A DNA stretch of 64,000 bases from Deltaproteobacteria bacterium (lineage in GTDB: Bacteria; Desulfobacterota; Binatia; Binatales; Binataceae): assembly GCA_003161515.1 (NCBI GenBank), contig PMOH01000316.1, positions 1,210 through 65,209 on the forward strand. The letters are read 5' to 3'. Under the pieces are notes generated by a model. The model was not told where the DNA came from, made no database searches, and was given only the letters and a program-made list of their open reading frames with translations. The position numbers and the translations under genes were made by a program. This document shows positions 1-64,000 of this stretch, one piece after another. Within the stretch, counting starts at the first letter, position 1. Every line of letters begins with the position of its first letter.

Positions 1-46
1 GATGTTGCCCATGACTCGATTCTCCTGTGATTTGGATTCGTCTCTC

Positions 47-90
47 TAATAAAAGAGCCCGCAGAGCCGATTAAAGAGACCCTGCGGGCT
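47..90 (-). terminator. Putative intrinsic terminator after minus-strand VWA gene
   Basis: 9-bp stem AGCCCGCAG/CTGCGGGCT (56-64 and 82-90). On the minus strand it is followed by a T-rich tract (the reverse complement of TAATAAAAG at 47-55). The loop is long at 17 nt. Confidence 0.3.
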
Positions 91-188
91 ATCCGCCGCA
101 CCACACATCCCCAGAAAGTTTAAGGCCGTTCGCCCCATTGCGAGACGGCCCGTTCCCGATTTCAGGGGAGTTAGAAACCGGTACGTCT

Positions 189-761
189 CTAGAGTCTAAT
201 CACGTTGCCCGATGGCGGCGGGAGCATCAGAGCGACCGCGCCCGCGAACCCGAGGGCTTTCTGACTCAGATCGAAAGTTGAGAAGCGCCCGTGTCCGATG
301 TGCGCCAGCTCGCGCATGAAGGCTTCCGCTTCGGGGTTCGCCTCGCCGATATAGAGCGTGTCGATAATGCCCGAGGTCTTGCGCGCGAGGCTCAAGGTGT
401 CCTCGGGATCGGCCACCGCGCCGTCTGACATGACGAGCGAATAGTCGGGCCTGCGAGTTACCAGAATGCGAAACGCGGTGCTCATGTGAGTGGTCCCGCC
501 GCTCCACAATTCGTCGGCTGATTTGAGTTCGCGAGCCGATGAATCGAATCCGATGATGCGGACCTTGCCGGAATATGGCGCGAGGGCCTGGCGCACGCAA
601 TCTTGACGGCGCATCCCACGTTCTGGCGTGGGTGATTCCATAGAGCCTGAGCAATCGGCGATTACCCAATCGCCACCGAGCGCGTCCGATAACACAAGCG
701 AATTGGCGTCACTGGATTGACGCGCGAGTCGTGAATTGTTCCTGAGAGTTAGGCTTGACAT
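189..761 (-). CDS. von Willebrand factor A (VWA) domain protein
   Basis: MIDAS-like DCSGSM, plus SGGTT and SDG motifs. A strong AGGAGA Shine-Dalgarno sits 9 nt upstream of the ATG at 761. The longer ORF runs to 878 but has no RBS. Confidence 0.5.
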   Translation of the reverse strand: MSSLTLRNNSRLARQSSDANSLVLSDALGGDWVIADCSGSMESPTPERGMRRQDCVRQALAPYSGKVRIIGFDSSARELKSADELWSGGTTHMSTAFRILVTRRPDYSLVMSDGAVADPEDTLSLARKTSGIIDTLYIGEANPEAEAFMRELAHIGHGRFSTFDLSQKALGFAGAVALMLPPPSGNVIRL

Positions 762-895
762 TGTGATTTCGATTCTCCTGATTCGGTTTGGGCGTTTTGT
801 CGTGACACAGAGTCTATATTGGAAAAAGCGTACCAAGCAGATTGTGCCGGCGCCGCATGGCATCCAAGATGCATACATACGGCGCCGGTTGCCCT

Positions 896-1279
896 TCAGG
901 AGTCTAGGAATCTTTGGGGCTTGTAGACTAGGTGACGTTGCGCGAGGGCAGCGACCAGAGACCGGAAAGCTAGGTCGGTGCGAAACCAGACTTGCGCGCC
1001 AGCAATCGGGCCAGCCGCGCGCAACGTGATTAGCGGTTCCTCGCGATGCTGACCTTTTGCGAAGCCTGAAAATTCAACGCGCGCAATCGAATCTCCTAAG
1101 TTGAGAGATAGTCCTGTGTAGGCGTCAAGTTGAGCCGACCATTCCGCATTGCACGGTGCTACTTGAAAGAGAACACCATGCGCGATCACTTTCAGCGCTA
1201 ATTCACTGGCAGTCATTTGAGTATGAAGACTCGCGCGAGCATCAGGACAGTTACAATCAAGGCAGACATCAGGAGGCAA
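896..1279 (-). CDS. hypothetical protein
   Basis: ORF of 127 aa in the same orientation as its neighbours. No recognisable motif. Confidence 0.3.
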   Translation of the reverse strand: MPPDVCLDCNCPDARASLHTQMTASELALKVIAHGVLFQVAPCNAEWSAQLDAYTGLSLNLGDSIARVEFSGFAKGQHREEPLITLRAAGPIAGAQVWFRTDLAFRSLVAALAQRHLVYKPQRFLDS

Positions 1280-1467
1280 AAGATTGTTGCGGCCTGTCCG
1301 TTCAATCCCATAGTCTCTTGATGGTCCAGAATCGCGCGATCGCTTGCGCTTAATTCACCGCGCAAGTCGTGCGAATGATAGCAAGGCCAGCATGTGAGCA
1401 AACCCTTGCCCTTGCGTCCGTTGCAGAACGGGCAGACTAGTGAATTTCGAATGAGCGGATAATCCAT
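1213..1467 (-). CDS. hypothetical small Cys/His-rich protein
   Basis: 84-aa ORF with a CPFCNGRKGKGLLTCWPCYHSH cluster, which could bind zinc. It overlaps the downstream ORF. Confidence 0.25.
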   Translation of the reverse strand: MDYPLIRNSLVCPFCNGRKGKGLLTCWPCYHSHDLRGELSASDRAILDHQETMGLNGQAATIFCLLMSALIVTVLMLARVFILK

Positions 1468-1589
1468 GATTCAATTCTCCCTGAATGAAAGTTTCGGGCA
1501 GACACATCAATAGAGAACGCGCGAGCTATTCCCGCGCGTCTCTATCGATAGTGTTTCGTCTCATTTCAGAGACTCATCAGTGCTTTTCG

Positions 1590-2264
1590 TTATGCGACTT
1601 TGTGTCCGTAAGCGTATCCGTTCCCATTCGCGCGCATGGTGTTCCAAGCGCGTTTGGCAGCATGCGAGCGACACGCGCACGTTACCGCGTCACCATTGCA
1701 AGATGACTGAGAGGCAGACTTGCGCGCGCTACTCTTAGATGACGCACGGTCAGACATTCCAGAATCCTTCCGCGCATTCTGATATTCCGCGCGGGCCCAC
1801 TGTGATGCGCGTTCTGACTGTTCCATCTTCTCGCGCAAGGCATCGAGTTTCGCGCTAGCGGCCTCGCGCGCGGCCTTCTCAGTAGCTTTCCGCAGTGCAT
1901 CCTGTTTTGCAGCGTCGGCGGCCTCTTGGGCTCGCTTTGCACGTTCTGCACGGACCTTTTCTTGCGCGGCCTTCTCCGCGGCCTTCACATCCGGAGCAAA
2001 TGCACGGTCGATTAGTTCAGCATCGACTAGCAGATACTTATCTGCGAGCGATTGCGCGAGTTTGACCGCGGACACCATTTCATCCTGAGTACATCCGTTC
2101 TCTATGGTCTTACGGCGCAAGTAAATGACCTTTTCGATTTTCGAGCATCGAGGACAGTTACGGTCAAACTTCCCTAGTTGAAACATGGTCGCGCAACCGG
2201 CTTTGTGATCCAGCGTGCTCCCTGCATTCGTTCCCGTGTCTGATTGATTCGTTGAAGTATCCAT
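1590..2264 (-). CDS. hypothetical coiled-coil protein (Ala/Lys/Glu-rich)
   Basis: 224-aa ORF. It has an N-terminal CxxC pair and a long AEKAAQEKVRAERAKRAQE-type coiled-coil segment. Confidence 0.4.
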   Translation of the reverse strand: MDTSTNQSDTGTNAGSTLDHKAGCATMFQLGKFDRNCPRCSKIEKVIYLRRKTIENGCTQDEMVSAVKLAQSLADKYLLVDAELIDRAFAPDVKAAEKAAQEKVRAERAKRAQEAADAAKQDALRKATEKAAREAASAKLDALREKMEQSERASQWARAEYQNARKDSGMSDRASSKSSARKSASQSSCNGDAVTCACRSHAAKRAWNTMRANGNGYAYGHKVA

Positions 2265-3057
2265 TTGATTCGTTCTCCTGTAGGCAATTTAGGCAGACAC
2301 TATCGATTGAGTTTTCAATCGTCGCTCGCATCTCACTGCAAGTGTTCCGTCTCGCCGGAGAATCAAGTCTTAGTTGATTTACTCTCTGTCCGAGCAAACA
2401 TGGTTATCGGTAATGTTCAAACTACAGACTAGTGCGTAATTTGTCAAGCGACAATCTGCATTTATTTCGTTCTCTGTATGATTATCGAACGTATATAAGG
2501 CATATTTCTTTTTAATCAGTGCGTAGCATGTACATAGGGACTAGTCCGCAGTGCGCTACAGGCGCGATGTGAGCCCCTTCCCTTACTCTCTTACTATGAT
2601 CTCTCTTGTATCATCACAGATGCTTCATATGGGTATGATGCTATGAGATAGAGTTTCTATGCTCTTTCCTGTACGCACTAGTCGCCACGATAGAACGGAT
2701 TCGCATCCCTCGATACATAGAGCACATCTTGCGTTATTTTGTCGCTTCAAGGCCTAATTCAGTACTATCATGCCCGTAGCATTGTATTGAGAATACAACG
2801 TCACGCTTTCGGGATTGTCCTTTGTTTCATTGATGTTTATGCCGATTACTCCATTGCCGGGTGGGTGCCCTCGGCCAATGGCGTTTCCGTGCGGGCAGCG
2901 GCGTCCCCGCGTAACTGGGGTAAAATTTAGGGAAATTGGGAAGGAATTGCGAAAACCGGGAGGAGAAATTACAGAAAAATAATTACAGAATTTTGGAGAA
3001 CGTGGAATCCGGGGCTTGTTCTAAGGGTGGACGGGGGAGTAATTAGTTTTTCGTACC
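2265..3057. promoter_or_regulatory. AT-rich divergent intergenic control region
   Basis: About 800 bp without a credible ORF and with visibly lower GC than the rest of the window. It lies between the minus-strand block (ends 2264) and the plus-strand block (starts 3058). It contains direct repeats AATTACAGAA x2 and GGAAATTGGGAAGGAATTG-type GGAA/ATT iterations near 2929-2990. Confidence 0.4.
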
Positions 3058-4185
3058 GTGGGTGATGAACAGATGAACAGATTGAAGCCAGAGAGAAGAG
3101 CGGAAGTGGAGCGGCGGCTGCGAGCTGGGGAAGGGGTTCGACAGATTGGGGCAGAGACGGGGGTGTCGAAAGAGACGGTGAGTCGGATCGCGGCAGAGAT
3201 GGGGATTAAGTTCGGGGGACCAGGGAGCAGACCTCGAGCAGGGGGCCGTGGGGTAGCGGTTCCCGGGCCGCGCGAGCCCCGAATTGAATTAGGGCTGACG
3301 CCAATTCAAACTGGAGACCCGATTGGGGAGACGATCGAAGCTTTCGAGAAGCGCGTGGGGGAGATAGACACAGAGTTGGCAAGCTTGGGGCCGCGGGTCG
3401 AGGTGCTGCAGGCCGAGGCAGCTCAGTTGAGGAAGGCGACGGAAGCGCTGTACGAGGTGTTTCACACGAAACCATCGTCGGGAGCTTCGGGGACGATACA
3501 CCCAGCGGAAAGAAAAGGTCATTGGGGAGACGGCGAGGTCTATCACCCGACGTACGGAGGCGGCGCAGCGAAGCGGACGACGACTACGTGGTGGATCCGG
3601 TATTACGCGGATGGAAAGCGAATTGCGGAAAACGCGCATACGCGCGACGAGGGAGTGGCGCGCGCGTTGGTGCAGTCGAGGGGATTGACCCGCAGCATCG
3701 GGCCGAACTTGCGACAGCGGATCGCGGAGAGGAACAGTTCCGGAAGGGTGGCCGAGCGGATTAAGGCTCCGGTCCTGAAAACCGATGAGGGGAAACCCTC
3801 CGCGGGTTCGAATCCCGCCCCTTCCGCCAAAATATCTGGGAATGGCGGGGCGCCACCGCCGGAAAAACGTGCAAGCACGGCCGGCGGCGTCGAAGCCGGC
3901 GCATCAAGCTCCGTCACCCTGTCGGCGTCGATCGCGCGCGAGATCTCGAGCAGCATGACGGCGCGCGTCAAACCGCCGATACAGCCTGCACGGCCGCGGC
4001 CCAAGCCAGCAGCGCCTCAACTGAGCGCCAGCTTACCGGAGGGTTCGCGGCTGAAATGGTCGGACAAGCAGAACAAGATGGTGATGACGGCGCCGGATGG
4101 GACCGAATTTGCGCCTGACCCCGGCCACGGCCCGAAAGAGGCGAACAATTGGAAGCCGCACTTCGATGGACTCCGGAATGCGTAG
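3058..4185 (+). CDS. HTH DNA-binding protein with Pro/Gly/Ala-rich low-complexity C-terminus
   Basis: N-terminal resolvase/transposase-type HTH (VRQIGAETGVSKETVSRIAAEMGI) followed by a coiled coil. There is no DDE or serine-recombinase catalytic motif. Start is GTG at 3058 or ATG at 3073. Confidence 0.4.
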   Translation: MGDEQMNRLKPERRAEVERRLRAGEGVRQIGAETGVSKETVSRIAAEMGIKFGGPGSRPRAGGRGVAVPGPREPRIELGLTPIQTGDPIGETIEAFEKRVGEIDTELASLGPRVEVLQAEAAQLRKATEALYEVFHTKPSSGASGTIHPAERKGHWGDGEVYHPTYGGGAAKRTTTTWWIRYYADGKRIAENAHTRDEGVARALVQSRGLTRSIGPNLRQRIAERNSSGRVAERIKAPVLKTDEGKPSAGSNPAPSAKISGNGGAPPPEKRASTAGGVEAGASSSVTLSASIAREISSSMTARVKPPIQPARPRPKPAAPQLSASLPEGSRLKWSDKQNKMVMTAPDGTEFAPDPGHGPKEANNWKPHFDGLRNA

Positions 4186-4485
4186 CGAGATTCGTGTGGA
4201 TTGCGGTATTGAGGGTTGCGGGCGTCCATTCTATGCTTTGGATTTATGCAACAAACATTGGGCGCGCCCACGCGGTCAGCCTCATGTCCCTGCTCAGTAT
4301 TTTCTTCGCATCATGTGGTATTTGGGCCGGTGCGCCCGACATCTCAGTGTGCGTCGGCGGGCAGCATCAGGGCCGTAATTCATGGCAGCCGCTCGTATAT
4401 GTCTGTTCGAATTGGGATTCCAAACCGTAGTGCTCGCATTCGGGGAGCGCTTGGTGTATGACTCTCGAAACGGAGGACGGGTTTT

Positions 4486-5163
4486 ATGGACGGATTGACG
4501 GAAGGGCGCATTGTTCACCTCGCACGGCCGAACGAAGTCAAAGACCACTGCCTGGCGGCGATCGTTACTCGAGTGTTCGAACCGGGATTTGGACGTCCGG
4601 TGGGCTTCGACTCGCTGGGACGCGCGATCGATGCGCAGGGACGCCTGGTGCAGTTCGACTCAGCCGGCGTACCGCTGGCGCCTGGCTCGGCGGTGCCGGT
4701 TCTTCATCCCGCGCGCCAAGTCATGCCGAACGCGCCAGCCGCGGTCACGGATGACGACGCAGACTCGATTCGATTGCGTGTGCGTGATGGAGCCCCCGTC
4801 GACGAGCGCGTGATGGTTAATCTGCATGTGTTCAAAGACGGCGCGCAGCAATTCGTGACCGGCGGCGGTATCCAGCAGACGCTTCATGTGCGCGGCGTTT
4901 TCGAGGCTCCCGAAGGCGAGCTCCTGGAAAATACCTTCCACGATCCGCGCAACTGCCCGCGCCTGCACCCCGAGGTGATCGCCGAAAAAGCGGCCGCCAA
5001 AGAGCGCGACCGGCTCGCCAGGGAAAATCAGACCGACGACGAAGCGCGGCGGATTCGTGAGCTTCACGAGAGCGGCGAAGTCCAAGCCGGGCAGGCCGAA
5101 CAGGTCAAACTCGTCGGACAGGCCGACAATTCCGAGCGGAGCACCTTCGGGGAGCAGCATTAA
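4486..5163 (+). CDS. hypothetical protein
   Basis: 225-aa ORF with a coherent codon pattern. No recognisable motifs. Confidence 0.35.
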   Translation: MDGLTEGRIVHLARPNEVKDHCLAAIVTRVFEPGFGRPVGFDSLGRAIDAQGRLVQFDSAGVPLAPGSAVPVLHPARQVMPNAPAAVTDDDADSIRLRVRDGAPVDERVMVNLHVFKDGAQQFVTGGGIQQTLHVRGVFEAPEGELLENTFHDPRNCPRLHPEVIAEKAAAKERDRLARENQTDDEARRIRELHESGEVQAGQAEQVKLVGQADNSERSTFGEQH

Positions 5164-5168
5164 GCCAT

Positions 5169-5465
5169 ATGGGAAAGAAGAGCACGCTTGAGCATCCGGC
5201 CGTCGGCAGGCATCGCACGGGCAACGGCTATGCGGCCATCGCTTCATCTGCTGTTAAGGAGACGCGCGAGCGCTGCCAGCGCTACTTCGCCCACTGCGAA
5301 AAATGCGCGCGCTGTAAGAAGGCGGGGCCGGGTAAGCATTTCTGGAACAAGCGTTCTTGGATGTGCCCGGTCGGCTGGCTCCTCTTCATCGCCTGGTACG
5401 GCGAGCGCGAGTACGAGGCCGCGACTGCGATGGCCCGGCGGAAAATAGTATCTGCCAGTGATTGA
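5169..5465 (+). CDS. hypothetical Cys-rich small protein
   Basis: 98 aa, with CQRYFAHCEKCARCKK and a later CPVGW. A possible zinc-binding protein. Confidence 0.3.
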   Translation: MGKKSTLEHPAVGRHRTGNGYAAIASSAVKETRERCQRYFAHCEKCARCKKAGPGKHFWNKRSWMCPVGWLLFIAWYGEREYEAATAMARRKIVSASD

Positions 5466-5501
5466 CACTATGACCGACAGCGAGTAATAACTGTCGGTCA
5501 T

Positions 5502-5822
5502 ATGAGCCAACTAACTCACTGTCCTAGCTGCGGCGACAAGATCATGCCGGACCCGGCTGACTTCAAGGAAACCCGCACCGCCGCCGGATTGACTCAGCGC
5601 GATATGGCCAAGCTGCTCGGCGTCAAGGCCAGCCACGTTGCTTATCTCGAGAGTGGCCTGCGCCATCCGAGCGGAGAACTGATCCTGAAGTTCAACGCTG
5701 TCCGCGACAAGCTCGCCGCGCGCACCGAGCGCAAGGCCGTGCGCACGCTGAAGCAAGTGCATAAACGAATGCAGCAACAGAATAAGCGGCGGCCGAAGTC
5801 TAAAGTCAAAAAGGCGGCTTAA
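5502..5822 (+). CDS. XRE-family HTH transcriptional regulator with N-terminal zinc ribbon
   Basis: CPSCGDK ribbon, then a classic XRE HTH (LTQRDMAKLLGVKASHVAYLESGLRHPS) and a basic tail. Confidence 0.5.
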   Translation: MSQLTHCPSCGDKIMPDPADFKETRTAAGLTQRDMAKLLGVKASHVAYLESGLRHPSGELILKFNAVRDKLAARTERKAVRTLKQVHKRMQQQNKRRPKSKVKKAA

Positions 5823-5825
5823 CTG

Positions 5826-6290
5826 ATGCCGACCGTGAACATCCCGCCTTGGCTGCGAAAACTCAAACAGAGCTGGTGGTTTCAACTGATCGTCCAGCCT
5901 TTCGTAGTCGCGGCGATGCCGGTCTTATATCTGTCGTCGAACGGGTTTGCTGACATCACATCTAACTCCATCAAGGCCGCCGCGATCGCCGGTGGATCGT
6001 CACTCTACTCCGCATACCAGAAGGGCTTTAACGACCCATCGTACAATCCATCGGGGACGGACAATCAGCAAATCGCCGAAGTCGTGAAAGCCGACGCCGC
6101 CAACTCGCCGGTTGCCGTCGTTCCAGTCTCATCGCCGCAAGTGCGCGAGCGGATTCGTGATGTGGTAGACTCGGGCGCTCCCGTGGCCGTGGTGACGCAA
6201 CCGACTCTCGCGCTGAGTGACGCGATGCAAAAAGCGAACGCGGATAGCAGCGTGCCGACAACCGCATCGATAGCGAATAAGCCATCGTGA
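5826..6290 (+). CDS. membrane protein
   Basis: N-terminal transmembrane segment (WWFQLIVQPFVVAAMPVLYL). Function unknown. Confidence 0.4.
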   Translation: MPTVNIPPWLRKLKQSWWFQLIVQPFVVAAMPVLYLSSNGFADITSNSIKAAAIAGGSSLYSAYQKGFNDPSYNPSGTDNQQIAEVVKADAANSPVAVVPVSSPQVRERIRDVVDSGAPVAVVTQPTLALSDAMQKANADSSVPTTASIANKPS

Positions 6291-6465
6291 GGCGAGTCGC
6301 GCTTATCGCGTTCTGGTTCCTCTACACAGTCGGCGGCGTCCCCGATAAGGCCGGTCCCTTCGCTTCTCCGATCCGCTGCCAGCATTTTATGGAAGCATTT
6401 CTCGCCAACGACCCAACTTACCAGATACTTGTTACCAAACTTCGTTTCTCGGACGGAGAGACAAA

Positions 6466-6936
6466 ATGACCCCGGAACAGCAGGAGAGGACGATGCAGAC
6501 ACCGCCGTACGAAGAGCGTTTCGATAACGAATACTGGCGCATCAAGTCGATCACGATAATATGGGCGTCCTTCTGGGTGATGGTATTCCTCCTGGGACTG
6601 CTAGTGATCGTATTCTTCAGCGGTTGCGCCACGATCGAGTTGGACTGCCCGACGACTGGGGGCGAGACCATCGCGGTTGGCGGTAGCACCGTCGGCAATC
6701 AGATCGTGGCGCTAGGTATCCTGGCGGCCCAAGGCGCGATGAAGTCGGGTGGCCTGGCGGCGCGTGAAGGAGCGACAGCGGCCGCCCCACCGCCGGTGAT
6801 GCACGTACACTATTCGTACGTTCCGATATTCGGATCCGACTATGTGTCATGCCAGGCGACGGGAGGCGGAGCGCCAGCGCCGATTCCCGTGGCGGTTATG
6901 AGCATGCCTGCGAACACGACGACGACGACTCACTGA
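6466..6936 (+). CDS. membrane protein
   Basis: Transmembrane segment IIWASFWVMVFLLGLLVIVFF followed by a Gly/Ala-rich region and a Thr-rich C-terminus. Confidence 0.4.
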   Translation: MTPEQQERTMQTPPYEERFDNEYWRIKSITIIWASFWVMVFLLGLLVIVFFSGCATIELDCPTTGGETIAVGGSTVGNQIVALGILAAQGAMKSGGLAAREGATAAAPPPVMHVHYSYVPIFGSDYVSCQATGGGAPAPIPVAVMSMPANTTTTTH

Positions 6937-7113
6937 TAGTCGGGTGAAAAAGAAACCGAAGGCGCCGAAGAAGCTCACGGTTGCGCAACGGCTCGCTGCC
7001 CTTGAACGAGTAGCGCACGACCCGAAGGACGTAACAGACAGGTTCCTTAAAATAGAGAAGCGGATTGCTGCCCTCGATAACGGCTATCGCAACTCAGGTC
7101 TAGGATTAGGTCG

Positions 7114-7623
7114 ATGATCATTGACATCGGCGACGCCATCGTGGTGCTCGGAGATTCCGCGCTAAGTTGGGCCATCAGCAAAATTACCGGGCCAGTTTCT
7201 CATATTGGCTTAGTAACGAAGGTTGTGCCGGTCGTCGAGGTCACGCAGGCGCTCGGCGACGGCATCAAGACTCTCACGCTGCCCGAGACGATGGCGACCG
7301 CGCGCTACGGCTACTGTCTGCACGACAACCTCTTCCCGCTGGCCGATCGCCAAAAAATGGTCGCTTGGGGCTTGAAGCAACTCGGAACTCCGTACGCATT
7401 TGCGGATCTGGCGCTCGAGGCCATCGACGCGCTCACCGGAAGCGAGAAGGCCAGCATTTTCTTCGATCAAGACGGCGCCGATATTTGCAGCCAGTATTTT
7501 TCGCTCGCGGCGATCCAAGTCGGGCGGTCTTGCGGTATCACGCCGCGCAAGGCGACTCCCTCGGACTGGCTTCATTATTCTCTGGCACAGACGAGCTGGT
7601 CGACGCAGCCGATCGCGAAGTAA
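7114..7623 (+). CDS. possible permuted papain-fold (YiiX/NlpC-P60-like) hydrolase
   Basis: 169 aa. The layout resembles the YiiX/DUF830 family (SHIGLV ... C..H). This is weak, by-eye similarity only. Confidence 0.3.
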   Translation: MIIDIGDAIVVLGDSALSWAISKITGPVSHIGLVTKVVPVVEVTQALGDGIKTLTLPETMATARYGYCLHDNLFPLADRQKMVAWGLKQLGTPYAFADLALEAIDALTGSEKASIFFDQDGADICSQYFSLAAIQVGRSCGITPRKATPSDWLHYSLAQTSWSTQPIAK

Positions 7624-7633
7624 GGGAAAGCGG

Positions 7634-8920
7634 ATGAAGATCGTGTTCGTGACGACCTGTAAGAATCGTGCCGCCCATCTGGCCAGAACGCTGCCGAAGA
7701 ACTTGGAGGACAATCCTCGATCGACGTTCCTGGTTCTGGACTATGGCAGCCAAGATGATTTGACATCTGTGCTGATGCCTTACCGGGACTTCAAGTACGG
7801 ACGGCTAGTTGTCTATCATTATCCGACCGACGGACCGTTCCGCATGGCCCACGCGAAAAACATGGCGCACCGGCTCGGAATCTTGGAAGGCGCCGACGTC
7901 TTGGTAAACCTCGACGCGGATAACTACCTCGGCGCCGGGTTCGAAGACTTTGTCGCGGAGAGATTTGAGAGCGACACGTTTCTCTGGTCCGGGCTGGTGC
8001 AGGGTCTCGGCCGCAAAATGCGGGGGGTCAGCGGCCGGATCGCGGTGACGCCGCAGGCGTTTCTCAAAGCCGGCGGTTACGATGAGAAGAAGTACGACAC
8101 TTGGGGGCCTGACGATAAGGATTTCAATGCCCGACTCTGTCACTTGGGCTACCGGCCCGTCCAGATCGATCGAAACTATCTGGCGGCGATCCCGCATGGC
8201 GATGGCGTGCGTTTTAAGGAGTACCCCGAGGCGCGTGAGAACGCGTTAGGAGAAGAGGCGGAACTGCCGCCGCCGGAGACCGCGGTCGCCAACTTTGGAA
8301 AGTTTGGCATGGGCGAGGTTCTCGGGCCCGGTGGCGCCCTGCAACTCGGCCCGATACCGACGCGCATCTTCGGAATCGGGTTGCACAAGACCGCGACCAG
8401 CTCGCTGCACGCCGCTCTTCAAATCCTGGGTTACGAGAGCGCTCACTGGGAGTCGGGGGCTTGGGCCAAAAGCGTCTGGGATGAAGTGCGCGCGGGAGGG
8501 ATTGCTCCGACCTTGGAGAAGTTTTATGCGGCGTCGGACCTGCCGATTAGCATTCTCTACAAAGAGCTGGATCGCGCGTATCCGGGATCGAAGTTCATCC
8601 TGACGATTCGGAATGAAGCCGAATGGCTGCGCAGCGTGCGCGATCACTTTTCGTACAAGAATCCGTTTCGGTGGGAATGGGACGTCTACCCGTTCAGCAA
8701 CGTGATCCATCAGGCGATTTACGGGCGCAAGACCTTCGACTACCACACCTTCCGGGCGCGCTATCGTTGGCACAACGCGGAAGTGATCGAGCATTTCAAG
8801 AATCGGCCCGATGATTTACTGGTGATGCGCACGCCGGCGTGGACAGATCTCTGCCGGTTTCTCGGAAACCCGGTTCCGAGCGTCGACTACCCGAGAAAAT
8901 TCGTAACTAACGGAGGATAA
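7634..8920 (+). CDS. bifunctional GT-A glycosyltransferase / sulfotransferase fusion protein
   Basis: ATG at 7634 with a GGGAAAG RBS. The N-terminal half has a beta4GalT/GT2-like GT-A fold with LVLDYGSQDD and a DAD metal motif. The C-terminal half has the sulfotransferase 5'-PSB P-loop GLHKTATSS and 3'-PB-like RNEAEWLRS. Confidence 0.5.
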   Translation: MKIVFVTTCKNRAAHLARTLPKNLEDNPRSTFLVLDYGSQDDLTSVLMPYRDFKYGRLVVYHYPTDGPFRMAHAKNMAHRLGILEGADVLVNLDADNYLGAGFEDFVAERFESDTFLWSGLVQGLGRKMRGVSGRIAVTPQAFLKAGGYDEKKYDTWGPDDKDFNARLCHLGYRPVQIDRNYLAAIPHGDGVRFKEYPEARENALGEEAELPPPETAVANFGKFGMGEVLGPGGALQLGPIPTRIFGIGLHKTATSSLHAALQILGYESAHWESGAWAKSVWDEVRAGGIAPTLEKFYAASDLPISILYKELDRAYPGSKFILTIRNEAEWLRSVRDHFSYKNPFRWEWDVYPFSNVIHQAIYGRKTFDYHTFRARYRWHNAEVIEHFKNRPDDLLVMRTPAWTDLCRFLGNPVPSVDYPRKFVTNGG

Positions 8921-8923
8921 CCA

Positions 8924-9808
8924 ATGACGCGTTTTAAGCTGGGGCAATTGCCGCCCGAACCAGATCCTAAAGCCAAGCTGCTCAAGAACTATCTCGATCG
9001 CAAGGCGATCACACCCCCGGCGACCGAACCGATCGACATGAGCAAGTACGCGGCGAAGTACGACTATGTGATGACTGCCATGATGGCTAACGGGCCTGAC
9101 CCGGTCGCGCCGCTAAAAATCGCGCCGTTCGGAGTTGGCGACTGCGTATTCGCAGCAGCGGTACGCTTCGCTGCCCTTGAAGGGCTGAGCCGGGGGCGTG
9201 TCCTGTTCAAGAACGCGGCTGATATGTGTACCGCCGCGCTCGATGGATACGCGAGCACCGGTTGGGACATCAACCAGACCGACTCGCAGGGCAACAACCC
9301 GACTGACCAAGGCACGATCCCGAACCGCGCTTTCAAGTGGCTCCAGACCAAGGGCTTGCTGTGCTCGAATGGTTCGCGCCACAAGTTCGGCCCGATGCTG
9401 CAGGTCAATCCCCTCGACTTCGCGGAAGTCATCATCGCGATGAATATCGCCCAAGGTATCATGATCGGGGTCAACTTCCCGGCTGCCTGGGACAACTCGC
9501 CGATATGGGACGTGACCAACACGCCACTCGAAGGTGGACACGAGATCCCCGGCTACTCGGACCTGAAGCTGACGACCAGCGGTATCCAGATCGACACTTG
9601 GGGCAACGCGGCGCCGGGGCCGCGCATCATTACGCCGGGTGGTCTCGCGCAGCAATGCAACCAACTCACGGTCATTATCGATCCGCTGGAGTTCGGATTC
9701 GGGCGCCACGGCAAGAAGGCCAACGGAAAGCGCCGGCGCGGGCGGAACATCGAGGGCTTCAACCATGCTCAGTGGCTCGCGGATGTTGCGGCTGACGGCG
9801 GATTTTAG
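8924..9808 (+). CDS. hypothetical protein, possible papain-like peptidase
   Basis: 294 aa. It has a GDCVFAAA Cys-containing motif and a downstream GGHEIPGY, which could be a Cys/His dyad. Speculative. Confidence 0.3.
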   Translation: MTRFKLGQLPPEPDPKAKLLKNYLDRKAITPPATEPIDMSKYAAKYDYVMTAMMANGPDPVAPLKIAPFGVGDCVFAAAVRFAALEGLSRGRVLFKNAADMCTAALDGYASTGWDINQTDSQGNNPTDQGTIPNRAFKWLQTKGLLCSNGSRHKFGPMLQVNPLDFAEVIIAMNIAQGIMIGVNFPAAWDNSPIWDVTNTPLEGGHEIPGYSDLKLTTSGIQIDTWGNAAPGPRIITPGGLAQQCNQLTVIIDPLEFGFGRHGKKANGKRRRGRNIEGFNHAQWLADVAADGGF

Positions 9809-9925
9809 AAAAGCTCCGAGCGCGGGCGTCCGGGCCTAACCGGAGCCTCCGGACTTTGCCAGCCGGTATCTGGCGGCTCGCGCTCGGTTCTTTGATCGTG
9901 CTAAGGGGAGAGGAGGGATACCTAC

Positions 9926-10408
9926 ATGGCACGCGACAAAAAAGGTCGGTTCATCTCGGAGCGCACGCGGATTCGATTGGCGGCAGCGGCGGCTAAGAGA
10001 GCGGCGGCGCTTCTCGCCGTGCCGCACGAGGAAGTAGCCAAAGAGTTGCTGTCCGGAGACACCTACAGTCTCGGAGACGCACCGAATTCGCCGGGCAAAG
10101 AAGCAGAAGCGCCGCTCGACACTCTCGACCTCGAGGCGACGCATCACTCTCCGGAATCCGAAAGCAAGGCATGGAAAGCCATCCTCATCGCTCTGTCGGT
10201 GATCGGGTTGCTATGCGCCGCTGGCTGGTACGCGCTAAATCGCTCGCAGTTGGAGTCGCCCCCGGAGCCGACCGAACTTGTTTCCCCGGCCGCGTCGAGC
10301 GCGAGCGCATCGCCAAGTGATACGCCGACGCCGATGGTGACTCCTTCGCCGAGCGCGTCCGCCACGCCGGTCGATTTTCGCAAATACAGCGAACCGGATA
10401 ACGACTGA
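9926..10408 (+). CDS. membrane-anchored Pro/Ser-rich protein
   Basis: Single transmembrane segment (ILIALSVIGLLCAAGWYAL), then an SPSAS low-complexity extracytoplasmic tail. Confidence 0.35.
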   Translation: MARDKKGRFISERTRIRLAAAAAKRAAALLAVPHEEVAKELLSGDTYSLGDAPNSPGKEAEAPLDTLDLEATHHSPESESKAWKAILIALSVIGLLCAAGWYALNRSQLESPPEPTELVSPAASSASASPSDTPTPMVTPSPSASATPVDFRKYSEPDND

Positions 10409-10418
10409 AGTTGTAAGA

Positions 10419-11060
10419 ATGGCGGCTGCGGTTCCAGAACGACGAGTCCCCAAGGACCTCACTCCCGACGCGTTGCTCAAAGCGCGCGACGAAGCCGAGC
10501 GTCGTAAAAAGGCGTTTAATCTTCGAATCCTGAACGCTAGCTACGAGGACATCGCCAAACAAACTGGCATCCATGTAAAGAGAGTCGGCCGCGAAATCCG
10601 CAAGGCACTCGGCGAGCTCGACGAGATCGATCTGCTCGATCGCCGCAAGCTCGCGGCCGAGCGGCTCGACGCGCTCGAGCGGCCGTTCTGGGCGCGCGCT
10701 CTCGGGGGCGACGTCAAGGCCGGGAATTTCATCCTGCGCTGCGAGACCCAGCGCGCCGAACTGTTCGGGTATGCCGCCGGCAAACCGGATTCACCCGATG
10801 GGCCCCGGCTCGGGGAGATAGCGCGCGGCCTTCCCCCTGGAGCGCGGGCGACGGTCGAACTCTCGAGCGTGTGGCAGAGCCCCGATGTCATCGCCGCGGT
10901 GCAGAAAGCTCGCCGGGAGAAGATGATCAGCGGGCCCAAGGAATCCGCGATCGATGCGAGTTTTATGCGCGGGTCCGATGAGAACGCCGTTGACCCTGAC
11001 GAGCAACTCTACGACGAGGTTCTCGCCGAGGGAGTTGCGCAAGCGAGTGAGTCAGCATAA
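10419..11060 (+). CDS. putative terminase small subunit / sigma-70 region-4-like HTH protein
   Basis: HTH (ASYEDIAKQTGIHVKRVGREIRKAL). Its position a few genes upstream of the large terminase fits a small terminase, but the call is tentative. Confidence 0.3.
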   Translation: MAAAVPERRVPKDLTPDALLKARDEAERRKKAFNLRILNASYEDIAKQTGIHVKRVGREIRKALGELDEIDLLDRRKLAAERLDALERPFWARALGGDVKAGNFILRCETQRAELFGYAAGKPDSPDGPRLGEIARGLPPGARATVELSSVWQSPDVIAAVQKARREKMISGPKESAIDASFMRGSDENAVDPDEQLYDEVLAEGVAQASESA

Positions 11061-11105
11061 AGAGTAAGCGACCAATCTTGGCGACAATGTCGGGAGGATG
11101 CGGGA

Positions 11106-11654
11106 ATGAAAGTGCGGAAAAATGTAGCGCGACTGATAGGGCTAGCTGCAATTATTGCTTTGTTCGGCACGCTCAGCCTCAAACCGGATCCGCTCCGGGT
11201 CTTCCAGACGATCGCCGCCGCCGTAACCGCGACCGTAACCGCGACCGCAACCGCGACCGCAACCGCGACTACGACCGCTACGGCCACGCCGGTTGTCGCA
11301 GTATTTCCCACGCCGACTGTCGTCGCCGCGCCCGCCGGCTGCGCATCTATCGCAGGCCTCGGGCCCTATACCATCGGCGTGAGCTGGTGTCAGGATCAGA
11401 GCCAATCGCCCTACGTGCTCATGGTCTGGAACGGAGTTTCGTTCGTCCGGCCCGCTGCGCTCACGAAAGGCGTCACGCCGCCATCGACCGCACCTGATAC
11501 CGCGCTGTGGCTGAACACCAACGATTATCCGCCGGTGCTCGAACAGTGCAGCGCCTCGACCTGCTCGCCGGCACGGTGCCTAGTCGGAGTTTGCGGCATT
11601 TGGAATCCCCTGATGATTCCAAACTACGGGCCGCTGGCGTCGCCCGTGCCCTAA
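11106..11654 (+). CDS. secreted protein or lipoprotein with (Thr-Ala)n repeat
   Basis: Signal peptide MKVRKNVARLIGLAAIIALFGTLSL. The TATVTATATATATATTTATATP tract is encoded by a 12-bp tandem DNA repeat. Confidence 0.4.
   Translation: MKVRKNVARLIGLAAIIALFGTLSLKPDPLRVFQTIAAAVTATVTATATATATATTTATATPVVAVFPTPTVVAAPAGCASIAGLGPYTIGVSWCQDQSQSPYVLMVWNGVSFVRPAALTKGVTPPSTAPDTALWLNTNDYPPVLEQCSASTCSPARCLVGVCGIWNPLMIPNYGPLASPVP
11224..11285 (+). repeat. 12-bp tandem repeat (GTAACCGCGACC / GCAACCGCGACC) x about 5
   Basis: Tandem iterations are directly visible in the sequence. They lie inside CDS 11106-11654. Confidence 0.7.
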
Positions 11655-12064
11655 AGAAAAACACCCCAAAAAAGGGCGGGGAGTCGATTATTGGTTTACC
11701 TCTAGCGACTTCCCGCCTTGACTTCAGAGCGTTGGCGAATGTGGATTTTCGACTCGGTAGCTCACAGTTATTCTGGGACGGACAATTAGAACTTCCGTGT
11801 CCTCTCTGCCAAGCGCTTAATCTCAAAACTTCAGATCACTCGACCGAGACCTGTCGTAGCTGTAGGCGCTGGTTTAACTGGCGCTGGATCGCTTATCGCA
11901 TGTTCCACGAGTACGTCGATGGCCCGAGCGAGAAACCATCTGACCCCAATGAGCCGATAAGGGCTTGGACCCCGAGCGACGAACTCAAAAGTATGCGACC
12001 GCGCGCGCGGGGGCTTGATGGAAAATATGTCAAAGGCCCCGGAGGCGCAGGCGATGGCGCGTGA
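11507..12064 (+). CDS. hypothetical protein (start uncertain)
   Basis: 185-aa ORF. Its first 148 nt overlap the upstream CDS. No better candidate covers 11655-12014. Confidence 0.2.
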   Translation: MAEHQRLSAGARTVQRLDLLAGTVPSRSLRHLESPDDSKLRAAGVARALKKNTPKKGGESIIGLPLATSRLDFRALANVDFRLGSSQLFWDGQLELPCPLCQALNLKTSDHSTETCRSCRRWFNWRWIAYRMFHEYVDGPSEKPSDPNEPIRAWTPSDELKSMRPRARGLDGKYVKGPGGAGDGA

Positions 12065-12302
12065 CGATTCCTATACCGGCAAGGCCGCATCGATCGTTCA
12101 AGAGGTCGAAGACATCGCAATTTTATTTGGCTGGTCGTTCGAGCGCCTCTACAACGGATTCTGGCAAAGCCCCCGCGGGCTCGCGGCGGTGCTTCTCGAC
12201 GACGATCAGATCGACTCAATCGACGAAAACTACGCCATCATTCGCCCCAAGCAGGCCGGCGGGAAGACCCTCAAATTCTGGCGTGTGACCAATGGCTACT
12301 GA
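12015..12302 (+). CDS. hypothetical protein
   Basis: 95-aa ORF directly upstream of the terminase and overlapping its start. Confidence 0.3.
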   Translation: MMENMSKAPEAQAMARDDSYTGKAASIVQEVEDIAILFGWSFERLYNGFWQSPRGLAAVLLDDDQIDSIDENYAIIRPKQAGGKTLKFWRVTNGY

Positions 12303-13902
12303 GAGTTTCGAATCACTATCTTCCGCCGAGCAGGAGGTTATTCTGACCCGCGCCTGTCCTGACTATTGGCTCGAAAAGACGACTGGCGAAAAGGCTTGGG
12401 CTAGGCAGGTCGAGGTCATGCAGGCGGTTGCGATGCACCCGCGGGTGGCGGTCGCGTCCGGGAATGGAATTGGGAAAACGTGGCTCGCTGCTCGGTTGGC
12501 GGCCTGGTTCCTAAGCGTCTTCTCCCCTGCGACCGTGGTGACTACCGCGCCGAACATGCGTCAAGTGAAAGACCTCCTCTGGAAAGAAATTCAGGTCGTC
12601 GCTGGCAAGGCCAAAGAGAATGGGCATGATCTTGGCGGCGAACTGTTCACCGCGAGTTGGGAATTTCCCGCGCTCAAGAGAAGGGGCATTAGGCACTACG
12701 GCGTCGGCTTCGCCTCGAAAGAATACGACGTCAACCAATTTCAGGGCTATCACAACTCACACATTTTGGTGATAGAGGATGAGGCCGCCGGCATCAGTGA
12801 GCCGGTCGACGAAGGGATCAACTCGATACTCAAAGGCGCCTTCACCCGCTGGCTGAAAATCGGCAACCCGACCACACTCAAAGGGCCGTTCTTCGGAGCC
12901 TTCAAGAGTAAAGACTGGGTCTGTTATCACATTTCGCAATTCGATACCCCGAACGTAAATGCCGTCCCTCCACCGCGAATATTTGAACAGGATCTCGGCA
13001 CGCGCAAAGAAATCATGGAGCGGTTCCTCGATAGCCTCCTCACGATGCCGATCAGTATCGATGGCGTTGTAACCCCGGCAAATATCAAGAGCGACTTCTA
13101 CAAATGGGGCGAAGATCATCCGCTCTGGCAGGCGCGTGTGCTCGGGCAGTTTCCGGATCGGACGGAGGACACCTTCATCGCGATCTCGTGGGTCGAGCGC
13201 GCCGCGGCGGCGACTCGCAATCTGGAAGGCGCGACTATCGACGTCGGTGTCGACGTCGCGCGCTATGGCAGCGCGAACACGGTCTTTGTCGCGCGCATCG
13301 GCGATCGGCCTGCACAGGGAAACGCATTCGCTTGGGAGAAGTACGGTCAGCAGGGCTTGATGGTTACGTGCGGCCGCATTATCCAGTTTATTTCAAAGAT
13401 CCGTGCCTTTTGGAAGGAAGTGGCCCCCGCGAATCTGCCCTGCCCGCTGATTCGAGTCAAAATCGACGCAGTTGGCCTCGGTGCGGGCGCCTACGATCGC
13501 TGCAAGGAGATCTTCGACGGTGAAGAATGGCGCGTGGATGGCCGACGTACCGTCACGGTCCACGAAATGATCGAGCATCGCACCGCGCGCAATCCCATCC
13601 AATACACCAACGCTACTACCGAATGGTGGGCGCTGACAGCACGAGGCTTCGAAGCCGGGGACATCTCCGGCGAGGTCTTCGCTGACAAAGACCTGATGGA
13701 CGAATTGGTCTCGCGCAAATACGAATACGGGTCCGATGGGAGAATGCGAGCAGAGAGCAAGGAGGCCATGAAGACACGCGGCGAGGCTTCACCGGACTTC
13801 GGCGACGCCGTGGTGATCGCTTACGCAGACATACCAATGAGTTTATTCGATGATGAGGAGCCGTCATCCGGCCTACACGCAGGTCTTGTCTACGGCAGGT
13901 AG
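12292..13902 (+). CDS. terL: terminase large subunit
   Basis: Walker A (GNGIGKTW) and Walker B (ILVIEDEAAG) motifs. The C-terminal half is RNase-H-like nuclease (IDAVGLGAGAYD ... DFGDAVVIA). It lies directly upstream of the portal. Confidence 0.8.
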   Translation: MATESFESLSSAEQEVILTRACPDYWLEKTTGEKAWARQVEVMQAVAMHPRVAVASGNGIGKTWLAARLAAWFLSVFSPATVVTTAPNMRQVKDLLWKEIQVVAGKAKENGHDLGGELFTASWEFPALKRRGIRHYGVGFASKEYDVNQFQGYHNSHILVIEDEAAGISEPVDEGINSILKGAFTRWLKIGNPTTLKGPFFGAFKSKDWVCYHISQFDTPNVNAVPPPRIFEQDLGTRKEIMERFLDSLLTMPISIDGVVTPANIKSDFYKWGEDHPLWQARVLGQFPDRTEDTFIAISWVERAAAATRNLEGATIDVGVDVARYGSANTVFVARIGDRPAQGNAFAWEKYGQQGLMVTCGRIIQFISKIRAFWKEVAPANLPCPLIRVKIDAVGLGAGAYDRCKEIFDGEEWRVDGRRTVTVHEMIEHRTARNPIQYTNATTEWWALTARGFEAGDISGEVFADKDLMDELVSRKYEYGSDGRMRAESKEAMKTRGEASPDFGDAVVIAYADIPMSLFDDEEPSSGLHAGLVYGR

Positions 13903-13983
13903 AATCGATGGAGCAGTCCCATCTTTAAGACAATCGGCAATAAGATCACTTTCGCGAGCTGGGCGACCGCGCGCTACAAAAAG

Positions 13984-15672
13984 TTGGATCTATACGACCG
14001 CCTGTTAGACGGAACCTTCTACGATCATTTGCCCAATTCGTTTTATGAAGAGACGGGACAACGAAACCACTACATCCCGCTGCATGAGCGCCGGCCGTCG
14101 GTCCAGTACAATCTCTGTGCGTTCGTGGCCAGGAAGATCGCGCGCAAGCTCTTCGCGGGACGCCACGCGCCTCGCTTCGCGCACGAAAACGACGACCTCA
14201 AGGAAGCGGCTACCGCACTCGCGCGCGAGGGCTTCCTCGAGCAGAAGCTCCTTCGTGCAGCGGTCTGGGGCTCCGTCGGCGCCGTTTGCGTCACTTTCAA
14301 AATCGAGCCCGATGGCGCCGAACAGCAGCGCATCGTATTCGAGGTCTGGCGCGCGAAATGGTGCGAGCCGGAATTCGACAAGCTCGGCGAGCTGAACTCG
14401 CTGCGCATCGCCTACCTGACTTATGGCTACCAGTTCAAGGCGATCTACGGGGTCGAAAAGGACGATGAGGGCAAGCCGATCGATGATGGCGCCCTCTATT
14501 GGCATGTCTCGGACATCGACACGCAGCAATGGATTGTCTACCAACCGAGAGCCAAGGACTCATGGCCCCCTGGCGATGAAAAGCCACTCTTGGCGATGGA
14601 CGAGTTGAAGCAACCTACGCCGCACAACTTCGGGTTCGTGCCGGCGCATTGGTTCGTGAATCTGTCGAGCGGGGATGACATCGACGGCCAATGCCTGTTC
14701 AAAGATGCGATCAACACGGCGATCGATATCGACTACACCATCAGCTCGCTCGGCCGCGGCGTCCGCTACAATGCCTCGCCCGAGGTAGTGCTAATCGGCA
14801 AACGCAAGAATGCCGACCTGGACGAACGCACCGGGACGATGGTGATCCGCGGGCCGACTCACGTCATCGAGATGGAAGGCACCCGGCGCGATTCCGCCGG
14901 CAACCAGATCGGCGGCGGTGACGCGAAGCTCCTCGAAATGAGCGGCCAGGGGATTGCCGTCGGCCTGCAGCTCGTGGAGACGCTCCGGAAGTTTGCGCTG
15001 GAATCGATAGCCGCCTCCAGGAAGGACCCCGACAAGATAGGCGGTCCCCAAAGCGGCCGTGCGATGGAGATGCTCGACGACGATCCGCTCGATCTCTATG
15101 ACGAGATGCGCCAGACGTACGGCGAGAACGGATCCCTGCCTCTGATGCGCAAGGCGATGCGCGCGGCGGCGAAGGTAAAGCACGCCTTGCTTGAAGGCGT
15201 TAGTCTCACCGACATTGATGCGCTCGCTTACTACTGGCCGAAGCCGTACCAGCCGGGCGCGCAGGAGATATTCCAGCTTGGGCAAGGACTTGTTGCGCTC
15301 ACCACGCCGATTCCGGACGAGCACGAAACTGCTCCTGGGCCTGCTGTACCCGGCGCCGACGGGAAACCGGGGAAGCCCGGCGCGGCGCAGCAGACTGGCA
15401 CGGTCGCGATGCGGCCGATTATGACGATCGAGAAGGCGTCCCGCTTGGTCGACACTATGCTCGACGTTCCGCCGGACGTTGCGACTATGCCCGCGCAACA
15501 GGAGCCCGCGCCCACCGGAGACGATGGCGGGCATCCTTCTCCGGAGCCGGTCGAGACGCCGGAGCACGACAAAGAAGACGAAGGAGACGCCCTCGCGCGC
15601 GCGTCGAAGCTCTCGCAGCCTAAACCGAAACGTCCGAGCGGGCGAGCGCCACGCAAGAAGGTAAGTAAGTGA
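13984..15672 (+). CDS. portal protein
   Basis: 562 aa, immediately after terL, with an acidic/Pro-rich C-terminal tail. The call rests on position and size. Confidence 0.6.
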   Translation: MDLYDRLLDGTFYDHLPNSFYEETGQRNHYIPLHERRPSVQYNLCAFVARKIARKLFAGRHAPRFAHENDDLKEAATALAREGFLEQKLLRAAVWGSVGAVCVTFKIEPDGAEQQRIVFEVWRAKWCEPEFDKLGELNSLRIAYLTYGYQFKAIYGVEKDDEGKPIDDGALYWHVSDIDTQQWIVYQPRAKDSWPPGDEKPLLAMDELKQPTPHNFGFVPAHWFVNLSSGDDIDGQCLFKDAINTAIDIDYTISSLGRGVRYNASPEVVLIGKRKNADLDERTGTMVIRGPTHVIEMEGTRRDSAGNQIGGGDAKLLEMSGQGIAVGLQLVETLRKFALESIAASRKDPDKIGGPQSGRAMEMLDDDPLDLYDEMRQTYGENGSLPLMRKAMRAAAKVKHALLEGVSLTDIDALAYYWPKPYQPGAQEIFQLGQGLVALTTPIPDEHETAPGPAVPGADGKPGKPGAAQQTGTVAMRPIMTIEKASRLVDTMLDVPPDVATMPAQQEPAPTGDDGGHPSPEPVETPEHDKEDEGDALARASKLSQPKPKRPSGRAPRKKVSK

Positions 15673-16199
15673 ACCCTCAACTAATCCAGGTACGCGAGCC
15701 CGAGATCGGGTCCAAGGGCTTTCTCATCGAGAAAGATGGGCTCTTCGTCTTATCGACCGGACCGGGATTGTTGCGCGGTATCGCGTGCACCCACGCGGGA
15801 TCCGGAATGCTCGTGGTGCACGACGGGGTGCCTACTTCGAATGGCTTCTTCGAGAATCGCGGACACCGGCAGATGGCGGCCGGCAGCAGCGACGAGATCT
15901 GGCGGTGCGCGCGGTGCGATGGCGCTCAATGCCCGATGTGTTTTGGTGCCGGGGAGATTGCTCATGCGATCGAACGCGTCCCTTGCCCGGTAGGACCTCG
16001 GCATTGTTCAGCCTGCAGGGGCACCGGAATAGAGGGAGACTACTGGTCACGAAACGGCCGCGTGATGATGCGGCTGAATCAAATGGGGATGTGGATGTTC
16101 GATGCGGGGTTTCACCACGGCCTCTCGATCGCAGTTGCCGGCGGAACCCCATCGGTGCACATCATCGCGACGATCACTTGGCTGACGCATGGCGACTAA
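15669..16199 (+). CDS. DnaJ-type zinc-finger (CxxCxGxG) protein
   Basis: CARC, CPMCFGAG and CSACRGTG repeats typical of the DnaJ cysteine-rich domain. The start overlaps the portal stop. Confidence 0.45.
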   Translation: MNPQLIQVREPEIGSKGFLIEKDGLFVLSTGPGLLRGIACTHAGSGMLVVHDGVPTSNGFFENRGHRQMAAGSSDEIWRCARCDGAQCPMCFGAGEIAHAIERVPCPVGPRHCSACRGTGIEGDYWSRNGRVMMRLNQMGMWMFDAGFHHGLSIAVAGGTPSVHIIATITWLTHGD

Positions 16200-16458
16200 A
16201 CAAAAAGCACATCGAAAGCCGGGCAAGGTTGTGAAGTTGCACGCGATCGACGGGCAGCATGGGGTCCACGCGACGCTGGCCAGGCTCTATCGGAATTTAG
16301 AGAAGGATTTTCCGGGCGCCAAGCAAGTCTTGGTCGTGATTCAGAGTTACCCCGACAAGAACCACGAATGCGAATGGGCGACGGTTACTAACAATCTGAC
16401 GCGGGCTGAAAAGCTCTATTTGTTGGAGATGGGGAAACGGGTGATGTTCGGTGACTGA
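16189..16458 (+). CDS. hypothetical protein
   Basis: 89 aa. Chained to its neighbours by overlaps. Confidence 0.35.
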   Translation: MATKQKAHRKPGKVVKLHAIDGQHGVHATLARLYRNLEKDFPGAKQVLVVIQSYPDKNHECEWATVTNNLTRAEKLYLLEMGKRVMFGD

Positions 16459-16753
16459 GTTGTTCACACCGGCCGGGCCCGGAAGCCTCATGCGATCGGT
16501 AACGATCGATGATGTCGGCGTCTTCCACGTAGCCCGTCGGACCTGCGAGCTGTACTCGGTCGAGATTATGAGCGGTTGGGGCAGACTCAGGGCGAGCAAT
16601 GGACGCGGTCGGAGCCTCTGGTATCAGCCGTCCATTTTCACAGGATCGTTTGTGATTGGGTGCGAGGCCGAAGAAGGATTGATCGTGGAGATCCAAGGTG
16701 GACCGCCGACGGTGAACGTCAACTTTAGAGAGAAAACGCGCGACCTAGTGTGA
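16451..16753 (+). CDS. hypothetical protein
   Basis: 100 aa. Overlapping-coupled to its neighbours. Confidence 0.35.
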   Translation: MTELFTPAGPGSLMRSVTIDDVGVFHVARRTCELYSVEIMSGWGRLRASNGRGRSLWYQPSIFTGSFVIGCEAEEGLIVEIQGGPPTVNVNFREKTRDLV

Positions 16754-16986
16754 TTCAAATCAAGTCCCCAATGACAGGTTCGATACAGCTCTTTTTGCGC
16801 GAGAACGGGGCGACGGTCGCGGCTGGGGACAAGATCATCGGCATCGAGAGTATGAAGATGATGAACGAGGTAAAGACGCCGGCTGCGGGTCGGCTGAGTT
16901 TTAAGGTACGTCTTGGACAAGTAGTGAATCGCGGACAAGTTCTGGCGGAGGTGGATGATGGCGCTACCAATCAAACTAACAGCTAG
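16750..16986 (+). CDS. biotinyl/lipoyl-domain (BCCP-like) protein
   Basis: 78 aa with IESMKMMNEV. This matches the (E/S)(A/S)MKM biotin-attachment hairpin flanked by a hybrid-barrel pattern (GDKIIGIE ... GQVVNRGQVLAEV). Confidence 0.5.
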   Translation: MIQIKSPMTGSIQLFLRENGATVAAGDKIIGIESMKMMNEVKTPAAGRLSFKVRLGQVVNRGQVLAEVDDGATNQTNS

Positions 16987-17266
16987 CGGGGCGGGGATCG
17001 CGGCGAGTGCACAGCTCCAAAGTTCGGGGTTAGTGGTCGCCATTAAAGGCGTGGCTGGCGTCGCGGCTCTCGATGCTGCGGTCTGGGTCGCCCCGCAGAA
17101 CAACGCTACTACGAACGGCGACGAGATCGCGCATATGAAAGCGTCGGCCGCAGGGACAGACACACTGGCGGTGCCAAACGGCATAGCTGTCGAGTCGGGT
17201 CAGTACCTGCTGGTGAACTTTGTCGACACTGACGCCAATCACGAAGTCTGGATATATTTCGACTGA
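16955..17266 (+). CDS. hypothetical head-module protein
   Basis: 103-aa ORF. Its start overlaps the upstream CDS. Confidence 0.35.
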   Translation: MMALPIKLTASGAGIAASAQLQSSGLVVAIKGVAGVAALDAAVWVAPQNNATTNGDEIAHMKASAAGTDTLAVPNGIAVESGQYLLVNFVDTDANHEVWIYFD

Positions 17267-17288
17267 TAGTCGAATAAGGGAGAGAAGG

Positions 17289-18041
17289 ATGTTCATACAA
17301 GGCTTCTTCGGTAGAGAGTTGGACCGACGGATGTTGCTGCTTGAGGGCGAAGGCGAAGGTGGTGGGGGAGGAGGAGCTGGCGGCGATCCTCCTGCCGGCG
17401 GTGGCGCACCCGCAGGCGGAGGCGGAGCGCCGCCAGCCGCTGAGAGCGGCGAGGTGGATATCGCCAAGTTGCCGAAAGCAGCTCAGGAATACATCCAGAA
17501 AATCCGCGGTGAGTCCGCGAGTGAACGCACTAAGCGAATCGCTGTCGAAGCCGAGCGCGATCGCCTGTCGAAAGAGAAAAAAGACAGCGACGACAAAGCT
17601 TCCGTCGAAAAAGGCGAGTTCAAAACCCTCTACGAGAATACCAAAAAAGAACTCGATACCGAACGCACCGCGCGCCGAGCACAGACCATCGACGGTGCGA
17701 TCCGCGAGGCTGCCGCCGCCGCTGGTATCTTAGATCCCGACCTCGTCACTCTCATCAAGCGCGAGACCGTCCAAGTAACCGATTCCGGTCAGGTCGCCGG
17801 TGCCCGCGAGGCTGTTGAGGCGTTCAAAGCCGAGAAGCCCAATCTCTTCAAGGCTGCTGCGCCTGCTGGCGGTGGCGGGGGAGGCGGCGGTGGTCCTACC
17901 CCTCGGGGGACCGGGCCCCGCAGTCCCGCCCCGGCTGGTGATGGCGGCGGCGGCGCACCGAAGGATGTCGGCACTTTGGAGCAGAAAGAGTATAACGCCC
18001 ACAAAGCTCAGACGCTTCGCAGTCTGCGAAACGTACGGTAG
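17289..18041 (+). CDS. scaffolding-like protein
   Basis: ATG at 17289 with an AAGGGAGAGAAGG RBS. It has a Gly-rich N-terminus, a charged coiled-coil core (AERDRLSKEKKDSDDKASVEKGEFKTLYENTKKELDTER) and a Gly-rich C-terminus. Both composition and position fit a scaffold. Confidence 0.45.
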   Translation: MFIQGFFGRELDRRMLLLEGEGEGGGGGGAGGDPPAGGGAPAGGGGAPPAAESGEVDIAKLPKAAQEYIQKIRGESASERTKRIAVEAERDRLSKEKKDSDDKASVEKGEFKTLYENTKKELDTERTARRAQTIDGAIREAAAAAGILDPDLVTLIKRETVQVTDSGQVAGAREAVEAFKAEKPNLFKAAAPAGGGGGGGGGPTPRGTGPRSPAPAGDGGGGAPKDVGTLEQKEYNAHKAQTLRSLRNVR

Positions 18042-18051
18042 GAGGGCCGCC

Positions 18052-18705
18052 ATGAAAAGCATACCTAGTTGGCTATTGGCACTTTTAATCTTGCTGACAC
18101 CGGTGACGGCTATGCCGCAAAGCGGCTCCTTCACCGCGCGCGGCTACACATCCAGTGATCGGAGTGTAGGCGCCGTACGAAGCGGCAGAATCAGCACGCA
18201 CATCGGTACTCACGCCCATCTAGTTTGTCGCGACCGCAGCGGAAAGGTGGTTTGGACCCGCGACGCCGATAACATGCTGACCACGGTGGGCGCGAATCTA
18301 TATCTGACTGATACGATCGTGAGCGGCGTCTCGTCGCCAACTTGGTACGTCGGACTGCTTTATGGGACGAGCGTCGCGACGTTCGCGACTGCGGATACCA
18401 TGTCGTCGAACGGCTGGGCTACCGGCACCGGCGGTGGGGAAGTTACCGGCACGCAGGTCACCAACTCGACGCGGCCGGCGTTTACCCCAGGCAGCGTTTC
18501 GGCCGGAAGCGTCAGCAATACCGGATCGCCGGCGGTCTTCACCGGCAACGCCACGGTTACCCTTCAGGGCTTTATCTTCGTGAATAATTCGACGCTCGCA
18601 GGCACGACCGGAACTTTGATGGGCGAGGGGACTTTTACTGCCGCGCCGATCGCGGCGGGCTACACCATCACCGTAACGGTGACCGATAACGTAACCCCTG
18701 GTTGA
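18052..18705 (+). CDS. signal-peptide protein (Thr/Gly-rich beta-type)
   Basis: Signal peptide MKSIPSWLLALLILLTPVTA. Start is ATG at 18052 after the scaffold stop. Confidence 0.45.
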   Translation: MKSIPSWLLALLILLTPVTAMPQSGSFTARGYTSSDRSVGAVRSGRISTHIGTHAHLVCRDRSGKVVWTRDADNMLTTVGANLYLTDTIVSGVSSPTWYVGLLYGTSVATFATADTMSSNGWATGTGGGEVTGTQVTNSTRPAFTPGSVSAGSVSNTGSPAVFTGNATVTLQGFIFVNNSTLAGTTGTLMGEGTFTAAPIAAGYTITVTVTDNVTPG

Positions 18706-20696
18706 GAGCTAGCCCGATGCGGCGTTGGGGAATAATCGGCGTTCTGCTTGCGCTGCTCCTGTTTTGGATCGGCAATGCCAGCGCCGGCGTCAAGTTCTTC
18801 AGTGGCTTTGAGACGGGCGATTTTAGCGAATGGTCATCAACCACGGGTTCACCTGGCGTAGTTACATCACCCGTAACACTTGGTGGCTATTCGGAACAAA
18901 CTACTTGGGGCTCGGTAAACTATGCGGTAAGCGGTAGCGTTCTGAGTGGCACAACAGGGGTTTTGCGGTTTTCGTTTAATACCAATGCAGCCTCACCAAC
19001 TACTACCAATCAGATTGTTTTTACTCAGATTTTTAATACCTCCGCTCAGGTTCCTGCGGCAATCCGGCTGCAAACTGACTCGACTGGGAATCTCACTTTC
19101 GGGGTTAGAAGCCTTGCCGGCACTTTAGGAAACTTCACGCTCCAACCCAATACCTGGTACACGATAGAACTAAAGTGTCTGGTCGGAACTACGACGAGCA
19201 ACGGTACGGTCGAAGCACGGGTCAATGGGTCTGTAGTCTTTACAACTAGCTCCACCAATACCGGTACTGTCAATCTGGACCACATATGGCTAGGCCCGAT
19301 GACCAATCCGGGGGGATCGCTAACCGGCCACCTGTGGTTCGACGATGTTATGGTCCGCGACGATCAATATCCCGGCCGCGGTTATTGCATCGCGCGACAA
19401 GGCGTCACTGGTACTCCTACCTATACAGGTTGGACCGCGAATGGCTTGAGTACCGCAGCTTTGAATTGGTCGGAGACGCCCTACAACGCGACCGATAATG
19501 AAAGCACGACTACGGCGTCGACGCCGGAACAGAGCATGCTGATGGGCTCGTTCAACTCCGCGGGATCGGCCTCGGAAGGCAGCGGCGTCCTGACCAGCGC
19601 GGCTACGATCAACGCCGCCAAGACGGCGATGGTCGCTCAGTCCTCTTTCACCACCTCCAAGGCATTACAGATTCTCGATCGCCTCAGCGGCTCAGACACT
19701 CTCACCACCGTCACCGCGACCTCGAGCGACGCCTACTACGACGGCGGAATCTATACTCCTACCTATGCCAACCTGACTTCATCCAGCACCGAGATCGGCG
19801 TCAAGAACACCGGCACTGGAACCGGGACCGCGCGGGTTGAGGATATGTGGGAGATGGTCGATTTCGCATCGACGGTCCCGGTATCGAGCTCGTTCGGCAA
19901 TGGCGGTTCTGTCACGGCTTCGAGAGCGGCGACCGTATCGAAGTCGAGTCCCTTCGGCAACGGCGCGCCTATCACCGGATCGCGTGTCGCAAGCCTCGCG
20001 CGTTCTGCGCCATTTGGCAACGGGGGGATCATCAGTGGAGCGCGCGCGCCCAGCACGCGACCCTCGGGTTCGTTTGGAAATGGAGGCTTGGTCTCAGGCG
20101 CGCGGGCGGCGGCCGTCGCCAAGACCCCCAACTTCGGTAACGGCGGATCGGTCCTAGGATCGAGCGCCGAACAGCTAGCGAGGTCGGGCACCTTGGGCAA
20201 CGGGGGCATTGTCGCGGGTTCTAGATCGGCGTCACTCACGAGGTCCGCCGCATTTGGGAATGGCGGGACGATCTCTGGCCTCATCCATAAATTAGTTGTG
20301 CTATTCGGTTCTTTCGGAAATGGGGGCGGTATGGCAGCAACACGCACGGCCAAAGTTACAAAGTCGGGTTCGTTCGGTCATGGTGGCGTACTTCTGAGTT
20401 CGCGGGCCGTCTCGGTCGCACGGGGAGGCAACTTCGGGAATGGCGGCCTGATCTCAGGGTTGCGCAATCTGTTGGCGCGAATCGTTGCATTCTTCGGCGG
20501 GGGCGGTTCGGTGATTGGGAATGCTACCGCGACCAAGACCCCGACCCCGGTGGCGACCCCGACCCCGGTGGCGCCGATCGTTAATCTGACAATGCCGATC
20601 TATCCGACGGTTTACGAAGACCCCGCGATGTGGCCGACCGTGCCTTTGACAGCGCCGCTTTATCCGAGGATCTATCTTGAAGCGAGGATGCCCTGA
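18702..20696 (+). CDS. signal-peptide protein with about 12 tandem FGNGG repeats
   Basis: Signal peptide ...LLFWIGNASA. The N-terminal roughly 200 aa may be a lectin/LamG-like beta domain. These are followed by about 12 repeats of roughly 17 aa (xS.FGNGGxxxGxRAxSxx) and a TPTPVATPTPVAP tail. Confidence 0.5.
   Translation: MRASPMRRWGIIGVLLALLLFWIGNASAGVKFFSGFETGDFSEWSSTTGSPGVVTSPVTLGGYSEQTTWGSVNYAVSGSVLSGTTGVLRFSFNTNAASPTTTNQIVFTQIFNTSAQVPAAIRLQTDSTGNLTFGVRSLAGTLGNFTLQPNTWYTIELKCLVGTTTSNGTVEARVNGSVVFTTSSTNTGTVNLDHIWLGPMTNPGGSLTGHLWFDDVMVRDDQYPGRGYCIARQGVTGTPTYTGWTANGLSTAALNWSETPYNATDNESTTTASTPEQSMLMGSFNSAGSASEGSGVLTSAATINAAKTAMVAQSSFTTSKALQILDRLSGSDTLTTVTATSSDAYYDGGIYTPTYANLTSSSTEIGVKNTGTGTGTARVEDMWEMVDFASTVPVSSSFGNGGSVTASRAATVSKSSPFGNGAPITGSRVASLARSAPFGNGGIISGARAPSTRPSGSFGNGGLVSGARAAAVAKTPNFGNGGSVLGSSAEQLARSGTLGNGGIVAGSRSASLTRSAAFGNGGTISGLIHKLVVLFGSFGNGGGMAATRTAKVTKSGSFGHGGVLLSSRAVSVARGGNFGNGGLISGLRNLLARIVAFFGGGGSVIGNATATKTPTPVATPTPVAPIVNLTMPIYPTVYEDPAMWPTVPLTAPLYPRIYLEARMP
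19880..20470 (+). repeat. tandem roughly 51-bp coding repeats (FGNGG units)
   Basis: The FGNGG pentapeptide recurs about 12 times at roughly 17-aa spacing in the translation. The DNA periodicity is visible (ttcggcaa(c/t)gg(c/g)g...). Confidence 0.65.
20538..20573 (+). repeat. perfect 18-bp tandem duplication ACCCCGACCCCGGTGGCG x2
   Basis: Seen directly in the sequence. It encodes TPTPVA x2. Confidence 0.8.
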
Positions 20697-21073
20697 TGAA
20701 AACTCTCAAAAGACTTGGCTTCTCAATTCCGCTCGCCCTGCTCCTCGCTTTTCCGACGTTCGCGGCCCAGCAGCAACAGGTCTATGTCGCCGGGGCGAAG
20801 GGCGTCGTCCTCAACATCACCCCGAACACCGCGACCCAGCCGCCGGTAAATTTAACTGGGGCGACGGTCACCCTCGTAATCATCTCGCCAATCAGTGTGC
20901 GCCATGTGGTCACAGCGACGGTCGCCAACGGTGGGACGAGTGCAACCTACACTACTCTCGCAACGGATTTCCCTACCGCCGGCGCCTACCAACTGCAACT
21001 CGTTGCGCAGTGGGGATCGGGGGTGCTCATATCGAGTGCGGCCTTCAATCTCACGGTGAGCCCCGCTCTCTGA
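20696..21073 (+). CDS. signal-peptide small protein
   Basis: Signal peptide MKTLKRLGFSIPLALLLAFPTFAA and a beta-rich body. The start overlaps the upstream stop (ATGA). Confidence 0.45.
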   Translation: MKTLKRLGFSIPLALLLAFPTFAAQQQQVYVAGAKGVVLNITPNTATQPPVNLTGATVTLVIISPISVRHVVTATVANGGTSATYTTLATDFPTAGAYQLQLVAQWGSGVLISSAAFNLTVSPAL

Positions 21074-21337
21074 GGTTTGACAAGCGTTCGGTAAAGGCAT
21101 AGTTGCACCAAGCAGAGAGCCTGAGATAGCGGCGGAGCGGCTGGCGGCAGATCCAAAGGCGACTCCCAAACTATTTCGCCGGATGAAGAGCTGGCAGATC
21201 CAAGCGCAGACCGGCAAGAACCTGGGGCGGGTAGGGAACGGCGCGAAGCGGTCCCCCCGGAAAAAGCGGAAGATCCGATGACCGTGGAAAGTTGGTAAGA
21301 ACGTCACAACTTTTTACGGAGACGGAGTTCTCGCAAA

Positions 21338-22708
21338 ATGTCGAGCCCAGGCACTTTCGTAAATTTCCCGCCGCAACTCCTTGGGATGTTGCAGCAAAAT
21401 TTCCTCGATCGCGAACTCGAGGAAGGTCTCGATTCCTATCTGGCCTACCGGCGCGAAGCGGTCCAGGAGACTATCCCAGCGCGGATCGGCGCGACCCTCA
21501 CTATGACCAGAAAGGGGCGTAAGACCCCGATCACGCAACCGCTCGATCCGACCCAGGTCGGCACCAACCTCGACAATGGGATGACGCCCTCGACGTTCTC
21601 CATCGAGCAGTACAGCTTCTCGATGAAGGAATGGGCGGATACCGTCGATACCGATTTGATGGGCGAATTGGCGGGCATAGCCAATCAGCTTATCGCCAAC
21701 TCGCGGAACAACGGCGTCCAAGCCGCGCAGTCGATGGAGCGCATCGCGCGTAATGATTTGTTCGCCGCATACATGAGCGGCAACTCGCGCGTCCTCGCCG
21801 TCAACTCGCAGACGTCGATCCAGGTCGACGATATCCGCGGCTTCGGCACGGTCCTCGTAAACGGCACACCGCAGGGTGTGAGCTCGGCGACTCCGTTGGC
21901 GATCACCGAATACAACGATTCCGGAACTTTGGCGACGGCCACGCAGGCGCTCAACGTCACGGGCGTCGCCCCGGACGCGACGAACGTGAGCTCCACCAGC
22001 ATCACCGGTGGGCTGTCGGGAGTGCTGACCTTGGCGGCCGGCGCGGCCAATACGATCCAGGTGGGCGACTCGGTCATCTCGAACAATGCCCCCAAGGTGT
22101 TCCGGCCGTTCGGCAAACGCCTGACGAGTTTGCTAAATGGCGCCGACGTTCTCACCATGTCGATCGTCGATGATGTCCGGGCCTATCTGCTGGATAACGG
22201 CGTTCCGCCGATGCCCGATGGCACCTATCACATGATTTTGGATAACACCTCGATGCGTCAGTTGAGGGCCGATCAGGACTTCAAAGTCCTGTTCGCAGGG
22301 CGCGAGGAGACTCCGGAGTTTCGCGGCGGCGATATCGTGCGCCTGCTTGGCATAACTTTCATCCCCACCACGGAAACCTTTGTCCAAAATCCCGGCTCCG
22401 GCGTTGGGGTGCGAGTACGCCGGCCGATCATCATGGGGGCCGAGAGCTTGATGCAGGGTAACTTCGAAGGGCTGGACATCTGGCTCAATCGAGAGGGCGT
22501 CAATCCGATCGGCGAGATCATGCTGATCGATAACGTCGCTCAGATTGTGAGGCCACCGCTCGATCGCCTGCAGCGCAACATCGCGCAGACCTGGACTTGG
22601 ATCGGAGACTTCGCGGTCCCGACCGACGTCACCGCCACCACAGACACTATCCCCACCGCTAGTAACTCCTTGTTCAAACGCGCAGCGGTGATTGAGATAG
22701 CTGGCTGA
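21338..22708 (+). CDS. major capsid protein candidate
   Basis: 456 aa, the largest head-module ORF, downstream of the scaffold. No signal peptide. The call rests on size and position only. Confidence 0.45.
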   Translation: MSSPGTFVNFPPQLLGMLQQNFLDRELEEGLDSYLAYRREAVQETIPARIGATLTMTRKGRKTPITQPLDPTQVGTNLDNGMTPSTFSIEQYSFSMKEWADTVDTDLMGELAGIANQLIANSRNNGVQAAQSMERIARNDLFAAYMSGNSRVLAVNSQTSIQVDDIRGFGTVLVNGTPQGVSSATPLAITEYNDSGTLATATQALNVTGVAPDATNVSSTSITGGLSGVLTLAAGAANTIQVGDSVISNNAPKVFRPFGKRLTSLLNGADVLTMSIVDDVRAYLLDNGVPPMPDGTYHMILDNTSMRQLRADQDFKVLFAGREETPEFRGGDIVRLLGITFIPTTETFVQNPGSGVGVRVRRPIIMGAESLMQGNFEGLDIWLNREGVNPIGEIMLIDNVAQIVRPPLDRLQRNIAQTWTWIGDFAVPTDVTATTDTIPTASNSLFKRAAVIEIAG

Positions 22709-22892
22709 TCGTTATATCGTAATCCGATGACTAAGAGTTGCCCGAGAAAGGGAATATCATTCCGGCCTGTTTGCCGTGTAATGCGTCGAAGCAGGAACGG
22801 CCGTTCGAGGAATTCTGTCGAGAGCGAGGAGTCGATCCCGACCAGATTCTCAACGGCCTGCCCAACTAAAGCAGGGAGAGAGGAGAACTCAG

Positions 22893-23138
22893 ATGGCCGA
22901 AGTAACGCGAGTAGATAAAGAGTTTCCACGGGTTCCCGCCGACGCGGCACCCACCAAGAGAGGATTGCGCAGCGGCGGGCCCTCGATGAATGTTCCGGGC
23001 GACGGCGGCGTGCGCAAGGCCAAAGGTACGCTACCGGGAAATCGCGCAGGTCGTTCGGCGGTGGACTATGCCGATGCGATGTCATCGGTGGGCGGGCCCG
23101 CTGACTCGGGCGACGGAAAGCGCGTCGATAACAAGTGA
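22893..23138 (+). CDS. hypothetical protein
   Basis: 81-aa ORF. Confidence 0.3.
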   Translation: MAEVTRVDKEFPRVPADAAPTKRGLRSGGPSMNVPGDGGVRKAKGTLPGNRAGRSAVDYADAMSSVGGPADSGDGKRVDNK

Positions 23139-23153
23139 CCGGCGGTTAGCCCA

Positions 23154-23486
23154 ATGCCCACGGTGAGAAAAATCGTTACGGCGAAGCGACCAAGCAAGCA
23201 GGTCAAACATCCGGTGCAACCCGGCACCTATTGGCCCGGCCAAGAGATTCGGGAGCAAAAGCAGACCGATACGGTCAAGGCGCTTTATTCCCGAACCGGC
23301 GCTACCGTCGAGCGCGAAACGATTCCCGGAATCGGTGTCGTGCGCGAGGTAGACGCCGACGATCGCTATGTTCCGGGATGGGACAGGCTGCCCGGCGCCT
23401 CGGCCGCCGCAGAACGGGTTGCGGAGCGCCGCGAGGACGGCCAGAGAAAGACACCGATCGGCGGGCCAGGCTTGATCAGGAGATAA
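23154..23486 (+). CDS. hypothetical virion-module protein
   Basis: 110-aa ORF in the structural operon. Confidence 0.35.
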   Translation: MPTVRKIVTAKRPSKQVKHPVQPGTYWPGQEIREQKQTDTVKALYSRTGATVERETIPGIGVVREVDADDRYVPGWDRLPGASAAAERVAERREDGQRKTPIGGPGLIRR

Positions 23487-23492
23487 ATTTAG

Positions 23493-23813
23493 ATGCCGAC
23501 AGCACCGACGCCCCTGCAGGGCAATCCCAATGTGTTCGATGGGCGTCAACCGACGCTGATCCCGAACTTCGATCCTGTCTTCTACGAAAACGGCGCTTTG
23601 CAGTCCGAGAGCCCGCGCCAGATGAAAACCCTGCATCCGACGTCCGGTGCGACGACGTGCATGGTGCCGACCAACAATTTTACCTACGTCAGCCACCCCG
23701 GCGGCGCCGCTGCGGCGGGCATCATTGTCTCGTATTATTACGGCAGAACCTACGAGATCTCGACCTCGCTCTATAACGAGATGGTGACTGCGGGAATGCC
23801 GGTATCGGCATAG
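23493..23813 (+). CDS. hypothetical virion-module protein
   Basis: 106-aa ORF. Confidence 0.35.
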   Translation: MPTAPTPLQGNPNVFDGRQPTLIPNFDPVFYENGALQSESPRQMKTLHPTSGATTCMVPTNNFTYVSHPGGAAAAGIIVSYYYGRTYEISTSLYNEMVTAGMPVSA

Positions 23814-23853
23814 TAGAAGAGAAGATCGCGTTCGACAGGGAGAGAGAAACCAG

Positions 23854-24282
23854 ATGGCGGAATTACCTGAACTAGCGGATGCGTCGCCGCCTTACCGGGC
23901 GGTGAAGCCGGGAGTTGCAAAGGCAGGGGCGGGAGCGATGGCCAACCCGGCCGAGGAAAAACTCTCCCTGCGGCGGGGTGAAACGGAGTCCGCCCCTGCC
24001 GGCGCACACTCTGAAGAAAAGCCGGAACAGCTCCCCGTTCATAAGGCGCTGTCGAGCTTCAACGTGATGATAGGCCCGCAGATGCGAAGTTTCGAGATGG
24101 GCGAGACCATCGTTGAGCAGGGCACCATCAGGACGCTCCTCGACCTCGGCTGCCCCATCGGACAGGCTCGCGACATGCTCCGGCATCGTTGCGGATCGTG
24201 TGGATCTATGGCTGCGATAAGCCCGACCAAGAGCGAATTGCGATCCGTCGCGGAAGCGATGGGTCTGGAGCTAATCGGATAG
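23854..24282 (+). CDS. hypothetical virion-module protein
   Basis: 142-aa ORF. Confidence 0.35.
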   Translation: MAELPELADASPPYRAVKPGVAKAGAGAMANPAEEKLSLRRGETESAPAGAHSEEKPEQLPVHKALSSFNVMIGPQMRSFEMGETIVEQGTIRTLLDLGCPIGQARDMLRHRCGSCGSMAAISPTKSELRSVAEAMGLELIG

Positions 24283-25098
24283 GTGCTGACCGGACAACAA
24301 AAGGTCACGATACGCCGGCAGCTTCGGTATCCGGCGATCGGCGTCTCGCGTACTTCGGTTGGCGGCCAATCGTTAGCCAGTGGTGGGCAGGGCTTCCGCT
24401 ACTTTCAGGCGTACGGCCGGCTCGAGTACATCCTGAACAATCTTCAGCCGTATGAAGAAGCGCAGATCATCGGATCTGCCGTAGGGTCGATCTCGATTCT
24501 CGGTCTGACAGCGGTCGGCGATACTGTCTCGGTCACTCTGTCGGGCGCAGGACTGGTGAGCCCAGTCACACTGACCGTAACCGCTGTCCTCGGCGATAAT
24601 CCGGTCAGCCTCTCGAATAAGTTGGCGGCCTTGGCTCTTCAGAATCCCGCGCTCATCAGTGCAGGCTTCATGGCGGTGACTCCATACGGAACGGGACCTT
24701 TCGCGCAGAACGCTGTCCCTCTGCCGGAAGTGGCGTTCTTCAATCCCAAGCCTTTCACCATCGCGGCGGCAGCCACGGGACAAACCGGGTCGGCTGTCAC
24801 CACAGATGGCAGCCCGGTTACGGATCCGATAGCGATAGTTGACGATTCGACGAGCCCCGTGACGACGCTAACCGGCTTCATTCCAATTCTGATCTACCTC
24901 GAGGGCGCGATCGCGGGCACGACGCAGAATCTCGATACTTCGAAAGCGGACGTGTGGACCGCGCGCACCGATGAGCCCGAGATGCGGATCAAGCTCTATA
25001 ATTACTGGCGTCGAGCGTTGGCGCGGCATCTCGAGGTTCCGCTCTGGGAAGACTTTAACGATTACGGCGGCGGCGTGCCGACGATGGCTACAATCTGA
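24283..25098 (+). CDS. hypothetical structural protein
   Basis: 271-aa ORF. Its start abuts the upstream stop. Confidence 0.4.
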   Translation: MLTGQQKVTIRRQLRYPAIGVSRTSVGGQSLASGGQGFRYFQAYGRLEYILNNLQPYEEAQIIGSAVGSISILGLTAVGDTVSVTLSGAGLVSPVTLTVTAVLGDNPVSLSNKLAALALQNPALISAGFMAVTPYGTGPFAQNAVPLPEVAFFNPKPFTIAAAATGQTGSAVTTDGSPVTDPIAIVDDSTSPVTTLTGFIPILIYLEGAIAGTTQNLDTSKADVWTARTDEPEMRIKLYNYWRRALARHLEVPLWEDFNDYGGGVPTMATI

Positions 25099-25919
25099 TG
25101 TCCCACTTCAACCACATCGAAAGGCAAATTGATCGTGGTAGAGGCAAGGCCGCGAAGCATCTCGGTCCGCCCTTCGACGTTTATCGCATCCAAGCCAATG
25201 CGGCGCTGAACTATCTCGACGCGGCGAACAAAATCAGAAGCAACTTTCCGGTCTTCCGCCGAGTGCTGAAGGGCCTCGAACACAAGGAAGGCCCGGATAT
25301 GGGATCGCTGTTTTTCGAAATGATCGCCGACATGAGCAACTTCGTGACCGGCGATGTTTTCGTTGAACGCGACCCGTTCTATGGAACCAGCGGGTATCCT
25401 ACCGCGGGTGACATCACTCCTTTCCCGACTCCGCAGTTCAACGGGATCTGCCTGGCGTTTCATGCGCCTATTCGAAAGAACATCGGCGCGCGCGTGAACC
25501 GACTCGGCATCGTATTCCGTCCGACGGGTGCTCCGGACGCGAATGGCTACTGGTCGCCGGATATCAACTCCGCGCAGCCTCTCCTGCTGTCGAATGGCAG
25601 TTGGGCTCTCGCGGCGCCGGGCGCGGCCAACGCGCTGATACCGATGGGCGTCTCAGCCAACGAGCGCTTCCATGGGGAACTCATCCATGGATTGCCGTCG
25701 TCGACGCCGCTCACCCGCTGGTTCATATTCGTACCGGCGCTGAAGGGGTTTCAGTTTCTTGAGGGGGACATCATCGCAAGTCTCGACGCGGACGCGCCGG
25801 TAGAGGACTATGCTGACATTCTCCAAAACGGCTCCCGGTACATCGTGATTCATCCGTTCGGTCAGGAGTCCGGGTTGGTCGGTAACCAGTTGGTATGTGA
25901 GCGCATAGGGCAGAACTGA
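25098..25919 (+). CDS. hypothetical structural protein
   Basis: 273-aa ORF with an ATGA overlap. Confidence 0.4.
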   Translation: MSHFNHIERQIDRGRGKAAKHLGPPFDVYRIQANAALNYLDAANKIRSNFPVFRRVLKGLEHKEGPDMGSLFFEMIADMSNFVTGDVFVERDPFYGTSGYPTAGDITPFPTPQFNGICLAFHAPIRKNIGARVNRLGIVFRPTGAPDANGYWSPDINSAQPLLLSNGSWALAAPGAANALIPMGVSANERFHGELIHGLPSSTPLTRWFIFVPALKGFQFLEGDIIASLDADAPVEDYADILQNGSRYIVIHPFGQESGLVGNQLVCERIGQN

Positions 25920-26209
25920 TGGCGAAGCTTAGAAAAGACGAAGTAGGCCAAGGGCGGGCGTTCTACGTTTTTTATTGCCCCGGCTGTGGGAACTGCCACT
26001 CGTTCGAAGTGCCGCGTTGGACCTTCAGCGGTTCGATGGACAAGCCGACCTTCACGCCGTCCCTGCTCTGCAATCAGAGCGATCCGGCAAGCCGATGTCA
26101 TCTTTTTGTGACAGACGGGAAAATTAAATATCAGCCTGATTGTCACCACAAGTTCGCTGGTCAAACAGTCGATATGGTCGAGTTGGAAGATTTGGCAGAT
26201 GGACGTTGA
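25919..26209 (+). CDS. zinc-ribbon small protein
   Basis: CPGCGNCHSF ... C..C pairs. Confidence 0.4.
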   Translation: MAKLRKDEVGQGRAFYVFYCPGCGNCHSFEVPRWTFSGSMDKPTFTPSLLCNQSDPASRCHLFVTDGKIKYQPDCHHKFAGQTVDMVELEDLADGR

Positions 26210-27077
26210 TGAGGTCATGACGCTGCTAACCACCGAATTGCAAAGAGCGATCGGTGCTCTGTCGCCTGCATTCACGGCGCCTATCGTGTTTGGCGAGGGC
26301 TATCCCACGGAGTCGTTCCTGCTACAGCAGGTCGCTTCCAAGGGTAGTGTCTCCATCACGATCTTTGATCGCAGGCCAGCGGCGAACGTGACGCGCTGGA
26401 TGCCGTTCGTCGCAGTCGAGAAGCCGCATTCCACGGGGGTCACGGTCGAACTCAGCGGCAGCCCGCTTGCCGTCGATGGCGAGCAAACCATCACGCTCAG
26501 CGGCGTCGTCAATCAGAACGATGCCGTCGCGTTGACCGCGTTCCTTCGCGGCGGCCCGTCTGTCAATGGCGGTGTGAGCGCGATCGCGGGACCGCAGGAT
26601 ACGCCGGCGACCCTTGCCGCGAAGCTCGCGGCGGCCATCAATGCAGACTCGTTCCTGCCGGAGTGGATGACGGCCAACGCCACCGGCGCGGTTGTCACGC
26701 TTGAAGGGACCGGCGCGCAGCCGATTCAGCTTGCGGTCGCGGTCGGAAACATCCGGTTCCAAAAAGTCGAGAACGCGCGGTTTCTGCGCGAGCTGCAGAT
26801 CATCGTCTACACGAACAGCAGTGCCGCTCGCATGATCCTCGGGAAAGCCATCATGGGCGACCTCGCCCAGCTCTATGCGAACTTCGGTTTGCAGGACGAT
26901 GACGGCGAGTGGGTGCGTGTCATTCCGTTCGGAGACGTGCTCAACGATCAGGACGCAGGACGCGCTCTCTATCGCCGCGACATCCTGCTCAACGCCGAAT
27001 ACGGAATCACCGCCGAGCAAATTGCGTACGACATTCTATCGCCGCGGCCAAATCTCACCGTGGAACAAGGAGCGTAA
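26199..27077 (+). CDS. hypothetical structural protein (neck or tail-completion position)
   Basis: 292 aa, immediately upstream of the sheath. Confidence 0.4.
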   Translation: MDVDEVMTLLTTELQRAIGALSPAFTAPIVFGEGYPTESFLLQQVASKGSVSITIFDRRPAANVTRWMPFVAVEKPHSTGVTVELSGSPLAVDGEQTITLSGVVNQNDAVALTAFLRGGPSVNGGVSAIAGPQDTPATLAAKLAAAINADSFLPEWMTANATGAVVTLEGTGAQPIQLAVAVGNIRFQKVENARFLRELQIIVYTNSSAARMILGKAIMGDLAQLYANFGLQDDDGEWVRVIPFGDVLNDQDAGRALYRRDILLNAEYGITAEQIAYDILSPRPNLTVEQGA

Positions 27078-27083
27078 GGCGCG

Positions 27084-29006
27084 ATGGGTCAGATCATTGT
27101 TAATGGTGGGAGCTTCAACGCGGCTGGTCTGCAGGCCGACGATCTCTACATTCAGATTATTCCGCCGCCTGCGTCGGTTGTGGGCGTGCCGGTCGACGTC
27201 GTCGGAGTAGTGGGAACCGCGTCGTGGGGACCGCTCAACGCGCCGACGTTACTCGGGACTCCGGGCGACGGTGCTCGAAACTTCGGACCCATCCCGGTCT
27301 GGGGCAGCGGAACGATCGACCTGCACGATTTGGCGACTGAAATCGTGATGCTCTTCCAGCAGGCGCCATCCCAGGCGCAGCTCCAAGTTTGGGCCTCGCG
27401 TATCAGCGATGGTACTGACGCCCCGGCATTCGGATCAGTCATGGACGGCGAGGGTACTCCGGTGGCCGGCGGCGTTGTCGAGGCGCTCTACAGCGGTATC
27501 GCAGGCGACCAACTCTCGTTGACGATCTCTCCGGGAGCCTTGGCCAATACCTTCAACGTCGTTATCGGCGGTTTCCCCGGCGTGCCGGCGGAGCTGTTCC
27601 CGAACATCCCGAACTCAGCGGGAAGCTTTTGGCAGAACCTCGCGAATGCGCTCGCGCTGGGCCAGTCCGGTATCCGGCCGCCTTCTCAATTCGCGCGCTT
27701 CATTCCAGGAACGCCGACGGAGGTTCCCACGGAGGCGCCCACCCTTTCGCCGGCGCCAGACGGAACGCATACGCAGTTCACCTTCACTCTCGCGAATGGT
27801 CCCGTGCAGCAGGGAACTCTCATTCTGACCGATAGTCACGGAGTGATCTTCGCTGACTCTGAGGGCAACGGCACGCTACAGGGCGTCGGCGGGACCGGAA
27901 CTGTCAACTATGTGACCAAGCAAGTCGCGCTGACCTACTCGGTCGCTCCGATAACCGCTACCACGATGGCGGCGGATTACGACTACATGGTGGCCAATAC
28001 CCACGCTCCGGTGGCCGGCTCGACGCCTCTCGCAAACGGCGCCGACGGGCGCGCCGGTGTGAACACGGCCGCTTTGCTCGGCAGCGACGCATCGCTTCCG
28101 AAAACTGGTCTGTATGCGTTGCGCAGCCTCAATCCCGCGCCAAGCATGGCTTACCTCGCCGGCATGACGGATGGGACGATCGTCTCGAATCTTCAGGGCT
28201 TCGCCGACAGCGAGGGCGTTGCGATGGCGTTCGCCTTCCCGACCGGAACCTCGAGCCAAGCGGCGGTCACCGCGAAGCAGGGCTACGGCATCCTCGACTT
28301 CGAGATGCTTTGGTTGAAGGACTGGATCTATTGGTACGACCCGGTGAACCAGCAGGTCCGGCTCGTGCCGCCCTATTCCACGATTCTCGGCCGCACCGCG
28401 ACTCTGCCGCCATACGTCTCGCCCGGAAACAAGCAAGTCTTCGGGATTATCGGGACCGAGCGGAACAGTCCGTACAGCGGGAACATTCCTTATTCGAACG
28501 CTGAGATTGGGCTCCTAGAGTCGGCCGGCATCCTGTTCGTAACGAACCCCATTCCGGCGGGACAACAGTGGGGCATCCGTCATGGGCAGAACGGAAATCC
28601 CGTGCCGCCGGCTGATGACGTTGCGTACACCCGGATGACGAATATGCTGGCGCAGTTGATGAACCGCATCCTTGGCCAGTTCGTCGATCAGCCGCAGAGT
28701 CAATCGCCGAAGGATCCTACCCGCGATGCGATGAAGACGATTTCGAATGCCGAGCTCCAGTCCCTCCAAGACCTCGGGATGATCGATACGCAGGATATGA
28801 ATGGAGGACCTGGCTACCTGGTCGTCTGCGATCTGACAAACAATACGCCGGCCCAGATCGCCGCGCGCTACTCTTCCATCGCCTGGAGAGTGGTTTACCT
28901 GAGTAACATCCGATTCCTGATCGGTTCGCTTCAGGGCGGTACGACGGTGGTCACGCAGGGTAACAGCCAGTCGCAAGCGCTGGCGGGACAGGGACTCTCG
29001 GTCTAG
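27084..29006 (+). CDS. contractile tail sheath protein
   Basis: 640 aa, directly upstream of a 163-aa tube-sized ORF. This is the canonical sheath-tube pair. Confidence 0.65.
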   Translation: MGQIIVNGGSFNAAGLQADDLYIQIIPPPASVVGVPVDVVGVVGTASWGPLNAPTLLGTPGDGARNFGPIPVWGSGTIDLHDLATEIVMLFQQAPSQAQLQVWASRISDGTDAPAFGSVMDGEGTPVAGGVVEALYSGIAGDQLSLTISPGALANTFNVVIGGFPGVPAELFPNIPNSAGSFWQNLANALALGQSGIRPPSQFARFIPGTPTEVPTEAPTLSPAPDGTHTQFTFTLANGPVQQGTLILTDSHGVIFADSEGNGTLQGVGGTGTVNYVTKQVALTYSVAPITATTMAADYDYMVANTHAPVAGSTPLANGADGRAGVNTAALLGSDASLPKTGLYALRSLNPAPSMAYLAGMTDGTIVSNLQGFADSEGVAMAFAFPTGTSSQAAVTAKQGYGILDFEMLWLKDWIYWYDPVNQQVRLVPPYSTILGRTATLPPYVSPGNKQVFGIIGTERNSPYSGNIPYSNAEIGLLESAGILFVTNPIPAGQQWGIRHGQNGNPVPPADDVAYTRMTNMLAQLMNRILGQFVDQPQSQSPKDPTRDAMKTISNAELQSLQDLGMIDTQDMNGGPGYLVVCDLTNNTPAQIAARYSSIAWRVVYLSNIRFLIGSLQGGTTVVTQGNSQSQALAGQGLSV

Positions 29007-29016
29007 GAGAACAAAC

Positions 29017-29508
29017 GTGGGATTCCAACTTAACGGTTACAACCTGGGCACGGACGTTTCGATGACGCTGCAGCACGTCGAGAGTGGCGTCGTGCTGCCG
29101 GCGGCGTTGCTGGGCCACCTGATGGAATTCCAGTTCGATCAGGAAGACCAAGTCATTCGCGTCGTGCCGATTACGAACGGCGGAAAGCCGCTGTACAACG
29201 TGGTCTACATGGGTTGGCGCGGGCACGCGATGTTCACCCGAGTCAACGGCGCCCTGACCGCGATCTTGGCGGCGACCGAGAAAGATTACTTCGACAACGG
29301 CCACCTCAATCACTTCAACATGCTGGCCACCGTGCTGAATCGCGACTCGACGGTGGATCAGTATATGTTCACCGCCGGTGTTCTGAGTCGGCATCAGGGC
29401 GGCAACTTCCGCGCGGACAAGGAAGTCGATCAGCGGATCGAGTTTAATTTCCAGCGGATGGTGCTGACGGCCGGGTACGCGGCGCTGCTTCCGATCGCGG
29501 CGGGATAA
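29017..29508 (+). CDS. tail tube protein
   Basis: 163 aa between the sheath and the chaperone/tape-measure genes. Confidence 0.55.
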   Translation: MGFQLNGYNLGTDVSMTLQHVESGVVLPAALLGHLMEFQFDQEDQVIRVVPITNGGKPLYNVVYMGWRGHAMFTRVNGALTAILAATEKDYFDNGHLNHFNMLATVLNRDSTVDQYMFTAGVLSRHQGGNFRADKEVDQRIEFNFQRMVLTAGYAALLPIAAG

Positions 29509-29562
29509 GAATGGCATAACTAAGCCTTAATTAAGGCATACTTACGACAGGGAGAGAGACAC

Positions 29563-30111
29563 ATGCCTGAAGAGACCAAACCGCCAGAGGAAGCATCTGG
29601 ACCCGGACCTATCCGGCGCCAAGTGCGCGAGGTAGATCCCGCGCGCGCGTCGAGGCAGCCGAACTTCCAGGACGCACAAGCCCAATCGGACGCTGTTGCC
29701 GATACGTTGCGCAAGGCAGCCGGAGGCGGGTTCGAACGCCCCGACTCACAGAACGGCGCGGCTTTCATTCCGAACGCAACAGGGGAGCGACCGTTTGTGC
29801 AGCTCCAACTTCCCGACGGTCGGACGTTGACCCTAGCCCAACCCGAGGTCGCCGTCGGCTTCATCCTCGGTCGAATTCTCGGACCCCAAGAGTCGAGCAA
29901 CCCACTCTCAGTTGGCTATGCGAAGGCCCTCATGTACGTCGCCGAGATCGATGGGCAGCCGGTCAGACGCCCGACCAATATGGCCGAGTTGCAGAATCTC
30001 TCGAACGTGATAGGTGATCGCAACCTAGATCTTGTATCGATGGAGTTCGCTCGATACTGGCCGCAGATGACCGAACTCACGGTCCTAAAAAAAAATGGGG
30101 TCGTCGGATGA
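29563..30111 (+). CDS. tail assembly chaperone
   Basis: Lies between the tube and tape-measure genes. A poly-A9 slippery run (30087-30095) sits in its last codons, with an overlapping extension ORF. Confidence 0.45.
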   Translation: MPEETKPPEEASGPGPIRRQVREVDPARASRQPNFQDAQAQSDAVADTLRKAAGGGFERPDSQNGAAFIPNATGERPFVQLQLPDGRTLTLAQPEVAVGFILGRILGPQESSNPLSVGYAKALMYVAEIDGQPVRRPTNMAELQNLSNVIGDRNLDLVSMEFARYWPQMTELTVLKKNGVVG

Positions 30112-30304
30112 CGTCCGCGAGATCGTGGCGGCGGTTAAGCACGGCCTCAGTTATTACGATGCCGTGAGGATGCATCCCAGTGAACGGCAGGCATTTCTTT
30201 ACGTGGCAGCGGAGATGGACGGGATGCGTGTCAACTGGGAAACCGGCGAAATCAGCGAGCCGCAGCAGCCGGGACGAGATCCGCGCGTGGCTGGGCGGGA
30301 GTAG
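30095..30304 (+). CDS. tail assembly chaperone extension ORF (frameshift or slippage product)
   Basis: 69-aa ORF in the +1 frame relative to the upstream gene. It starts within the A9 run. This is the classic two-ORF chaperone architecture. Confidence 0.35.
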   Translation: MGSSDDVREIVAAVKHGLSYYDAVRMHPSERQAFLYVAAEMDGMRVNWETGEISEPQQPGRDPRVAGRE

Positions 30305-30307
30305 GCG

Positions 30308-30922
30308 ATGCGCGACTTCGATAGTTTTGAAGCCTTCGGCGCGTTCTGGGAATTTGCGGTCATACCCGGCTACTTGCTCGCCATGCACGCGGCGCTCGAT
30401 GAATGCGGCGCCGCCGTCAAAGAACGCATCCAAGAGAAGATAGGCGTCTCCCAAGGTCCGAGCCACGGCTACCCCGGCTGGGCTCCGCTCGCCGATACGA
30501 CCCTGCATGGATGGGGACCGAACCCCGGAAAGATAGCTCTCGGTCAGACCGGGCGGCGCAGCGGCGAAGATCCGCTCATGGCAACCGGGAAATCGCGCGA
30601 CGAAATCGAGTATGTCGTTCATCGCAACGATCTCGCGGTCACGATCGGCAGTAACAGCGACGGCCTTTTCTACGCGGAGTTCGGGACCGTGAACGAACCG
30701 CCGCGACCAACCTTTCGGCCAGCAGCAGAAGAGATCGTCGAAGAGGTCATGCTCGCGCGCATCGGCGAATTCGCCGTCGCGGGCATCACCGGCATAGGAA
30801 TCAGAACGCTCTACACCTCGGCTCAACTGTCTAATTTCGGCACTGGTCGCGAATACGTGAATACTTCGCGCGCGAGCTTCCGCGGATTCGCGCGCGGGAT
30901 GGGCATGAGGAGTCGATTTTAG
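30308..30922 (+). CDS. hypothetical tail-module protein
   Basis: 204-aa ORF between the chaperone and the tape measure. Confidence 0.35.
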   Translation: MRDFDSFEAFGAFWEFAVIPGYLLAMHAALDECGAAVKERIQEKIGVSQGPSHGYPGWAPLADTTLHGWGPNPGKIALGQTGRRSGEDPLMATGKSRDEIEYVVHRNDLAVTIGSNSDGLFYAEFGTVNEPPRPTFRPAAEEIVEEVMLARIGEFAVAGITGIGIRTLYTSAQLSNFGTGREYVNTSRASFRGFARGMGMRSRF

Positions 30923-33025
30923 ATGGCTGGTTTCTCCGGATTTAAGGTCGGTATCTCGATTTTCCTGCTGGATCAGGCAAGTCGCGGGTTGATGGGAATC
31001 ACCCGCTCGATCGCGAGCGCAACCGGGGCGAGCAGAGCTTTGCGCGCCGAGCTCGCCGGCATTCAGACTTCGATGCGGATCGGGATGGGTATGACCATGA
31101 TCGGCGGCGCTGGACTTGGGCTGATCGGAAAGGCAGTCAAGGACGCTGCCGAATTCCAGATCAACATGGTGCGCGTCGCGAATATGTTCAAGCTCTCGAC
31201 CGATCAGGCGCGCCTATTCAAAAACGAGCTATTCGAGATCTCGCACCGCACGATGTTCTCCGCGGAAAACATCCAAGACGTAGCGCTCGGCATGAAGAAT
31301 GTCGGTATTAACTTCGAGAACATCAGCAAGTTGCTGCCGCAATTCAGCGCCGCTGCGGAAATCTTATTCAGAGTCAGCAAGGGCGGCGTGTCGCCGCAGC
31401 AAACCGGACAAGTCCTGGGCGAATTCGCGCATACCTTGGGGGTCTACGATCCGAAAGGGCTGGCGCGGCTGAGTAACGTGCTGGTCAACGCCGCGCAACT
31501 CATACCAGGAGGAGCGCAGGGACTCATCACACAGCTCGGCTATCTCCGTCCAGCGCAGCTTATGGGGATTCCTCCGGGTAATCTCACTCCGCAACAAACA
31601 GAGGAGTTCCAGGTCCGCGGCGGAATCAAAATGGTTGAACTGTCCGCGCTGGCGCAGCAGATCGTCGGCGGCAGAGGTTCGGGCGCCAGAGGTCCGGCTT
31701 CTGGCGCGGCGATGCTCAATTTCCTAATGGGTGCCGCTGGCGTAGGTACAACTCTGACGGGTTTTGGATTCATTCAGAATCAACTCGGTCGAGCAGCGCT
31801 CGGATTTCTCGATCCTGCGACCGGAAAATCCCCGGCGATGGCAAGCGGCGCCCTCGATATTTGGAAGGAGGTACAGACAGCACAGGCGGCATTCAATCAG
31901 GCCCGGACACTCCAAGGTCAGCAGCAGATGGTACGGCGAATGGTCCAGGAGATGAGTCATGCGCACATGACTCTCCGTCAGGTCACCACGATTATGAATG
32001 CGCCGATGATCAAGGGAGTGCTGGCAGGACAGGTGCAAAACCCCGGCGCGTTAGTAGATATGTTCGAGAAGTTCATCGGTGGGCAGACCGGGATGCGTTT
32101 TGCTGCGACAGTGTCCGCGCCCGGCACCGTCACTGCGATGCAGAATCTCGTCAAGTCCATCGAGGGCGGCGCCAGCATCGCCGAGCAGCAGCAGAAGTTT
32201 CTCGACACCCTGCCCGGTCGTTGGGCCCAGCTCACGACCGATATTCACAATGTATCGATCGAGATCGGGACAACGCTGCTACCCATCCTTACGCGGTGGG
32301 TGGTGAGCATCGACAGCGTCGTCGAAAAGTTTCGGATTTGGATCGAGGCGCATCCGGTTGCTACGAAGCGGCTAACAGAGTTGGCGGCCGCCATCTCCGG
32401 ACTTACACTCGCCGGCGGAGTAGCGATTTCCCTTTTGGCAGTTGGCCGTGCGCTCCGGATCATAGCGGGGATAGGAGGTTTCGGGTCGATCGCTGGCGCG
32501 ATCGTAACGGCGCTTACAGGACCAACGGCTCTCATAATCGGTGGCGCAATCGCGGCGGGGTTCATCGCCTGGATGATAACCAAGTGGACCGGTCTAGGAG
32601 GTCCCGACGATCCGCTTGCTAAGCTGCATCGTGACGCCGAGAAGGATCGTCCGAAGACGATGAGTGAATGGTGGCGCCGTATGGTTGGGCCATCGACGCC
32701 TATTCCCGGTGCCTTCAAAGACAGCCCTGAATACGAAGAGTGGCGGAAGCGAATTCATCCGTTTGGCACACCGGCGCCGGTGCCAGCGCATAAGAGTCCG
32801 TCGGCATATTTCGGTCGGCCGTTCGGTGGCGGCATCGAGCCCGCGATGGCAACAGGTGGCGTCACGATCGCACCTGGCGCGATCCATATCGAAGTTCACG
32901 GCGACATCGCCGGCGACTCGACGATCGAGAAGCTCCGGCGCGAGCTGCACGCGGCGCTGCTCTCGTTCGGCAGCGGCGGGGGCGTTACCGAATCTACATT
33001 CGCTCATGGAGCGGCGTCGATCTAA
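30923..33025 (+). CDS. tail tape measure protein
   Basis: 700 aa, predicted to be helical. It has a central hydrophobic/TM-like segment (AAAISGLTLAGGVAISLLAVG ... IIGGAIAAGFIAWMI) and sits downstream of the chaperone. Confidence 0.65.
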   Translation: MAGFSGFKVGISIFLLDQASRGLMGITRSIASATGASRALRAELAGIQTSMRIGMGMTMIGGAGLGLIGKAVKDAAEFQINMVRVANMFKLSTDQARLFKNELFEISHRTMFSAENIQDVALGMKNVGINFENISKLLPQFSAAAEILFRVSKGGVSPQQTGQVLGEFAHTLGVYDPKGLARLSNVLVNAAQLIPGGAQGLITQLGYLRPAQLMGIPPGNLTPQQTEEFQVRGGIKMVELSALAQQIVGGRGSGARGPASGAAMLNFLMGAAGVGTTLTGFGFIQNQLGRAALGFLDPATGKSPAMASGALDIWKEVQTAQAAFNQARTLQGQQQMVRRMVQEMSHAHMTLRQVTTIMNAPMIKGVLAGQVQNPGALVDMFEKFIGGQTGMRFAATVSAPGTVTAMQNLVKSIEGGASIAEQQQKFLDTLPGRWAQLTTDIHNVSIEIGTTLLPILTRWVVSIDSVVEKFRIWIEAHPVATKRLTELAAAISGLTLAGGVAISLLAVGRALRIIAGIGGFGSIAGAIVTALTGPTALIIGGAIAAGFIAWMITKWTGLGGPDDPLAKLHRDAEKDRPKTMSEWWRRMVGPSTPIPGAFKDSPEYEEWRKRIHPFGTPAPVPAHKSPSAYFGRPFGGGIEPAMATGGVTIAPGAIHIEVHGDIAGDSTIEKLRRELHAALLSFGSGGGVTESTFAHGAASI

Positions 33026-34006
33026 ATGGGCGCGATACCCATACTGACGAACTTAGGGACGGCCGTCATCGGAAATGCGGCGCGCCTTCTTTTCGGTGGA
33101 CCCCAACCGCTCGACTTCTTCATCGGGACGTCGACCGCCAACCCCGAGATCGTATTCGGCGACGGGAGCAATCTCCGCGGCAACGTCGGGATGGAGATCC
33201 CGGAAGAGTTCGATGGTTTGGGAGGCACCCAGATGTTCGCCGGCCACGACTTCCCCGGCGGTGTCAGGACACTCCAGCAGATGGGGGCCTTTCCCGAGAC
33301 GCTCAAGTGGAAGGGGACCCTGATAGGCGGTCAGGCTTTCGCGCGCGCGGCATCCATGGACCGTCTACGCATCAATGCCGCTGGAACTTTGCTCTTCCTC
33401 AACTATGGTCCGTGGCAGTGGCAGGGCTTACTGATTCGATTCAAAGGCCGGGTGCGCCATCAATGGTTGATCGAATACGAGGCCGAATTCGAACCGTTCA
33501 TCGACCTGACGAACACCAACCAAGTGATTGCCGCCCAGGGCTCTCAGAGCTTGCTCACCGAACTGATGAACAGTCTGAGCACGTTCGTCGGCAACACGAC
33601 CGGACTCTCGGCTGACGTACTCAGCGAGATCAGCTTAGTAATCGCGTCGATTGGTTCCGCTGGATTGGCAGCAGATCCATCGTTGGTATCGAATGCGATC
33701 GACGCTGTGACGGGATCTGATAGCGCCGTGTTCGCACAAGCGAAGAGTCCTAACCCGGCGGATGCCGCGCTGGTCGGAGACGTGCTTTCTAAACTTCTGC
33801 TCCTGGCGCAACTCTACCCGGTGGCCCCGCCGATCAAGACTCAAATCAATCGCATCAATCCGAATCTGCCGGCGTTGGCGGCCGAGCAGCTTGGGGATCA
33901 GAAGCAATGGCCAGCGATCGCAGCGGCGAACGGTCTCTTGGAGACGATGCCCAAGGGGGTGTTCGTACATCTCAACATTCCCCAAGCGGTGAGCGGGGGA
34001 GGATGA
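33026..34006 (+). CDS. tail/baseplate protein
   Basis: 326 aa, directly after the tape measure (ATGA overlap). Confidence 0.4.
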   Translation: MGAIPILTNLGTAVIGNAARLLFGGPQPLDFFIGTSTANPEIVFGDGSNLRGNVGMEIPEEFDGLGGTQMFAGHDFPGGVRTLQQMGAFPETLKWKGTLIGGQAFARAASMDRLRINAAGTLLFLNYGPWQWQGLLIRFKGRVRHQWLIEYEAEFEPFIDLTNTNQVIAAQGSQSLLTELMNSLSTFVGNTTGLSADVLSEISLVIASIGSAGLAADPSLVSNAIDAVTGSDSAVFAQAKSPNPADAALVGDVLSKLLLLAQLYPVAPPIKTQINRINPNLPALAAEQLGDQKQWPAIAAANGLLETMPKGVFVHLNIPQAVSGGG

Positions 34007-34013
34007 AAGGAGC

Positions 34014-34211
34014 ATGGCAATGCCGGAAGACACTAAATATACGGAATTGGCGAAGTGGCATCCTGAAGCCAAGGCAGTGATCGAATCGCGAATAAACGCT
34101 GCCGACTTCGGAAGTGAGAACATCGACAAGATAATCACAATCGCAGCGGATCTCCTTCTAGATAATGAAATTCTGGCCATAGCTTGTGGCCAAAAAAAAC
34201 AGAATGCCTAA
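34014..34211 (+). CDS. small tail-module protein
   Basis: 65 aa. It ends in a poly-A8 run (34192-34199) that overlaps the next gene. Confidence 0.25.
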   Translation: MAMPEDTKYTELAKWHPEAKAVIESRINAADFGSENIDKIITIAADLLLDNEILAIACGQKKQNA

Positions 34212-35430
34212 AATCGTTCCACAGGTTGTGATCGCGGGGAGGACGATCCCGGTATCCAGTTTTCGAACGCAGCGCGGAAGCTATGGGGCAATCGGGACCT
34301 GTGCGTTCACAACCGACGTGGAGCAATTGAAGACGAACAGTCTCAACATACTCAAAGCGAATCAGGCGGCGGTCGGAGGCCAACTCGGCGCCAGTCTCCC
34401 GATCGTAATATCGATCAGCACGGATGGGGGCAACAACTTCACCAAGCTCTGGACCGGCGATATGGACGATGCCGATTTCGACTTCCAAGGAGACACCGTC
34501 ACGATCCGTGGCCGAGATCAGGCGGCGCGGCTTTTCGACGATCGCGTCGTGCTCAAGGCGGACGAATATCAGAACAAGCGTCCGTACGAAATTGCGATCA
34601 AGTTGGCTGGCGACTACGGTCTCACTCCAAAAGTAACGGTCGATAGGACCCAGCCATTGGCGGGCGACCTCTATAAGATCGACGCGGTGAGCCTACCTCT
34701 GCCACGGCCAAAGTGGGACTTGTTGGTTTTCCTTGCCCGGTCAGTAGGATGGGAAGTCTTCGCCGGACTCGATAACGATCTGTTCTTCGGTCCTGCGGTC
34801 CCCGGCAAGCCGCACAAATTTACTTGGAAGATGAATGACCCTAGCGCGGGTATCCCCGTGATGAATCTTCACATGGAGTACCAGCCGCGGCGGAACATGA
34901 CCTTTCAGATCCTGGTGATGAGTCAGCACGCCGCGACCGAAGAAGTCTACTCAGAACGAATCATGGTAATTAATCAGGAGATCACCATTGACACTGTTCG
35001 CAAGGTGAAGGCCGGGGTCTACAAGGGATCTGCCGCACAGCGGTTGCGATCCGCGATCTCGAGCAAGCTCGACGGACGGCCACTCTACATTTTTTATCCA
35101 CAAGGCAAGACGCTCCAGCAGGTCCAGGGGCTTGCCGAACGCATCTATTACGACATTGCGCGCAAGCTGTTCGTCGCGTCGGGCGAGGTCGATGGCTTGG
35201 TGACTCTGAATCTTCAGGACTCGATTCAGCTTGTCGAGGCGAACGCCGGAGATCTCCAAGGCTTCGCGGGGCAGCAGCTTTCGCTGGTCAGCGTGGCGCA
35301 TCGCTTCCAGATGGCGCCGCGTGGTAAGAACGAGGCGGGATTCGTAACCGATTGGAAGGCGCATTTTCTTCCTGCGAGTCCGAGTTCGGGGACCGAGGAT
35401 CCGATCTTGGTAACGGGAGGTGAGGGTTAA
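34204..35430 (+). CDS. baseplate hub / tail protein
   Basis: 408 aa from the ATG at 34204. The longer ORF from GTG 34186 is also possible. Position fits gpD in P2-like layouts. Confidence 0.4.
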   Translation: MPKIVPQVVIAGRTIPVSSFRTQRGSYGAIGTCAFTTDVEQLKTNSLNILKANQAAVGGQLGASLPIVISISTDGGNNFTKLWTGDMDDADFDFQGDTVTIRGRDQAARLFDDRVVLKADEYQNKRPYEIAIKLAGDYGLTPKVTVDRTQPLAGDLYKIDAVSLPLPRPKWDLLVFLARSVGWEVFAGLDNDLFFGPAVPGKPHKFTWKMNDPSAGIPVMNLHMEYQPRRNMTFQILVMSQHAATEEVYSERIMVINQEITIDTVRKVKAGVYKGSAAQRLRSAISSKLDGRPLYIFYPQGKTLQQVQGLAERIYYDIARKLFVASGEVDGLVTLNLQDSIQLVEANAGDLQGFAGQQLSLVSVAHRFQMAPRGKNEAGFVTDWKAHFLPASPSSGTEDPILVTGGEG

Positions 35431-35432
35431 AG

Positions 35433-35942
35433 GTGATGATGCCAGTGGTCGCCCCATATCTGACTACCTCGAAGGTTCTGACCATTGCTGCGAGCGGAGC
35501 GGTCGGCAGTGCCGTCTCTGCGCTTGCCGCACCTGCCTTCGATTGGAACACCGCTATCGCTGCGGGAATCGGTGCGGTGGTCTCTTCCACAGTCTCAGGG
35601 TTGATCATCGTTACCTTCGGGGCTTATTTGAATCGGCGGCTAAATGCCATCACTACCCACGTAGATGGCAAGATGGAAGAGTTGATACGCGCCAAAGAAA
35701 GCGTGGCGCTACGAACAGGATGGGACGCGGGGACTCAACACGCGGATGATCGCGCACAAGACGCCGCCGAGAAGACCGCTGTTGCTGCGACCGCGCTAGG
35801 TGATGCTCGCGAGCGGGCGGCCACTGCAGAAGGCAGACATATAGGCGCAATCGAGGAACAGTCTCGCAAGGCAGACGAAGATGCGACAATTGCGGCAGCG
35901 GCTAAGTCTGGCGTACATCCGCCGGATAAACCAGAGAAATAG
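35433..35942 (+). CDS. hypothetical membrane-anchored protein
   Basis: Hydrophobic N-terminal segments, then an Ala-rich helical tail. Confidence 0.35.
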   Translation: MMMPVVAPYLTTSKVLTIAASGAVGSAVSALAAPAFDWNTAIAAGIGAVVSSTVSGLIIVTFGAYLNRRLNAITTHVDGKMEELIRAKESVALRTGWDAGTQHADDRAQDAAEKTAVAATALGDARERAATAEGRHIGAIEEQSRKADEDATIAAAAKSGVHPPDKPEK

Positions 35943-35947
35943 AATAA

Positions 35948-36874
35948 ATGTTTCAATCTTACGATGAAGTCCTGCATCTGCTTGTGCACGCCGCCGCGCG
36001 CCAGCAAGGTGACAGGCGGATGACCTTCTACGGTCACATCGTTGCTTATGACGCGAAGAACCATTGCGTCAAAGTCCAGATCCCGACGCTCGCGGTCGAC
36101 GAAAGCTCGCCGGGGGTCGTTACCGGATGGATACCCCTAGGGAGCCATATGGTCGGAAACGGATGGGGCGCGCAGTTTGCGCCCGAGGCCGACGCATCAG
36201 GAATCCAGACGACCACGCCGACCGGAACTCCGTGCGAAATCCAACTCAACGAGCAGGACGGCGCCGCGACGATCGTGGCGCTTCGCTACACCGATAAGCA
36301 TCGCGCGCCGTTCCCGAACATGGTTGCCGGCGAATTCGCCCTGAAGTCAAAGGCAGGCAGCTACATCTACTATTTCAAAGACGGTTCGGCGGCACGGACA
36401 TTTCAGAAAGACCCGATGGGCAACACCATCAAGGAGACACTCGACGCTCAAGGGAACCTGAGTTTCCTCTTGCCGGGAGGCGCTCAAGTTAGCGCGACGC
36501 CGACAGGCTATAGCGTTACGGGCCCTGGCGAGGGCGGTGGGGGCGGAGGAGCCTCGCCGGCATCGGTCCAACTGAGTAACGACGGAAGCTACTCGGTCCA
36601 GAACAGCAAATGCTTCGTCATAGGTACGAGCGATGGCGCGGTCGCGATCGAGAACACTTTCGGCAACGTAGAGATCAATGAAGAGGGTATTATAACTCTC
36701 ACGACTCTCGGTATGGTGATGACCTTCAATCACCTACTAGGTTGGACCATCATCACGCTATCGGGTGTCATCAACATTCCGCTGGTTGGCCCGATGGTGG
36801 TGAGTTCTACGATCGGAATTCAACTGGTCGCTCCTACGAACACGATTAAAGCAAACGGGAACGTGCTTGGCTGA
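35948..36874 (+). CDS. baseplate spike (gpV-like) protein
   Basis: 308 aa with an N-terminal OB-like region and a Gly-run (GEGGGGGGA), upstream of the W/J-like genes. Positional call. Confidence 0.4.
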   Translation: MFQSYDEVLHLLVHAAARQQGDRRMTFYGHIVAYDAKNHCVKVQIPTLAVDESSPGVVTGWIPLGSHMVGNGWGAQFAPEADASGIQTTTPTGTPCEIQLNEQDGAATIVALRYTDKHRAPFPNMVAGEFALKSKAGSYIYYFKDGSAARTFQKDPMGNTIKETLDAQGNLSFLLPGGAQVSATPTGYSVTGPGEGGGGGGASPASVQLSNDGSYSVQNSKCFVIGTSDGAVAIENTFGNVEINEEGIITLTTLGMVMTFNHLLGWTIITLSGVINIPLVGPMVVSSTIGIQLVAPTNTIKANGNVLG

Positions 36875-37275
36875 TGGATCTTTTTTTAGACTACGGAGCG
36901 GATCTAGTGCTCGACCAGAATGGCGGGATGCAAACTGCCGTGGGTTGGGATGAAACCAGGCAAAGGATTCTCCGCGACCTCTGTACTAACTCGCAGTCTA
37001 TTTTGCCTGACGGGTCTCCCGTTCAACCTGAATATATTTATGACACGAGTTACGGCCGCAATTTTCGGGTCTTAGTCGACCAGCCCATCGGCGCCGCATA
37101 TCGATCGCAACTGTTGCAGGCGGTTTTCGCAGCGGTGATGGTGGACGTGGCGGTGAATTCTAACGTCCCGCCGGGCATTCGGCTGATACGCCCCGACGTC
37201 CGAACCCTATTGGTCATAATCTCCGTGCCGCTGCAGAATCAGACCGTCGGTACGATCGCATTGCAGGTGACCTGA
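36874..37275 (+). CDS. baseplate wedge gpW/gp25-like protein
   Basis: 133 aa. Size and position immediately upstream of a J-sized gene fit the conserved V-W-J order. Confidence 0.4.
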   Translation: MDLFLDYGADLVLDQNGGMQTAVGWDETRQRILRDLCTNSQSILPDGSPVQPEYIYDTSYGRNFRVLVDQPIGAAYRSQLLQAVFAAVMVDVAVNSNVPPGIRLIRPDVRTLLVIISVPLQNQTVGTIALQVT

Positions 37276-38444
37276 TGGGCGCAGGACTTCCATCGACCGC
37301 AAATCTTCAATTCAAGAGCTTCGATCAACTCGTCGCCGATTTGAGCAATCGATGGGGCGGCGCTACGGGCACGACGCCGAATCTGAAGTCGGGGAGCGTG
37401 GCGAAGGCGCTATTCGAAACCTTCGCGACGCAGTTCGTTTACTTCGAGTTCTTGCTGCAGGCCATCCAAGCGATGGCACGCCTGTCGACCAGCGTGGGGT
37501 CGGACTGCGATAGCTTCGTCGGCGACTTCGGGATGCCTCGGTTGCCGGCGACCCTCGCGAGCGGATCCGTCACACTCGGCCTGTTGTCGCCGAGCATCGG
37601 CGTGACCCCGGTCGCGGTGGGGACGGTTGTTCAGAGCCAAGGCGGCGTATTCCAATATCAACTTGTGGCCGATCTAACGCAGCCTGCCTACAATGCCTCG
37701 CTCCAAGCGTATGTCTTTCAGCCCGGACAGACTTCGATAACAGCGACCGCTCAGGCGGTCCTTCCCGGATCTTCCCAGAACGTCCAAGCCTCAATCCTCA
37801 CGCAGCTCGCGCAGGCCGGAAGCGGCGTCGACACGGTCACTAATCCTTCGCCCATCCAGAACGGCAAGGACCAGGAGACCGACGCGCAACTCAAGGCCAG
37901 GTTCGTTCTCTTTATCGCGGCGTTTTCGGAGGCAACCGAGGCGGCCATTCTCTTCGCGATCGCGTCGACCCAGCAAGGACTCGATGTGGCCCTGCTCGAT
38001 AATACGAATACCACCGGCAATCCGGAGCCAGGCTTTTTTACGGCGGTGGTCGAGGACGGCAGCGGCACTTTGCCGCTCGCGCTGCAAACCGCGCTCTACA
38101 ACGCGATCGACGTGGTGCGCGCCTTTACTATTGAGTTTGCGGTCATCGGGCCGACGCTGATCAGCCCTACCGTGGCGCTGCCGATCCACGTCGCTGCAGG
38201 AGCCAACGTCGGCCTTGTTACGCAGGCAGTGGCAACCGCGATCTTGGACTATGTGAATTCGCTAACGATCGGCCAATCTCTCAATTTAAGTCGGCTGATA
38301 CTGGTAGCCGAGGATGCGGACCCGAACGTCGCGAACGTGAACAGCGAGGGCGTCCTAATCAATGGCCTCGATAGCGACTTGGTGGTGAATCAGGTATCGC
38401 TGATCAGGCTCACATCCGGGAATTTGACGGTGAGCACTTTCTAA
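37275..38444 (+). CDS. baseplate J-like protein
   Basis: 389 aa. Follows the conserved V-W-J synteny. Confidence 0.45.
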   Translation: MGAGLPSTANLQFKSFDQLVADLSNRWGGATGTTPNLKSGSVAKALFETFATQFVYFEFLLQAIQAMARLSTSVGSDCDSFVGDFGMPRLPATLASGSVTLGLLSPSIGVTPVAVGTVVQSQGGVFQYQLVADLTQPAYNASLQAYVFQPGQTSITATAQAVLPGSSQNVQASILTQLAQAGSGVDTVTNPSPIQNGKDQETDAQLKARFVLFIAAFSEATEAAILFAIASTQQGLDVALLDNTNTTGNPEPGFFTAVVEDGSGTLPLALQTALYNAIDVVRAFTIEFAVIGPTLISPTVALPIHVAAGANVGLVTQAVATAILDYVNSLTIGQSLNLSRLILVAEDADPNVANVNSEGVLINGLDSDLVVNQVSLIRLTSGNLTVSTF

Positions 38445-38449
38445 CAAAC

Positions 38450-39910
38450 ATGCCTGAGATCCCACAGTTAGCGCAGAGCGACCTGCTCAATCAGTTTCTC
38501 AGCCTCTTCCCTGAAGGTTGGGCGGGTGATGACGCGCGCGGCCCCGGCGGCAAGCTCTGGGCTCTATATCAGTCTCTCGCTGGGGGACTCGCGGACCAAC
38601 TTGGTGCCAATCCGAAAATTGCGGGCGCGCCGACAATTCAGTTCGCGCGGGACCTCACCAGGATATCCACGGCGACGGGAGTGGGACTCGATACCCTCGC
38701 GCAAGACTTCTTTGGTGCCACTTTTCCGCGGATGCCGACGGAGAACGATGTCTCGTACCGCGCGCGCATCCTTGCGGCTCTCTTGGTCCCGCGCGTTACC
38801 AGGCCGGCGATCTCAAACGCGATCGCAAAGCTGACCGGACAGATTCCCCGGATGACTGAGCCGTGGAACCCCGGCGATACTTCGGCCTACGACGAGCTAT
38901 CATTCTTCGATACCGACTACGCGAATGCCCCAGCGCGATATGGCGATGAGTTGCCCTATCAAGGAATGATCGAGCTGAACGTGCCCCTGTTTTCGATCAC
39001 TGGCGCGCAAGCGATATGGGGCTTCGACGACGGGGCGGCCTTCGACGTTCCGACCTCGGCGTACTTTGATTTCACTCAAGAACTGAGCCCGACATTCGAA
39101 GCCGAGGTGGCAGCCCTCATTGCCGCCTTCAAGGCCGAGGGAACGCTGGTTTGGCTGCGCAATTGGGCCGCTGTCCCCTCCGGGCTTCTTGGTAGCACTG
39201 CGCTGGGCGTCATAGCGTTTTTGCAAGGGGCCGTGCTCGCCGGGCAAGTAGGCACGGGCAGCACCTTCCTATTACGAAATCTGAACGGAAAGTTCACGAT
39301 CCTGCTTGAGACCCCATCCTGGATGACGTCGACGTGGATCGTGAGAGAGGGCGTGAACTTCACCGTTGCATTCTCGGATGTCGCTCCCGCTGCGGGGCAA
39401 TTGGGTTGGCTCGCTCTCGGATTCGATCGTAGCTTTGTTGTACCGGTCAACCAAGGCCAGACACGCGTCGAACTAATCATTCCGACAGGGCCGGGGTCGC
39501 CATGGCAGTCGGGTGTTGTGAGCAACCAGGTGCCCGCTTTGCTCCCGCTGATCACCGCTCTTTTCAATACTCGGTGTTGGATCGACACCTTGGCCGTATT
39601 GACCGGCTCGGTGACAGTAGGAATAAGTCTCTCGGCACCAGGTCCAGGCAATCTTTACGTCGTGCCGCTGCCCGCGGGCGGGCCAATTATAACCGGACGC
39701 ACCATCATTCCAGCGGAGGGCGTGACAGCCACAGTGCCGATCACCGGGATACCCGCTGGCGCTGCGTATGCGGTGATGACCATCCCGACTTGGAATACGG
39801 AAGTGGCGATTACCCAGAAAAACAACGGCAGTTTTGTGGTAGCGTTTAGCGATCCGGCGCCTTCGACCGGAGTGGGCACACTTTTTTGGGCAGTGGTGGA
39901 GGGAGTCTAG
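38450..39910 (+). CDS. baseplate/tail protein (gpI-like position)
   Basis: 486 aa, after the J-like gene. Confidence 0.4.
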   Translation: MPEIPQLAQSDLLNQFLSLFPEGWAGDDARGPGGKLWALYQSLAGGLADQLGANPKIAGAPTIQFARDLTRISTATGVGLDTLAQDFFGATFPRMPTENDVSYRARILAALLVPRVTRPAISNAIAKLTGQIPRMTEPWNPGDTSAYDELSFFDTDYANAPARYGDELPYQGMIELNVPLFSITGAQAIWGFDDGAAFDVPTSAYFDFTQELSPTFEAEVAALIAAFKAEGTLVWLRNWAAVPSGLLGSTALGVIAFLQGAVLAGQVGTGSTFLLRNLNGKFTILLETPSWMTSTWIVREGVNFTVAFSDVAPAAGQLGWLALGFDRSFVVPVNQGQTRVELIIPTGPGSPWQSGVVSNQVPALLPLITALFNTRCWIDTLAVLTGSVTVGISLSAPGPGNLYVVPLPAGGPIITGRTIIPAEGVTATVPITGIPAGAAYAVMTIPTWNTEVAITQKNNGSFVVAFSDPAPSTGVGTLFWAVVEGV

Positions 39911-41844
39911 TGAACCGACCCTTAATATATACCGGCGAGATCATACGAACTTTCGACATAGCCTCGGCGTGGCGCGACGCACTCGAAGCCCTCGCTCAAC
40001 TAACCGAGGACTTGCTCGGCGGTTCTACGTCCGTAGCCGCCGGACTCGCAGCGACGCAGCAATCGCCGGAAAGCCTGAGCATCAACATCGCGCCGGGGTC
40101 TTTGTATCTTCTCACAACCGTCGATCCGACCGCCGCGGGCGCGCTGCCCGCGTCGGCGGATATCGCGATGGTGCAGGGTATTCTCGCCGCACAGACGGCT
40201 TTGCTGCTGAGCACATCAGGTCTTGGCGCCGGGCAGAATCGCTACGCGCTAATCGAAGCGACTGTAGTTTTCAACGACGGCGTTCGCGTCGGGGATCCTT
40301 CGGGCGGCGTATTGCCCTTCTACAATTCTCAAAACCCGGCACAGCCCCTTCAGGGACAAGGCGGATCGGGCGGCGTGCTCAATACCGAGCGGTTCGCGAT
40401 AGTCCAATTTCAGATCAATTATGGGGCTCCCGCAGCGACCGGATCGGAAGCACCCCCGAATCCCGATACCAACTATGTGCCTCTATTCTTGATTGATCTG
40501 ACCTTCGGGCAAACCCAGATCAGTCAGGGTGAGATTTTGGTCGCGGGCCCGAGCGTCGGTACGGGTGTACCGAACAATTATCCACAGGCTCCGTTTTTGG
40601 CAGGCTTACTCAACTCTCATCATGGAGGTCTGGCCGGGCAGGCTCCGCAGGTGCGCCTCGCGGCTGCTGGCGGAAATCCTCAAGAAGTCCAAGGAATTCT
40701 TCCGCTGGCCAATCTGCCGGTGACGAACACAGTCGGTGGGGCCGTGATCCCCGTTATCAGAGTGGGAGCTGCGACACCTTCAGGGAATGTCGCGGGCAAC
40801 ACAAACGATCTCTATTGGTCGACGGGATCCGGCAGTCTTTACGTTTGCACCGCCAGCGGAACGGCGTCGACCGCAGTCTGGACAATCGCGGTGACGGTGG
40901 CTGGCGCCGCCCCTACGGGCGCGGCCGGCGGTGCCTTGAATGGCTCGTTTCCGAACCCTGGTATTATCAAAGTCCCCGATGGCGCTGGCGGCGGAGGCGT
41001 GACAGTTGATCCGGCGACGGCCGCAGCGGCAGGAAAGGTTATTCAGGCTTCTAGCTCGAGCGCGGCCGCATGGGCGACGCTTCCGACGCCAAACGCCTTG
41101 GCGGGCGCGCTGAACCTTCGCGGCGACCCCGATGGAAGCAATCCGACGACTACCTTTGATATCACCGCCGACCAGTTGATCTTGCGGGTTCCTGGAACGG
41201 GATTGGCGATCTTAATCACGGCCTTCGCCGCGAATGTCATAATCAATGGCTCGCAGTCCGGATCGCAGGCCAACGGCCGAGATCAAGCCGGGAATTTCAG
41301 CGCGAATACTTTCGTGCATCTGTACGCGATCGGCGGAAATGCGAACACCCCCGCGCTGCTCCTGAGCAACACGGCTCCGCCGACCGGTCCGACCTTGCCG
41401 GGAACTTACTCGGCATGGACGTTTCTCGGGACTTTCCGGCTCGGAGGGACCGGGTTCTTCACGGCGCAGCGATTGCGCGGTTCGAAGATCTACTATGATG
41501 CGCAACAGACGACACCTCTTGTAGCCGGGACGGCGACCACCGAAACCAGCGAGTCGATCAGCTCTCAGGTTCCAGCGATAGCGCTGAGAGCCACGCTGAA
41601 TCTGTTCGGCGCCGCCGCCCCCGGCTCCGGCATCGACGTTTGGGCTTCGATTCGAATCTCAAGCGGCAATGAGTTCTTCCGCTTCGCCTTCAGGGAGGTT
41701 GTTTCGGTGGTTTCGGAGCTAAGCGCGCAGATCGACATACCTAATGTGGGGCAAGCGTTTTTGTATCTGTGGAATACTGGAACCGGGAGTCCCGCCTTGA
41801 CTGCATGGGTGGGTGGCTACGAGGTGCCGAATGGATCGCACTAA
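39886..41844 (+). CDS. tail fibre protein
   Basis: 652 aa, Gly/Ala/Thr-rich beta-type composition, after the baseplate genes. Confidence 0.5.
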   Translation: MGSGGGSLVNRPLIYTGEIIRTFDIASAWRDALEALAQLTEDLLGGSTSVAAGLAATQQSPESLSINIAPGSLYLLTTVDPTAAGALPASADIAMVQGILAAQTALLLSTSGLGAGQNRYALIEATVVFNDGVRVGDPSGGVLPFYNSQNPAQPLQGQGGSGGVLNTERFAIVQFQINYGAPAATGSEAPPNPDTNYVPLFLIDLTFGQTQISQGEILVAGPSVGTGVPNNYPQAPFLAGLLNSHHGGLAGQAPQVRLAAAGGNPQEVQGILPLANLPVTNTVGGAVIPVIRVGAATPSGNVAGNTNDLYWSTGSGSLYVCTASGTASTAVWTIAVTVAGAAPTGAAGGALNGSFPNPGIIKVPDGAGGGGVTVDPATAAAAGKVIQASSSSAAAWATLPTPNALAGALNLRGDPDGSNPTTTFDITADQLILRVPGTGLAILITAFAANVIINGSQSGSQANGRDQAGNFSANTFVHLYAIGGNANTPALLLSNTAPPTGPTLPGTYSAWTFLGTFRLGGTGFFTAQRLRGSKIYYDAQQTTPLVAGTATTETSESISSQVPAIALRATLNLFGAAAPGSGIDVWASIRISSGNEFFRFAFREVVSVVSELSAQIDIPNVGQAFLYLWNTGTGSPALTAWVGGYEVPNGSH

Positions 41845-44800
41845 GCTGGGCACGAGGATACTCTTCGCGGTCGTGATGCTGCTGATGCTGGCCAGCAGCG
41901 CGCGCGCGGACGTGGGCATCTTCCGTCGGAACAACTGCCAGAGCGGTCCGGACGCAGTGACGGCTCCTGTCAACGATCAGACGTGGTGCTTCGACTCGGC
42001 GACCGACAGCCTGTTGCTCTACACTGGAAACGCGTGGGTCAAACAGACCGGGGCAAGTGCCCTCGGCAGTCTCGCAGGAGACACCACCGGGCCGGCAGGC
42101 GCGAACATCACCCATCAGTGGCACCGCACGACCGTCTTGGTGACGACGGCGATGTCCCCCTACACGCAGCTTAGCACCGACTCCTATATAGACTGCCTGC
42201 CAAACACGGGGGCCGTAACTATCAATCTGTTAGTGACCTCCGATGTCGGGAACCCCACCGGGAACGTCCTGACGGTCAAGAACCAACTTCCAGCGAGTGC
42301 GGCCTGCAACATCGTTCCTCACGCTGGAGATACCATCGATGGTGCGTCGGGCACTTATGCCGTCACCAGCCCGCAACCGCTAAATCTTCACAATGCGAAT
42401 ATCGCTGGAACAGGTTCGTGGGAACGATGGTCGGGAATTCTCCCCGGCACGACCTGCGTAAATCAGTTCGCGAGCGCGATCGACACCACGGGAACGTTGA
42501 CGTGCTCGAGCGTCAATTTGTCCAACTCGGTAACCGGAACCCTGCCGAACGCCAATGGTGGAAGCGGCACCGTCTATGGAGCGCCCGCGTATTTCTCCCA
42601 GATTTCCAATGCGGGCGGCGCGATCGGCACGACCGCCAACAAGCTCGCCAAAGTGACCGGTAATCCCTCGACGGCCCTTATTTCAACCGCGGGCGATACG
42701 TCTGGCGCGTTGGGCATCGTTACCGCCGGCGCTGGCATCGGTGGAACGGCCACGATTCAGATGTCGGGCCTCACCAATTGCGTATTCGATAATTCGACCT
42801 TGGCGGGCGACTATGTGGCTATCAGCCCGAGCGTCGCGGGGGATTGCCACGACGCCGGAGCTTCTTTCCCGACCAGCGGTCAAGTCCTGGGGCGCGTGCT
42901 ATCGACCAACGGCTCGGCGGGCACCTATCAGATGTTCCTGTTTGCGGCCGAGCAACAAGGATCGTCGGCGTCTAGCAGCGGGACTGTCACCAGCGTCGGC
43001 GTGTCGGTTGCGTCAGTGCCGGAGATCGCGGTGTCGGGCGGACCCATCACCGGCGCGGGGACATTCACCTTTACGAAGAACTCCGAGAGCGCGAATACGT
43101 TCGCCGGTGGCCCTGCCAGTGGTGGTGCGACGGCATGGGCTTTCCGCCTCCTGGTAGGTGCGGACCTTCCGAATCCTTCGAGTACCAGCTTGGGCGGTAT
43201 TCAAAGCATCGTCGCGCAGACTCACAAATGGATCAATTCGATCTCGACCTTGGGCGTGCCGAATCTCGTGCAGCCTGCGTGCGCTGACCTCTCGGATTCG
43301 AGTCCATCGTGTTCGACCGATACCACGAACGCGGCGAATATCAGCTCGGGAACTTTGGCGGCAGCGCGGCTTCCGAATCCCTCGGCCACGACGATCGGCG
43401 GAGTCGAGAGCGAAGTAAATTCAGCGCACTTCTTTCTGACTGGCATCACGACGCTCGGTGTTGTATCGAATGCCCAGCCTGACTTCAGCGATCTCACGGG
43501 CACAGCGACCGACGCTCAACTCGCGAATGGCTATTCCGGGACAGGCGCGTGCGCCGCGCATAAGTGGGCGAGCACGCTCAATCGCAACGCGATCCAGACC
43601 TGCACGCAGCCGGACGCGAGCGACATCACCAGCCTGGTCGCGTCCGCGACGACGGACACAACCAACGCATCCAACATATCGAGCGGGACTCTTGCGCAGG
43701 CGCGACTTTCCGCCGGCTATGCAGCGCCGACGGCACATTCGTTTATCATTGGGCAAGGAACAAGCGCCCCGACAGCGTTGAATTGCGCGAGCGGCACCTT
43801 CGCGTATGGGCAGGGAGCGAGCGTGGACCCGATATGCCATACGCTCGGTGCGGCTGACATCAGCGGGGCATTCGGAAGTCAGACGGCGAATACGTTTTAC
43901 TCGGCACCGAACGGAAGCTCGGGAACGCCAAACTTTCGCACGATCGCTGGTGCGGACCTTCCTAATCCCTCCGCGAGTTTGCTCGGTGGCACCGAGAGCA
44001 AGGCGAGCGCGGCGCATTTCTTTCTCACCGGCATTTCGACATCGGGCGTACCCTCTTCAGCGCAACCTGATTTCACAGATCTAACTGGTGGTGCTACCGC
44101 CGCACAAATCTTAACCGCGCTCGCATCTCCACCGCCTGAGGGCACCGGCACGCCGAACACAGGTATCTTCAGTCCGTTCAAAGGTTCTGGGAACGGCGCA
44201 ACTATAGATACTACGGTTGCGAATCCATTTATAGGCGGGATTAGCGGAGTGCGCGCCAATGAGAAGAGCGTGGATGCTTTTGGTGCACCGACTGGTACAA
44301 CCGGAACCTCACTTACTTTGAATGGCACAACGACCTTGACTATGGCGGGCGGAGTGCCTGCCACTTGGCTCCCTAATACTTATTTTGCAATTCCTAAGGG
44401 TGGCCCTGCGCCTATGGTAAACACTCCGAGTGTCACCACCAACGGCACCACAACCGCAATTCTGATGCAACTTACCGGCGATAATACCGGCGGAGGAACC
44501 AACGCTGCTCGCGTCAAGGCAGGTTGCGCCACGCCAATAGTTAAGGTGTATTGCCCAGGAGGCAGCACAACTTGCACAGTGACTAACCAGAGTGATTTTG
44601 AAGATCCGTCCATAGTGGGGGGTGCTAAATCTTGCATCGACATCGCAGGCCAGACCGTAGGTGGTTCAACTCACTGCGCAGGAGGGACGGGGACCACTTT
44701 CCAGGTTGTCGCTATAAGTGGTTCGGATTCGATTATTCTCGACGTTGCACCAACTTCAACAAGTGCTGCGGCAGTGACGTTCAATGCCCCAACCGCTTGC

Positions 44801-47005
44801 GGTACGACCAGACGAGCACAGACCTTTGCCTGCGACGAGTATCATGGCTGTTCGGGTCCGACTGCCGTTCAACAGATTACCAACGGAGCGGCAGCACTCA
44901 ATCACGGAAACTCGTTGCTGTGGCAGTCGCCTTCGTGGCCGACAGGAACTCCGATCACAGTTAGCGGAGTTTCGTGGGCAAGTGGGTTGGTTACGGCTAC
45001 TACTTCAAGTCCTCACGGTTGGGTTGGAAATCCTTTTCTTACGATAGCGTCCACTAACGGCAATTTGGTTTATACAGGTCCGGTGACTATCACTGGGGCC
45101 AGCACGTTTGCTTATCCTGTCGCCGCAACTCCAGGTGCTGTGGGTACTACAACCGCCGCCCTTGAGGCCAGCTTCGTAGGTTACTGCGGATGTACGGGAG
45201 CAGCCTGTACGCCAGTGCTTCGGCAATCAAAAACGCCGGAATATACTTCTAATAACGGGGAGGTAGAGCCGTTCAACAGTGATTTGTATGCATTCTTAGA
45301 TGCTCACACACCAGCCTTTCCGAAGAATCTAAGCATCTTCGATTTTGATAGACCGTGGGCCTACGATCCTCAAAACAGCGGGACTGTGTGCCCTGCTACG
45401 GCCTCGAACGGAACTCTCTACGGGAAAATCATCTCGACGACCTCAACCACGGTAGTTTTTACGAATCTCTATAACACTACGATTCAGACTGGAAGCTTTA
45501 CCGGATACTTGAATGCCGGACCCCATATCCAAGCTACGAGTGTTGCTTCTGGTGCTGGCAACGACGCTTCCGGTAAGACATATCTTCCAAGGGCGATATA
45601 TCCGATCTTTGGTAATCCAGGAAATATCAACAGCGTTGGTATTCAAACTCTTAACGTTCTAACGCCTGAATTTGAAAGCTCGGGCAATGATAGTGTCGAA
45701 TACACCGCAAATACTGGTGTTGGCGGAAGTGAATTGGTGCCGATGGAATTCGGCATGACGATGTTTGGGCTTTATCAAACATTGAGTCCACAACTGTCCG
45801 GTCTTACAATGATCAACGATGGTGGCGCTACCCCGTCGATCTATATTGATTTTGATGGCTTCGATGTAGGTAACGGGAACGGGGTTGGGCACACGCCAAG
45901 TCGGATGCAGTTAAGTCATATTCATACGAGTGCTGCTCACATCGGACTGCGTAAGGCCAACATCAATAATCAGAATGTTGAAAACGGCTTATTTACCGAT
46001 GTCGTTCTTGGACCAGGAGGGACAAGCCTGAATAGCGACATCTCGTGGTGGAATGGAAATGGCAACGCGCTTGAAGATACGTGGATCAATAGTAATTGGG
46101 ACGCGAGCATAGGAGTCGCAGACAACTTAGCCGGCTTCACTCGTATATCTACCTCATGCTCACAAGTCGGAGCGGTCTGTATTTGGGAACTGGGTGGCTA
46201 CGGCGGACCTATATCGATTACTGGCTACAATCGAGATGAGCATCTTGAGAGGGAGTACTTCGGTGCTGGTTTAGGCGCATTAGGCGCTGGTCAAAATGTT
46301 TCTATTTCTGGAGCGGAGTTTACGGACGCAACGGTTCCCCCCGATGGGATGTACTTCGCGATGACGGGAGCCGGAACAGTCAGGATTACGGACTCAGAGT
46401 TCGATCAAGTTCCGGCTGGCATACAGAGCGATTACTCTACAGTGTTATTTCCAAATGGAGTGCTCTGGCCTGGTCAGTCAAACGGGGCTACTGGGGGTTG
46501 GACTATTTCTGATGGCACCCAGTGGGGTCCGGGGTTCTGTACGGGAGCTGCCTTTAATCAAGTCAATGGTGGAGAAGAGCGCGCAGATAGGTGTCTTAAT
46601 TCGTCTGGCATAGTCCAACCCGTCTCTACCATGTACGAGAGAACTTCTGGCAAAGGATTTCAATTTGGACTACCAAGTGGGGGTGGGAAAGGTCAAGGCA
46701 CAATTAACGTACAGAATGGCTTATATCTCAACGGTAGTCTTAAGGGGATACCGTTCGCGTCGGCTACGATGTCAGTTACTGCCCCTACAGCAGTCGGTTG
46801 CGTAGATGGGACTGTTGCGGTAGCCGGTTCAACTATAGGCATGTCGGTGAATTGCACACCGCAAACAAATCCTACAGGGACAGGCGGACTAATTGCTCTC
46901 TATGGATTTCTCTCCGCTGCCGGGACAGCGGATTGCCACGTCTGTAATCTAGCGGTCGAAACATCTCCACCGGCAACCACTTATAACGTCACGGTCTCAA
47001 ATTGA
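41813..47005 (+). CDS. giant tail fibre / host-recognition protein
   Basis: 1730 aa, Thr/Ser/Gly/Asn-rich. It has an N-terminal signal/anchor-like hydrophobic segment, three internal repeats of about 110 aa, and a C-terminal beta-helix-like region. Confidence 0.5.
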   Translation: MATRCRMDRTKLGTRILFAVVMLLMLASSARADVGIFRRNNCQSGPDAVTAPVNDQTWCFDSATDSLLLYTGNAWVKQTGASALGSLAGDTTGPAGANITHQWHRTTVLVTTAMSPYTQLSTDSYIDCLPNTGAVTINLLVTSDVGNPTGNVLTVKNQLPASAACNIVPHAGDTIDGASGTYAVTSPQPLNLHNANIAGTGSWERWSGILPGTTCVNQFASAIDTTGTLTCSSVNLSNSVTGTLPNANGGSGTVYGAPAYFSQISNAGGAIGTTANKLAKVTGNPSTALISTAGDTSGALGIVTAGAGIGGTATIQMSGLTNCVFDNSTLAGDYVAISPSVAGDCHDAGASFPTSGQVLGRVLSTNGSAGTYQMFLFAAEQQGSSASSSGTVTSVGVSVASVPEIAVSGGPITGAGTFTFTKNSESANTFAGGPASGGATAWAFRLLVGADLPNPSSTSLGGIQSIVAQTHKWINSISTLGVPNLVQPACADLSDSSPSCSTDTTNAANISSGTLAAARLPNPSATTIGGVESEVNSAHFFLTGITTLGVVSNAQPDFSDLTGTATDAQLANGYSGTGACAAHKWASTLNRNAIQTCTQPDASDITSLVASATTDTTNASNISSGTLAQARLSAGYAAPTAHSFIIGQGTSAPTALNCASGTFAYGQGASVDPICHTLGAADISGAFGSQTANTFYSAPNGSSGTPNFRTIAGADLPNPSASLLGGTESKASAAHFFLTGISTSGVPSSAQPDFTDLTGGATAAQILTALASPPPEGTGTPNTGIFSPFKGSGNGATIDTTVANPFIGGISGVRANEKSVDAFGAPTGTTGTSLTLNGTTTLTMAGGVPATWLPNTYFAIPKGGPAPMVNTPSVTTNGTTTAILMQLTGDNTGGGTNAARVKAGCATPIVKVYCPGGSTTCTVTNQSDFEDPSIVGGAKSCIDIAGQTVGGSTHCAGGTGTTFQVVAISGSDSIILDVAPTSTSAAAVTFNAPTACGTTRRAQTFACDEYHGCSGPTAVQQITNGAAALNHGNSLLWQSPSWPTGTPITVSGVSWASGLVTATTSSPHGWVGNPFLTIASTNGNLVYTGPVTITGASTFAYPVAATPGAVGTTTAALEASFVGYCGCTGAACTPVLRQSKTPEYTSNNGEVEPFNSDLYAFLDAHTPAFPKNLSIFDFDRPWAYDPQNSGTVCPATASNGTLYGKIISTTSTTVVFTNLYNTTIQTGSFTGYLNAGPHIQATSVASGAGNDASGKTYLPRAIYPIFGNPGNINSVGIQTLNVLTPEFESSGNDSVEYTANTGVGGSELVPMEFGMTMFGLYQTLSPQLSGLTMINDGGATPSIYIDFDGFDVGNGNGVGHTPSRMQLSHIHTSAAHIGLRKANINNQNVENGLFTDVVLGPGGTSLNSDISWWNGNGNALEDTWINSNWDASIGVADNLAGFTRISTSCSQVGAVCIWELGGYGGPISITGYNRDEHLEREYFGAGLGALGAGQNVSISGAEFTDATVPPDGMYFAMTGAGTVRITDSEFDQVPAGIQSDYSTVLFPNGVLWPGQSNGATGGWTISDGTQWGPGFCTGAAFNQVNGGEERADRCLNSSGIVQPVSTMYERTSGKGFQFGLPSGGGKGQGTINVQNGLYLNGSLKGIPFASATMSVTAPTAVGCVDGTVAVAGSTIGMSVNCTPQTNPTGTGGLIALYGFLSAAGTADCHVCNLAVETSPPATTYNVTVSN
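43150..44110 (+). repeat. three tandem roughly 110-aa domain repeats inside the giant fibre gene
   Basis: The block ADLPNPS..LGG.ES...AHFFLTGI.T.GV.S.AQPDF.DLTG.AT.AQ recurs three times in the translation. Confidence 0.6.
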
Positions 47006-47093
47006 GAGGATAAGGATTCGGGCGGGCTGTGCGGCGGAACTTTGGAAAGGGTTACTGCCCGCCCGATGACTCAGAAAGATACTTATCCGAGGC
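47006..47093 (+). terminator. nested inverted repeat after the fibre gene
   Basis: TCGGGCGGGC ... GCCCGCCCGA is a 10-bp GC stem. It is nested inside GGATAAG ... CTTATCC. There is no clean U-tract. Confidence 0.3.
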
Positions 47094-47160
47094 ACCCTGA
47101 TCAAGTAACATGCGCGATGGACCGAATCACGTATGCGTCCGTCAATTCGGAGCAACCCTG

Positions 47161-47676
47161 ATGTCATTTGCCAAGGCACTCAACTTCACTCTCATGGACT
47201 TGGAAGGCGGCTACGTGCTTACCGACCGCCCCGGAGACGCGGGGGGCCCCACCTATGCGGGCATCACCGAACGTCTCGCGGTCGCGGCTGGCTATCAATG
47301 GCATCCGCCCTTTGACCCCGTCGAAGTAGCCAACATCTATCGCTCGCAGTTCTGGGATACTTGCCGCTGTAGTGAACTCCCCGAGCCTTCCGATGCCGTC
47401 CTGTTTCAATGCGCCGTGAACATCGGGCAGGGCGAGGCGCTTAAGATCGACCACGAAGAAGTAAAGATATTTCAACGCGCGATAGGCGTGACCCCTGATG
47501 GTGATTTTGGACCGAAGACACTGGCGGCGGCCCTGTCAGTGGCGCGCGACACGCTCCCCGACCTGATCCTAGAGGAGCAGGACGCGTACTATCGCATGAT
47601 AGGCGGGTCTAACGTGAAGGGCTGGCTCAACCGCACCGAGAAGGTCCGCAAGGCGATCGCTACCGGGGTGTTGTAG
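47161..47676 (+). CDS. endolysin (GH108 lysozyme-like domain + PG_binding_3)
   Basis: LEGGYVLTDRPGDAGGPTYAGIT is the GH108 catalytic-region signature. The C-terminus is IGVTPDGDFGPKTLAAA peptidoglycan-binding. The ORF could start at ATG 47110. Confidence 0.6.
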   Translation: MSFAKALNFTLMDLEGGYVLTDRPGDAGGPTYAGITERLAVAAGYQWHPPFDPVEVANIYRSQFWDTCRCSELPEPSDAVLFQCAVNIGQGEALKIDHEEVKIFQRAIGVTPDGDFGPKTLAAALSVARDTLPDLILEEQDAYYRMIGGSNVKGWLNRTEKVRKAIATGVL

Positions 47677-47953
47677 GAGGTGCCCCTGCCGCTGCTGCGG
47701 AATCTGCACGCTGCTGAGGCGATCCCGATTGCTTCTTTCTCACCCGCGAGAATGAAACGGCCAGATACTTCGACAGAGCTTTGTTCGCAGCCTCTTTCAC
47801 CCACGCGCTAATCGGGAATCTGAACGTAAACTTGCAGTGCGGGCAGGTGATCTCTCCGTTGCCCTGGTAGTCGGGATCGGGCTTGCCGGGCCGCTGTCGC
47901 TTGTTCTTGTAGAGCGCTCCGGAGTTGGGGTAGTAATTTCGCTGCGCCTGCAT
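47660..47953 (-). CDS. small CxxC protein
   Basis: 97 aa with CPHCKF and basic tails. Confidence 0.3.
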   Translation of the reverse strand: MQAQRNYYPNSGALYKNKRQRPGKPDPDYQGNGEITCPHCKFTFRFPISAWVKEAANKALSKYLAVSFSRVRKKQSGSPQQRADSAAAAGAPPTTPR

Positions 47954-47956
47954 TTC

Positions 47957-48064
47957 TCACCTCAGGATTAAAACAATGTAAGCGATTGCGACAAGCACAT
48001 ACACGAAGGCGATAATGACGCGTGTGCGCAGCGACAGATTGAATAAATGCAGCTTACCTATCAT
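47957..48064 (-). CDS. 35-aa hydrophobic membrane peptide
   Basis: Translates as MIGKLHLFNLSLRTRVIIAFVYVLVAIAYIVLILR. An ATGA overlap with the upstream exonuclease stop suggests translational coupling. Not in the ORF track because it is under 60 aa. Confidence 0.3.
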   Translation of the reverse strand: MIGKLHLFNLSLRTRVIIAFVYVLVAIAYIVLILR

Positions 48065-48819
48065 CGCGTTGCGAATTCCTTCATTGCCGCACCTTCAAGC
48101 TCAACGACCTGTTCCAACCCGAGATTACCACGTAGCATCTCATACCGAAGAAACAGGATATAGGTCCGGAGAACGTTGTCGCCACAGTAACCAGCGATGA
48201 GCTCGAGCTCCCCGGCGTCCCAGTATTCCTGCACCAACGAGCCGTCGATCCCGCTTTTGGCCGGCCCTCCCAAGAATTGCATGATGAGGTCGAGCCCGCC
48301 GCGGCGCATATCCATGCGCACGGCGTCCATCAGGTCGATGTGACGCGTCGCGCGGTAGCGATCGCGCCCCTTGGCCATGTGCAGCGGCGCAGAGAGGCCC
48401 AGCTTCATCGCGTGGAGATCCAGGAGCGGCAGATCGTACCCTCGGCCGTTGAAACTGACCAAGCGGCCGTCGAAAGCCTCGTAGCGGCGCCAGAAATCCA
48501 GAACCAGGTCGTTCTCGACGGCCTTCGTTTCGATGCCCAACAGATTGAAGTTCCCGTCCACCTGGCCGTATGCGATCGCGATCGGTATGTGGCAGGCGAG
48601 CGGAGCCATCGGCGCGCGGCCGTTGGGCAGCCGGAAGCGCCCGAGGAATTCCTGGTACGCTGCAGCGTCGCGCTCCTCTTCCGTCGCGTCGCGGGTTTCG
48701 CCCTTATCTTGGTCGAACGCGAACCGGGTGAAATCGATGCCTTCGGTGAGCTGCGGGAAGGCTTGGCGGAGCAGGGATTTATTTACCCGAGCCTCTACAT
48801 CGAAAATTACGTGATTCAA
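48061..48819 (-). CDS. RNase-H-fold 3'-5' exonuclease (DnaQ/PolB-exo-like)
   Basis: Starts IFDVE, with acidic motifs and a YCGDNV (Exo III-like YxxxD) motif. Confidence 0.5.
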   Translation of the reverse strand: MNHVIFDVEARVNKSLLRQAFPQLTEGIDFTRFAFDQDKGETRDATEEERDAAAYQEFLGRFRLPNGRAPMAPLACHIPIAIAYGQVDGNFNLLGIETKAVENDLVLDFWRRYEAFDGRLVSFNGRGYDLPLLDLHAMKLGLSAPLHMAKGRDRYRATRHIDLMDAVRMDMRRGGLDLIMQFLGGPAKSGIDGSLVQEYWDAGELELIAGYCGDNVLRTYILFLRYEMLRGNLGLEQVVELEGAAMKEFATR

Positions 48820-49010
48820 GATTTGTCCTCGATCAGCCGTTTTGGAGTAACATCGATCGAGGCGGGCTCCCTGATGCCGATGACGACGATAAATTTGGCC
48901 GACATAGGATCGGTCGCATCCACCTCGATCCGGTGCATCAGAGTGATCGGTAACTCGTCTTCTAAAAGTTGATGGATAGCCTCTCGTACATCAGCGATCG
49001 TGACAATCAT
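48816..49010 (-). CDS. hypothetical small protein
   Basis: 64 aa, overlap-coupled. Confidence 0.3.
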   Translation of the reverse strand: MIVTIADVREAIHQLLEDELPITLMHRIEVDATDPMSAKFIVVIGIREPASIDVTPKRLIEDKS

Positions 49011-49723
49011 CGCCGGTTCACCGGGGTCTTATCCTTGACGACGTTGATGCCGTCGATCTTGAGCTGACCCTGACTGAGTTGGAACGCGTCGTCGAGCGCC
49101 GATTGGTTGATGAGCAGCAGCGTCATTCGAAGCGCGGGGTTAGCCGCGATCGCGCGCACCGCCTTGTCGAAGTCCTCGACCTCACCCTTCCAGACCGTGC
49201 GATAGGAGATCCCTGGTGTCGACGTCACAGCCGGCGCCGAGACTTGGCGCATGGCCACGGGTGCTGGCTGGGCAGCGAGGTCCCGGGCGGCGGTTTCCTG
49301 TCCCGAGGCGCGTAGCTGAGTGACCTCCGCCTCGCGGGCGGCTTCCAAGGCGATCTGGACGTCCGGGTCGACCGCCGGCGCGGACGCGATCTCCTCGAGT
49401 TCGGTCCACCGCTTCATAATCTTGCGGCAGATTTCCCTGGTGTCGTCGATCGGGTTCAGGATCTTGTTTTCCTGAGCCACGGCCGCCTTCCATGCCGCGT
49501 GCGTGGTTTTCTTGACGTCGGCGCAGAATGCGACTGCCGCCGGGCGTAAGTCCTTGGCGAGCGTGTCGAGGTCGACCGCTTCGAGGTAGGTCTCGATATC
49601 GGGGTCCGCGGCGCGATCGCGGAGTGCTTCGGCCTGCCGGATCAGCTCGTTTGCCTGCAGGTCGACCTTGGGGGATTCGCCCGCGGCTGGAATCAGTTCA
49701 CGCTGCGACGCCGATGCGCTCAT
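49007..49723 (-). CDS. hypothetical protein
   Basis: 238-aa Ala/Glu-rich helical protein. Confidence 0.4.
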   Translation of the reverse strand: MSASASQRELIPAAGESPKVDLQANELIRQAEALRDRAADPDIETYLEAVDLDTLAKDLRPAAVAFCADVKKTTHAAWKAAVAQENKILNPIDDTREICRKIMKRWTELEEIASAPAVDPDVQIALEAAREAEVTQLRASGQETAARDLAAQPAPVAMRQVSAPAVTSTPGISYRTVWKGEVEDFDKAVRAIAANPALRMTLLLINQSALDDAFQLSQGQLKIDGINVVKDKTPVNRR

Positions 49724-49940
49724 ATCGATACCTATTCCTGACTTTGTAGTAAAAGAGCTGGCCCGGCTTTTTGAGCGTCATCAGTTCGCGGAACACCTGC
49801 TCAGGCACGTCGAAGTATTGATAGATCTCCGCCGGCTTGATGCCGTTCTTCGTTTCCTTGGCACGGAATTCTACTTCTAGCGTTCCTGCCTCCCACCCCA
49901 CGGATGCGAGGTCGCTACTTTCGACAGGTATGCGTTTCAT
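49698..49940 (-). CDS. KTSC-domain protein
   Basis: IESSDLASVGWEAGTLEVEF ... YQYFDVPEQVFRELMTLKKPGQ matches the KTSC domain pattern. Confidence 0.5.
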   Translation of the reverse strand: MKRIPVESSDLASVGWEAGTLEVEFRAKETKNGIKPAEIYQYFDVPEQVFRELMTLKKPGQLFYYKVRNRYRYERIGVAA

Positions 49941-49944
49941 TCTG

Positions 49945-50205
49945 TTAGTTACCCCCGATCAGGCGTTCAGGCTCATTTATACAATAGAGCGCTTCGGCGA
50001 GCATGGATTTCACTTGCTCGGGATCCGATTCATTTGGTACCCACAGATGGCTCACCTGCGTTTGCGCGTCCCATGCGAAAATTGCAAACACGCTTCCGTG
50101 CCCCAAACCTTTAACCAATACTTCGCCCGCTCGCTCAAGCGTCGCGTAGGTTTCTTGAATCCCTCGCTCGGTTGCGGCATCGTCCGGGATCTTAGTATCT
50201 GCCAT
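49945..50205 (-). CDS. hypothetical protein
   Basis: 86-aa ORF. Confidence 0.35.
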   Translation of the reverse strand: MADTKIPDDAATERGIQETYATLERAGEVLVKGLGHGSVFAIFAWDAQTQVSHLWVPNESDPEQVKSMLAEALYCINEPERLIGGN

Positions 50206-50863
50206 CGCCGTATAACTCCTTCCTCGCGTACGAGGACTTTACGACCGCGCGGGCCCACTCGTAGTCGCGCACATCGTCCATCCATTCCAAACGCCCCGGC
50301 GAGCCGTCTTCCTTGAGATGCAGCGTCGCGCGCCGGTGCGCCTCCCCCCGCCACGGATAGACTTCGACTGGGAGATAAAGCACACCACGTCGATACAACG
50401 CAGTCTGCAACCGATGCCAACGCTCCTTCTCCCCGGTCTTGAGGTCCAGGACAACCAACCAGTCTTCGATAACGCACAAAAGATCGATCGTGCCGCAATA
50501 GCCGTCTTCGGGATTGAAGAAAATCTGTTCGATGAGCAGCGGCGTGATGCCATTCCGATCGACCGCGAGCTGGCACGACAGGACGAATCCCGCCCAAGCC
50601 GGTGCGCTGTGGAGGGAATCCCAGCGCAACCGGCCCTGTAGGAGCAAAGCGCACGCAGCGTGCACCCAATGCCCTCGGTAAGACAGCTCCTCGCCGCGGT
50701 TCTCGAAGCGCGGATCGCGCGCCGGGCGGTAGGCGAGGAAACTGTAATCGGACCAACCTTCATCGCTCAGAATCTGCGTCACTGACGGATATACAACCCG
50801 ATTGACCTTGTAAGTATGCGTCTCGGCGTCGAAATCGATCTTCATGTGGGCGGGTGTCCCCAT
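50192..50863 (-). CDS. PD-(D/E)XK nuclease (Cas4/RecB-like fold)
   Basis: N-terminal THTYKV...PSVTQIL, the D...DLKTGEK (D-E/D-x-K) core and Y...RGVLY motifs. Confidence 0.5.
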   Translation of the reverse strand: MGTPAHMKIDFDAETHTYKVNRVVYPSVTQILSDEGWSDYSFLAYRPARDPRFENRGEELSYRGHWVHAACALLLQGRLRWDSLHSAPAWAGFVLSCQLAVDRNGITPLLIEQIFFNPEDGYCGTIDLLCVIEDWLVVLDLKTGEKERWHRLQTALYRRGVLYLPVEVYPWRGEAHRRATLHLKEDGSPGRLEWMDDVRDYEWARAVVKSSYARKELYGDGRY

Positions 50864-50943
50864 ACCTATTGCACGGCCTTGGCCTACCCATCAGTACAGG
50901 CAGAGGTTGTTCAGACGCTCCATTAACACCCGCCACTCTTATT

Positions 50944-52356
50944 CTATTTTCCTGCTGCCAGCCGCGTCATCAGCGGCTCGAAAAACTTGATTTTCACAGA
51001 CGCGCTGATGTCGACGCCCGCGACATCTTTGATGATTTTCTTGATCGCACCGATCGCGAGACCGGCCTGCTGGCCCACGGTGAACAGTTGCTTCTGCTGC
51101 TCCTTGGAGATCAGCTTTTCGCCGTCGGCATCCGAGGCGGGCGCAGTCGCTTCCTGCTTAGGAGCTTCCTGTTTCGGAGGTTCCTGCTGCTTGGGCGGCT
51201 CGGCTTTTTTCAGTTCTGCTTTCGGCGCCTCGGCCTTTTCTTTCTCAGGTTCCGGCTTCGCTTCCGACACGCCCTTGTGGCTCTCGAAGATCGCACCCGC
51301 ACGCTCGATGAATTTCGGGAGCTGCCCGCGAGTTAGCTCGAAGGTCTCACCGACCTTGAACTCTTCGAGGATGCCCGCCACTTCAGCCTCGGTGAATCCA
51401 CCGAGCGCCTTCTGTGCGAGCGCGTCCTGCTCGGGCGAGATCTTGGCGTTGGGGTTCGGGCGGTCTTCCGCCAACTTCTCGTCCTTCTTGACCTTCTCGC
51501 CGGTCGCCTCGGGCATCGCGGGCCCGCGCGCCTCGACGCCGGCTTGCGCGGCTGCTTCCTCGTCGCTCAGAGAGCCAGCAGGCAGCAGGTCCGAGAAGAT
51601 CGATTCCTTCGTACTGAAACCGTCCTTGATGGCGTTGTACGCGCCCGCGAGGCGACGCAGCTCGGGTTCCTTGCAGGCTTCGAGATTATGTCCGACGAAC
51701 TTCACGAGCGATTCCTTGGGCACACCGATCACACCGAAGCGTTCGATCGCCTTCGCGATGCGCTCGCTCAAAGGTCCGGCGTTCCTCTGGATCGTCTTTT
51801 TGCACTCGTTCACCGCTTCGTCGACGATATCGCCGGGTATCGCGCGCAGGATGCACGCGCGCAGCCGACGCGATCCCAAGTTGGCGACCATCTCATAGAC
51901 ATCGCGCCCATCGCGCAGCGGCTTGCGGCCGTTCTTGGTATCACGGAAATGCGGCACGACGAACTTTACCGACCAGCGATTGTTCGTCTGGAGATCCCAG
52001 CAGAACGCTTCGACGTCGGACATATTCCCGTGCTGGGCGAGCTCCTGGATGCCGCTGGACATATTGCCCCAGTGGCGCGCGAGGACCTCGGCCAAGCGAA
52101 TCGACGGGCCCTCGATCTCCTCGTCGCCGCGGGGGTATGCGTACAGCGCGTCTTCGGCGAGCCCGAGACGGCGGCACTCCTCGAGGATATTGTCGCGCGC
52201 GACGGCAATCTCGCGCGGGAATCGGCGGGCCATCAGAATCTGACCTTGGACTTCGGCGATTGCGCGCTGCTCATCGGCGCCGGCCATTGCCGAGCGCTCG
52301 CCGCCGCGGTCCGGGTGGATTAGAACTCGATCGTTGCTGTTATCGGACTCAGCCAT
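50944..52356 (-). CDS. putative recombination/ssDNA-annealing protein with Lys/Pro/Glu-rich linker
   Basis: 470 aa. An N-terminal roughly 300-aa globular domain is followed by a KPEPEKEKAEAPKAELKKAEPPKQQEPPKQEAPKQEA linker and a small C-terminal domain. The recombinase assignment is speculative. Confidence 0.3.
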   Translation of the reverse strand: MAESDNSNDRVLIHPDRGGERSAMAGADEQRAIAEVQGQILMARRFPREIAVARDNILEECRRLGLAEDALYAYPRGDEEIEGPSIRLAEVLARHWGNMSSGIQELAQHGNMSDVEAFCWDLQTNNRWSVKFVVPHFRDTKNGRKPLRDGRDVYEMVANLGSRRLRACILRAIPGDIVDEAVNECKKTIQRNAGPLSERIAKAIERFGVIGVPKESLVKFVGHNLEACKEPELRRLAGAYNAIKDGFSTKESIFSDLLPAGSLSDEEAAAQAGVEARGPAMPEATGEKVKKDEKLAEDRPNPNAKISPEQDALAQKALGGFTEAEVAGILEEFKVGETFELTRGQLPKFIERAGAIFESHKGVSEAKPEPEKEKAEAPKAELKKAEPPKQQEPPKQEAPKQEATAPASDADGEKLISKEQQKQLFTVGQQAGLAIGAIKKIIKDVAGVDISASVKIKFFEPLMTRLAAGK

Positions 52357-52368
52357 CTTCCTCTCTCC

Positions 52369-54021
52369 CTAAGCGGCGTGCCGCTTCACGATAATGCTGT
52401 CTTTCATGCCCTCGACGGCCTTGAAACCATTCTTGCCGTCTTTGTAGAGAAACCCTTTGCCGACCAACTCGTTCAGCGGCGGATAGATGTTCGGCGGTGC
52501 CGTCGAGATCCCTCGCGTCTTGAGCAGACTCAGGGTAGCTCCGCCAGTCTGGAAGCTGTCGAAGAATCCTTCATGGATGAGCAGAGCGCAAGCACCGAGC
52601 AGGGTATCCGAGCGCGCCTCGATGGTATGGCGCTGGACCTCGATATGGATTTCCGACTTCGAAGTGATCAGCTTGAGGATGCCGGGCGCTTCCTGTGTGA
52701 GCCGCGCCTTGACCATCTGATAGATGCGCTCGTCGGTCGGCAGGTTGACGTACTTGTCGGCCACGGTGTCGCCGACCTTGAGCGCTGGCGCGGGCGCGAC
52801 GCGCTGCAGGTCGGCGACGATCTCGCGCATCGCGTCGATCTTTTCTTCGAGCCGCTTATTCTCTTCGCGCAGCAGCGCGTTGCTCGTATCGAGGGCCTTC
52901 GCCTCTGCTTCTGTCACGGTCGATTCCTCCTCGTCCAATTGCTCGTCGATGTGGGCCATCGCCGCCACGCTATCTCGTAGTTCATGCTCCTCGTTAAGAA
53001 AGAACGTCTTGGCCTTAACCGGCGGCTCCGGCAACGGCAGCCCGCCGACGGCTACTTCCTGCGCATGATCTTCATCCAGCCATGCCGGTTGCACGTAGAC
53101 TTTGTGGACCTCGCGCCCGAAGCACGCGAAGAATTCGCCCTTGCCGAGTTGCATCACGTCTTCCGCCTTCGGCTTTCCGACGCCAGCGGGGATATGCGAC
53201 AGCGTGCGCTTGACCTCGTTCATCTCGCGTTGCACGCCGAGAATCCACACCTGGCACTGGCGCACGATGTCTTTCTGTATTCCAGCGAGGTCCTGGCTGT
53301 CCAAGTACAAATAGTTTTTCGATGCGCCGCCCTTGCGAATCAGGCTCTCCGCCGCGAGCATCACCGGGCTGCTGCGCTTCTGCGGCAGCATTTCCCATGC
53401 TTCCGGGATGATCGAGATGACCTCGTTCTCGTTCTCGTAGATCCATTCGAGCACGGAGCGAATCACCAACGCTTGAACCTCCGTCGAGTACGCCGCCAGG
53501 TCCATCACGTTGAGGCCGGTCTCCAGTTTGAGGGTTTTCGTATAAGGCAGTCGATCGATCTGGGGGATGACGATCTTCAGATACTCCGAGAGCTGGAGAT
53601 ACATATCGGCTTCGAAGCCGCGTGCCTGCTTCTTCCCGGTGAGGCGCCTTTCGACATTGTTCAGCACACCGGCGAGATTACGCGCGCCACGCGAAGCCTT
53701 GATGATTGAAGCGCGGATGATGCGGTTCTTCTCCCGCATGGTTGCTTCGATGATGGATTCAACGAAGCGCCAATCAGCGCGTTCTTTGAAGTACGGGGGT
53801 AGGCGATGCCCTTCGAGCAACGACCCTTCCGCGCGCTTTGTAACGAATGCGATCGCCCTTCGACCAGAGCGAGCAATCAAACCTTCGAGTGTGGTCGTCT
53901 TGCCTGAGAGTTGGGTGGCACCTGTAACGACGGTATGGCCGACGGGTATCGCGACAGCCGTCCCGGTGCCAATCTCAAACCCGAGATGTATCCCCCAGAT
54001 CGATCGACTGCTAGCGACCAA
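52369..54021 (-). CDS. P-loop ATPase with coiled-coil and C-terminal domain
   Basis: Walker A (GATQLSGKTTT) and a candidate Walker B (LYLDSQD). There is a central coiled coil. The ORF begins with a TTG at 54021, so the true start may be internal. Confidence 0.45.
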   Translation of the reverse strand: MVASSRSIWGIHLGFEIGTGTAVAIPVGHTVVTGATQLSGKTTTLEGLIARSGRRAIAFVTKRAEGSLLEGHRLPPYFKERADWRFVESIIEATMREKNRIIRASIIKASRGARNLAGVLNNVERRLTGKKQARGFEADMYLQLSEYLKIVIPQIDRLPYTKTLKLETGLNVMDLAAYSTEVQALVIRSVLEWIYENENEVISIIPEAWEMLPQKRSSPVMLAAESLIRKGGASKNYLYLDSQDLAGIQKDIVRQCQVWILGVQREMNEVKRTLSHIPAGVGKPKAEDVMQLGKGEFFACFGREVHKVYVQPAWLDEDHAQEVAVGGLPLPEPPVKAKTFFLNEEHELRDSVAAMAHIDEQLDEEESTVTEAEAKALDTSNALLREENKRLEEKIDAMREIVADLQRVAPAPALKVGDTVADKYVNLPTDERIYQMVKARLTQEAPGILKLITSKSEIHIEVQRHTIEARSDTLLGACALLIHEGFFDSFQTGGATLSLLKTRGISTAPPNIYPPLNELVGKGFLYKDGKNGFKAVEGMKDSIIVKRHAA

Positions 54022-54175
54022 GGCTCAATCCTTGTTCCAGGAGCATCTCGATCGTCATTTTGACCGTGCGGCGATTCTCCCTCGCCACCTCGCGGATTTT
54101 TTCCATGAGCGCGCTATCTATCTTGACGCTCTCAGGTGCCCTCTCTAGGGGTTCTTGGGGTTTTACTTTAGCCAT
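54011..54175 (-). CDS. ribbon-helix-helix (Arc/MetJ/CopG-like) DNA-binding protein, repressor candidate
   Basis: 54 aa: MAKVKPQEPLERAPESVKIDSALMEKIREVARENRRTVKMTIEMLLEQGLSLGR. This fits the RHH beta-alpha-alpha pattern. It sits at the strand-switch point and is too short to appear in the ORF track. Confidence 0.4.
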   Translation of the reverse strand: MAKVKPQEPLERAPESVKIDSALMEKIREVARENRRTVKMTIEMLLEQGLSLGR

Positions 54176-54237
54176 TGCGAGTAGAAAATCTATATCGGTG
54201 GTAGACAGAAGTCAAGAGGTGAGTTATATATCCACCA
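54176..54237. promoter_or_regulatory. divergent promoter/operator region
   Basis: AT-rich (GTAGAAAATCTATATCGGTGGTAGACAGAAGTCAAGAGGTGAGTTATATATCC) with TATAT-type -10 candidates on both strands, between the minus and plus blocks. Confidence 0.35.
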
Positions 54238-54455
54238 TGACGCGCGACGAAGGACTCATCCATCAGCTCGCAGAGAGCATCATGTTCCGGCTGGTCCGAC
54301 ACCCGGAGAAGCTGCCGAAGGTGCTCATGTTCGAGACCGACAAGGCCGCCAAGATGTTCATGGATGAGATCCGTAGGATGGTGAGCGAGGCGGGGTTGCC
54401 TAAGGGAACCGTCGACGTCGTGGGAAAACTCGTCAGGAGGAGACCCGGGCATTGA
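54238..54455 (+). CDS. hypothetical small protein
   Basis: 72 aa from the ATG at 54238 (MTRDEGLIHQLAESIMF...). This is the first gene of the plus-strand block. Confidence 0.3.
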
Positions 54456-55183
54456 CGACACCCGAACTTGTAATGGCAGCAAGTGGCATTCTCTTCGGGG
54501 GCGGGGTGCTATTCGCGGAATTTCGACGACGTATAGTCGACGAGAAACAAGAATCTGCGGATAAGCTCGCGCACGTGAAGGAACTCAACGACGCAAAGTT
54601 AGAAGCGGCGAAAAATCATGCGAATCTGTCGGGCAAACTGGATATGGCGGCTCTCCTACAGAGTGTGCAGTTCCAGCACCTTCAAGGTGTCACCAAAACA
54701 GCCGCCGAATCGCCAGCAACCACCATCGAAGTAGCCAACAACACGATTCAATCCCTAAGCAACCAAGTCAAGGAATTGACGGAATACACTCGCCACGTCA
54801 CACATGATCAATTCCGTCGCTTTGGAGAAGCCGTCCCTAACATTTTGGCCCTAGAACGTGGCGACGGCCATGCATACTGGCGGGACTACGCTGGCGTTCG
54901 GATACTCTATTGCCACTACATCGAGTCGATTAACTATGCCCAAGAGCTGATGGGTTTATTCGGGGCCTCAGCGATCACGGTCACTAGTTGGGAAGACAAT
55001 AGCTACGAAGCACTTAATATTGCTGGCCTCAAATTGCTGATCGCCGATCCGGGCAACCCAACAGACAACAATGTCAAGACAATGGCGCTTCTTCGAGCAG
55101 CGGATATTCAATTTGAAGTCGAAAAGCGGGAGACGGACGCCCCCCTTATCTCAACGTTACGCGTCGGTCGGTGCGCGGGATGA
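54452..55183 (+). CDS. membrane-anchored coiled-coil protein
   Basis: Transmembrane segment (VMAASGILFGGGVLFA) followed by a coiled coil. Local GC is lower, so it could be a moron. Confidence 0.4.
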   Translation: MTTPELVMAASGILFGGGVLFAEFRRRIVDEKQESADKLAHVKELNDAKLEAAKNHANLSGKLDMAALLQSVQFQHLQGVTKTAAESPATTIEVANNTIQSLSNQVKELTEYTRHVTHDQFRRFGEAVPNILALERGDGHAYWRDYAGVRILYCHYIESINYAQELMGLFGASAITVTSWEDNSYEALNIAGLKLLIADPGNPTDNNVKTMALLRAADIQFEVEKRETDAPLISTLRVGRCAG

Positions 55184-56028
55184 ACTATCAGCACCTTCGC
55201 GCACTCGTAGTCAACGACTACGCGATCAACAATCAGCGCTCGGATGTATTGAATGCCCGCCTGAAGCACCTCGACGACGCCTTCGCCTTGTCAACAGGCT
55301 CTATCTCGGCTGTGGATATCCAGTCATATACCGCCGGTAGATTAGCTCAAGGTACAGCCCCCGGAACCGTCAACCAAGAGTTAGCTGCGCTGCGCCGGAT
55401 GTTCAGTCTTGCGGTCAAACTCCGTCTGATCACTCTCGATCAAAAGCCTTGGATTCAACTTCTTCGCTTGCGCAACGCGCGCAAAGGCTTCTTCGAGAAA
55501 GACCAGTACGAGAGTGTCAAACGTGCTCTGCCAGAGCCGTATCGCCCGATCGTCACCACGATGTTCATCACGGGTTGGAGATGCCAAGAAGTTTTGTCCC
55601 GGCAGAAAAAGCATCTCGACCTAGCTAATGGATGGTTGCGGCTCGACCCAGGTGAGACCAAAAATGGCGAGGGCCGCGAGTTTCCGCTGACCCGCGATCT
55701 CCGCGCGTGTCTTACTCCGCAGCTCGCGGAAGTCAAGGCTTTTGAGCATCGCACGGGCAGGATCGTGCCGTGGCTTTTCCACAGGGACGGCGAGCGGATC
55801 TGTGGATTCAGGCGCGCTTGGGAGAACGCTTGCAAGCAGGCCGGCGTGCCGGGGCGGATGCTTCACGACTTCCGGAGAACAGCCGTTCGTAACATGGAGC
55901 GGAAAGGTGTCCCGCGCTCGGCCGCGATGAAGATGGTTGGAATGCTGACTGAGTCGATCTATCGTCGCTACGCGATCGTTGATGAGACTGTGCTGAAGGA
56001 GGCCGGCGCTAAGCTGGATGCATTATGA
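55171..56028 (+). CDS. int: tyrosine recombinase (phage integrase family)
   Basis: Catalytic-domain motifs are present (R in ...TGWRCQEV, LHDFRRT with His/Arg, and a terminal ESIYRRYA with the nucleophilic Tyr). At 285 aa it is short, with a core-binding but no arm-binding domain. Confidence 0.7.
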   Translation: MRGMNYQHLRALVVNDYAINNQRSDVLNARLKHLDDAFALSTGSISAVDIQSYTAGRLAQGTAPGTVNQELAALRRMFSLAVKLRLITLDQKPWIQLLRLRNARKGFFEKDQYESVKRALPEPYRPIVTTMFITGWRCQEVLSRQKKHLDLANGWLRLDPGETKNGEGREFPLTRDLRACLTPQLAEVKAFEHRTGRIVPWLFHRDGERICGFRRAWENACKQAGVPGRMLHDFRRTAVRNMERKGVPRSAAMKMVGMLTESIYRRYAIVDETVLKEAGAKLDAL

Positions 56029-56420
56029 TGGCCGAGGCTGACCACAGACTGCTGGCGACGCTGGCCTACCCTGAGTACAAGCCGGGGCAGATGTGCGAAG
56101 ATGTTATGGCTGCCCATCGGCACGAGCCTGTCATCTGCATGAAGCACAATAAGTCTTATCCCCACGAAATCCCGCCGCCTCCCGTAGACACCTATGAGGC
56201 GATGGGGCGGATCATCGCGGCGCTGTTCAAGCGGGGCCTCTACCTAAGCCCTAGTCGTCGTCATTTCCCGGTCTGGACCGGTGTCTGTCTCATGCAAATG
56301 GATAATGACTACCCAGAAGAGCCTGTATTGATCGTGCAGAAATCAATCACCAATTCCACTGACTTCATCGCCGCCGTCTGCGAGGCCGCGTTGCAGGTAC
56401 GGCGCAAGGAGCAGGTATGA
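56025..56420 (+). CDS. hypothetical protein
   Basis: 131 aa, ATGA-coupled. Confidence 0.35.
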   Translation: MMAEADHRLLATLAYPEYKPGQMCEDVMAAHRHEPVICMKHNKSYPHEIPPPPVDTYEAMGRIIAALFKRGLYLSPSRRHFPVWTGVCLMQMDNDYPEEPVLIVQKSITNSTDFIAAVCEAALQVRRKEQV

Positions 56421-56638
56421 ATAGTCATCACCCAAAAGGTTTACGATATACGATGACGATCCTACGGAGCGACGGCACCTACTGGGTCAAGGAGCATGTC
56501 AAACACGTTATCATCAAGCCGGGGTTCGTCGTGGTCTACGAGGGCGAGCATGGCGTGGATCGTGTGCAATCGTGGATACCGAACGAGAGGATCGATCACT
56601 TTACTCTCGAAGAGGAACGCAAGGAACAAAGTAAATGA
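56417..56638 (+). CDS. hypothetical protein
   Basis: 73 aa. Confidence 0.35.
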   Translation: MNSHHPKGLRYTMTILRSDGTYWVKEHVKHVIIKPGFVVVYEGEHGVDRVQSWIPNERIDHFTLEEERKEQSK

Positions 56639-57138
56639 GCGATTACACGAAAGACTTGATTGTAGAAGCTCGTGCTACCTGTGTCCGTGAGCATTCTAAG
56701 GAACCTCACCCCTGTCTGGAGCGGGCGTTGGCACTAGCCCTCGAAGCTGAGTCCGCGAAGGTGAAACGAGTGGAAGCGCTGCAAAAGCAAATGCACGATT
56801 GGAATGCCACCTCTGTAGGCGTCGTTTGGGTACGCGGTTTAGTAGATGTTTGCCTCGCCCCACCGAACAGCGGCGAGCAGGCAATGAGGTGTGAAGTCCT
56901 ACGCGGTTGTGTCGGAGATACAGGTCATTTCGGCGAGCACACGTTCGGGCCATCCACCCCTCCCGCACCCACTGAGGCCGCGACGCGGGAGCACCTAATC
57001 AAGAAAATCAATGCTATTGTCGATCCGTTCTTGTATCTACGGAATATCGACAATACGCGACCTATGGGCACCGGCTCTTGGGAACAGGTGGTCGTAGACT
57101 TAGCCGACGCCATCATCGCAGTAGCGAGGGCCAAATGA
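56635..57138 (+). CDS. hypothetical protein
   Basis: 167 aa. Confidence 0.35.
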   Translation: MSDYTKDLIVEARATCVREHSKEPHPCLERALALALEAESAKVKRVEALQKQMHDWNATSVGVVWVRGLVDVCLAPPNSGEQAMRCEVLRGCVGDTGHFGEHTFGPSTPPAPTEAATREHLIKKINAIVDPFLYLRNIDNTRPMGTGSWEQVVVDLADAIIAVARAK

Positions 57139-57410
57139 GCCAGCTCCGCCGCGAAAGTCGAGAGGACGGTTTCAAGCCTTTCGAGCCTAAGCCCCTTCCC
57201 TCGTCGGCAGTTTTAGCCGCCGTCCGCATAGCTGGTGGCCCCGACAAAGTCGCTGAACTCCTAGGAGTACATCGAAGTCAGGTTTACCGATGGATAAGGG
57301 CGCGGACTATGGCGCGGGCGCGTTATCAGTACGTTGAGACGCTGGCGGATTTGTCCGGCGTCGATATGCGCCTACTAGGCGTGAAAGGCTTGACATCCGC
57401 GCGCGACTGA
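57135..57410 (+). CDS. Cro/YdaS-like HTH DNA-binding protein
   Basis: AGGPDKVAELLGVHRSQVYRWI matches the YdaS/Cro HTH pattern. The ATGA overlap at 57135 couples it to the upstream gene. Confidence 0.45.
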   Translation: MSQLRRESREDGFKPFEPKPLPSSAVLAAVRIAGGPDKVAELLGVHRSQVYRWIRARTMARARYQYVETLADLSGVDMRLLGVKGLTSARD

Positions 57411-57611
57411 GTATCATCGCGGGCAGACTGGCTGATCCCCGGTCATAGGTTCGCGGCGCGCGGCCCGGCTCTGGTTTGTCTCAACCCCAAATCACCCGGC
57501 CGCGATGCCATAGGGTTGAAATGCGGAACGATTCAGACATAGACCCATCACGCGTCGAAAAATCATGGGGTAGTTGCGCCCGCGTGATCCGATCGTGGCG
57601 GAGAGGAGGCG

Positions 57612-58457
57612 GTGATGAGCGGATTGGTGATGGGGCTCGCCCTGCGGGTATCACAAGCCGAAGGTTATGATCGTCTCGTGCTCGTAGCGATCGGTGATTG
57701 CTGCGAAGACGACGGAACCGGCGCATGGCCGAGTATTCCCACCCTCGCAAAGCGCGCGCGTATCAGCGAGCGCACCGTCCAACGAAGTATTCAGGAATTG
57801 CAGGCCCTCGATGAGCTTGATGTAGAGAAGGGGGCCGGGCCTAAAGGAACCAACCTCTATTCGATCAACGTCGGGCTGCTTCTGGATCGGCTTCAAGCCG
57901 AGCGGAGAGGTGACTCTGTTGTCACCGGTGCCACAGCGTCACCCCCGTCAACGGCGACACCGGGGGGTGACACAGCTATGGCACCCGATCCGTCCACAGA
58001 TCCGTCAATAGAGAAAGAACATCACAGATCTAGGTTTCCTTCTTCTCCTAAGAGACAGAAGAAAGTAACTAACCCTTTGGACCCCGGCACCGATACATTC
58101 GAATTTCTATTTTGGCCGATTTACCCTCGGCCAGAGAAAAAACAAACCGCCTTGCATGAGTGGGCGTTGATGACCGACGACGAGCGCCAGCTAGCGATCG
58201 ACGACGTGCCGCAGCGCATCGCTAAAAATTGGCACGGGACGGAAACCGGCATGATCCCTCACCCGAGTTCATACCTGCATCAGAAGCGATGGACCGAGCC
58301 GCTACTCGACCTCAAGGGCAACGGCCATCACCAACGCGAAAATGCGTCCACGCGCTTCAAACAATGGGTCGACAAGGAAAGAGCCAATGGAAGCCAACCA
58401 AGCCTTAGCATTAACGGCAATGTTGACAGCAGCCTATCCCTCATGGGCAAGCGGTGA
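57612..58457 (+). CDS. replication initiator/organiser protein (N-terminal winged HTH plus phage conserved C-terminal domain)
   Basis: N-terminal HTH_36-like segment (DRLVLVAIGDCCEDDGTGAWPSIPTLAKRARISERTVQRSIQEL). The C-terminus (FWPIYPRPEKKQTALHEWALMTDDERQLA) resembles the Phg_2220_C domain. Confidence 0.5.
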   Translation: MMSGLVMGLALRVSQAEGYDRLVLVAIGDCCEDDGTGAWPSIPTLAKRARISERTVQRSIQELQALDELDVEKGAGPKGTNLYSINVGLLLDRLQAERRGDSVVTGATASPPSTATPGGDTAMAPDPSTDPSIEKEHHRSRFPSSPKRQKKVTNPLDPGTDTFEFLFWPIYPRPEKKQTALHEWALMTDDERQLAIDDVPQRIAKNWHGTETGMIPHPSSYLHQKRWTEPLLDLKGNGHHQRENASTRFKQWVDKERANGSQPSLSINGNVDSSLSLMGKR

Positions 58458-58920
58458 AGAGACCTTCAGGCTCTACCAGATCTTTTTGCAGGAGCTCGAT
58501 GCGCGCGACGGTCGCGCTGCCGTGATGGAGATTATCCGATCACCGCGCGAATTCGCGCCTCCGGTCGGAATACTCCTCGACCTCGGCAAACAGTTCGAGA
58601 GGAGACGGCTCGAACATGAATTTTGGCGCGAACGCTGGTACGAGCCCGGCAGCATAGCTTACACACCCGACGGCCAACGATGCGCGGCTGATGCCGATGG
58701 CCATATGCAGCCCGCCCCTGAGCCCGAACCTCCCGCTATAAGCGATCAGCGGCGCGACGAGATAGCTCAACTCGTCGGTCAACTAGCCGAGCAGGCTGAG
58801 CAACCACGAATTCGAGCACGAATTGACGGCGCGGCACGTAACGATGCGCTCCGCCGCGGATTGCGCATTGGCGATATTCTGAGAATCGATCACAAATCCA
58901 AAGGAGAATCGAATCAATGA
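58387..58920 (+). CDS. hypothetical replication-module protein
   Basis: ORF overlapping the end of the initiator gene. Start is ambiguous (58342, 58387 or 58420). Confidence 0.3.
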   Translation: MEANQALALTAMLTAAYPSWASGEETFRLYQIFLQELDARDGRAAVMEIIRSPREFAPPVGILLDLGKQFERRRLEHEFWRERWYEPGSIAYTPDGQRCAADADGHMQPAPEPEPPAISDQRRDEIAQLVGQLAEQAEQPRIRARIDGAARNDALRRGLRIGDILRIDHKSKGESNQ

Positions 58921-59315
58921 GTTGTTCACACGCAGGCTGTACGAACTGCCGAGAGTTGGAAGCGCAAGAAGCGCAAGTTCAGTGGAACGAGACGCTCTGG
59001 GCGCTACGCGCATCGGAGATACTGACGCTGGTGACCCGAGCGTACCACCTTGAACACTTCGACCTGACCGGCCCGCTGCGCACAGCGCATATTGCGAGTG
59101 CGAGACAAATCGCGTGCTATCTTTTGCGACGGCTCACGGGATATAGCTACCCCATGATCGGCGAGATACTGCACCGCGACCACTCGACGATAATTCACGC
59201 GTACAACGTGGTGGCTAAACAGATGGCCATGATGCCGGATCGAAAGCGTGTCATCGACGCGATGGCTTACGCGATCGAGCATCCGGCGGAACAGCAAAGG
59301 CAGGTGGCGGTATGA
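58917..59315 (+). CDS. DnaA domain IV (DnaA C-terminal DNA-binding) homologue, standalone
   Basis: ARQIACYLLRRLTGYSYPMIGEILHRDHSTIIHAYNVVAKQMA reproduces the DnaA-box-binding HTH signature (R.IAMYL.R.LT..S...IG..FGRDHSTV.HA). It has no AAA+ domain. Confidence 0.55.
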   Translation: MSCSHAGCTNCRELEAQEAQVQWNETLWALRASEILTLVTRAYHLEHFDLTGPLRTAHIASARQIACYLLRRLTGYSYPMIGEILHRDHSTIIHAYNVVAKQMAMMPDRKRVIDAMAYAIEHPAEQQRQVAV

Positions 59316-59341
59316 TTCCGAAGGGAGCCCGAGTTTCGAAA

Positions 59342-59364
59342 GGGAATTATTGATTTGAGTCCCT
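59342..59364 (+). repeat. TIR (left, cassette A)
   Basis: GGGAATTATTGATTTGAGTCCCT. Confidence 0.85.
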
Positions 59365-59371
59365 TATTACG

Positions 59372-60025
59372 ATGAAGCCGTATTTTGAAGAGGCGGGGAT
59401 TACGATTTTTCACGGTGACTGCCGCGAAGTGCTCGGAATGTATTCGGGCTTTATCGTTACCGACCCGCCTTACGGTATCGACCATCCGACCGACTATAGG
59501 GCGCGGGGGCGGGGTGCGTTGGCTGAGTGTGCTGATTATCCGCGCGTGGCTGGCGATGCCGAGCCTTTTGAGCCGTCTTTCTTGCTTGACCGACCCTGCG
59601 TGCTATTCGGAGCCAATTACTTCGCTGACAGGCTGCCGCCGTCGTCGGGCTGGCTAGTCTGGGACAAGATGCGCCCACATGGCCTCGACCAAGCGACTGC
59701 GGAACTGGCGTGGTCGAATTTCGTCAAGGGTGTTCGGGTGTTTCGCTATCTCTGGAACGGCATGATCAGGGATGGCAACGAGGCATTAGAGCACCCGACA
59801 CAGAAGCCGGTCGCGCTAATGAAATGGATTCTGGCGCTGAAATGGACGCCTGCGGGGCGGGTAATTGACCCCTTTATGGGCGCAGGCTCGACCCTAATCG
59901 CGGCGAAAGACATGGGGCGCGAGGCTGTCGGCATCGAACTCGAAGAACGGTATTGCGAAATTGCGGCACGGCGATTGAGCCAGTCAGCGATGCAATTCGG
60001 GACGCAAAATGAATCAAGGGACTAA
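59372..60025 (+). CDS. beta-class amino-DNA methyltransferase (N6-adenine or N4-cytosine)
   Basis: Motif IV TDPPYG near the N-terminus and motif I (FMGAGSTLIAAKDMGR) near the C-terminus. This circular permutation defines beta-class N6A/N4C MTases. Confidence 0.7.
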   Translation: MKPYFEEAGITIFHGDCREVLGMYSGFIVTDPPYGIDHPTDYRARGRGALAECADYPRVAGDAEPFEPSFLLDRPCVLFGANYFADRLPPSSGWLVWDKMRPHGLDQATAELAWSNFVKGVRVFRYLWNGMIRDGNEALEHPTQKPVALMKWILALKWTPAGRVIDPFMGAGSTLIAAKDMGREAVGIELEERYCEIAARRLSQSAMQFGTQNESRD

Positions 60026-60218
60026 ACTATATAATTCCCTTTCGAAAGCGGTTGGGGAGTACGACCGCCTGGTCACCGAGATGGTGGGCGTTTCCAATGT
60101 CTTAGTGCGACGCGGCGGCACCTCACGCAAGAATCTGTGGCGGGAAGAATCCCCCGAAGAGGCGATGAAGCGGTTCGGGCAGCCAGCGCCGACGAATCCG
60201 CTGCATGTGAACCGATGA
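60009..60218 (+). CDS. hypothetical small protein (N-terminus encoded by TIR; start doubtful)
   Basis: 69-aa ORF. Its first roughly 13 codons lie in the right TIR and TSD of cassette A. Confidence 0.25.
   Translation: MNQGTKLYNSLSKAVGEYDRLVTEMVGVSNVLVRRGGTSRKNLWREESPEEAMKRFGQPAPTNPLHVNR
60017..60039 (-). repeat. TIR (right, cassette A, degenerate)
   Basis: The reverse complement reads GGGAATTATATAGTTTAGTCCCT. Ends are conserved and the centre has diverged. Confidence 0.6.
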
Positions 60219-60448
60219 CTCTACCTGTCGACCCGAGAGTCCGGCGCTTGGAACCGGAAGTGGTTTCGCCGGAGACCGAACGCGAAGCGCTCCACGTTCG
60301 TTTCCAATTCGACACAATCTACGAACATGGCTGCGGCCTAGCTCTCGGCATCGGTCACATCGAGAGCAGCGACCACAGCTATGCCGTAACGATGCGGCGA
60401 CTAGCCGACGGACGTGTCGAGGTTCTGCACGTCCGGGAGATGCGGTAA
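60215..60448 (+). CDS. hypothetical small protein
   Basis: 77 aa from the ATG at 60215. ATGA overlap upstream and TAATG overlap downstream. Confidence 0.3.
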   Translation: MTLPVDPRVRRLEPEVVSPETEREALHVRFQFDTIYEHGCGLALGIGHIESSDHSYAVTMRRLADGRVEVLHVREMR

Positions 60449-60777
60449 TGGCAATTCGAATCCAGCGGAAGCGCACGCGTGGTTGGAAAGCTCCTGAAGG
60501 CGCTGTCTACGTCGGGCGTCCGACCGAATGGGGGAATCCTTGGACGGTTGGGCTCGTGGCCTGCGGCTGTCGCTCAGCAGGCGAATGCGATCACAATTGC
60601 TTTCGCGTCGAAACCGCCGAAGAGGCCGTCGATATGTACCGTCGGTGGGCGTCCGGTTGGAGCGATGAGAAAAAGCAGCGTTGTCGAGATCAATTGAGTG
60701 GAAAAGATCAGATGGACTGGTGTTCACTCGACAAGCCCTGCCACGCGGACGTGACGTTGGAGATCGCGAACGCATGA
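60448..60777 (+). CDS. DUF4326-family protein
   Basis: RKRTRGWKAPEGAVYVGRPTEWGNPW is the characteristic DUF4326 N-terminal signature. Confidence 0.5.
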   Translation: MAIRIQRKRTRGWKAPEGAVYVGRPTEWGNPWTVGLVACGCRSAGECDHNCFRVETAEEAVDMYRRWASGWSDEKKQRCRDQLSGKDQMDWCSLDKPCHADVTLEIANA

Positions 60778-61355
60778 GAGTCCTGCTAACCCAGAGCGAG
60801 CGCCTGAACTTCTTCGTCGCCAAGCTGACGTATTGGGACCTCACGTTCGAGCCTCGAGGCCTCGCCAGCGTCGAACTCTGTCTCTGCGAAGAGACCGAGA
60901 AAAGAGACCACCGCCTCCGCCGGTCGGCCGGCATGAAACACCTGGCCGAGTGCCCCGCCACGGATAGCGAAATGGAATTCATCGAGCCGCTTTGGGCCCG
61001 ATGCTGCGCGATCGCCATCGTCGGCCGCATCGGATTCATCAAGCACGCGCCGAAGCCTTGGCGAGTCTATTTCCGCGACCTGCTCGATCAGCGCGAGCCG
61101 CGCGCGGCCGCCCTCGAGGACGGCAGGATGCGGATGCTCGCCGTGGGCGCCCGGCTGCAGGGAATCAACGCGAAGTACAACGAGAAAGAGGCGCTGGTGT
61201 TCATGCTCAAGATCGTCGCGACGATCGCGCGCGCCGGCGGCCGCGAAGAGATTCGGGAATTCCTCAACGGGAATCCGGTTCCCGCGTCGATCCGATCGCT
61301 GGGCTACAGAACCATTGTCGACGATCTCTTGCGCGCAATGGAGTTGCCGTCGTGA
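60774..61355 (+). CDS. hypothetical protein
   Basis: 193 aa from the ATG at 60774 (ATGA-coupled). The ORF extends upstream to 60681. Confidence 0.35.
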   Translation: MRVLLTQSERLNFFVAKLTYWDLTFEPRGLASVELCLCEETEKRDHRLRRSAGMKHLAECPATDSEMEFIEPLWARCCAIAIVGRIGFIKHAPKPWRVYFRDLLDQREPRAAALEDGRMRMLAVGARLQGINAKYNEKEALVFMLKIVATIARAGGREEIREFLNGNPVPASIRSLGYRTIVDDLLRAMELPS

Positions 61356-61362
61356 AAGTAAG

Positions 61363-61385
61363 GGGAATTATTGATTTGAGTCCCT
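61363..61385 (+). repeat. TIR (left, cassette B)
   Basis: GGGAATTATTGATTTGAGTCCCT. Confidence 0.85.
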
Positions 61386-61394
61386 CGCCGCACA

Positions 61395-61862
61395 ATGCAA
61401 ATCCGTAGAGCACAACCATGCGAAACGCGAAAACTAAAAGACTGGATCGCAGCGAATCACTACCTGCAATCCGCTCCTCCGGGATTTGTGCATCTCTACG
61501 AGTTCATCGAGGGCAAGGAATTGATCGGCGGGATGATTTTGGGCCGCCCATCCGCGAAGCAATACAACCCCGACAAAATCCTCCAACTTCACCGCGTCTT
61601 TTTCATCGACGATACCGCCCCGAATGTCGAGAGTCAGGGACTTTCCATGATGCGCCGCATGGTTCGGGTTTGGATACCGCAGATTCGCGGTCTCTTGTCC
61701 TATTCCGATCCAAGCATCGGCCACGAAGGGACGATTTACGAGGCCGATATGTGGTGTCCGCTCGGCCTGACCGACGAACACTGGGGCTACGGGTGGAAAA
61801 GCCGCGAAGGACGGCGCGATCAACGGGTCAGTCGCAAGATGCGATGGTTTAGAACGCCATGA
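61395..61862 (+). CDS. hypothetical protein (cargo of cassette B)
   Basis: 155 aa with a hydrophobic-core-like pattern (IAANHYLQSAPPGFVHLYEF ... GGMILGRP). No motif I can assign. The stop overlaps the next start (ATGA). Confidence 0.4.
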   Translation: MQIRRAQPCETRKLKDWIAANHYLQSAPPGFVHLYEFIEGKELIGGMILGRPSAKQYNPDKILQLHRVFFIDDTAPNVESQGLSMMRRMVRVWIPQIRGLLSYSDPSIGHEGTIYEADMWCPLGLTDEHWGYGWKSREGRRDQRVSRKMRWFRTP

Positions 61863-62215
61863 AGGGACTCAAATCAATAATTCCCAAAGTAAGTCTCGGC
61901 GGCGAGAGCGGCAACAAGTACGGCGCGCGCAAGACAAGCTGCGGGAAGCACATCCATGATTCCAATCGCGAAGCTCAACGATGTGCAGAACTGCGGCTCA
62001 TGGAGAAGGGCCGCTTGATCGCTGATTTGATATTCCAGCCAGCGTTTCCCATGTGGTACGGCGACAACCTGATCTGCACTTACGTCGCTGATTTTATGTA
62101 CCACGAGGAAGATGAACTCGTTGTCGAAGACGTGAAGGGTAAAGCCACAGATAGTTACATTATCAAGCGCAAAATGCTCAAGGCATTTTATGGAATCACG
62201 GTGAGGGAGACTTGA
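61859..62215 (+). CDS. DUF1064-family protein (restriction-endonuclease-like fold)
   Basis: NKYGARKTSCGKHIHDSNREAQR ... YVADFMY ... VEDVKGKATDSYIIKRKMLKAFYG matches the DUF1064 pattern. The first 9 codons (MKGLKSIIP) are encoded by the right TIR of cassette B. Confidence 0.5.
   Translation: MKGLKSIIPKVSLGGESGNKYGARKTSCGKHIHDSNREAQRCAELRLMEKGRLIADLIFQPAFPMWYGDNLICTYVADFMYHEEDELVVEDVKGKATDSYIIKRKMLKAFYGITVRET
61863..61885 (-). repeat. TIR (right, cassette B)
   Basis: AGGGACTCAAATCAATAATTCCC, a perfect inverted copy. Confidence 0.85.
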
Positions 62216-62856
62216 ACGTCAGAGATCGCATAATCGGCTTTAGTCGGGTCAGGGCTTCTGAACTTAAGGCCAATCCTTCCAATCCGAGGCAGCACGATGA
62301 GCGCGAGCGCGAGGTCTTTGGCGACCTACTCTCACGGATCGGGTTTGCCGGAGCACTTCTCGCATATCGCAACGCCGACGGCGAACTCGAGCTGGTAGAT
62401 GGCGCGCTACGCAAGGATCTGATGGAGGACCAAGAAGTCCCCGTGCTCGAGACTGACCTGACTCCCGACGAAGCGCGCGAGCTTCTGCTGTTCTTCGATC
62501 GCGTCGCCGGGATGGCGACCTACAATCCGGAGATCACGCTCGAGCTGGTCGAGCGTCTCAACCTGAACGGCGACGCGGCCGCGCTCGCGCACCTCGCCGA
62601 TGAGATGGAGGCGGAGGCGCAGATCGAGAGCATGTCCTCGGAAGCCAATCCGGAGACCGCGGGCGGTACGTCGCAACCAGGTGGTCGGAAGAAGCGCGGC
62701 GAGGATACGGGACCCACGCCGATCAAGGCTGTGATTTCAGTTTTCGAGCTCCAGATAGTGGAACGTGCGCTCAGTGCGACCCAAGAAAAAAATCGCGGGA
62801 CCGCACTCAGCATCATCTGCCAAGCATTTCTCAATTCGATAGGAGAGACGAATTGA
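62212..62856 (+). CDS. ParB-like nuclease domain protein
   Basis: ParB N-terminal domain box (LKANPSNPRQH ... ELVDGALR), then an acidic helical C-terminus. Confidence 0.55.
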   Translation: MNVRDRIIGFSRVRASELKANPSNPRQHDEREREVFGDLLSRIGFAGALLAYRNADGELELVDGALRKDLMEDQEVPVLETDLTPDEARELLLFFDRVAGMATYNPEITLELVERLNLNGDAAALAHLADEMEAEAQIESMSSEANPETAGGTSQPGGRKKRGEDTGPTPIKAVISVFELQIVERALSATQEKNRGTALSIICQAFLNSIGETN

Positions 62857-63053
62857 AAACTCTACGTCCAAAGAAAAAACCAATCTGGGGGATGCTTATC
62901 TATCGCACTACCAGCAAAGGCGTAGACCACATGCCGGAGATCCTGAATCAGATGACCGCCCAAGAGGCTCGGCAAGCGAAGGTCTGCATGGCGGGCGGCA
63001 ACACGATGGTCGTGTTCTACCCGATGCTCAAGAAAGGGGAATTATTGATTTGA
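62853..63053 (+). CDS. hypothetical small protein
   Basis: 66 aa. Its last codons run into the left TIR of cassette C. Confidence 0.3.
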   Translation: MKTLRPKKKPIWGMLIYRTTSKGVDHMPEILNQMTAQEARQAKVCMAGGNTMVVFYPMLKKGELLI

Positions 63054-63059
63054 GTCCCT
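63037..63059 (+). repeat. TIR (left, cassette C)
   Basis: GGGAATTATTGATTTGAGTCCCT. Confidence 0.85.
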
Positions 63060-63076
63060 CAATCAAAAACTCTCTC

Positions 63077-63757
63077 GTTTGGTTAGACCTTTGCTCCGGC
63101 CTAGGTGGCGCGAGTCAGCCGGCGTTGGATCGCGGTTGGAGGGTTATCAGAATCGACCTTGACTCTCGCTTCAGGCCCGACATCGTGGCCGACGTTCGCG
63201 CGCTGCCGCTCAAGGGCTATTGGGAATCTAGGGCGCTCCGCATCGATGTGCTGTGGGCGAGTCCGCCTTGCCAGGATTTTAGCAAACACGGACTGCGTTG
63301 CTTCTATCCGAATCCGCCGGAGCCGGATTTATCAATCGCTAACGCCGTCGGGGCGTTGATCAACCGACTTCAACCGCGTTTCTGGGTGATTGAGAACGTG
63401 TGGGCGGCTCGTCCGTGGTTCACGAAGCTGTTCGGTCAGGTACGCGCCAAGCCGCCAGGCCACGCGCTGTGGTCCAACCTCGCATTCCTGCTTCCGAACA
63501 TCGAGCCGCACAAGAGTTCCAGCGTCCAACTTAAGTCGAGAGGCATCGGAGCGATTCCAGGAAAACCAGGCGATTGGCGCAAGACCTATCGAGGCCTTAG
63601 AGAGAGGCATGCCACCGGAATAAGACCCGTCAAAGCTACGCCGGGGCGCTGGATGGGCAGTCACCACGATATGACGCCAGCGGAAGCAGCCGTAATTCCC
63701 TATCCGATCGGTGAGGCCATCTGCGCAGCGGTGGAGCGAAGGGACTCAAATCAATAA
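63077..63757 (+). CDS. DNA cytosine-5 methyltransferase-like protein (short)
   Basis: Motif I (DLCSGLGG), motif IV (SPPCQDFS, the catalytic Pro-Cys) and motif VI (ENV). It is only about 227-235 aa with no clear motifs IX/X or target-recognition domain. Start is ambiguous (TTG at 63050 inside the TIR, or TTG at 63077). The stop TAA lies inside the right TIR. Confidence 0.5.
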   Translation, partial: VWLDLCSGLGGASQPALDRGWRVIRIDLDSRFRPDIVADVRALPLKGYWESRALRIDVLWASPPCQDFSKHGLRCFYPNPPEPDLSIANAVGALINRLQPRFWVIENVWAARPWFTKLFGQVRAKPPGHALWSNLAFLLPNIEPHKSSSVQLKSRGIGAIPGKPGDWRKTYRGLRERHATGIRPVKATPGRWMGSHHDMTPAEAAVIPYPIGEAICAAVERRDSNQ

Positions 63758-63762
63758 TTCCC
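63740..63762 (-). repeat. TIR (right, cassette C)
   Basis: AGGGACTCAAATCAATAATTCCC. Confidence 0.85.
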
Positions 63763-63795
63763 CAAGAAAGGGGTCAGGTACGAGGGGAGAGAAAA

Positions 63796-64000
63796 TTGAA
63801 AGCACTAACTTTAACGCAGCCGTGGGCTAGCCTTGTGGCCTTGGGGTTAAAACACATCGAGACTAGGAGTTGGAGCACGGGATATCGGGGACCGCTGGCT
63901 ATCCATGCCGCGAAAGGTTTTCCGAACGACTGCAAAGAACTATGTATCGAGGAGCCGTTTCGTTCCGTACTCTTGGTTGCAGGCATCGGCGGGGCAAGCG
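63796..64000 (+). CDS. ASCH-domain protein (partial, runs off the window end)
   Basis: LTLTQPWASLVALGLKHIETRSWSTGYRGPLAIHAA matches the ASCH/PUA-like N-terminal signature. TTG start with a GGGGAGAG RBS. Confidence 0.45.
   Translation, partial: MKALTLTQPWASLVALGLKHIETRSWSTGYRGPLAIHAAKGFPNDCKELCIEEPFRSVLLVAGIGGAS

What the first reader, a model, noticed from the sequence alone, without database searches (positions are those of the whole stretch)
29563..30304. Poly-A9 slippery run at the tail-chaperone ORF junction, in the +1 rather than -1 frame
Nine consecutive A's (30087-30095) occupy the last Lys codons of the 182-aa chaperone ORF. The 69-aa extension ORF starts inside the run. It is in the +1 frame (coordinate mod 3 goes from 1 to 2). 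The -1 frame dead-ends after about 26 codons. This is the canonical tube / chaperone G / GT / tape-measure position, but the geometry favours transcriptional slippage on the A9 run, or +1 frameshifting, rather than the usual -1 ribosomal frameshift.
Basis: seen in the sequence. Interest (0 to 1): 0.55.

Follow-up and report, generated by a model that had tools for sequence, protein, structure and literature searches.

The report
Conserved poly-A frame-switch in tail chaperone
A run of nine A's at the end of a phage tail-chaperone gene is a conserved programmed frame-switch site that joins the chaperone to a small downstream domain in the +1 frame, most likely because RNA polymerase (rather than, or as well as, the ribosome) slips on it.

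Summary
A9 lies at 30087-30095, at the end of a 182-aa ORF between the tube and tape-measure genes. The 69-aa ORF is in the +1 frame. The -1 frame closes after 24 codons.

Comparative data support a programmed shift:
- The ORF belongs to a large, unannotated chaperone-like family (146 representatives at 50% identity).
- Its most conserved feature is a C-terminal [L/V/I]-K-K.
- In 15 diverged lineages (G proteins mostly 20-35% identical) the junction reads xxA AAA AAA AAT, with 13 A9 and 2 A8, and a conserved T domain in the +1 frame.
- In most lineages that domain has no ATG, GTG or TTG.
- The fifth-prime wobble A is kept in 13 of 15 lineages against a 6-22% background.
- Relatives use ribosomal-type -1 sites instead (A7, A8, C CCT TTG), and one encodes G and T in a single ORF.
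- One close pair (55% identity) keeps the same A9 but has T in opposite frames.

The mechanism cannot be settled computationally. I favour RNA-polymerase slippage that loses one A, as shown for the A9 of IS1447, at about 0.5. A ribosomal -2 or +1 shift, as in phage Mu, is about 0.35.

This is a new variant of a known kind, of moderate to good interest.

The parts
27084..29006 (+). tail sheath gene (context)
   Evidence: phrog_23 tail sheath, E = 4.7e-33.
29017..29508 (+). tube-like gene (context)
   Evidence: Lies directly after the sheath gene. Matches phrog_12993, E = 3e-17. The same gene precedes G in L002, L063 and L064.
29563..30111 (+). G: 182-aa chaperone-like ORF (zero frame)
   Evidence: 146 family representatives. 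The family ends at an invariant [LVI]-K-K. AF2 models the core, residues 75-168, at pLDDT 73-89. The top PDB fold hit is the HK97 tail assembly chaperone 2OB9, which is weak at E = 0.23. There is no Pfam hit.
30069..30084 (+). small hairpin GACCG-aactca-CGGTC ending 2 nt before the run (doubtful relevance)
   Evidence: Folding dG is -6.8 kcal/mol, empirical p = 0.10. An upstream-hairpin signal in the first 8 lineages (Fisher p = 4e-4) did not replicate in 7 new lineages (p = 0.7).
30086..30088 (+). TAA stop in the +1 frame that bounds the shift window on the 5' side
   Evidence: Read from the sequence. The same TAA is present in all A9 members.
30087..30095 (+). A9 slip site (register xxA AAA AAA AAT)
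   Evidence: Conserved as A9 in 13 of 15 +1-class lineages and as A8 in the other 2. All Lys codons are AAA, and the wobble A is kept in 13 of 15 lineages against a 6-22% background, binomial P about 9e-11.
30089..30304 (+). T: +1-frame extension domain (ORF69 = 30095-30304); fused G-T product about 246 aa
   Evidence: The T-domain HMM hits the +1 frame of every +1-class locus, E from 1e-6 to 1e-32. Substitutions between the window, L002 and L003 concentrate at codon position 3 of this frame, 35-37 against 15-18. A natural single-ORF G-T protein exists, P0140/L079.
30093..30167 (+). -1 frame dead end (24 codons, then TGA)
   Evidence: This frame is not conserved in relatives.
30308..30922 (+). 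204-aa gene between T and the tape measure (tail-completion-like)
   Evidence: Weak matches to phrog_222 and phrog_5, tail completion/Neck1. It is 31% identical, E = 4e-11, to the L081 homologue, which has a weak Pfam Phage_tail_S hit. It sits at the same position in L003, L064, L078 and Raharianne.
30923..33025 (+). tape measure protein gene (context)
   Evidence: phrog_28, E = 1.3e-20, and seven other tape-measure PHROGs.

Best explanation
ORF182 and ORF69 are the G and T parts of a tail-assembly-chaperone pair of a contractile-tailed phage.

Normal decoding gives G (182 aa). A minority of product is a roughly 246-aa G-T fusion. It is made by a programmed change into the +1 frame inside the A9 run (30087-30095). 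Decoding resumes at A-T-G, the last A of the run.

The existence of this programmed frame change is well supported (about 0.9).

For the mechanism I commit to transcriptional realignment as the main route. The host RNA polymerase slips on the 9-bp rA:dT hybrid, and a fraction of the mRNAs carry A8. These read ...L-K-K-M-G-S-S... A11 transcripts would give the same frame. A10 transcripts give a harmless G with a 24-aa tail. Ribosomal slippage on the same run may contribute.

What is shown:
- the anatomy,
- conservation of the run at the nucleotide level,
- coding constraint on the +1 frame,
- absence of start codons in relatives.

What is inferred:
- that the fusion is made,
- its function as a chaperone,
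- that the polymerase rather than the ribosome does the slipping.
For: 1. Conserved junction. In 15 lineages whose G proteins are mostly 20-35% identical, the junction is xxA AAA AAA AAT, with a homologous T domain in the +1 frame.

2. No start codon. T has no ATG, GTG or TTG in most lineages, and gene callers leave a gap there.

3. Nucleotide-level selection.
- All 30 Lys codons are AAA, although AAA is 0-71% of Lys codons in these contigs.
- The 5'-most A is the wobble base of a Leu, Val or Ile codon. It is kept in 13 of 15 lineages against 6-22% expected, P about 9e-11.
- A simple +1 slip, or a Lys/Asn -2 slip, does not need that base.
- It completes a 9-nt homopolymer, which is the hybrid length and the known threshold for efficient bacterial RNA-polymerase slippage (PMC5009743, PMC1088944).

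4. Precedent. In IS1447, a subgroup of a family that otherwise uses -1 ribosomal frameshifting has an A9 and +1 geometry. Of 52 cDNA clones, 9 were A8 and 8 were A10 (PMC6211511).

5. Frame swap at an unchanged run. L161 (+1) and L190 (-1) are 55% identical in G and keep the same A9 in the same register, with T in opposite frames. That swap would be nearly neutral if A8 and A10 transcripts are similarly frequent.

6. Downstream structure.
- The +1 class has no consistent downstream stimulatory structure (Fisher p = 0.13).
- Two -1-class relatives have very strong ones: Raharianne z = -5 to -6, and L071 p = 0.001.

7. Fusion as product. A natural in-frame G-T protein (P0140/L079) shows the fusion is a functional product.
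Against: - No transcript or protein data exist.
- All experimentally characterised tail-chaperone shifts are ribosomal (lambda, HK97, P2, and Mu at -2).
- Other members of this very family use heptamers that only make sense for ribosomes (C CCT TTG in L071 and L081; A AAA AAA with a strong 3' structure in Raharianne).
- An A run is also highly slippery for tRNA-Lys.
- The upstream hairpin that would have pointed to hairpin-stimulated loss of a nucleotide did not replicate.
- Two +1 lineages manage with A8.
- The identification of G as a tail assembly chaperone rests on gene position, architecture and a weak fold match only.
Confidence: 0.5

Rival explanations
1. The same G-T fusion is made, but by the ribosome. 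There are three possible routes:
(a) a tandem -2 slip with tRNA-Lys in the P site (AAA 30091-93 to 30089-91) and tRNA-Asn in the A site (AAU to AAA), giving ...KKN-MGSS;
(b) a +1 slip of tRNA-Lys (AAA A), giving ...KK-MGSS;
(c) two successive -1 slips on A AAA AAA, giving ...KKK-MGSS.
For: - Phage Mu tail chaperone genes use a -2 shift at GG GGG CGA (PMC3458567, citing Xu 2004).
- Relatives in this family use canonical -1 heptamers.
- The wobble A, kept in 13 of 15 lineages, is what a backward slip of the first tRNA-Lys would need.
- Several members have a small hairpin about 10 nt after the run, for example CCCTG-atttc-CAGGG in L036, L133, L106 and L127.
- AGGTG lies 3 nt before the first AAA in L063, L064 and L066.
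Against: - There is no consistent or strong 3' stimulator in the +1 class.
- The A-site codon AAU is neither rare nor a stop, and the zero-frame stop is 1-9 codons away. This is unlike prfB-type +1 sites.
- A +1 slip needs only 4 A's, yet no +1 member has fewer than 8.
- The Shine-Dalgarno-like AGGTG is absent from the window.
- A9 is expected to make RNA polymerase slip in any case.
Confidence: 0.35
2. In this particular phage ORF69 is translated on its own from ATG 30095, by independent initiation or by termination-reinitiation after the G stop. No fusion is made.
For: The window and L036 do have an ATG at the last A of the run. Gene callers call it as a 69-aa protein.
Against: - There is no Shine-Dalgarno-like sequence in the 20 nt upstream (ACTCACGGTCCTAAAAAAAA).
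- Most relatives have ATC or ATA and no start codon.
- This reading does not explain the nucleotide-level conservation of the run.
- A single-ORF G-T protein exists.
Confidence: 0.05
3. The frame break is not programmed. It is a homopolymer sequencing or assembly error, a pseudogene, or DNA-level phase variation by replication slippage.
For: Homopolymers are error-prone and hypermutable. A8 in the A9 register would put G and T in one frame.
Against: - The same break is seen in 15 independent lineages from JGI, ENA, Logan and IMG/VR assemblies.
- The two A8 members have A8 in a register that still gives +1.
- The T frame is under purifying selection.
- Replication slippage is far too rare to supply the fusion in every infected cell.
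Confidence: 0.04

Closest known systems
Lambda G/GT-type tail assembly chaperone frameshift (Xu, Hendrix and Duda 2004; P2 E/E+E' in contractile phages)
   Same: Two overlapping ORFs sit between the tube gene and the tape-measure gene. The downstream ORF has no initiation signals of its own. There is a slippery sequence in a very short overlap. The expected products are a short abundant protein and a rare C-terminally extended one.
   Different: The direction is +1 (equivalent to -2) rather than -1. The site is an 8-9 nt homopolymer rather than an X XXY YYZ heptamer. There is no sequence membership in any Pfam chaperone family. One extra gene lies between T and the tape measure.
Phage Mu tail chaperone genes, -2 ribosomal frameshift at GG GGG CGA (PMC3458567, citing Xu 2004 and Baranov 2006)
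   Same: A myovirus, with the T part in the +1/-2 frame relative to G. The homopolymer-rich site allows re-pairing two bases back.
   Different: The motif differs (G run plus CGA against A9 plus T). No homology was tested or claimed. Here polymerase slippage is an equally good or better candidate.
IS1447 (IS3 family) transposase OrfAB: A9 run with +1 transcriptional slippage (PMC6211511)
   Same: It is a subgroup of a family that otherwise uses -1 ribosomal frameshifting on A-rich heptamers. It has an A9 at the end of the upstream ORF, with the downstream ORF in +1. A8 transcripts give the fusion, and A10 transcripts are a by-product.
   Different: It is a transposase, not a virion-assembly protein. 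Its slippage is experimentally shown, whereas here it is inferred. IS1447 has a stem-loop before the run, and here such a hairpin is not general.
Thermus thermophilus dnaX A9, and other programmed transcriptional realignment sites (Shigella mxiE T9, Citrobacter tssM poly-A; PMC5009743, PMC1088944, PMC4256274)
   Same: A conserved run of about 9 A or T inside a coding region sets the ratio of two products.
   Different: In dnaX the slipped transcripts give the shorter product and mostly carry added A's. Here the slipped transcript must give the longer product and needs minus 1 or plus 2 A.

Membership tests
G/GT-type tail assembly chaperone with programmed frameshift | Pair of overlapping ORFs located between the major tail or tube gene and the tape-measure gene | tested here: met
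   The order is sheath, tube-like gene, ORF182, ORF69, ORF204, tape measure. The same order is seen in L002, L003, L063, L064, L078, L081 and Raharianne. One extra gene, ORF204, lies before the tape measure.
G/GT-type tail assembly chaperone with programmed frameshift | Downstream ORF lacks its own start and is reachable only by a frame change within a short overlap containing a slippery sequence | tested here: met
   There is no ATG, GTG or TTG in the T frame of most relatives. The overlap is bounded by TAA (30086-88) and the G stop (30109-11), and contains only the A run.
G/GT-type tail assembly chaperone with programmed frameshift | -1 direction on an X XXY YYZ heptamer | tested here: not met
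   T is in the +1 frame and the -1 frame closes after 24 codons. Relatives L006, L056, L078, L071 and L081 do meet this feature.
G/GT-type tail assembly chaperone with programmed frameshift | G has the fold or sequence of known tail assembly chaperones | tested here: inconclusive
   There is no Pfam or PDB sequence match. The AF2 core is moderately confident. The top PDB fold hit is 2OB9, the HK97 tail assembly chaperone, but at E = 0.23 and TM 0.42. BFVD hits include proteins named tail assembly chaperone at E = 0.08-0.6.
G/GT-type tail assembly chaperone with programmed frameshift | Both G and GT are made, in a set ratio, and both are needed for tail assembly | not testable with these tools
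   Needs protein detection and genetics.
Programmed transcriptional realignment at A/T runs | Homopolymer of about 8-9 or more A or T at the ORF junction, conserved among diverged homologues | tested here: met
   13 lineages have A9 and 2 have A8, at 20-35% protein identity. It is conserved against codon bias.
Programmed transcriptional realignment at A/T runs | Heterogeneous run length in transcripts but not in DNA | not testable with these tools
   No transcript data are available here.
Programmed transcriptional realignment at A/T runs | Nascent-RNA stem-loop just upstream (hairpin-stimulated subclass: Roseiflexus IS630, IS1447) | tested here: inconclusive
   The signal in the first 8 lineages (Fisher p = 4e-4 at a 24-nt window) was not replicated in 7 new lineages (p = 0.7).
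Mu-type -2 ribosomal frameshift | Motif allowing P- and A-site tRNAs to re-pair two bases upstream | tested here: met
   Read from the sequence. The Lys codon AAA (30091-93) re-pairs with AAA (30089-91). The Asn codon AAU (30094-96) re-pairs with AAA (30092-94) at 2 of 3 positions. This shows compatibility only, not evidence of use.
Mu-type -2 ribosomal frameshift | Stimulatory element at an appropriate spacing | tested here: inconclusive
   Downstream folding in the +1 class is not different from control windows (Fisher p = 0.13). Positions of first pairing range from +1 to +17.
prfB-type +1 ribosomal frameshift | Stop or hungry codon in the A site and a Shine-Dalgarno-like sequence 3 nt upstream of the shift codon | tested here: not met
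   The A-site codon is AAU, which is 45% of Asn codons in the window. The zero-frame stop is 5 codons downstream. There is no Shine-Dalgarno-like sequence in the window. AGGTG is present only in some relatives.

The most novel reading that the evidence does not exclude
A virion-assembly stoichiometry (chaperone G against G-T) is set by host RNA-polymerase slippage on a conserved A9 rather than by the ribosome. This happens within one homologous chaperone family in which ribosomal -1 heptamers (C CCT TTG, A7 plus structure), A9 sites feeding the +1 frame, an A9 site feeding the -1 frame, and an in-frame fusion all interchange during evolution. That would be the first programmed transcriptional realignment described for phage tail chaperone genes. 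It would also be a natural series for comparing the two recoding mechanisms.
Probability: 0.45. Interest if true: 0.72.

Novelty: new variant of a known kind. Interest (0 to 1): 0.6.

Why it matters
- **Annotation.** Tail-chaperone frameshifting is a textbook case of -1 ribosomal recoding. Here a large and so far unannotated chaperone family (146 clusters at 50% identity, no Pfam model) most often uses an 8-9 A run with the extension in the +1 frame. Gene callers miss that extension almost everywhere, including the -1 version in the cultured Ralstonia phages Raharianne, Hyacinthe and Albius.
- **Mechanism.** If the polymerase does the slipping, an assembly ratio would depend on transcription conditions (NTP pools, which polymerase is used) rather than on translation.
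- **Testability.** The three candidate mechanisms predict different junction peptides (KK-M, KKK-M, KKN-M), so one mass-spectrometry experiment can separate them.
- **Prediction tools.** The family gives frameshift predictors a motif for 'forward' chaperone shifts, for which no general motif is known (PMC10885494).

Tried and rejected
- **Sequence libraries.** Pfam, NCBI-independent PHROG names, PDB sequence search and Rfam gave nothing for G, T or the junction.
- **Cultured phages.** blastn of the region against cultured phages found no match. tblastn with the fused product found only the Ralstonia Rahariannevirus group. Two other family members found nothing.
- **Locus searches.** The search for related loci with the close alignment only re-found the same JGI contig.
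- **Word-indexed protein search.** It returned few members. The exhaustive representative search was what revealed the family.
- **Upstream hairpin.** I hypothesised a stimulator of nucleotide loss. It looked significant in the first 8 lineages but failed in an independent set of 7, so I do not rely on it.
- **Downstream structure.** It is not different from control windows in the +1 class.
- **-1 frame as the real extension.** Rejected: it is short, not conserved, and has no HMM match.
- **Second A8 run at 34192-34199 as a second slip site.** Rejected. It lies in a 212-bp insertion that is absent from the 99.7%-identical contig L001 and sits just upstream of the probable real start of the next gene.
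- **Promoter.** No promoter-like site lies between G and T.

Full report
**1. The observation**

The run and the ORFs are as described.
- Window 30087-30095 is A9, flanked by T on both sides.
- ORF182 (29563-30111) ends CTA AAA AAA AAT GGG GTC GTC GGA TGA.
- ORF69 (30095-30304) is in the +1 frame, and its ATG uses the last A of the run.
- The +1 frame carries TAA at 30086-88, so the only stretch in which a shift can join the two frames is 30089-30111.
- The -1 frame closes after 24 codons, with TGA at 30165-67.
- An A9 somewhere in a window of this composition is not remarkable in itself: 0.22 are expected, and 19 of 100 shuffles had at least one.

The surrounding genes show a contractile-tailed phage:
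- large terminase at 12292-13902 and major head protein at 21338-22708;
- sheath at 27084-29006 and a tube-like gene at 29017-29508;
- ORF182 and ORF69, then a 204-aa tail-completion-like gene;
- tape measure at 30923-33025, followed by baseplate genes.

**2. A large, unannotated family**

Pfam, PDB sequence search and Rfam give nothing for ORF182, ORF69 or the junction. An exhaustive phmmer search of the fused product against 1.84 billion cluster representatives found 146 proteins.
- Nearly all G-type hits end 0-6 residues after the position aligned to Lys177.
- In an alignment of 27 members with 30% mean identity, Lys177 and Leu172 are the only invariant columns.
- Sorting the C-termini of the representatives gives KKN... 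in 57, mostly KKNLRG or KKNLR. KK-stop occurs in 15, KKS in 10, KKT in 7 and KKY in 5. Another 34 have no KK, for example ...LPLSG.
- T-domain hits are only short 47-69-aa ORFs. They are called where an ATG happens to be present.

**3. The DNA junctions**

I obtained DNA for 21 independent lineages.

*+1 class, 15 lineages*
- A9 members: the window (identical in JGI contig L001), L002, L003, L036, L063, L066, L148, L133, L106, L181, L179, L161 and L127.
- A8 members: L029 (CTT AAA AAA AAT) and L064 (ATT AAA AAA AAT).
- All read xx(A/T) AAA AAA AAT in the G frame.
- In all, the T frame resumes with the last A of the run as ATN (Ile or Met).
- The frequent zero-frame tail NLRG is simply the out-of-frame reading of the conserved T start I-C-E-D.
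- Most of these T frames have no ATG, GTG or TTG. Gene callers left a gap there.

*-1 class*
- Ralstonia phage Raharianne (L006) and L056: GTA AAA AAA TCG, an A7.
- L078: GTA AAA AAA ACA, an A8.
- L071 (a Chloroflexi MAG) and L081: C CCT TTG.
- L190: an A9 in the same register as the +1 class, but with T in the -1 frame.

*In-frame*
- P0140/L079 encodes G and T in a single ORF.

**4. Evidence that the run and the +1 frame are under selection**

- The G proteins of the +1 class are mostly only 20-35% identical, yet the run is kept.
- All Lys codons in the run are AAA, although AAA is 0-71% of Lys codons in these contigs.
- The wobble base of the preceding Leu, Val or Ile codon is A in 13 of 15 lineages. 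The background is 6-22%. The binomial P is 9e-11 at p = 0.12 and 2e-7 at p = 0.22.
- Differences between the window, L002 and L003 in the T region fall at codon position 3 of the +1 frame (35-37, against 15-18 at positions 1 and 2).
- An HMM of the T domain hits the shifted frame in every locus, including loci not used to build it.

I conclude with high confidence that a programmed change into the +1 frame at the A run produces a G-T fusion.

**5. Is G a tail assembly chaperone?**

- Gene position and the two-frame architecture fit.
- Sequence libraries do not recognise it.
- An AlphaFold model from a shallow alignment has a moderately confident core (residues 75-168, pLDDT 73-89).
- Its best PDB fold match is the HK97 tail assembly chaperone 2OB9, but only at E = 0.23 and TM 0.42.
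- In BFVD, several proteins named tail assembly chaperone appear at weak scores. The only strong hit is an unnamed phage protein.
- I treat fold membership as suggestive, not shown.

**6. Mechanism**

Three routes reach the +1 frame:
- RNA polymerase slippage, through loss of one A or gain of two;
- a ribosomal -2 slip;
- a ribosomal +1 slip.

*Literature*
- Runs of 9 A or T slip efficiently in bacterial transcription and are selected against in coding regions (PMC5009743, PMC1088944).
- IS1447 belongs to a family that otherwise uses -1 ribosomal frameshifting. It has an A9 and +1 geometry. It yields 9 of 52 A8 and 8 of 52 A10 cDNA clones, and only A8 gives the transposase (PMC6211511).
- Phage Mu tail chaperone genes use a ribosomal -2 shift (PMC3458567).
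- 'Forward' chaperone shifts are annotated in 350 actinophage genes (PMC10274946).
- Three text searches found no paper proposing polymerase slippage for tail chaperone genes.

*Arguments from the sequences for the polymerase*
- The run is 9 in 13 of 15 lineages and never shorter than 8. A +1 tRNA slip needs only 4 A's.
- The selected 5'-most A is irrelevant to a +1 slip or to a Lys/Asn -2 slip.
- The +1 class has no consistent 3' structure (Fisher p = 0.13 against local control windows).
- By contrast, Raharianne (z about -5 to -6) and L071 (p = 0.001) have strong structures at a suitable spacing.
- L161 and L190 are 55% identical in G and keep the same A9, with T in opposite frames. This is easy if A8 and A10 transcripts are about equally common. 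It is harder if -1 and -2/+1 ribosomal events differ greatly in efficiency.

*Arguments against the polymerase*
- Every characterised chaperone shift is ribosomal.
- This family clearly uses ribosomal heptamers elsewhere.
- tRNA-Lys is notoriously shifty on A runs.
- Two lineages work with A8.
- A backward slip of the first tRNA-Lys would also need the 5' wobble A.

*A hypothesis that failed*
- I tested whether a hairpin just upstream of the run stimulates loss of a nucleotide, as in the Roseiflexus IS630 and IS1447 cases.
- It looked significant in the first eight lineages (Fisher p = 4e-4 with a 24-nt window).
- It failed in seven new lineages (p = 0.7). I do not count it.

*Weights*
- Polymerase slippage as the main route: 0.5.
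- Ribosomal -2 or +1 shift: 0.35.
- Independent initiation in this phage: 0.05.
- Artefact, pseudogene or phase variation: 0.04.

**7. Novelty and verdict**

- The G/GT logic is known, and +1/-2 geometry has precedents (Mu, actinophages, HSTV-2).
- New here is a large unrecognised chaperone family whose dominant junction is a conserved A8-9 run feeding the +1 frame. Ribosomal-type -1 sites, an A9 feeding -1, and an in-frame fusion occur as evolutionary alternatives.
- This is a new variant of a known kind.
- It is directly testable, because the competing mechanisms predict different junction peptides and different transcript populations.
- Interest: 0.6.

Noticed in passing
window 33993-34204 (ORF65 at 34014-34211; A8 at 34192-34199): The window carries a 212-bp segment with a 65-aa ORF that ends in an A8 run. 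In the otherwise 99.7%-identical JGI contig (L001) this segment is replaced by 7 nt. The A8 lies just upstream of the probable true start (ATG 34204) of the 414-aa gene. It looks like a small accessory-gene indel, not a second slip site.
   Followed up: yes
L006 = Ralstonia phage Raharianne MT740745, record 21229-21773 (also Hyacinthe MT740743 and Albius MT740726): These are cultured relatives. The G homologue is annotated as a hypothetical protein and is followed by an unannotated 167-nt gap. The gap encodes the T domain in the -1 frame after GTA AAA AAA TCG, with a very stable downstream structure (-41 kcal/mol, z about -5). The frameshift product is missing from the GenBank annotation.
   Followed up: partly
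L161 (IMGVR_UViG_3300044... locus, run at 9682-9690 on the minus strand) and L190 (run at 5892-5900): These two relatives are 55% identical in G and keep the same A9 in the same register, but their T domains are in opposite frames (+1 against -1). The cause is an indel at the start of T. This is a natural frame swap at an unchanged slip site.
   Followed up: partly
L079/L080 (Logan SRR12350688 and SRR12350684), gene 2009-2539 of L079 = P0140: This family member has the G and T domains in one continuous 176-aa ORF, with no K-K motif and no A run. It is a constitutive fusion. How it supplies a G-only product, if it needs one, is unknown.
   Followed up: partly
window 30308-30922: A 204-aa gene always sits between T and the tape measure in this family. 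It shows weak similarity to tail completion/Neck1 PHROGs. It is 31% identical to the L081 homologue, which has a weak Pfam Phage_tail_S (P2 gpS) hit. That is an unusual place for such a gene.
   Followed up: partly
P0099 (249 aa, no locus fetched): This family representative has two tandem copies of the G core and no T domain.
   Followed up: no
L036, L133, L106, L127, L181: about 10 nt after the run: A small hairpin is formed by the Pro and Arg/Gln codons of the conserved D-P-D-F-R/Q-E start of T. CCT pairs with AGG or CAGG, and in L181 CCG pairs with CGG, which looks compensatory. It is too small and too few cases to call, and overall downstream folding is not significant.
   Followed up: partly
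window 3742-3829: A tRNA-Ser (anticodon TGA) gene lies near the left end of the window, inside a mechanically listed 375-aa ORF (3058-4185).
   Followed up: no
window 41813-47005: A 1730-aa ORF downstream of the baseplate genes has no PHROG match at E <= 1e-5. By position it is presumably a tail fibre or host-recognition protein.
   Followed up: no

Follow-up and report, generated by a model that had tools for sequence, protein, structure and literature searches.

The phage in the window (the whole 64-kb stretch of DNA analyzed here) encodes a 132-aa protein whose profile match, PDB sequence matches, and predicted fold all identify it, far beyond chance, as a genuine DnaA domain IV; it has neither an AAA+ domain nor domain I. 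Since DnaA boxes are enriched 34-fold at chromosomal dnaA loci but not in phage loci, we tentatively prefer the view that this protein sits non-productively on the DnaA boxes of the host to the view that it recruits replication to the phage origin. In alignments, a subfamily of such standalone domains is set apart by a conserved Cys/His knuckle at the N terminus, a feature missed in an earlier reading made from the nucleotide sequence alone (the sequence-only reading).

The Pfam Bac_DnaA_C profile (PF08299) matched residues 34-97 of the protein over profile positions 3-67 of 69, scoring 73.2 bits (gathering cutoff, 31.5), and the PDB sequence matches were all DnaA (3pvp, 4e-11; 8btg, 1e-8; 1j1v, 1e-6). 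In Foldseek searches, the AF2 model (pLDDT 88) matched 3pvp (TMt 0.90, rmsd 1.4 Å) and 1j1v (TMt 0.89, rmsd 1.3 Å), superposing on them over 91-93 residues with an rmsd of 1.3-1.5 Å; the first non-DnaA match appeared at E>1, and LuxR-type and sigma folds only at E>2. These results bear out the sequence-only reading, which had recognized the box-binding signature of DnaA in a peptide (IACYLLRRLTGYSYPMIGEILHRDHSTIIHAYN) that is found in the translation. Assignment to an unrelated HTH family fails, as LuxR, sigma region 4, and other HTH profiles all stayed under their cutoffs (HTH_38: 19.9 bits versus 27; Sigma70_r4_2: 14.1 versus 25.7). The same reading was also right that the AAA+ part is absent: the NCBIfam DnaA model TIGR00362 (69.6 bits versus a cutoff of 343.9) is matched at its C-terminal positions only (346-431 of 437), and the Pfam search of the protein returned no Bac_DnaA or DnaA_N match.

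The DNA-contact residues of DnaA are preserved. Residues equivalent to E. coli R399, R407, Q408, D433, H434, and H439 (R55, R63, Q64, D88, H89, and H94, respectively) are identical, as is T436, while T435 is replaced by serine (S90), the state found in 77 bona fide full-length DnaAs with canonical boxes at their loci. Contact positions overall are kept in about 90-100% of 110 short relatives (R399 equivalent, 99/110; D88, 100/110; H89, 109/110; serine or threonine at S90, 103/110; H94, 91/110). The protein is 27-32% identical to model DnaAs and, within the domain, 46-52% identical to the DnaA of Ca. Binatia; the best full-length DnaA matches come from Ca. Binatia/Binataceae, the sole indirect hint at the host. 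Because all of the base- and backbone-contacting residues of DnaA are kept, the protein is predicted to recognize TTATCCACA-type boxes; isolated domain IV alone binds a DnaA box in the crystal structures 1j1v and 3pvp. Fold, basic loop, HTH, and contact residues are thus common to the phage protein and to domain IV of E. coli (1J1V) and M. tuberculosis (3PVP) DnaA. In DnaA, however, domains I-III are attached, whereas the phage-encoded protein would be incapable of ATP binding, oligomerization, unwinding, and helicase loading, and its N-terminal Cys3His knuckle has no counterpart in DnaA.

Across the 17-member knuckle subfamily, C8 and C11 are invariant and C3 is nearly so; the variants CxxCxHC and CxxCxCxxC occur, always with four ligands and a span of about 9 residues. 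The Cys3His knuckle is probably metal-binding and may serve stability or dimerization on paired boxes. A C-terminal -AA tail is frequent in the subfamily. With full-length Aquifex DnaA (1l8q/2hcb), Foldseek aligned 123-127 columns. The long helix behind the knuckle carries a 9-nt in-frame duplication (EAQEAQ) that distinguishes the window from the sister contigs L001 and L171. In all three near-identical sister contigs (L001, L002, and L171), the DnaA-IV gene is in frame throughout and differs from that of the window by nothing other than one 9-nt in-frame indel and one D/E change. A 116-aa "short" form annotated in L171 was considered as a natural loss of the knuckle, but it is an artefact of the start chosen by the gene caller, since the DNA is identical.

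The phage is temperate, myovirus-like, and about 58% in G+C, and its DnaA-IV gene forms a translationally coupled unit with an O-like initiator gene and a small ORF, downstream of a strong promoter-like site (Table 1). The start ATG shares bases with the stop of the preceding ORF (ATGA), a Shine-Dalgarno sequence (AAAGGAG) lies 5' of it, and no convincing terminator was found from the promoter through the end of the gene. The sequence-only reading had placed the gene directly after replication initiator and helper genes. The initiator is corroborated by matches to Pfam HTH_36 (E=2.5e-10), PHROG 270 ("replication initiation protein", E=1.5e-20), and PHROGs 8540/391 ("replication initiation O-like", about 1e-16), and its C-terminal part matches PHROG 9327 ("primosomal protein"). 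The "helper" keeps its synteny in L001, L002, and L171, where it is called as 166 aa, and has only three known homologues; Pfam, PDB sequence, and fold searches assigned it to no family (AF2 pLDDT 58), and they lent no support to an identity as an SPP1 G39P-like helicase loader. No close phage relative was found in GenBank/INPHARED, the ORFs at the left end of the window had no family matches, and PADLOC returned nothing meaningful on a relation to defense systems.

Table 1. Features of the replication operon and of the DnaA-IV protein, in window coordinates.
Feature	Position	Strand	Basis
Sigma-70-like promoter, TTGACA-16-TATCAT, ahead of the replication operon (predicted)	57390..57417	+	Consensus scan, 11/12
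Replication initiator (wHTH, lambda-O-like/primosomal)	57612..58457	+	HTH_36, PHROG 270, O-like PHROGs
Small ORF ("helper") between initiator and DnaA-IV gene; start uncertain (58342, 58387, or 58420)	58387..58920	+	Synteny
Standalone DnaA domain IV gene	58917..59315	+	132-aa ORF; PF08299 E=1.8e-20; fold match to 3pvp/1j1v
Cys/His knuckle (C3, H5, C8, C11), putative metal site	58923..58949	+	17-member subfamily alignment
Long helix, residues 9-42, linking knuckle to domain; counterpart of the DnaA domain III-IV connector helix	58941..59042	+	AF2, Foldseek
Domain IV core, residues 34-97, with basic loop (R55) and HTH	59016..59207	+	Pfam envelope
Recognition-helix motif RDHSTIIHA, R87-A95	59175..59201	+	Near-identical to Binataceae DnaA RDHSTVIHA

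The N6/N4 methyltransferase adjoining the gene is the cargo of a recent IS1595-type transposon insertion, missed in the sequence-only reading, for which L001 retains the empty site, and it was therefore rejected as a functional partner at this locus. Methyltransferases are frequent neighbors of such DnaA-IV genes in other loci. The idea that a 23-nt repeat next to the gene serves the DnaA-IV protein as operator or hairpin RNA was also discarded: the repeat is the terminal inverted repeat of IS1595-type elements, and its fold z-score is -0.76.

The distribution of DnaA boxes separates chromosomal from phage loci. At 77 chromosomal dnaA loci whose DnaAs carry the RDHST motif, 183 perfect TTATCCACA boxes were counted versus 5.5 expected, and in Ca. 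Binatia, the closest DnaA-bearing lineage, the boxes of the dnaA promoter are perfect and occur as head-to-head pairs upstream of the gene (TTATCCACAnnTGTGGATAA). In contrast, within ±6 kb of such genes at 66 viral loci, boxes at ≤1 mismatch were neither enriched nor clustered (99 observed versus 112±12 expected). The box search that the sequence-only reading had proposed was run on the window with the consensus, a relaxed consensus, and ≤1 and ≤2 mismatches, together with cluster statistics, and revealed no enrichment or array: two perfect boxes are present, both within structural genes, and eight at ≤1 mismatch versus about six expected. Four ≤1-mismatch boxes form a loose group at 54556-56164, a clustering that 1/200 simulations reached, and leave room for a phage-directed role; they lie 400-750 bp apart inside coding sequence of the integrase/lysogeny region, and the enrichment at ≤2 mismatches there vanishes after correction for scanning (62/300 simulations). 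The other outcome that had been envisaged, recruitment of replication to a phage origin, is disfavored by the lack of enrichment or clusters in both the window and the viral loci.

We envisage a box-binding protein incapable of initiation, composed of domain IV, the connector helix, and a small Cys3His knuckle, that would be made early and on one transcript with the phage O-like initiator. In DnaA, domain I serves to self-associate and to recruit the helicase, and filament formation and unwinding depend on the AAA+ domain. Because the phage carries no box array, host boxes at oriC and the dnaA promoter are the likely targets. Occupancy of these boxes would be non-productive, blocking the assembly of host DnaA and stopping new rounds of chromosome replication, and would also disturb transcription under DnaA control. 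This would leave the helicase and replisome of the host available to the phage origin, fired by the phage initiator. Such a decoy on host boxes had been suggested by the sequence-only reading, and it fits the contact conservation among the 110 relatives, the canonical boxes of the closest DnaAs, and the phage's possession of its own initiator; binding and the effect on the host are predictions.

Alternatively, the protein may be a phage transcription regulator that uses the DnaA-IV HTH as a general-purpose reader of DNA, its specificity perhaps altered or relaxed, and switches phage or host promoters (early-to-late or lysis-lysogeny), with the knuckle as a structural element or a redox/metal sensor. 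We regard this as unlikely, though deserving of weight. DnaA is also a transcription factor, and close relatives of the phage protein include fusions of WhiB, an Fe-S transcription factor, to two DnaA_C domains (P0005, P0008, and P0034), which point to a transcription-factor use of DnaA_C; a metal or cysteine module joined to DnaA_C is indeed a recurrent architecture. The four near-consensus boxes in the integrase/lysogeny region are consistent with regulation, as are a "late transcriptional activator" neighbor in two loci and the weak, below-cutoff similarity to HTH_38 and sigma-70 region 4. However, the exact base-contact set of DnaA is strictly conserved, which argues for canonical box specificity, and no repeated operator-like box was seen close to early-region promoters, nor any in the leader at 57420-57610. 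Moreover, the striking nearby repeat is a transposon end, and the gene lies inside a replication operon rather than at a regulatory junction.

The position of the gene, directly downstream of and coupled to the initiator and "helper", could also relate to an accessory function at the phage origin, in which the protein would bind origin sites, cooperate with the O-like initiator, and replace host DnaA. Many plasmid and phage origins need host DnaA, and genes of this type are associated with replication modules across phages. PHROG 27829 is annotated as a "DnaA-like replication initiation protein", and HTVC010P-type pelagiphages encode PF08299 proteins for which the authors suggested a role in phage replication initiation (PMC8477408). 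Like the query, the pelagiphage and PHROG 27829 proteins are standalone DnaA DNA-binding domains encoded in the early/replication region, with a function that is guessed, but the query is only weakly similar to the PHROG proteins (E=5e-3) and belongs to the knuckle subfamily, often with an -AA tail. Its matches to PHROGs 27829 and 30669 are weak (E=4.8e-3 and 3.5e-3, respectively), and its best PHROG, 16091 (E=3.5e-4), has no function annotated. We consider an origin accessory improbable, since no box cluster is found in the window or within ±6 kb in the 66 other phages, although the same test reports the 34-fold enrichment at chromosomal origins, and the protein has no DNA-melting or helicase-recruiting domains.

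A DNA-independent protein decoy, which would mimic the domain IV surface and titrate Hda/RIDA or other partners, for example causing over-initiation, is very improbable. The Hda contact L422-P423 corresponds to Y78-P79 in the query, and since F/Y-P is kept in 95/110 relatives and in Binataceae DnaA, a host-like surface appears to be preserved. The conservation of DNA contacts would nevertheless be needless for a pure protein decoy. Furthermore, the query scored only 13.7 bits (E=0.053; cutoff 181) with NF004687 (PRK06030), which we take to be the NCBIfam model for HdaB-like proteins, and RIDA of the Hda type is not known to occur in the candidate host lineage. The alphaproteobacterial HdaB (Caulobacter and others) is the only experimentally characterized protein of standalone DnaA-IV architecture that we found in the literature. 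This short DnaA-IV-like protein disturbs chromosome replication control: it binds HdaA and blocks RIDA, and the over-initiation that follows is toxic (Frandi & Collier, PMC7049699). It is chromosomal and induced in stationary phase, and it has lost R399 while retaining the Hda-contact residue L422 (PMC7049699). The query, by comparison, is phage-borne, has a Cys knuckle and a tyrosine (Y78) at the L422 position, and, like 99/110 relatives, keeps R399 (R55) along with the other DNA contacts; membership in HdaB was rejected on the retained R399 and the NF004687 score. That HdaB acts via protein-protein titration and not via DNA (PMC7049699) is an observation that speaks against a host-box occupant.

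The proposed role of the query as a host-box occupant is shared in its outcome with other small phage or prophage proteins directed against host replication initiation. YfdR of an E. coli prophage (PMC4776307) and YqaH of the B. subtilis skin element (bioRxiv 10.1101/2020.11.18.388090) are small DnaA antagonists, but they bind the DnaA protein, whereas the query is proposed to compete for DNA sites, and they have no sequence relationship to it. Its closest relatives outside the subfamily are multi-copy DnaA_C and WhiB-DnaA_C proteins, which likewise lack AAA+ and in some cases have a Cys-rich metal domain; they differ in carrying 2-5 domains in each chain or an entire WhiB domain, as opposed to one domain and an 11-residue knuckle. 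The relatives in which 2-5 DnaA_C domains stand in tandem without AAA+ (P0003, P0006, and P0014) suggest that the wider DnaA_C family targets box arrays.

Proteins of this type are widespread and already annotated (PHROG 27829 and pelagiphages), which the sequence-only reading did not recognize: standalone DnaA-IV proteins form 9,781 clusters and occur on more than 264 viral contigs, mostly in replication modules, where their neighbors are mainly helicases, primosomal proteins, and initiators and, in two loci, a "late transcriptional activator". Our literature searches turned up annotations of them and no experiments on any member. It is conceivable, if doubtful, that the knuckle DnaA-IV proteins are a widespread phage family for silencing the host origin, the first anti-initiators that do not bind DnaA, DnaB, or the loader but compete for the boxes of oriC and the dnaA promoter; metal-dependent dimerization through the knuckle would then match the head-to-head pairs of host boxes, and the -AA tail would give the protein a short lifetime.

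Nearly all bacteria have DnaA boxes. If this reading is true, a minimal, non-initiating occupant of these boxes would give phages a simple and portable means to stop host chromosome replication and would be at hand as a tool or as a lead for antibacterials. The family concerned is large, counting clusters by the thousand and viral contigs by the hundred, and is found consistently in replication modules. With our analysis, the loose label "DnaA-like replication initiation protein" becomes a choice between host-box competitor and phage-origin factor that can be tested, and the conserved Cys/His knuckle stands out as a feature of first importance for mutation.

Residues 34-97 of the 132-aa protein encoded after the replication initiator (the query; see table) match Bac_DnaA_C (PF08299; E=1.8e-20, 73.2 bits versus a gathering score of 31.5) across profile positions 3-67 of 69; HTH_38 and Sigma70_r4_2 fell below their cutoffs in the same Pfam search. 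The NCBIfam DnaA equivalog TIGR00362 was matched by its last 90 positions only (69.6 bits versus a cutoff of 343.9), so the query is a C-terminal piece of DnaA only, in agreement with the sequence-only reading that it lacks the AAA+ domain. The PDB sequences recovered by phmmer were DnaA only: M. tuberculosis DnaA-DBD (3pvp, 4e-11), B. subtilis DnaA (8btg, 1e-8), E. coli domain IV (1j1v, 1e-6), and Aquifex DnaA. A 17-sequence subfamily alignment yielded a confident AlphaFold2 model (mean pLDDT 88, pTM 0.75). Foldseek superposed it on two DnaA structures, 3pvp with TMt 0.90 and rmsd 1.4 Å (93 columns) and 1j1v with TMt 0.89 and rmsd 1.3 Å, with the first non-DnaA fold appearing only at E>1. Since profile, PDB sequence, and fold matches all point to DnaA, the proposed domain IV identity holds and membership of an unrelated HTH family is excluded.

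A temperate, myovirus-like phage makes up the window. Its genes include those for a large terminase, major head protein, tail sheath, tape measure, baseplate, and tyrosine integrase, and no deposited phage is closely related to it. As the sequence-only reading described, the DnaA-IV gene follows the initiator and a small "helper" ORF; its ATG overlaps the stop of that ORF (…CAATGAGT…), a Shine-Dalgarno sequence (AAAGGAG) lies upstream, and no convincing terminator was found between the putative promoter and the downstream genes of the operon. Two adjacent direct repeats inside the initiator gene could be candidate iterons of an origin located there. In lambda, the origin is located within the initiator gene. 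Elsewhere in the window, the tRNA-Ser(TGA) gene may either belong to the phage or form part of an attachment site.

Positions of features in the window
Feature	Position	Strand	Details
tRNA-Ser(TGA) gene	3742-3829		overlapped by spurious long ORF 3058-4185
506-aa ORF	7400-8920		glycosyltransferase-7C-like segment and sulfotransferase domain (PF17784, 2e-32); unusual for a phage
470-aa leftward ORF (early region)	50944-52356	-	very strong match to PHROG 3657 (2e-91), a family without assigned function
Four near-consensus boxes	54556-56164		TTATCCGCA(-), ATATCCACA(-), TTTTCCACA(+), TTATCCCCA(+)
Tyrosine integrase	55171-56028		
Segment missing from L001/L002	56063-57336		1.27 kb; small ORFs and Cro/CII-like HTH ORF (57078-57410)
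Putative promoter	57390-57417		strong, σ70-like, TTGACA-16-TATCAT
wHTH initiator	57612-58457		HTH_36 2.5e-10; PHROG 270 "replication initiation protein" 1.5e-20; λ-O-like PHROGs ~1e-16
20-nt direct repeats	58172-58215		GACCGACGACGAGCGCCAGC and GATCGACGACGTGCCGCAGC
Conserved small ORF	58387-58920		no family match
DnaA-IV gene (query)	58917-59315	+	132 aa
9-nt in-frame tandem duplication	58965-58982		GAAGCGCAA ×2, giving EAQEAQ in linker helix, relative to L001/L171
Split equivalent of 66-aa ORF	59312-59353 and 60009-60218		distal part is a 69-aa ORF starting inside the transposon right end
Cargo element	59342-60039		N6/N4 methyltransferase; target-site duplication TTTCGAAA
DUF4326 gene (early region)	60448-60777		3e-16
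Cargo element	61363-61885		Mom-like; target-site duplication AAAGTAAG
DUF1064 / PHROG 190 Holliday-junction resolvase (early region)	61859-62215		annotated start inside transposon repeat
Cargo element	63037-63762		C5-methyltransferase-like; target-site duplication CAAGAAAG

Three metagenomic sister contigs (L001, L002, and L171) are 98.5-100% identical to the window across the replication module and keep its gene order. Their DnaA-IV gene differs only by the 9-nt duplication and one D/E change, differences so few and in frame as expected of a constrained coding sequence. The 1.27-kb segment missing from L001 and L002 has a GACGCTGG microhomology junction, which indicates a recombinational indel rather than a transposon. 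In all three sister contigs the DnaA-IV gene is directly followed by a 66-aa ORF whose ATG overlaps its stop; in the window the methyltransferase element described below has inserted into this ORF and split it. A 23-nt sequence directly 3' of the DnaA-IV gene, GGGAATTATTGATTTGAGTCCCT (five exact copies in the window versus 0 expected), forms the terminal inverted repeats of IS1595-family elements. The early region of the phage contains three such elements, all non-autonomous; each carries one DNA-modification gene as cargo and has an 8-bp target-site duplication. In otherwise unrelated viral contigs these repeats enclose other cargo (L166:5111-5582, L166:6882-7962, and L165:10396-11476), and at L164:1126-2912 they enclose a true IS1595 transposase (PF12762, 2e-43). 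Given this and the empty site of the first element in L001, the N6/N4 methyltransferase adjoining the DnaA-IV gene is a recent insertion, and we rejected it as a functional partner. The elements look like mobile cassettes through which phages exchange epigenetic and anti-restriction genes.

In an alignment with E. coli DnaA, the query retains the DNA-contact residues of the 1J1V complex: R399 (query R55), R407 (R63), Q408 (Q64), K415 (R71), R432 (R87), D433 (D88), H434 (H89), T435 (S90), T436 (T91), and H439 (H94); P406 corresponds to A62. Serine at position 435 is not a deviation: in a scan that took one genome for each species, RDHST(V/I) was also present in 77 full-length DnaAs that have a Walker A motif. 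Among 110 short relatives, R407 was kept in all 110, H434 in 109, R432, T435 (as S or T), and T436 in 103 each, D433 in 100, R399 in 99, and H439 in 91, a pattern indicating that these DNA-binding residues are under selection. Judged from its residues, the query should very probably bind DnaA-box DNA. In the AlphaFold2 model, a 34-residue helix (residues 9-42) runs into the domain, and full-length Aquifex DnaA aligns with the model over 123-127 columns (Foldseek), making this helix the counterpart of the domain III-IV connector.

Preceding this helix, residues 1-11 (MSCSHAGCTNC), which the sequence-only reading did not mention, form a putative metal (zinc) knuckle. When the closest short relatives are aligned, C8 and C11 never vary and C3 hardly does, and the patterns C-x-H-xx-C-xx-C, CxxCxHC, and CxxCxCxxC always place four Cys/His ligands within ~9 residues. 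Such an N-terminus occurs in about 18 of the best 150 representatives of 50%-identity clusters. Membership of this conserved knuckle subfamily is one feature that sets the query apart. At the other end, the query terminates in …RQVAV and many subfamily members in -AA or -VA; a short Ala-rich tail is common to the standalone proteins (…VAA, …LAA, …RAA) and the closest full-length DnaAs, including those of Binataceae (L084-L088; …NAA, …HAA). Speculatively, this ssrA/ClpX-degron-like tail might be a candidate proteolysis tag.

RDHST-type DnaAs have the canonical box as their cognate site: 77 chromosomal dnaA loci (846 kb) contained 183 perfect TTATCCACA boxes versus 5.5±2 expected, and 656 versus 146 at ≤1 mismatch. 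Among full-length proteins, the query is matched best by the DnaAs of Ca. Binatia/Binataceae (domain identity 46-52%; recognition helix RDHSTVIHAYNLIAR versus RDHSTIIHAYNVVAK in the query), and 50-100 bp upstream of dnaA in this lineage (L084-L090, L114, L118, L120) lie head-to-head perfect or near-perfect TTATCCACA pairs, offset by 11 bp, a conserved, autoregulatory-looking palindrome. Searching the 64-kb window revealed neither box enrichment (8 at ≤1 mismatch versus ~6 expected; 92 at ≤2 versus 94±9) nor a dense cluster, and its two perfect boxes both lie within structural genes. Likewise, 66 non-redundant viral loci (±6 kb of the gene) held 99 boxes at ≤1 mismatch versus 112±12 expected, and 7 perfect boxes versus 3.9±1.7. 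The comparison thus gives evidence that phage DNA does not hold the target boxes, a further point that sets the query apart. Four ≤1-mismatch boxes, 400-750 bp apart, do fall within 1.6 kb around, and mostly inside, the integrase gene, a grouping reached in 1 of 200 simulations; two of the four are conserved in L001/L002, in coding sequence, and the associated ≤2-mismatch enrichment was not significant after correction, making this a weak signal.

The family of the query is large and already carries annotation, but its function is uncharacterised. When 1.84 billion cluster representatives were searched exhaustively with HMMER, 9,781 clusters matched at E≤1e-3; 110 of the best 150 are ≤200 aa and thus standalone, and full-length DnaAs enter only from ~E=2e-11. 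In IMG/VR, at least 264 viral contigs carry relatives, and among the best 80, 78 ORFs were 75-274 aa and one was full length (485 aa). In 67 non-redundant loci, the commonest matches of the two ORFs flanking the gene on either side were DnaB-like helicases (9), primosomal proteins, O-like or other initiators, DnaD-like loaders, DNA methyltransferases, exonucleases, and resolvases; the Cys-knuckle relative P0009 is preceded by two N6_N4 methyltransferases and an AAA_25 helicase/primase. PHROG 27829 is already named "DnaA-like replication initiation protein", and most HTVC010P-type pelagiphages have a PF08299 gene according to Du et al., who guessed at a role in phage replication (PMC8477408); our literature search found no experimental study of any phage member. 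The closest relatives also include uncharacterised tandem DnaA_C proteins without AAA+ (2-5 copies; P0003, P0006, P0013, P0014) and fusions of WhiB to two DnaA_C domains (P0005, P0008, P0034); domain IV has repeatedly been put to use outside DnaA.

Because the contact residues are kept, DnaA effector domains are absent, and the phage supplies its own initiator and has no box array, the best-supported reading, held tentatively, is that the query is a non-productive competitor for host DnaA boxes, as the decoy branch of the sequence-only reading proposed. Produced early, together with the phage initiator, and lacking everything DnaA uses to oligomerise, melt DNA, or recruit helicase, it would occupy the chromosomal box arrays of the host (oriC and the dnaA promoter), arresting new host initiations and disturbing DnaA-dependent transcription while the phage origin fires. 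Alternatively, though less probably, it may be a transcription regulator built on domain IV, a reading to which the fusions with WhiB and the weak group of boxes around the integrase gene lend support. Recruitment to a phage origin as an accessory factor, the other branch of the sequence-only reading, is improbable and is disfavored by the absence of boxes from the phage. Least probable is a protein decoy like HdaB, the only characterised standalone DnaA-IV-like protein, which has lost R399, keeps L422, and works by titrating HdaA (PMC7049699): the Hda-contact position is host-like (F/Y-P), but the query keeps R399 and the other DNA contacts, a clear retention that also sets it apart. As a competitor for host boxes, the query family would offer a directly testable, and possibly general, mechanism for phage control over host initiation.

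Follow-up and report, generated by a model that had tools for sequence, protein, structure and literature searches.

Three single-gene cassettes with IS1595-type ends in a phage genome are very likely mobile insertion cassettes

The question raised by this locus is what kind of element is formed when three genes of a phage genome are each bracketed by the same short inverted repeats, and whether such elements have moved. We addressed this in one 64-kb stretch of DNA (64,000 nucleotides, the whole of which is referred to as the window). Our analysis indicates that the three elements, cassettes A, B and C, are very likely mobile insertion cassettes (MICs), non-autonomous relatives of insertion sequences (IS) of the IS1595 family. 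Transposase activity, mobilisation in trans, expression of the cargo genes and methylation activity are inferred.

The terminal inverted repeat (TIR), the 23-mer GGGAATTATTGATTTGAGTCCCT, was present in five exact copies in the 64-kb window (59342+, 61363+, 61863-, 63037+ and 63740-), and none was expected by chance (100 shuffles). The sixth TIR, at 60017-60039(-), is the variant GGGAATTATATAGTTTAGTCCCT with 4 mismatches to GGGAATTATTGATTTGAGTCCCT. The same variant forms the left end of the transposase-bearing copies L005, L009 and L015 described below, which marks it as a natural allele rather than the product of decay. The three TIR pairs (3/3) are inverted, with one gene inside and a perfect 8-bp direct repeat outside, and each cassette has its own 8-mer (TTTCGAAA for A, AAAGTAAG for B and CAAGAAAG for C). 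Three independent 8-mer matches would arise by chance with a probability of about (4^-8)^3, or ~4e-15. A sequence-only reading of this locus had claimed six occurrences of the 23-mer, which held in part (five exact, one variant), and had claimed inverted pairs around one gene each with a different 8-bp direct repeat per cassette, which held for all three. The 8-bp target sites were rich in A+T (81% over 9 sites vs 41% for the window as a whole; P ~1e-11), and apart from this AT-richness no common motif was found in the 8-bp target repeats of the 9 sites compared. The features are listed in Table 1.

Table 1. Positions of the cassettes, their cargo genes, target-site duplications (TSD) and affected genes in the window.
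Feature	Positions	Strand	Evidence or remark
TSD A, left copy TTTCGAAA	59334..59341		single copy at empty sites in L024, L025, L026
Cassette A left TIR, canonical 23-mer	59342..59364	+	exact match search
Cargo A, 217-aa beta-class N6/N4 DNA methyltransferase	59372..60025	+	PF01555 6e-20; phrog_67 4e-39
Chimeric 69-aa ORF, start ATG within cassette A	60009..60218	+	in-frame through right TIR into interrupted 66-aa gene
Cassette A right TIR, variant GGGAATTATATAGTTTAGTCCCT, 4 mismatches	60017..60039	-	same variant in L005, L009, L015
TSD A, right copy TTTCGAAA	60040..60047		perfect repeat of left copy
TSD B, left copy AAAGTAAG	61355..61362		single copy in L020, L021
Cassette B left TIR	61363..61385	+	exact 23-mer
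Cargo B, 155-aa Mom-family DNA-modification protein	61395..61862	+	PF25680 8e-16; phrog_1384 3e-25
DUF1064 gene with start supplied by cassette B, 118 aa	61859..62215	+	ORF reads through right TIR
Cassette B right TIR	61863..61885	-	exact 23-mer
TSD B, right copy AAAGTAAG	61886..61893		perfect repeat of left copy
TSD C, left copy CAAGAAAG	63029..63036		perfect 8-bp repeat
Cassette C left TIR	63037..63059	+	exact 23-mer; includes TTG start of cargo ORF
Cargo C, 235-aa short C5-cytosine-MTase-like protein	63050..63757	+	PF00145 4e-6; phrog_363 2e-13
Cassette C right TIR	63740..63762	-	exact 23-mer
TSD C, right copy CAAGAAAG	63763..63770		perfect repeat of left copy
Unoccupied target ATTTTATG	6384..6391		single copy in window; filled by cassette C in L017

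Each cassette consists of one ORF of a non-transposase family. Cargo A has the motif order DPPY then FxGxG, and its stop codon TAA falls within the right TIR. The stop codon of cargo B (TGA) directly adjoins the right TIR and is overlapped by the ATG of the DUF1064 gene (ATGA), whose product consists of an 8-aa N-terminal addition from the cassette followed by the entire native 110-aa protein. Cargo C showed motifs I (DLCSGLGG), IV (PPCQ) and VI (ENV) by eye and has its stop codon TAA within the right TIR; it is far shorter than typical C5 methyltransferases (MTases), and known models match its N-terminal half only. A homolog of cargo C that is resident and lacks TIRs was found in contig L006 (4557-5336). 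Earlier, cargo B had been called an unknown and only two cassettes had been credited with DNA methyltransferases. The first of these claims failed and the second is amended: as cargo B is of the Mom family, all three cargos (3/3) are DNA-modification genes by family assignment.

Evidence for movement came from related contigs. Cassette A was missing from three of them (L024, L025 and L026), in which flanks 98.5% and 98.3% identical to the window meet at one TTTCGAAA. In-silico excision of cassette A predicted an intact 66-aa ORF, and all three contigs encode such an ORF (P0005), the gene interrupted in the window. Cassette B was likewise missing from L020 and L021, with one AAAGTAAG between flanks 100% and 99.9% identical to the window. 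The assemblies with empty sites (Logan SRR6960539, ENA ERZ27248477 and JGI 3300014501) possibly represent the same or related samples and so may not be independent. At 63029-63036 no relative was found in which the cassette C site is empty; L020, the one relative that spans this region, departs from the window sequence at position 63014, which lies 22 bp upstream.

Cassettes B and C were also found at other sites. Cassette B was identical (524/524) in L019, where it is flanked by the duplication CAAAATAG, an equal-sized cassette encoding the identical Mom protein was flanked by AAATTAAG in L023, and a partial copy in L008 had a flank that differs again, which places cassette B at three or more sites besides the one in the window. 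Cassette C was identical (727/727) in the near-identical phage contig L017, bracketed by two copies of ATTTTATG and inserted between flanks 100% and 98.8% identical to window 7625-5268. Exact empty sites together with the same cassettes elsewhere show that the cassettes have moved by transposition.

The TIRs of the cassettes were also shown to bound 1.6-1.8-kb elements in Acidobacteriota metagenome-assembled genomes (MAGs) and in one viral contig. These full-length elements encode a 306-313-aa protein matching PF12762, PF12760 and NF033547. The PF12762 matches (5e-44, 4e-41 and 2e-43) show that the DDE_Tnp_IS1595 catalytic domain is present, the NF033547 model 'IS1595 family transposase' scored 207 bits against a cutoff of 75, and the N-terminal zinc ribbon (PF12760, 4e-8 to 4e-9) scored above the gathering score. 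A zinc-ribbon N-terminus occurs in every IS1595-family group but IS1016, and 8-bp duplications usually flank members of the family (PMC8101967). The full-length element in a Terriglobales MAG (L005 355-1995; L009 is the same locus) adjoins an aldo/keto reductase gene and is flanked by the duplication AAAATTTT, and L013 is flanked by ATTAATAG. Further copies were found in L014, which has one flank in common with L013, in L015 and in a 50-kb viral contig (L001/L007). In L005, L013, L015 and L001 an extra passenger ORF lies between a conserved promoter-like leader and the transposase; the passenger ORFs vary between copies, and the full-length copies also carry a conserved 44-aa ORF. Matching 8-bp repeats were absent from 5 of the 14 catalogued complete elements, namely four distinct elements or insertions (L001/L007, L002/L003, L006 and L015) and L014, and for these recombination or adjacent deletion has to be invoked. 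L006 is an intermediate, an element copy that has lost 527 bp from the interior of its transposase. The window cassettes and the full-length element have only the 23-25-bp ends in common, with none of the leader, transposase or 3' small-ORF sequence retained in the cassettes. The MICs are therefore not simple deletion derivatives, and their origin remains unexplained.

The sequence-only reading had proposed MICs mobilised in trans, and had named as checks a single 8-mer at empty sites in relatives, a search for the 23-mer and the cassettes in phage, prophage and host genomes, and a host IS of full length that shares the TIR and an 8-bp TSD. Empty sites were found for A and B, identical cassettes were found at other sites with other duplications, and the full-length IS belongs to IS1595, one of the candidates it had listed. 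Either of two outcomes, 8-mers lying within a longer motif or 23-mers at the same positions everywhere without empty sites, would have refuted it, and neither was observed. The MIC part of the proposal is thus supported; mobilisation in trans stays an inference.

The properties that define a MIC were met. The ends are like those of the cognate IS, as both the 23-mer and its variant allele are found at the termini of transposase-bearing elements; the genes are unrelated to transposition (N6_N4_Mtase, Mom family and C5 DNA_methylase-like); and family-typical duplication and past mobility are given by the 8-bp TSDs, the empty sites of A and B and the presence of B and C elsewhere, with an empty site for C the one item not found. 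The 8-bp TSD expected of the IS1595 family was met by L005/L009 and L013, and L001, L014, L015 and L006 were without matching repeats. Other classes were rejected: a MITE (short and non-coding) by element sizes of 523-726 bp in which only 0-9 nt outside the two 23-bp TIRs are non-coding, a composite (compound) transposon (two complete IS copies around the cargo) by cargos flanked by 23-bp TIRs alone with no IS bodies, and an integron gene cassette (an attC site with an integron integrase or attI platform and no target duplication) by perfect TIRs and variable 8-bp duplications at unrelated sites. The sole recombinase in the window belongs to a generic phage-integrase family in Pfam (Phage_integrase and Int_N).

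No transposase lies inside A, B or C. Searching the window with the cognate transposase by tblastn gave a best match of only E=2.7, and no transposase family was detected by Pfam in 60 ORFs of >=95 aa from 1-58.5 kb or in the main ORFs of 58.9-63.8 kb, so that the earlier claim of no transposase in the elements or the window held by both methods. Mobilisation in trans is inferred because the TIRs are shared with an IS and the window has no transposase. One alternative, which we consider unlikely, is that the mobilising transposase is encoded by the phage outside the 64-kb window and not by a host chromosome. In its favour, the window proteins are recorded on a 75,625-bp contig, leaving at least 11 kb of genome outside the window, the viral contig L001/L007 has a full-length copy, and the close relatives L024 and L025 terminate in an IS1595-type transposase fragment. 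Against it, none is present in the window, the L024/L025 fragment has no matching TIR (<=5 mismatches allowed), and the Terriglobales MAG has a copy in the chromosome whose duplication is intact. The choice between phage and host alters only the source of the enzyme and not what the cassettes are.

The remaining alternatives concern the cassettes themselves. That separate full-length IS1595 insertions later lost their transposases where they stand, leaving cassettes that were never mobile without them, is very unlikely. L006 demonstrates that internal transposase deletion occurs, and full-length copies have variable passenger ORFs. However, B (523 bp) and C (726 bp) occur at two to four sites with constant length and their own 8-bp duplication at each, and the L019 (B) and L017 (C) copies are 100% identical to the window cassettes. 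Their transposition therefore came after they had taken on their present form. The cassettes also keep no sequence from the interior of the full-length element. If the 23-mers were a regulatory signal conserved in the phage (an operator, a promoter or a terminator) that brackets genes, this would account for identical copies at gene boundaries and for 3/3 window cargos having the orientation of the phage operon. This reading was rejected and is all but excluded by the empty sites, in which near-identical phages lack the whole cassette and keep one 8-mer, by the TIR identity with transposase-bearing IS1595 elements of a bacterial chromosome, and by the same cassette at unrelated sites with different 8-bp duplications. 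Repeat-induced chimeras joined at the 23-mer during metagenome assembly are also all but excluded: contigs L008, L010, L012, L016 and L018 do break at the TIR and L022 joins one L019-site flank to a different flank, but such chimeras would not make perfect 8-bp duplications of unique flanks, yield empty sites restoring ORFs exactly, or recur across assemblies from different pipelines.

Under the MIC interpretation, the two TIRs would be bound by an IS1595-type zinc-ribbon DDE transposase supplied by a full-length copy elsewhere, which may be in a host Terriglobales chromosome, a co-resident prophage or an unseen part of the phage. Insertion of the cassette would take place at an 8-bp target rich in A+T, which would be duplicated when the staggered cuts are repaired. 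As the cassettes have no promoter of the kind found in the full-length element, expression of the cargo probably depends on read-through from phage operons, which is an inference. The right ends of cassettes A and B each hold an ATG whose frame is predicted to run through the TIR and restore translation of the interrupted downstream gene, so these insertions would probably be near-neutral for the phage. The N6/N4 MTase, Mom-like and C5-MTase-like cargos most likely shield phage DNA from restriction by the host. Phage genomes normally contain few IS insertions, which are purged from them, and three would be tolerated here because of this putative benefit. The anti-restriction role proposed earlier for the methylases therefore remains an inference that has not been shown.

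Neither MICs nor IS1595 elements with passenger genes are new as concepts. Like MIC231, derived from IS231 in the Bacillus cereus group (De Palmenaer et al. 2004, cited in PMC3129680), and the qnrD MICs of Proteeae plasmids (Guillard et al. 2014, cited in PMC9229222), the window cassettes have cognate IS ends around a non-transposition gene, no transposase, a family-typical TSD and a transposase presumed to act in trans. They differ from MIC231 in their parent family (IS1595 instead of IS231), and from both examples in residing in a phage genome, not a chromosome or plasmid, with DNA-modification enzymes as cargo. Compared with these MICs they are extremely packed, with 0-15 nt that are neither TIR nor coding and with TIRs that supply start or stop codons. 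IS1595-family IS with passenger genes are known as 'transporter IS' (Siguier, Gagnevin & Chandler 2009, summarised in PMC3129680 and PMC8101967). L005, L013, L015 and L001 resemble these in having a zinc ribbon with DDE_Tnp_IS1595, 8-bp duplications and a passenger ORF, whereas the window cassettes are without any transposase.

Transposon-like restriction-modification (R-M) units of Xanthomonas oryzae and Neisseria gonorrhoeae, with TIRs of 65 or 26 bp and an 8-bp TSD (Furuta, Abe & Kobayashi 2010, PMC2853133), likewise hold DNA methyltransferase genes within TIRs and have an empty site verified in a related genome. Those units are whole, chromosomal R-M systems whose repeats occurred nowhere outside the unit, and neither a cognate IS nor multi-site copies were identified for them, whereas the window cassettes are solitary modification genes in a phage, with an identified cognate IS and, for the same cassette, several sites. 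MITEs common to prokaryotes and their viruses (PMC11602168) are also non-autonomous TIR elements of host and viral genomes that require helper transposases, but they are non-coding and mostly intergenic, and the window cassettes each hold a complete gene and are inserted into coding sequence. Mycobacteriophage mobile elements (MPMEs) are, like the window cassettes, very small and polymorphic among closely related phages. MPMEs are about 440 bp, with their own small putative transposase ORF and short imperfect repeats, and are not known to have cargo genes or a relationship to IS1595. No report of a compact MIC set with DNA-modification genes active in phage genomes was found in the literature searched, and the earlier claim of novelty held in part, being limited to single-gene MICs that combine DNA-modification cargo with residence in a phage. 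Further MICs with the same TIRs were found in another viral contig: one of 472 bp encodes a 136-aa unknown protein and is flanked by the duplication ATTTGAAG, and one of 1081 bp encodes a 347-aa C5 MTase.

The best explanation for cassettes A, B and C, and one we consider very likely to be correct, is that they are IS1595-family mobile insertion cassettes (MICs), in which IS ends surround a passenger gene without a transposase. The 23-bp terminal inverted repeat (TIR) GGGAATTATTGATTTGAGTCCCT was found five times as an exact match in the 64-kb window (59342+, 61363+, 61863-, 63037+ and 63740-), where none would be expected by chance. A sixth copy at 60017-60039(-), GGGAATTATATAGTTTAGTCCCT, differs from this canonical 23-mer at four positions, and a search of the whole window allowing up to 5 mismatches detected no copies besides these six. 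Each of the three inverted pairs was flanked by perfect 8-bp direct repeats that differed from pair to pair. The sequence-only reading had described six identical 23-mers arranged as inverted pairs with element-specific 8-bp direct repeats; the first part was only partly upheld (five exact copies, the sixth with 4 differences) and the second was confirmed for all three pairs. The elements on contigs L005, L009 and L015 have, as their left end, exactly the variant seen in the right TIR of cassette A; this sequence is therefore a natural end variant. Sequence common to the three cassettes was limited to the terminal 23-25 bp. Nine independent duplications were 81% A+T as compared to 41% in the window (P ~1e-11) and had no common motif. 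A target consensus was considered in the form of a G at position 8 (7/9 duplications); it was not mirrored at position 1 and was taken as not significant.

No transposase was detected in the window, either by tblastn with the cognate transposase (best E=2.7) or by Pfam, which gave no transposase family in 60 ORFs of >=95 aa (1-58.5 kb) or in the main ORFs of 58.9-63.8 kb. The claim that the window lacks a transposase was therefore upheld by both searches. TIR scans gave hits on 13 metagenome contigs, 4 stretches of viral contigs and 2 genome contigs; the genome hits were in metagenome-assembled genomes (MAGs) from two Acidobacteriota groups, Terriglobales and Candidatus Acidiferrales. Elements of 1.57-1.79 kb with the cassette TIRs and a 306-313-aa protein were identified on L005/L009, L013/L014, L015 and L001/L007. 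This protein carries the IS1595 zinc ribbon (PF12760) and DDE_Tnp_IS1595 (PF12762, 5e-44) and scored 207 bits against NCBIfam NF033547 'IS1595 family transposase' (cutoff 75); 8-bp duplications are usual in the IS1595 family and its transposase has two domains, zinc ribbon and DDE (PMC8101967). In the Terriglobales MAG the L005 element adjoins a gene for an aldo/keto reductase. It has AAAATTTT at both ends, and the L013 element has ATTAATAG at both ends.

Coordinates and contents of the cassettes and IS1595-type elements (cassettes A-C in the window, other positions in the named contig)
Feature	Position	Length	Content	Family match	8-bp duplication
Cassette A	59342-60039	698 bp	inverted TIR pair; 217-aa N6/N4 DNA methyltransferase	PF01555 6e-20; phrog_67 4e-39	TTTCGAAA
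Cassette B	61363-61885	523 bp	inverted TIR pair; 155-aa Mom-family DNA-modification protein	PF25680 8e-16; phrog_1384 3e-25	AAAGTAAG
Cassette C	63037-63762	726 bp	inverted TIR pair; 235-aa C5-methyltransferase-like protein	PF00145 4e-6; phrog_363 2e-13	CAAGAAAG
472-bp cassette	ORF at L004 618-1028 (also L003, L011)	472 bp	136-aa ORF	none	ATTTGAAG
1081-bp cassette		1081 bp	347-aa C5 methyltransferase		none matching
L005 element	355-1995		with passenger ORF		AAAATTTT
L013 element	412-2020		with passenger ORF		ATTAATAG
L015 element	148-1719		with passenger ORF		none matching
L001 element	1126-2912		with passenger ORF		none matching
L006 element	1578-2733		with passenger ORF; 527-bp internal deletion in transposase		none matching

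Full-length copies are organised alike: the left TIR is followed by a conserved ~35-nt leader with a promoter-like TTGACA-17 nt-TATATT motif, then by a passenger ORF, the transposase and a 44-aa ORF extending to the right TIR. In the first ~50 nt of the L005, L013, L015, L001 and L006 elements a hairpin can form in which AGTCCC of the inner left TIR pairs with GGGACT of the leader and the -35-like TTGACA lies in the loop. The TIR variant GAGTGCTC of L001 is offset by a compensating GAGCACTC on the other arm, and the hairpin may have a regulatory role in the IS. Passenger ORFs (78-159 aa) were mutually unrelated in the five copies and matched no Pfam or PHROG family, and their position between leader and transposase looks like an exchangeable slot. 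The last ~140 nt of the same five elements conserve a basic 43-44-aa ORF (MK..LDAVADRVL.YRPKPKSE..KKR.RK......RDSNQ*) that overlaps the transposase stop codon and ends at a TAA inside the right TIR. Separately, contigs L025 (4543-4662) and L024 (~4560-4680 (-)), close relatives of the window phage, terminate within another IS1595-type transposase gene, of which they hold the C-terminal part; no 23-bp TIR (<=5 mismatches) was found there, and this phage lineage may have a second IS1595-family element.

Evidence for movement came from empty and filled sites. In-silico excision of cassette A with one repeat copy predicted an intact 66-aa ORF starting MIPKGARVSKAVGEYD. A search by exact protein led to three contigs (L024-L026) in which the intact site-A protein, P0005, is encoded directly after a DnaA_C gene with the predicted N-terminus and junction and differences at three C-terminal residues only; these contigs are 98.5% / 98.3% identical to the window flanks of site A and hold a single TTTCGAAA. 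Site B was empty in contigs L020 and L021 (100% / 99.9% flank identity), with a single AAAGTAAG and the native 110-aa DUF1064 gene intact. Cassette C was present in contig L017 at 727/727 identity, with neighbours 100% / 98.8% identical to window 7625-6383 / 6392-5268. There it is flanked by two copies of ATTTTATG, an 8-mer that occurs once in the window at 6384-6391. For this transposition of C, which took place in a sister genome, the window itself is therefore the unoccupied state. Cassette B was likewise recovered in contig L019 (524/524 identical, duplication CAAAATAG), as a same-size cassette in L023 with a Mom protein identical to cargo B (duplication AAATTAAG), and as a partial copy in L008 with another flank again. 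According to the sequence-only reading, the cassettes would be refuted if related phages had the 23-mers at the same positions with no single-copy empty site anywhere, or if the 8-bp flanks belonged to a longer conserved motif. Neither was observed, and its tests were passed with empty sites, copies at other sites and no motif in the duplications.

An empty counterpart of cassette C at 63029-36 was not found, the sole relative covering the region diverging 22 bp upstream. L020 was ruled out as such a site owing to a mosaic breakpoint at window 63014. This contig (~1402), otherwise 99.9% identical, parts abruptly from the window there and continues with an 81-aa ORF, as compared to the 70 aa that excision predicts for the ORF in the window. 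The empty-site junctions of A and C, and the right flank of C alone, had no match in viral_contigs because relatives of the window phage are absent from that collection. Exact look-ups of the DnaA_C-like protein, the DUF4326 protein, cargo A and cargo C returned no record, probably reflecting different start-codon calls.

A single ORF fills each of cassettes A, B and C. Cargo B had been listed as an unknown and is corrected here to the Mom family on the basis of PF25680 and phrog_1384; known models match only the N-terminal half of cargo C. A different 58-kb viral contig (L002-L004) contained two more cassettes with the same TIRs, and both cassettes also occur on the further contigs L003 and L011. 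As cargos A, B and C and that of the 1081-bp cassette all fall in DNA-modification families, such enzymes make up 4/5 distinct cassette cargos, and given this company the 136-aa cargo could be a new counter-defence gene. Pfam and PHROGs gave no match for six of the unknown cargos and passengers. Matching 8-bp repeats were missing in 5/14 complete elements (L001/L007, L002/L003, L006, L014 and L015). L014 shares one flank with L013 and differs in the other, and recombination between copies or adjacent deletion might account for such losses, as in L014; this has not been demonstrated. Co-orientation of cargo and flanking genes was rejected as a rule, as the cargo at the L019/L022 site is convergent with a 945-aa ORF.

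Compared to the full-length element, the cassettes retain nothing but the TIRs. DNA that is neither TIR nor coding amounted to 0-15 nt per cassette, the cargo stop codon lay within or abutting the right TIR in 5/5 cassettes, and cargo C starts at a TTG within the left TIR. A 259-aa homolog of cargo C (L006 4557-5336 (-)) has no TIRs and is encoded as an ordinary member of an operon in the Acidiferrales MAG, within a region that resembles a prophage and near a gene for the terminase small subunit. Similarity spans LVWLDLCSG to ICAAVERR and reaches the cassette TIRs, and the catalytic motif PPCQ of cargo C is replaced by SVCT in the homolog. How a cargo gene was captured precisely up to the TIRs remains unexplained. 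In cassette A an internal ATG at 60009 runs in frame through the right TIR into the rest of the 66-aa gene. For cassette B the start codon is the ATG at 61859, which shares bases with the Mom stop (ATGA); from there the frame crosses the TIR into DUF1064 and encodes the complete native protein extended by 8 aa. Insertion of cassette C altered only the last residues of a 70-aa ORF. This read-through in A and B and the minor end change in C suggest that the insertions were probably close to neutral for the flanking genes, an inference from sequence alone.

As IS1595-family MICs, the cassettes would rely for insertion on a DDE transposase provided in trans, and repair of the staggered cuts would generate the 8-bp duplication. 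The transposase could come from a chromosomal copy of the type in the Terriglobales MAG, from a copy carried by a prophage (as in L001), or from an unseen part of the window phage; proteins of the window are recorded on a contig of 75,625 bp. Cargo expression by read-through and an anti-restriction benefit are both inferred from the cargo families and the missing promoter-like leader. A bolder reading, which we regard as unlikely, is that the cassettes, rather than being chance leftovers of an IS, form a system adapted to phage genomes, with IS1595 ends shaped to put a single counter-defence gene into a phage operon without polar damage. In its favor, the left TIR has stops against incoming translation in two of the frames and a TTG start in the third, the right TIR has a stop codon in one frame and leaves two open so that a cassette-edge ATG can re-initiate the interrupted gene, and non-coding DNA other than the TIRs is almost absent. 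These data cannot decide between near-neutrality as a designed feature and survivorship among many insertions. If the bolder reading were true, new cargos would be recruited on the full-length element, which has a promoter-like leader and a passenger slot open to free exchange, and the host transposase would be an unwitting distributor of anti-restriction genes among infecting phages.

Under the preferred reading as IS1595-family MICs, the transposition mechanism is ordinary; the setting and form are unusual and biologically suggestive. MICs and IS elements with passenger genes are established (PMC3129680), as are non-coding MITEs common to viruses and hosts (PMC11602168). Restriction-modification units with flanking inverted repeats, 8-bp duplications and empty sites are also known, but these are located in bacterial chromosomes (PMC2853133). 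Phage IS density is about one per 346 kb, from which a survey concluded that insertions are strongly counter-selected (PMC3429520). The window phage has three insertions within 4.4 kb, each with a DNA-modification gene, and population-level evidence of recent cassette movement. The full-text literature searched contained no description of MICs with DNA-modification genes in phage genomes; the claim that methyltransferase-carrying phage MICs are undescribed stands for that combination only. Among 50,697 deposited phage records no similar region was found except for an 83-87-nt match in the DUF4326 gene, which is to actinophage hypothetical genes and has no bearing on the cassettes, and IS1595-type transposases were limited to three metagenomic fragments. 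These observations point to a concrete, testable way of shuffling counter-defence genes among phages, namely on small cassettes that borrow an IS1595 transposase from a host or a prophage. They also provide a defined experimental system in Acidobacteriota, a major soil phylum, comprising a single 23-bp end sequence, one candidate transposase and several cargos found in nature. TIR-pair searches of viral metagenomes can uncover accessory genes such as the 136-aa L004 cargo, some of which may be new counter-defence factors.

The window is from a contractile-tailed, temperate phage, with genes for a tail sheath, large terminase subunit, major head protein, baseplate J, GH108 lysin and tyrosine integrase. 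The cassettes are found in a block of replication and modification genes, between genes for DnaA_C-like, DUF4326, DUF1064 and other proteins. Just downstream of the integrase gene, window 56063-57336 (1274 bp, three to four small ORFs) has no counterpart in L024-L026, contigs near-identical to the window; TIRs play no part in this difference, which looks like an ordinary mosaic module. Pfam matches to Sulfotransfer_4 (2e-32) and Glyco_transf_7C (5e-5) were obtained among the ORFs of window 1-30200 as a batch result without ORF assignment. Judged by eye, the probable carrier is a 506-aa ORF at 7400-8920, and whichever ORF carries these domains, such an accessory gene is unusual upstream of the terminase.
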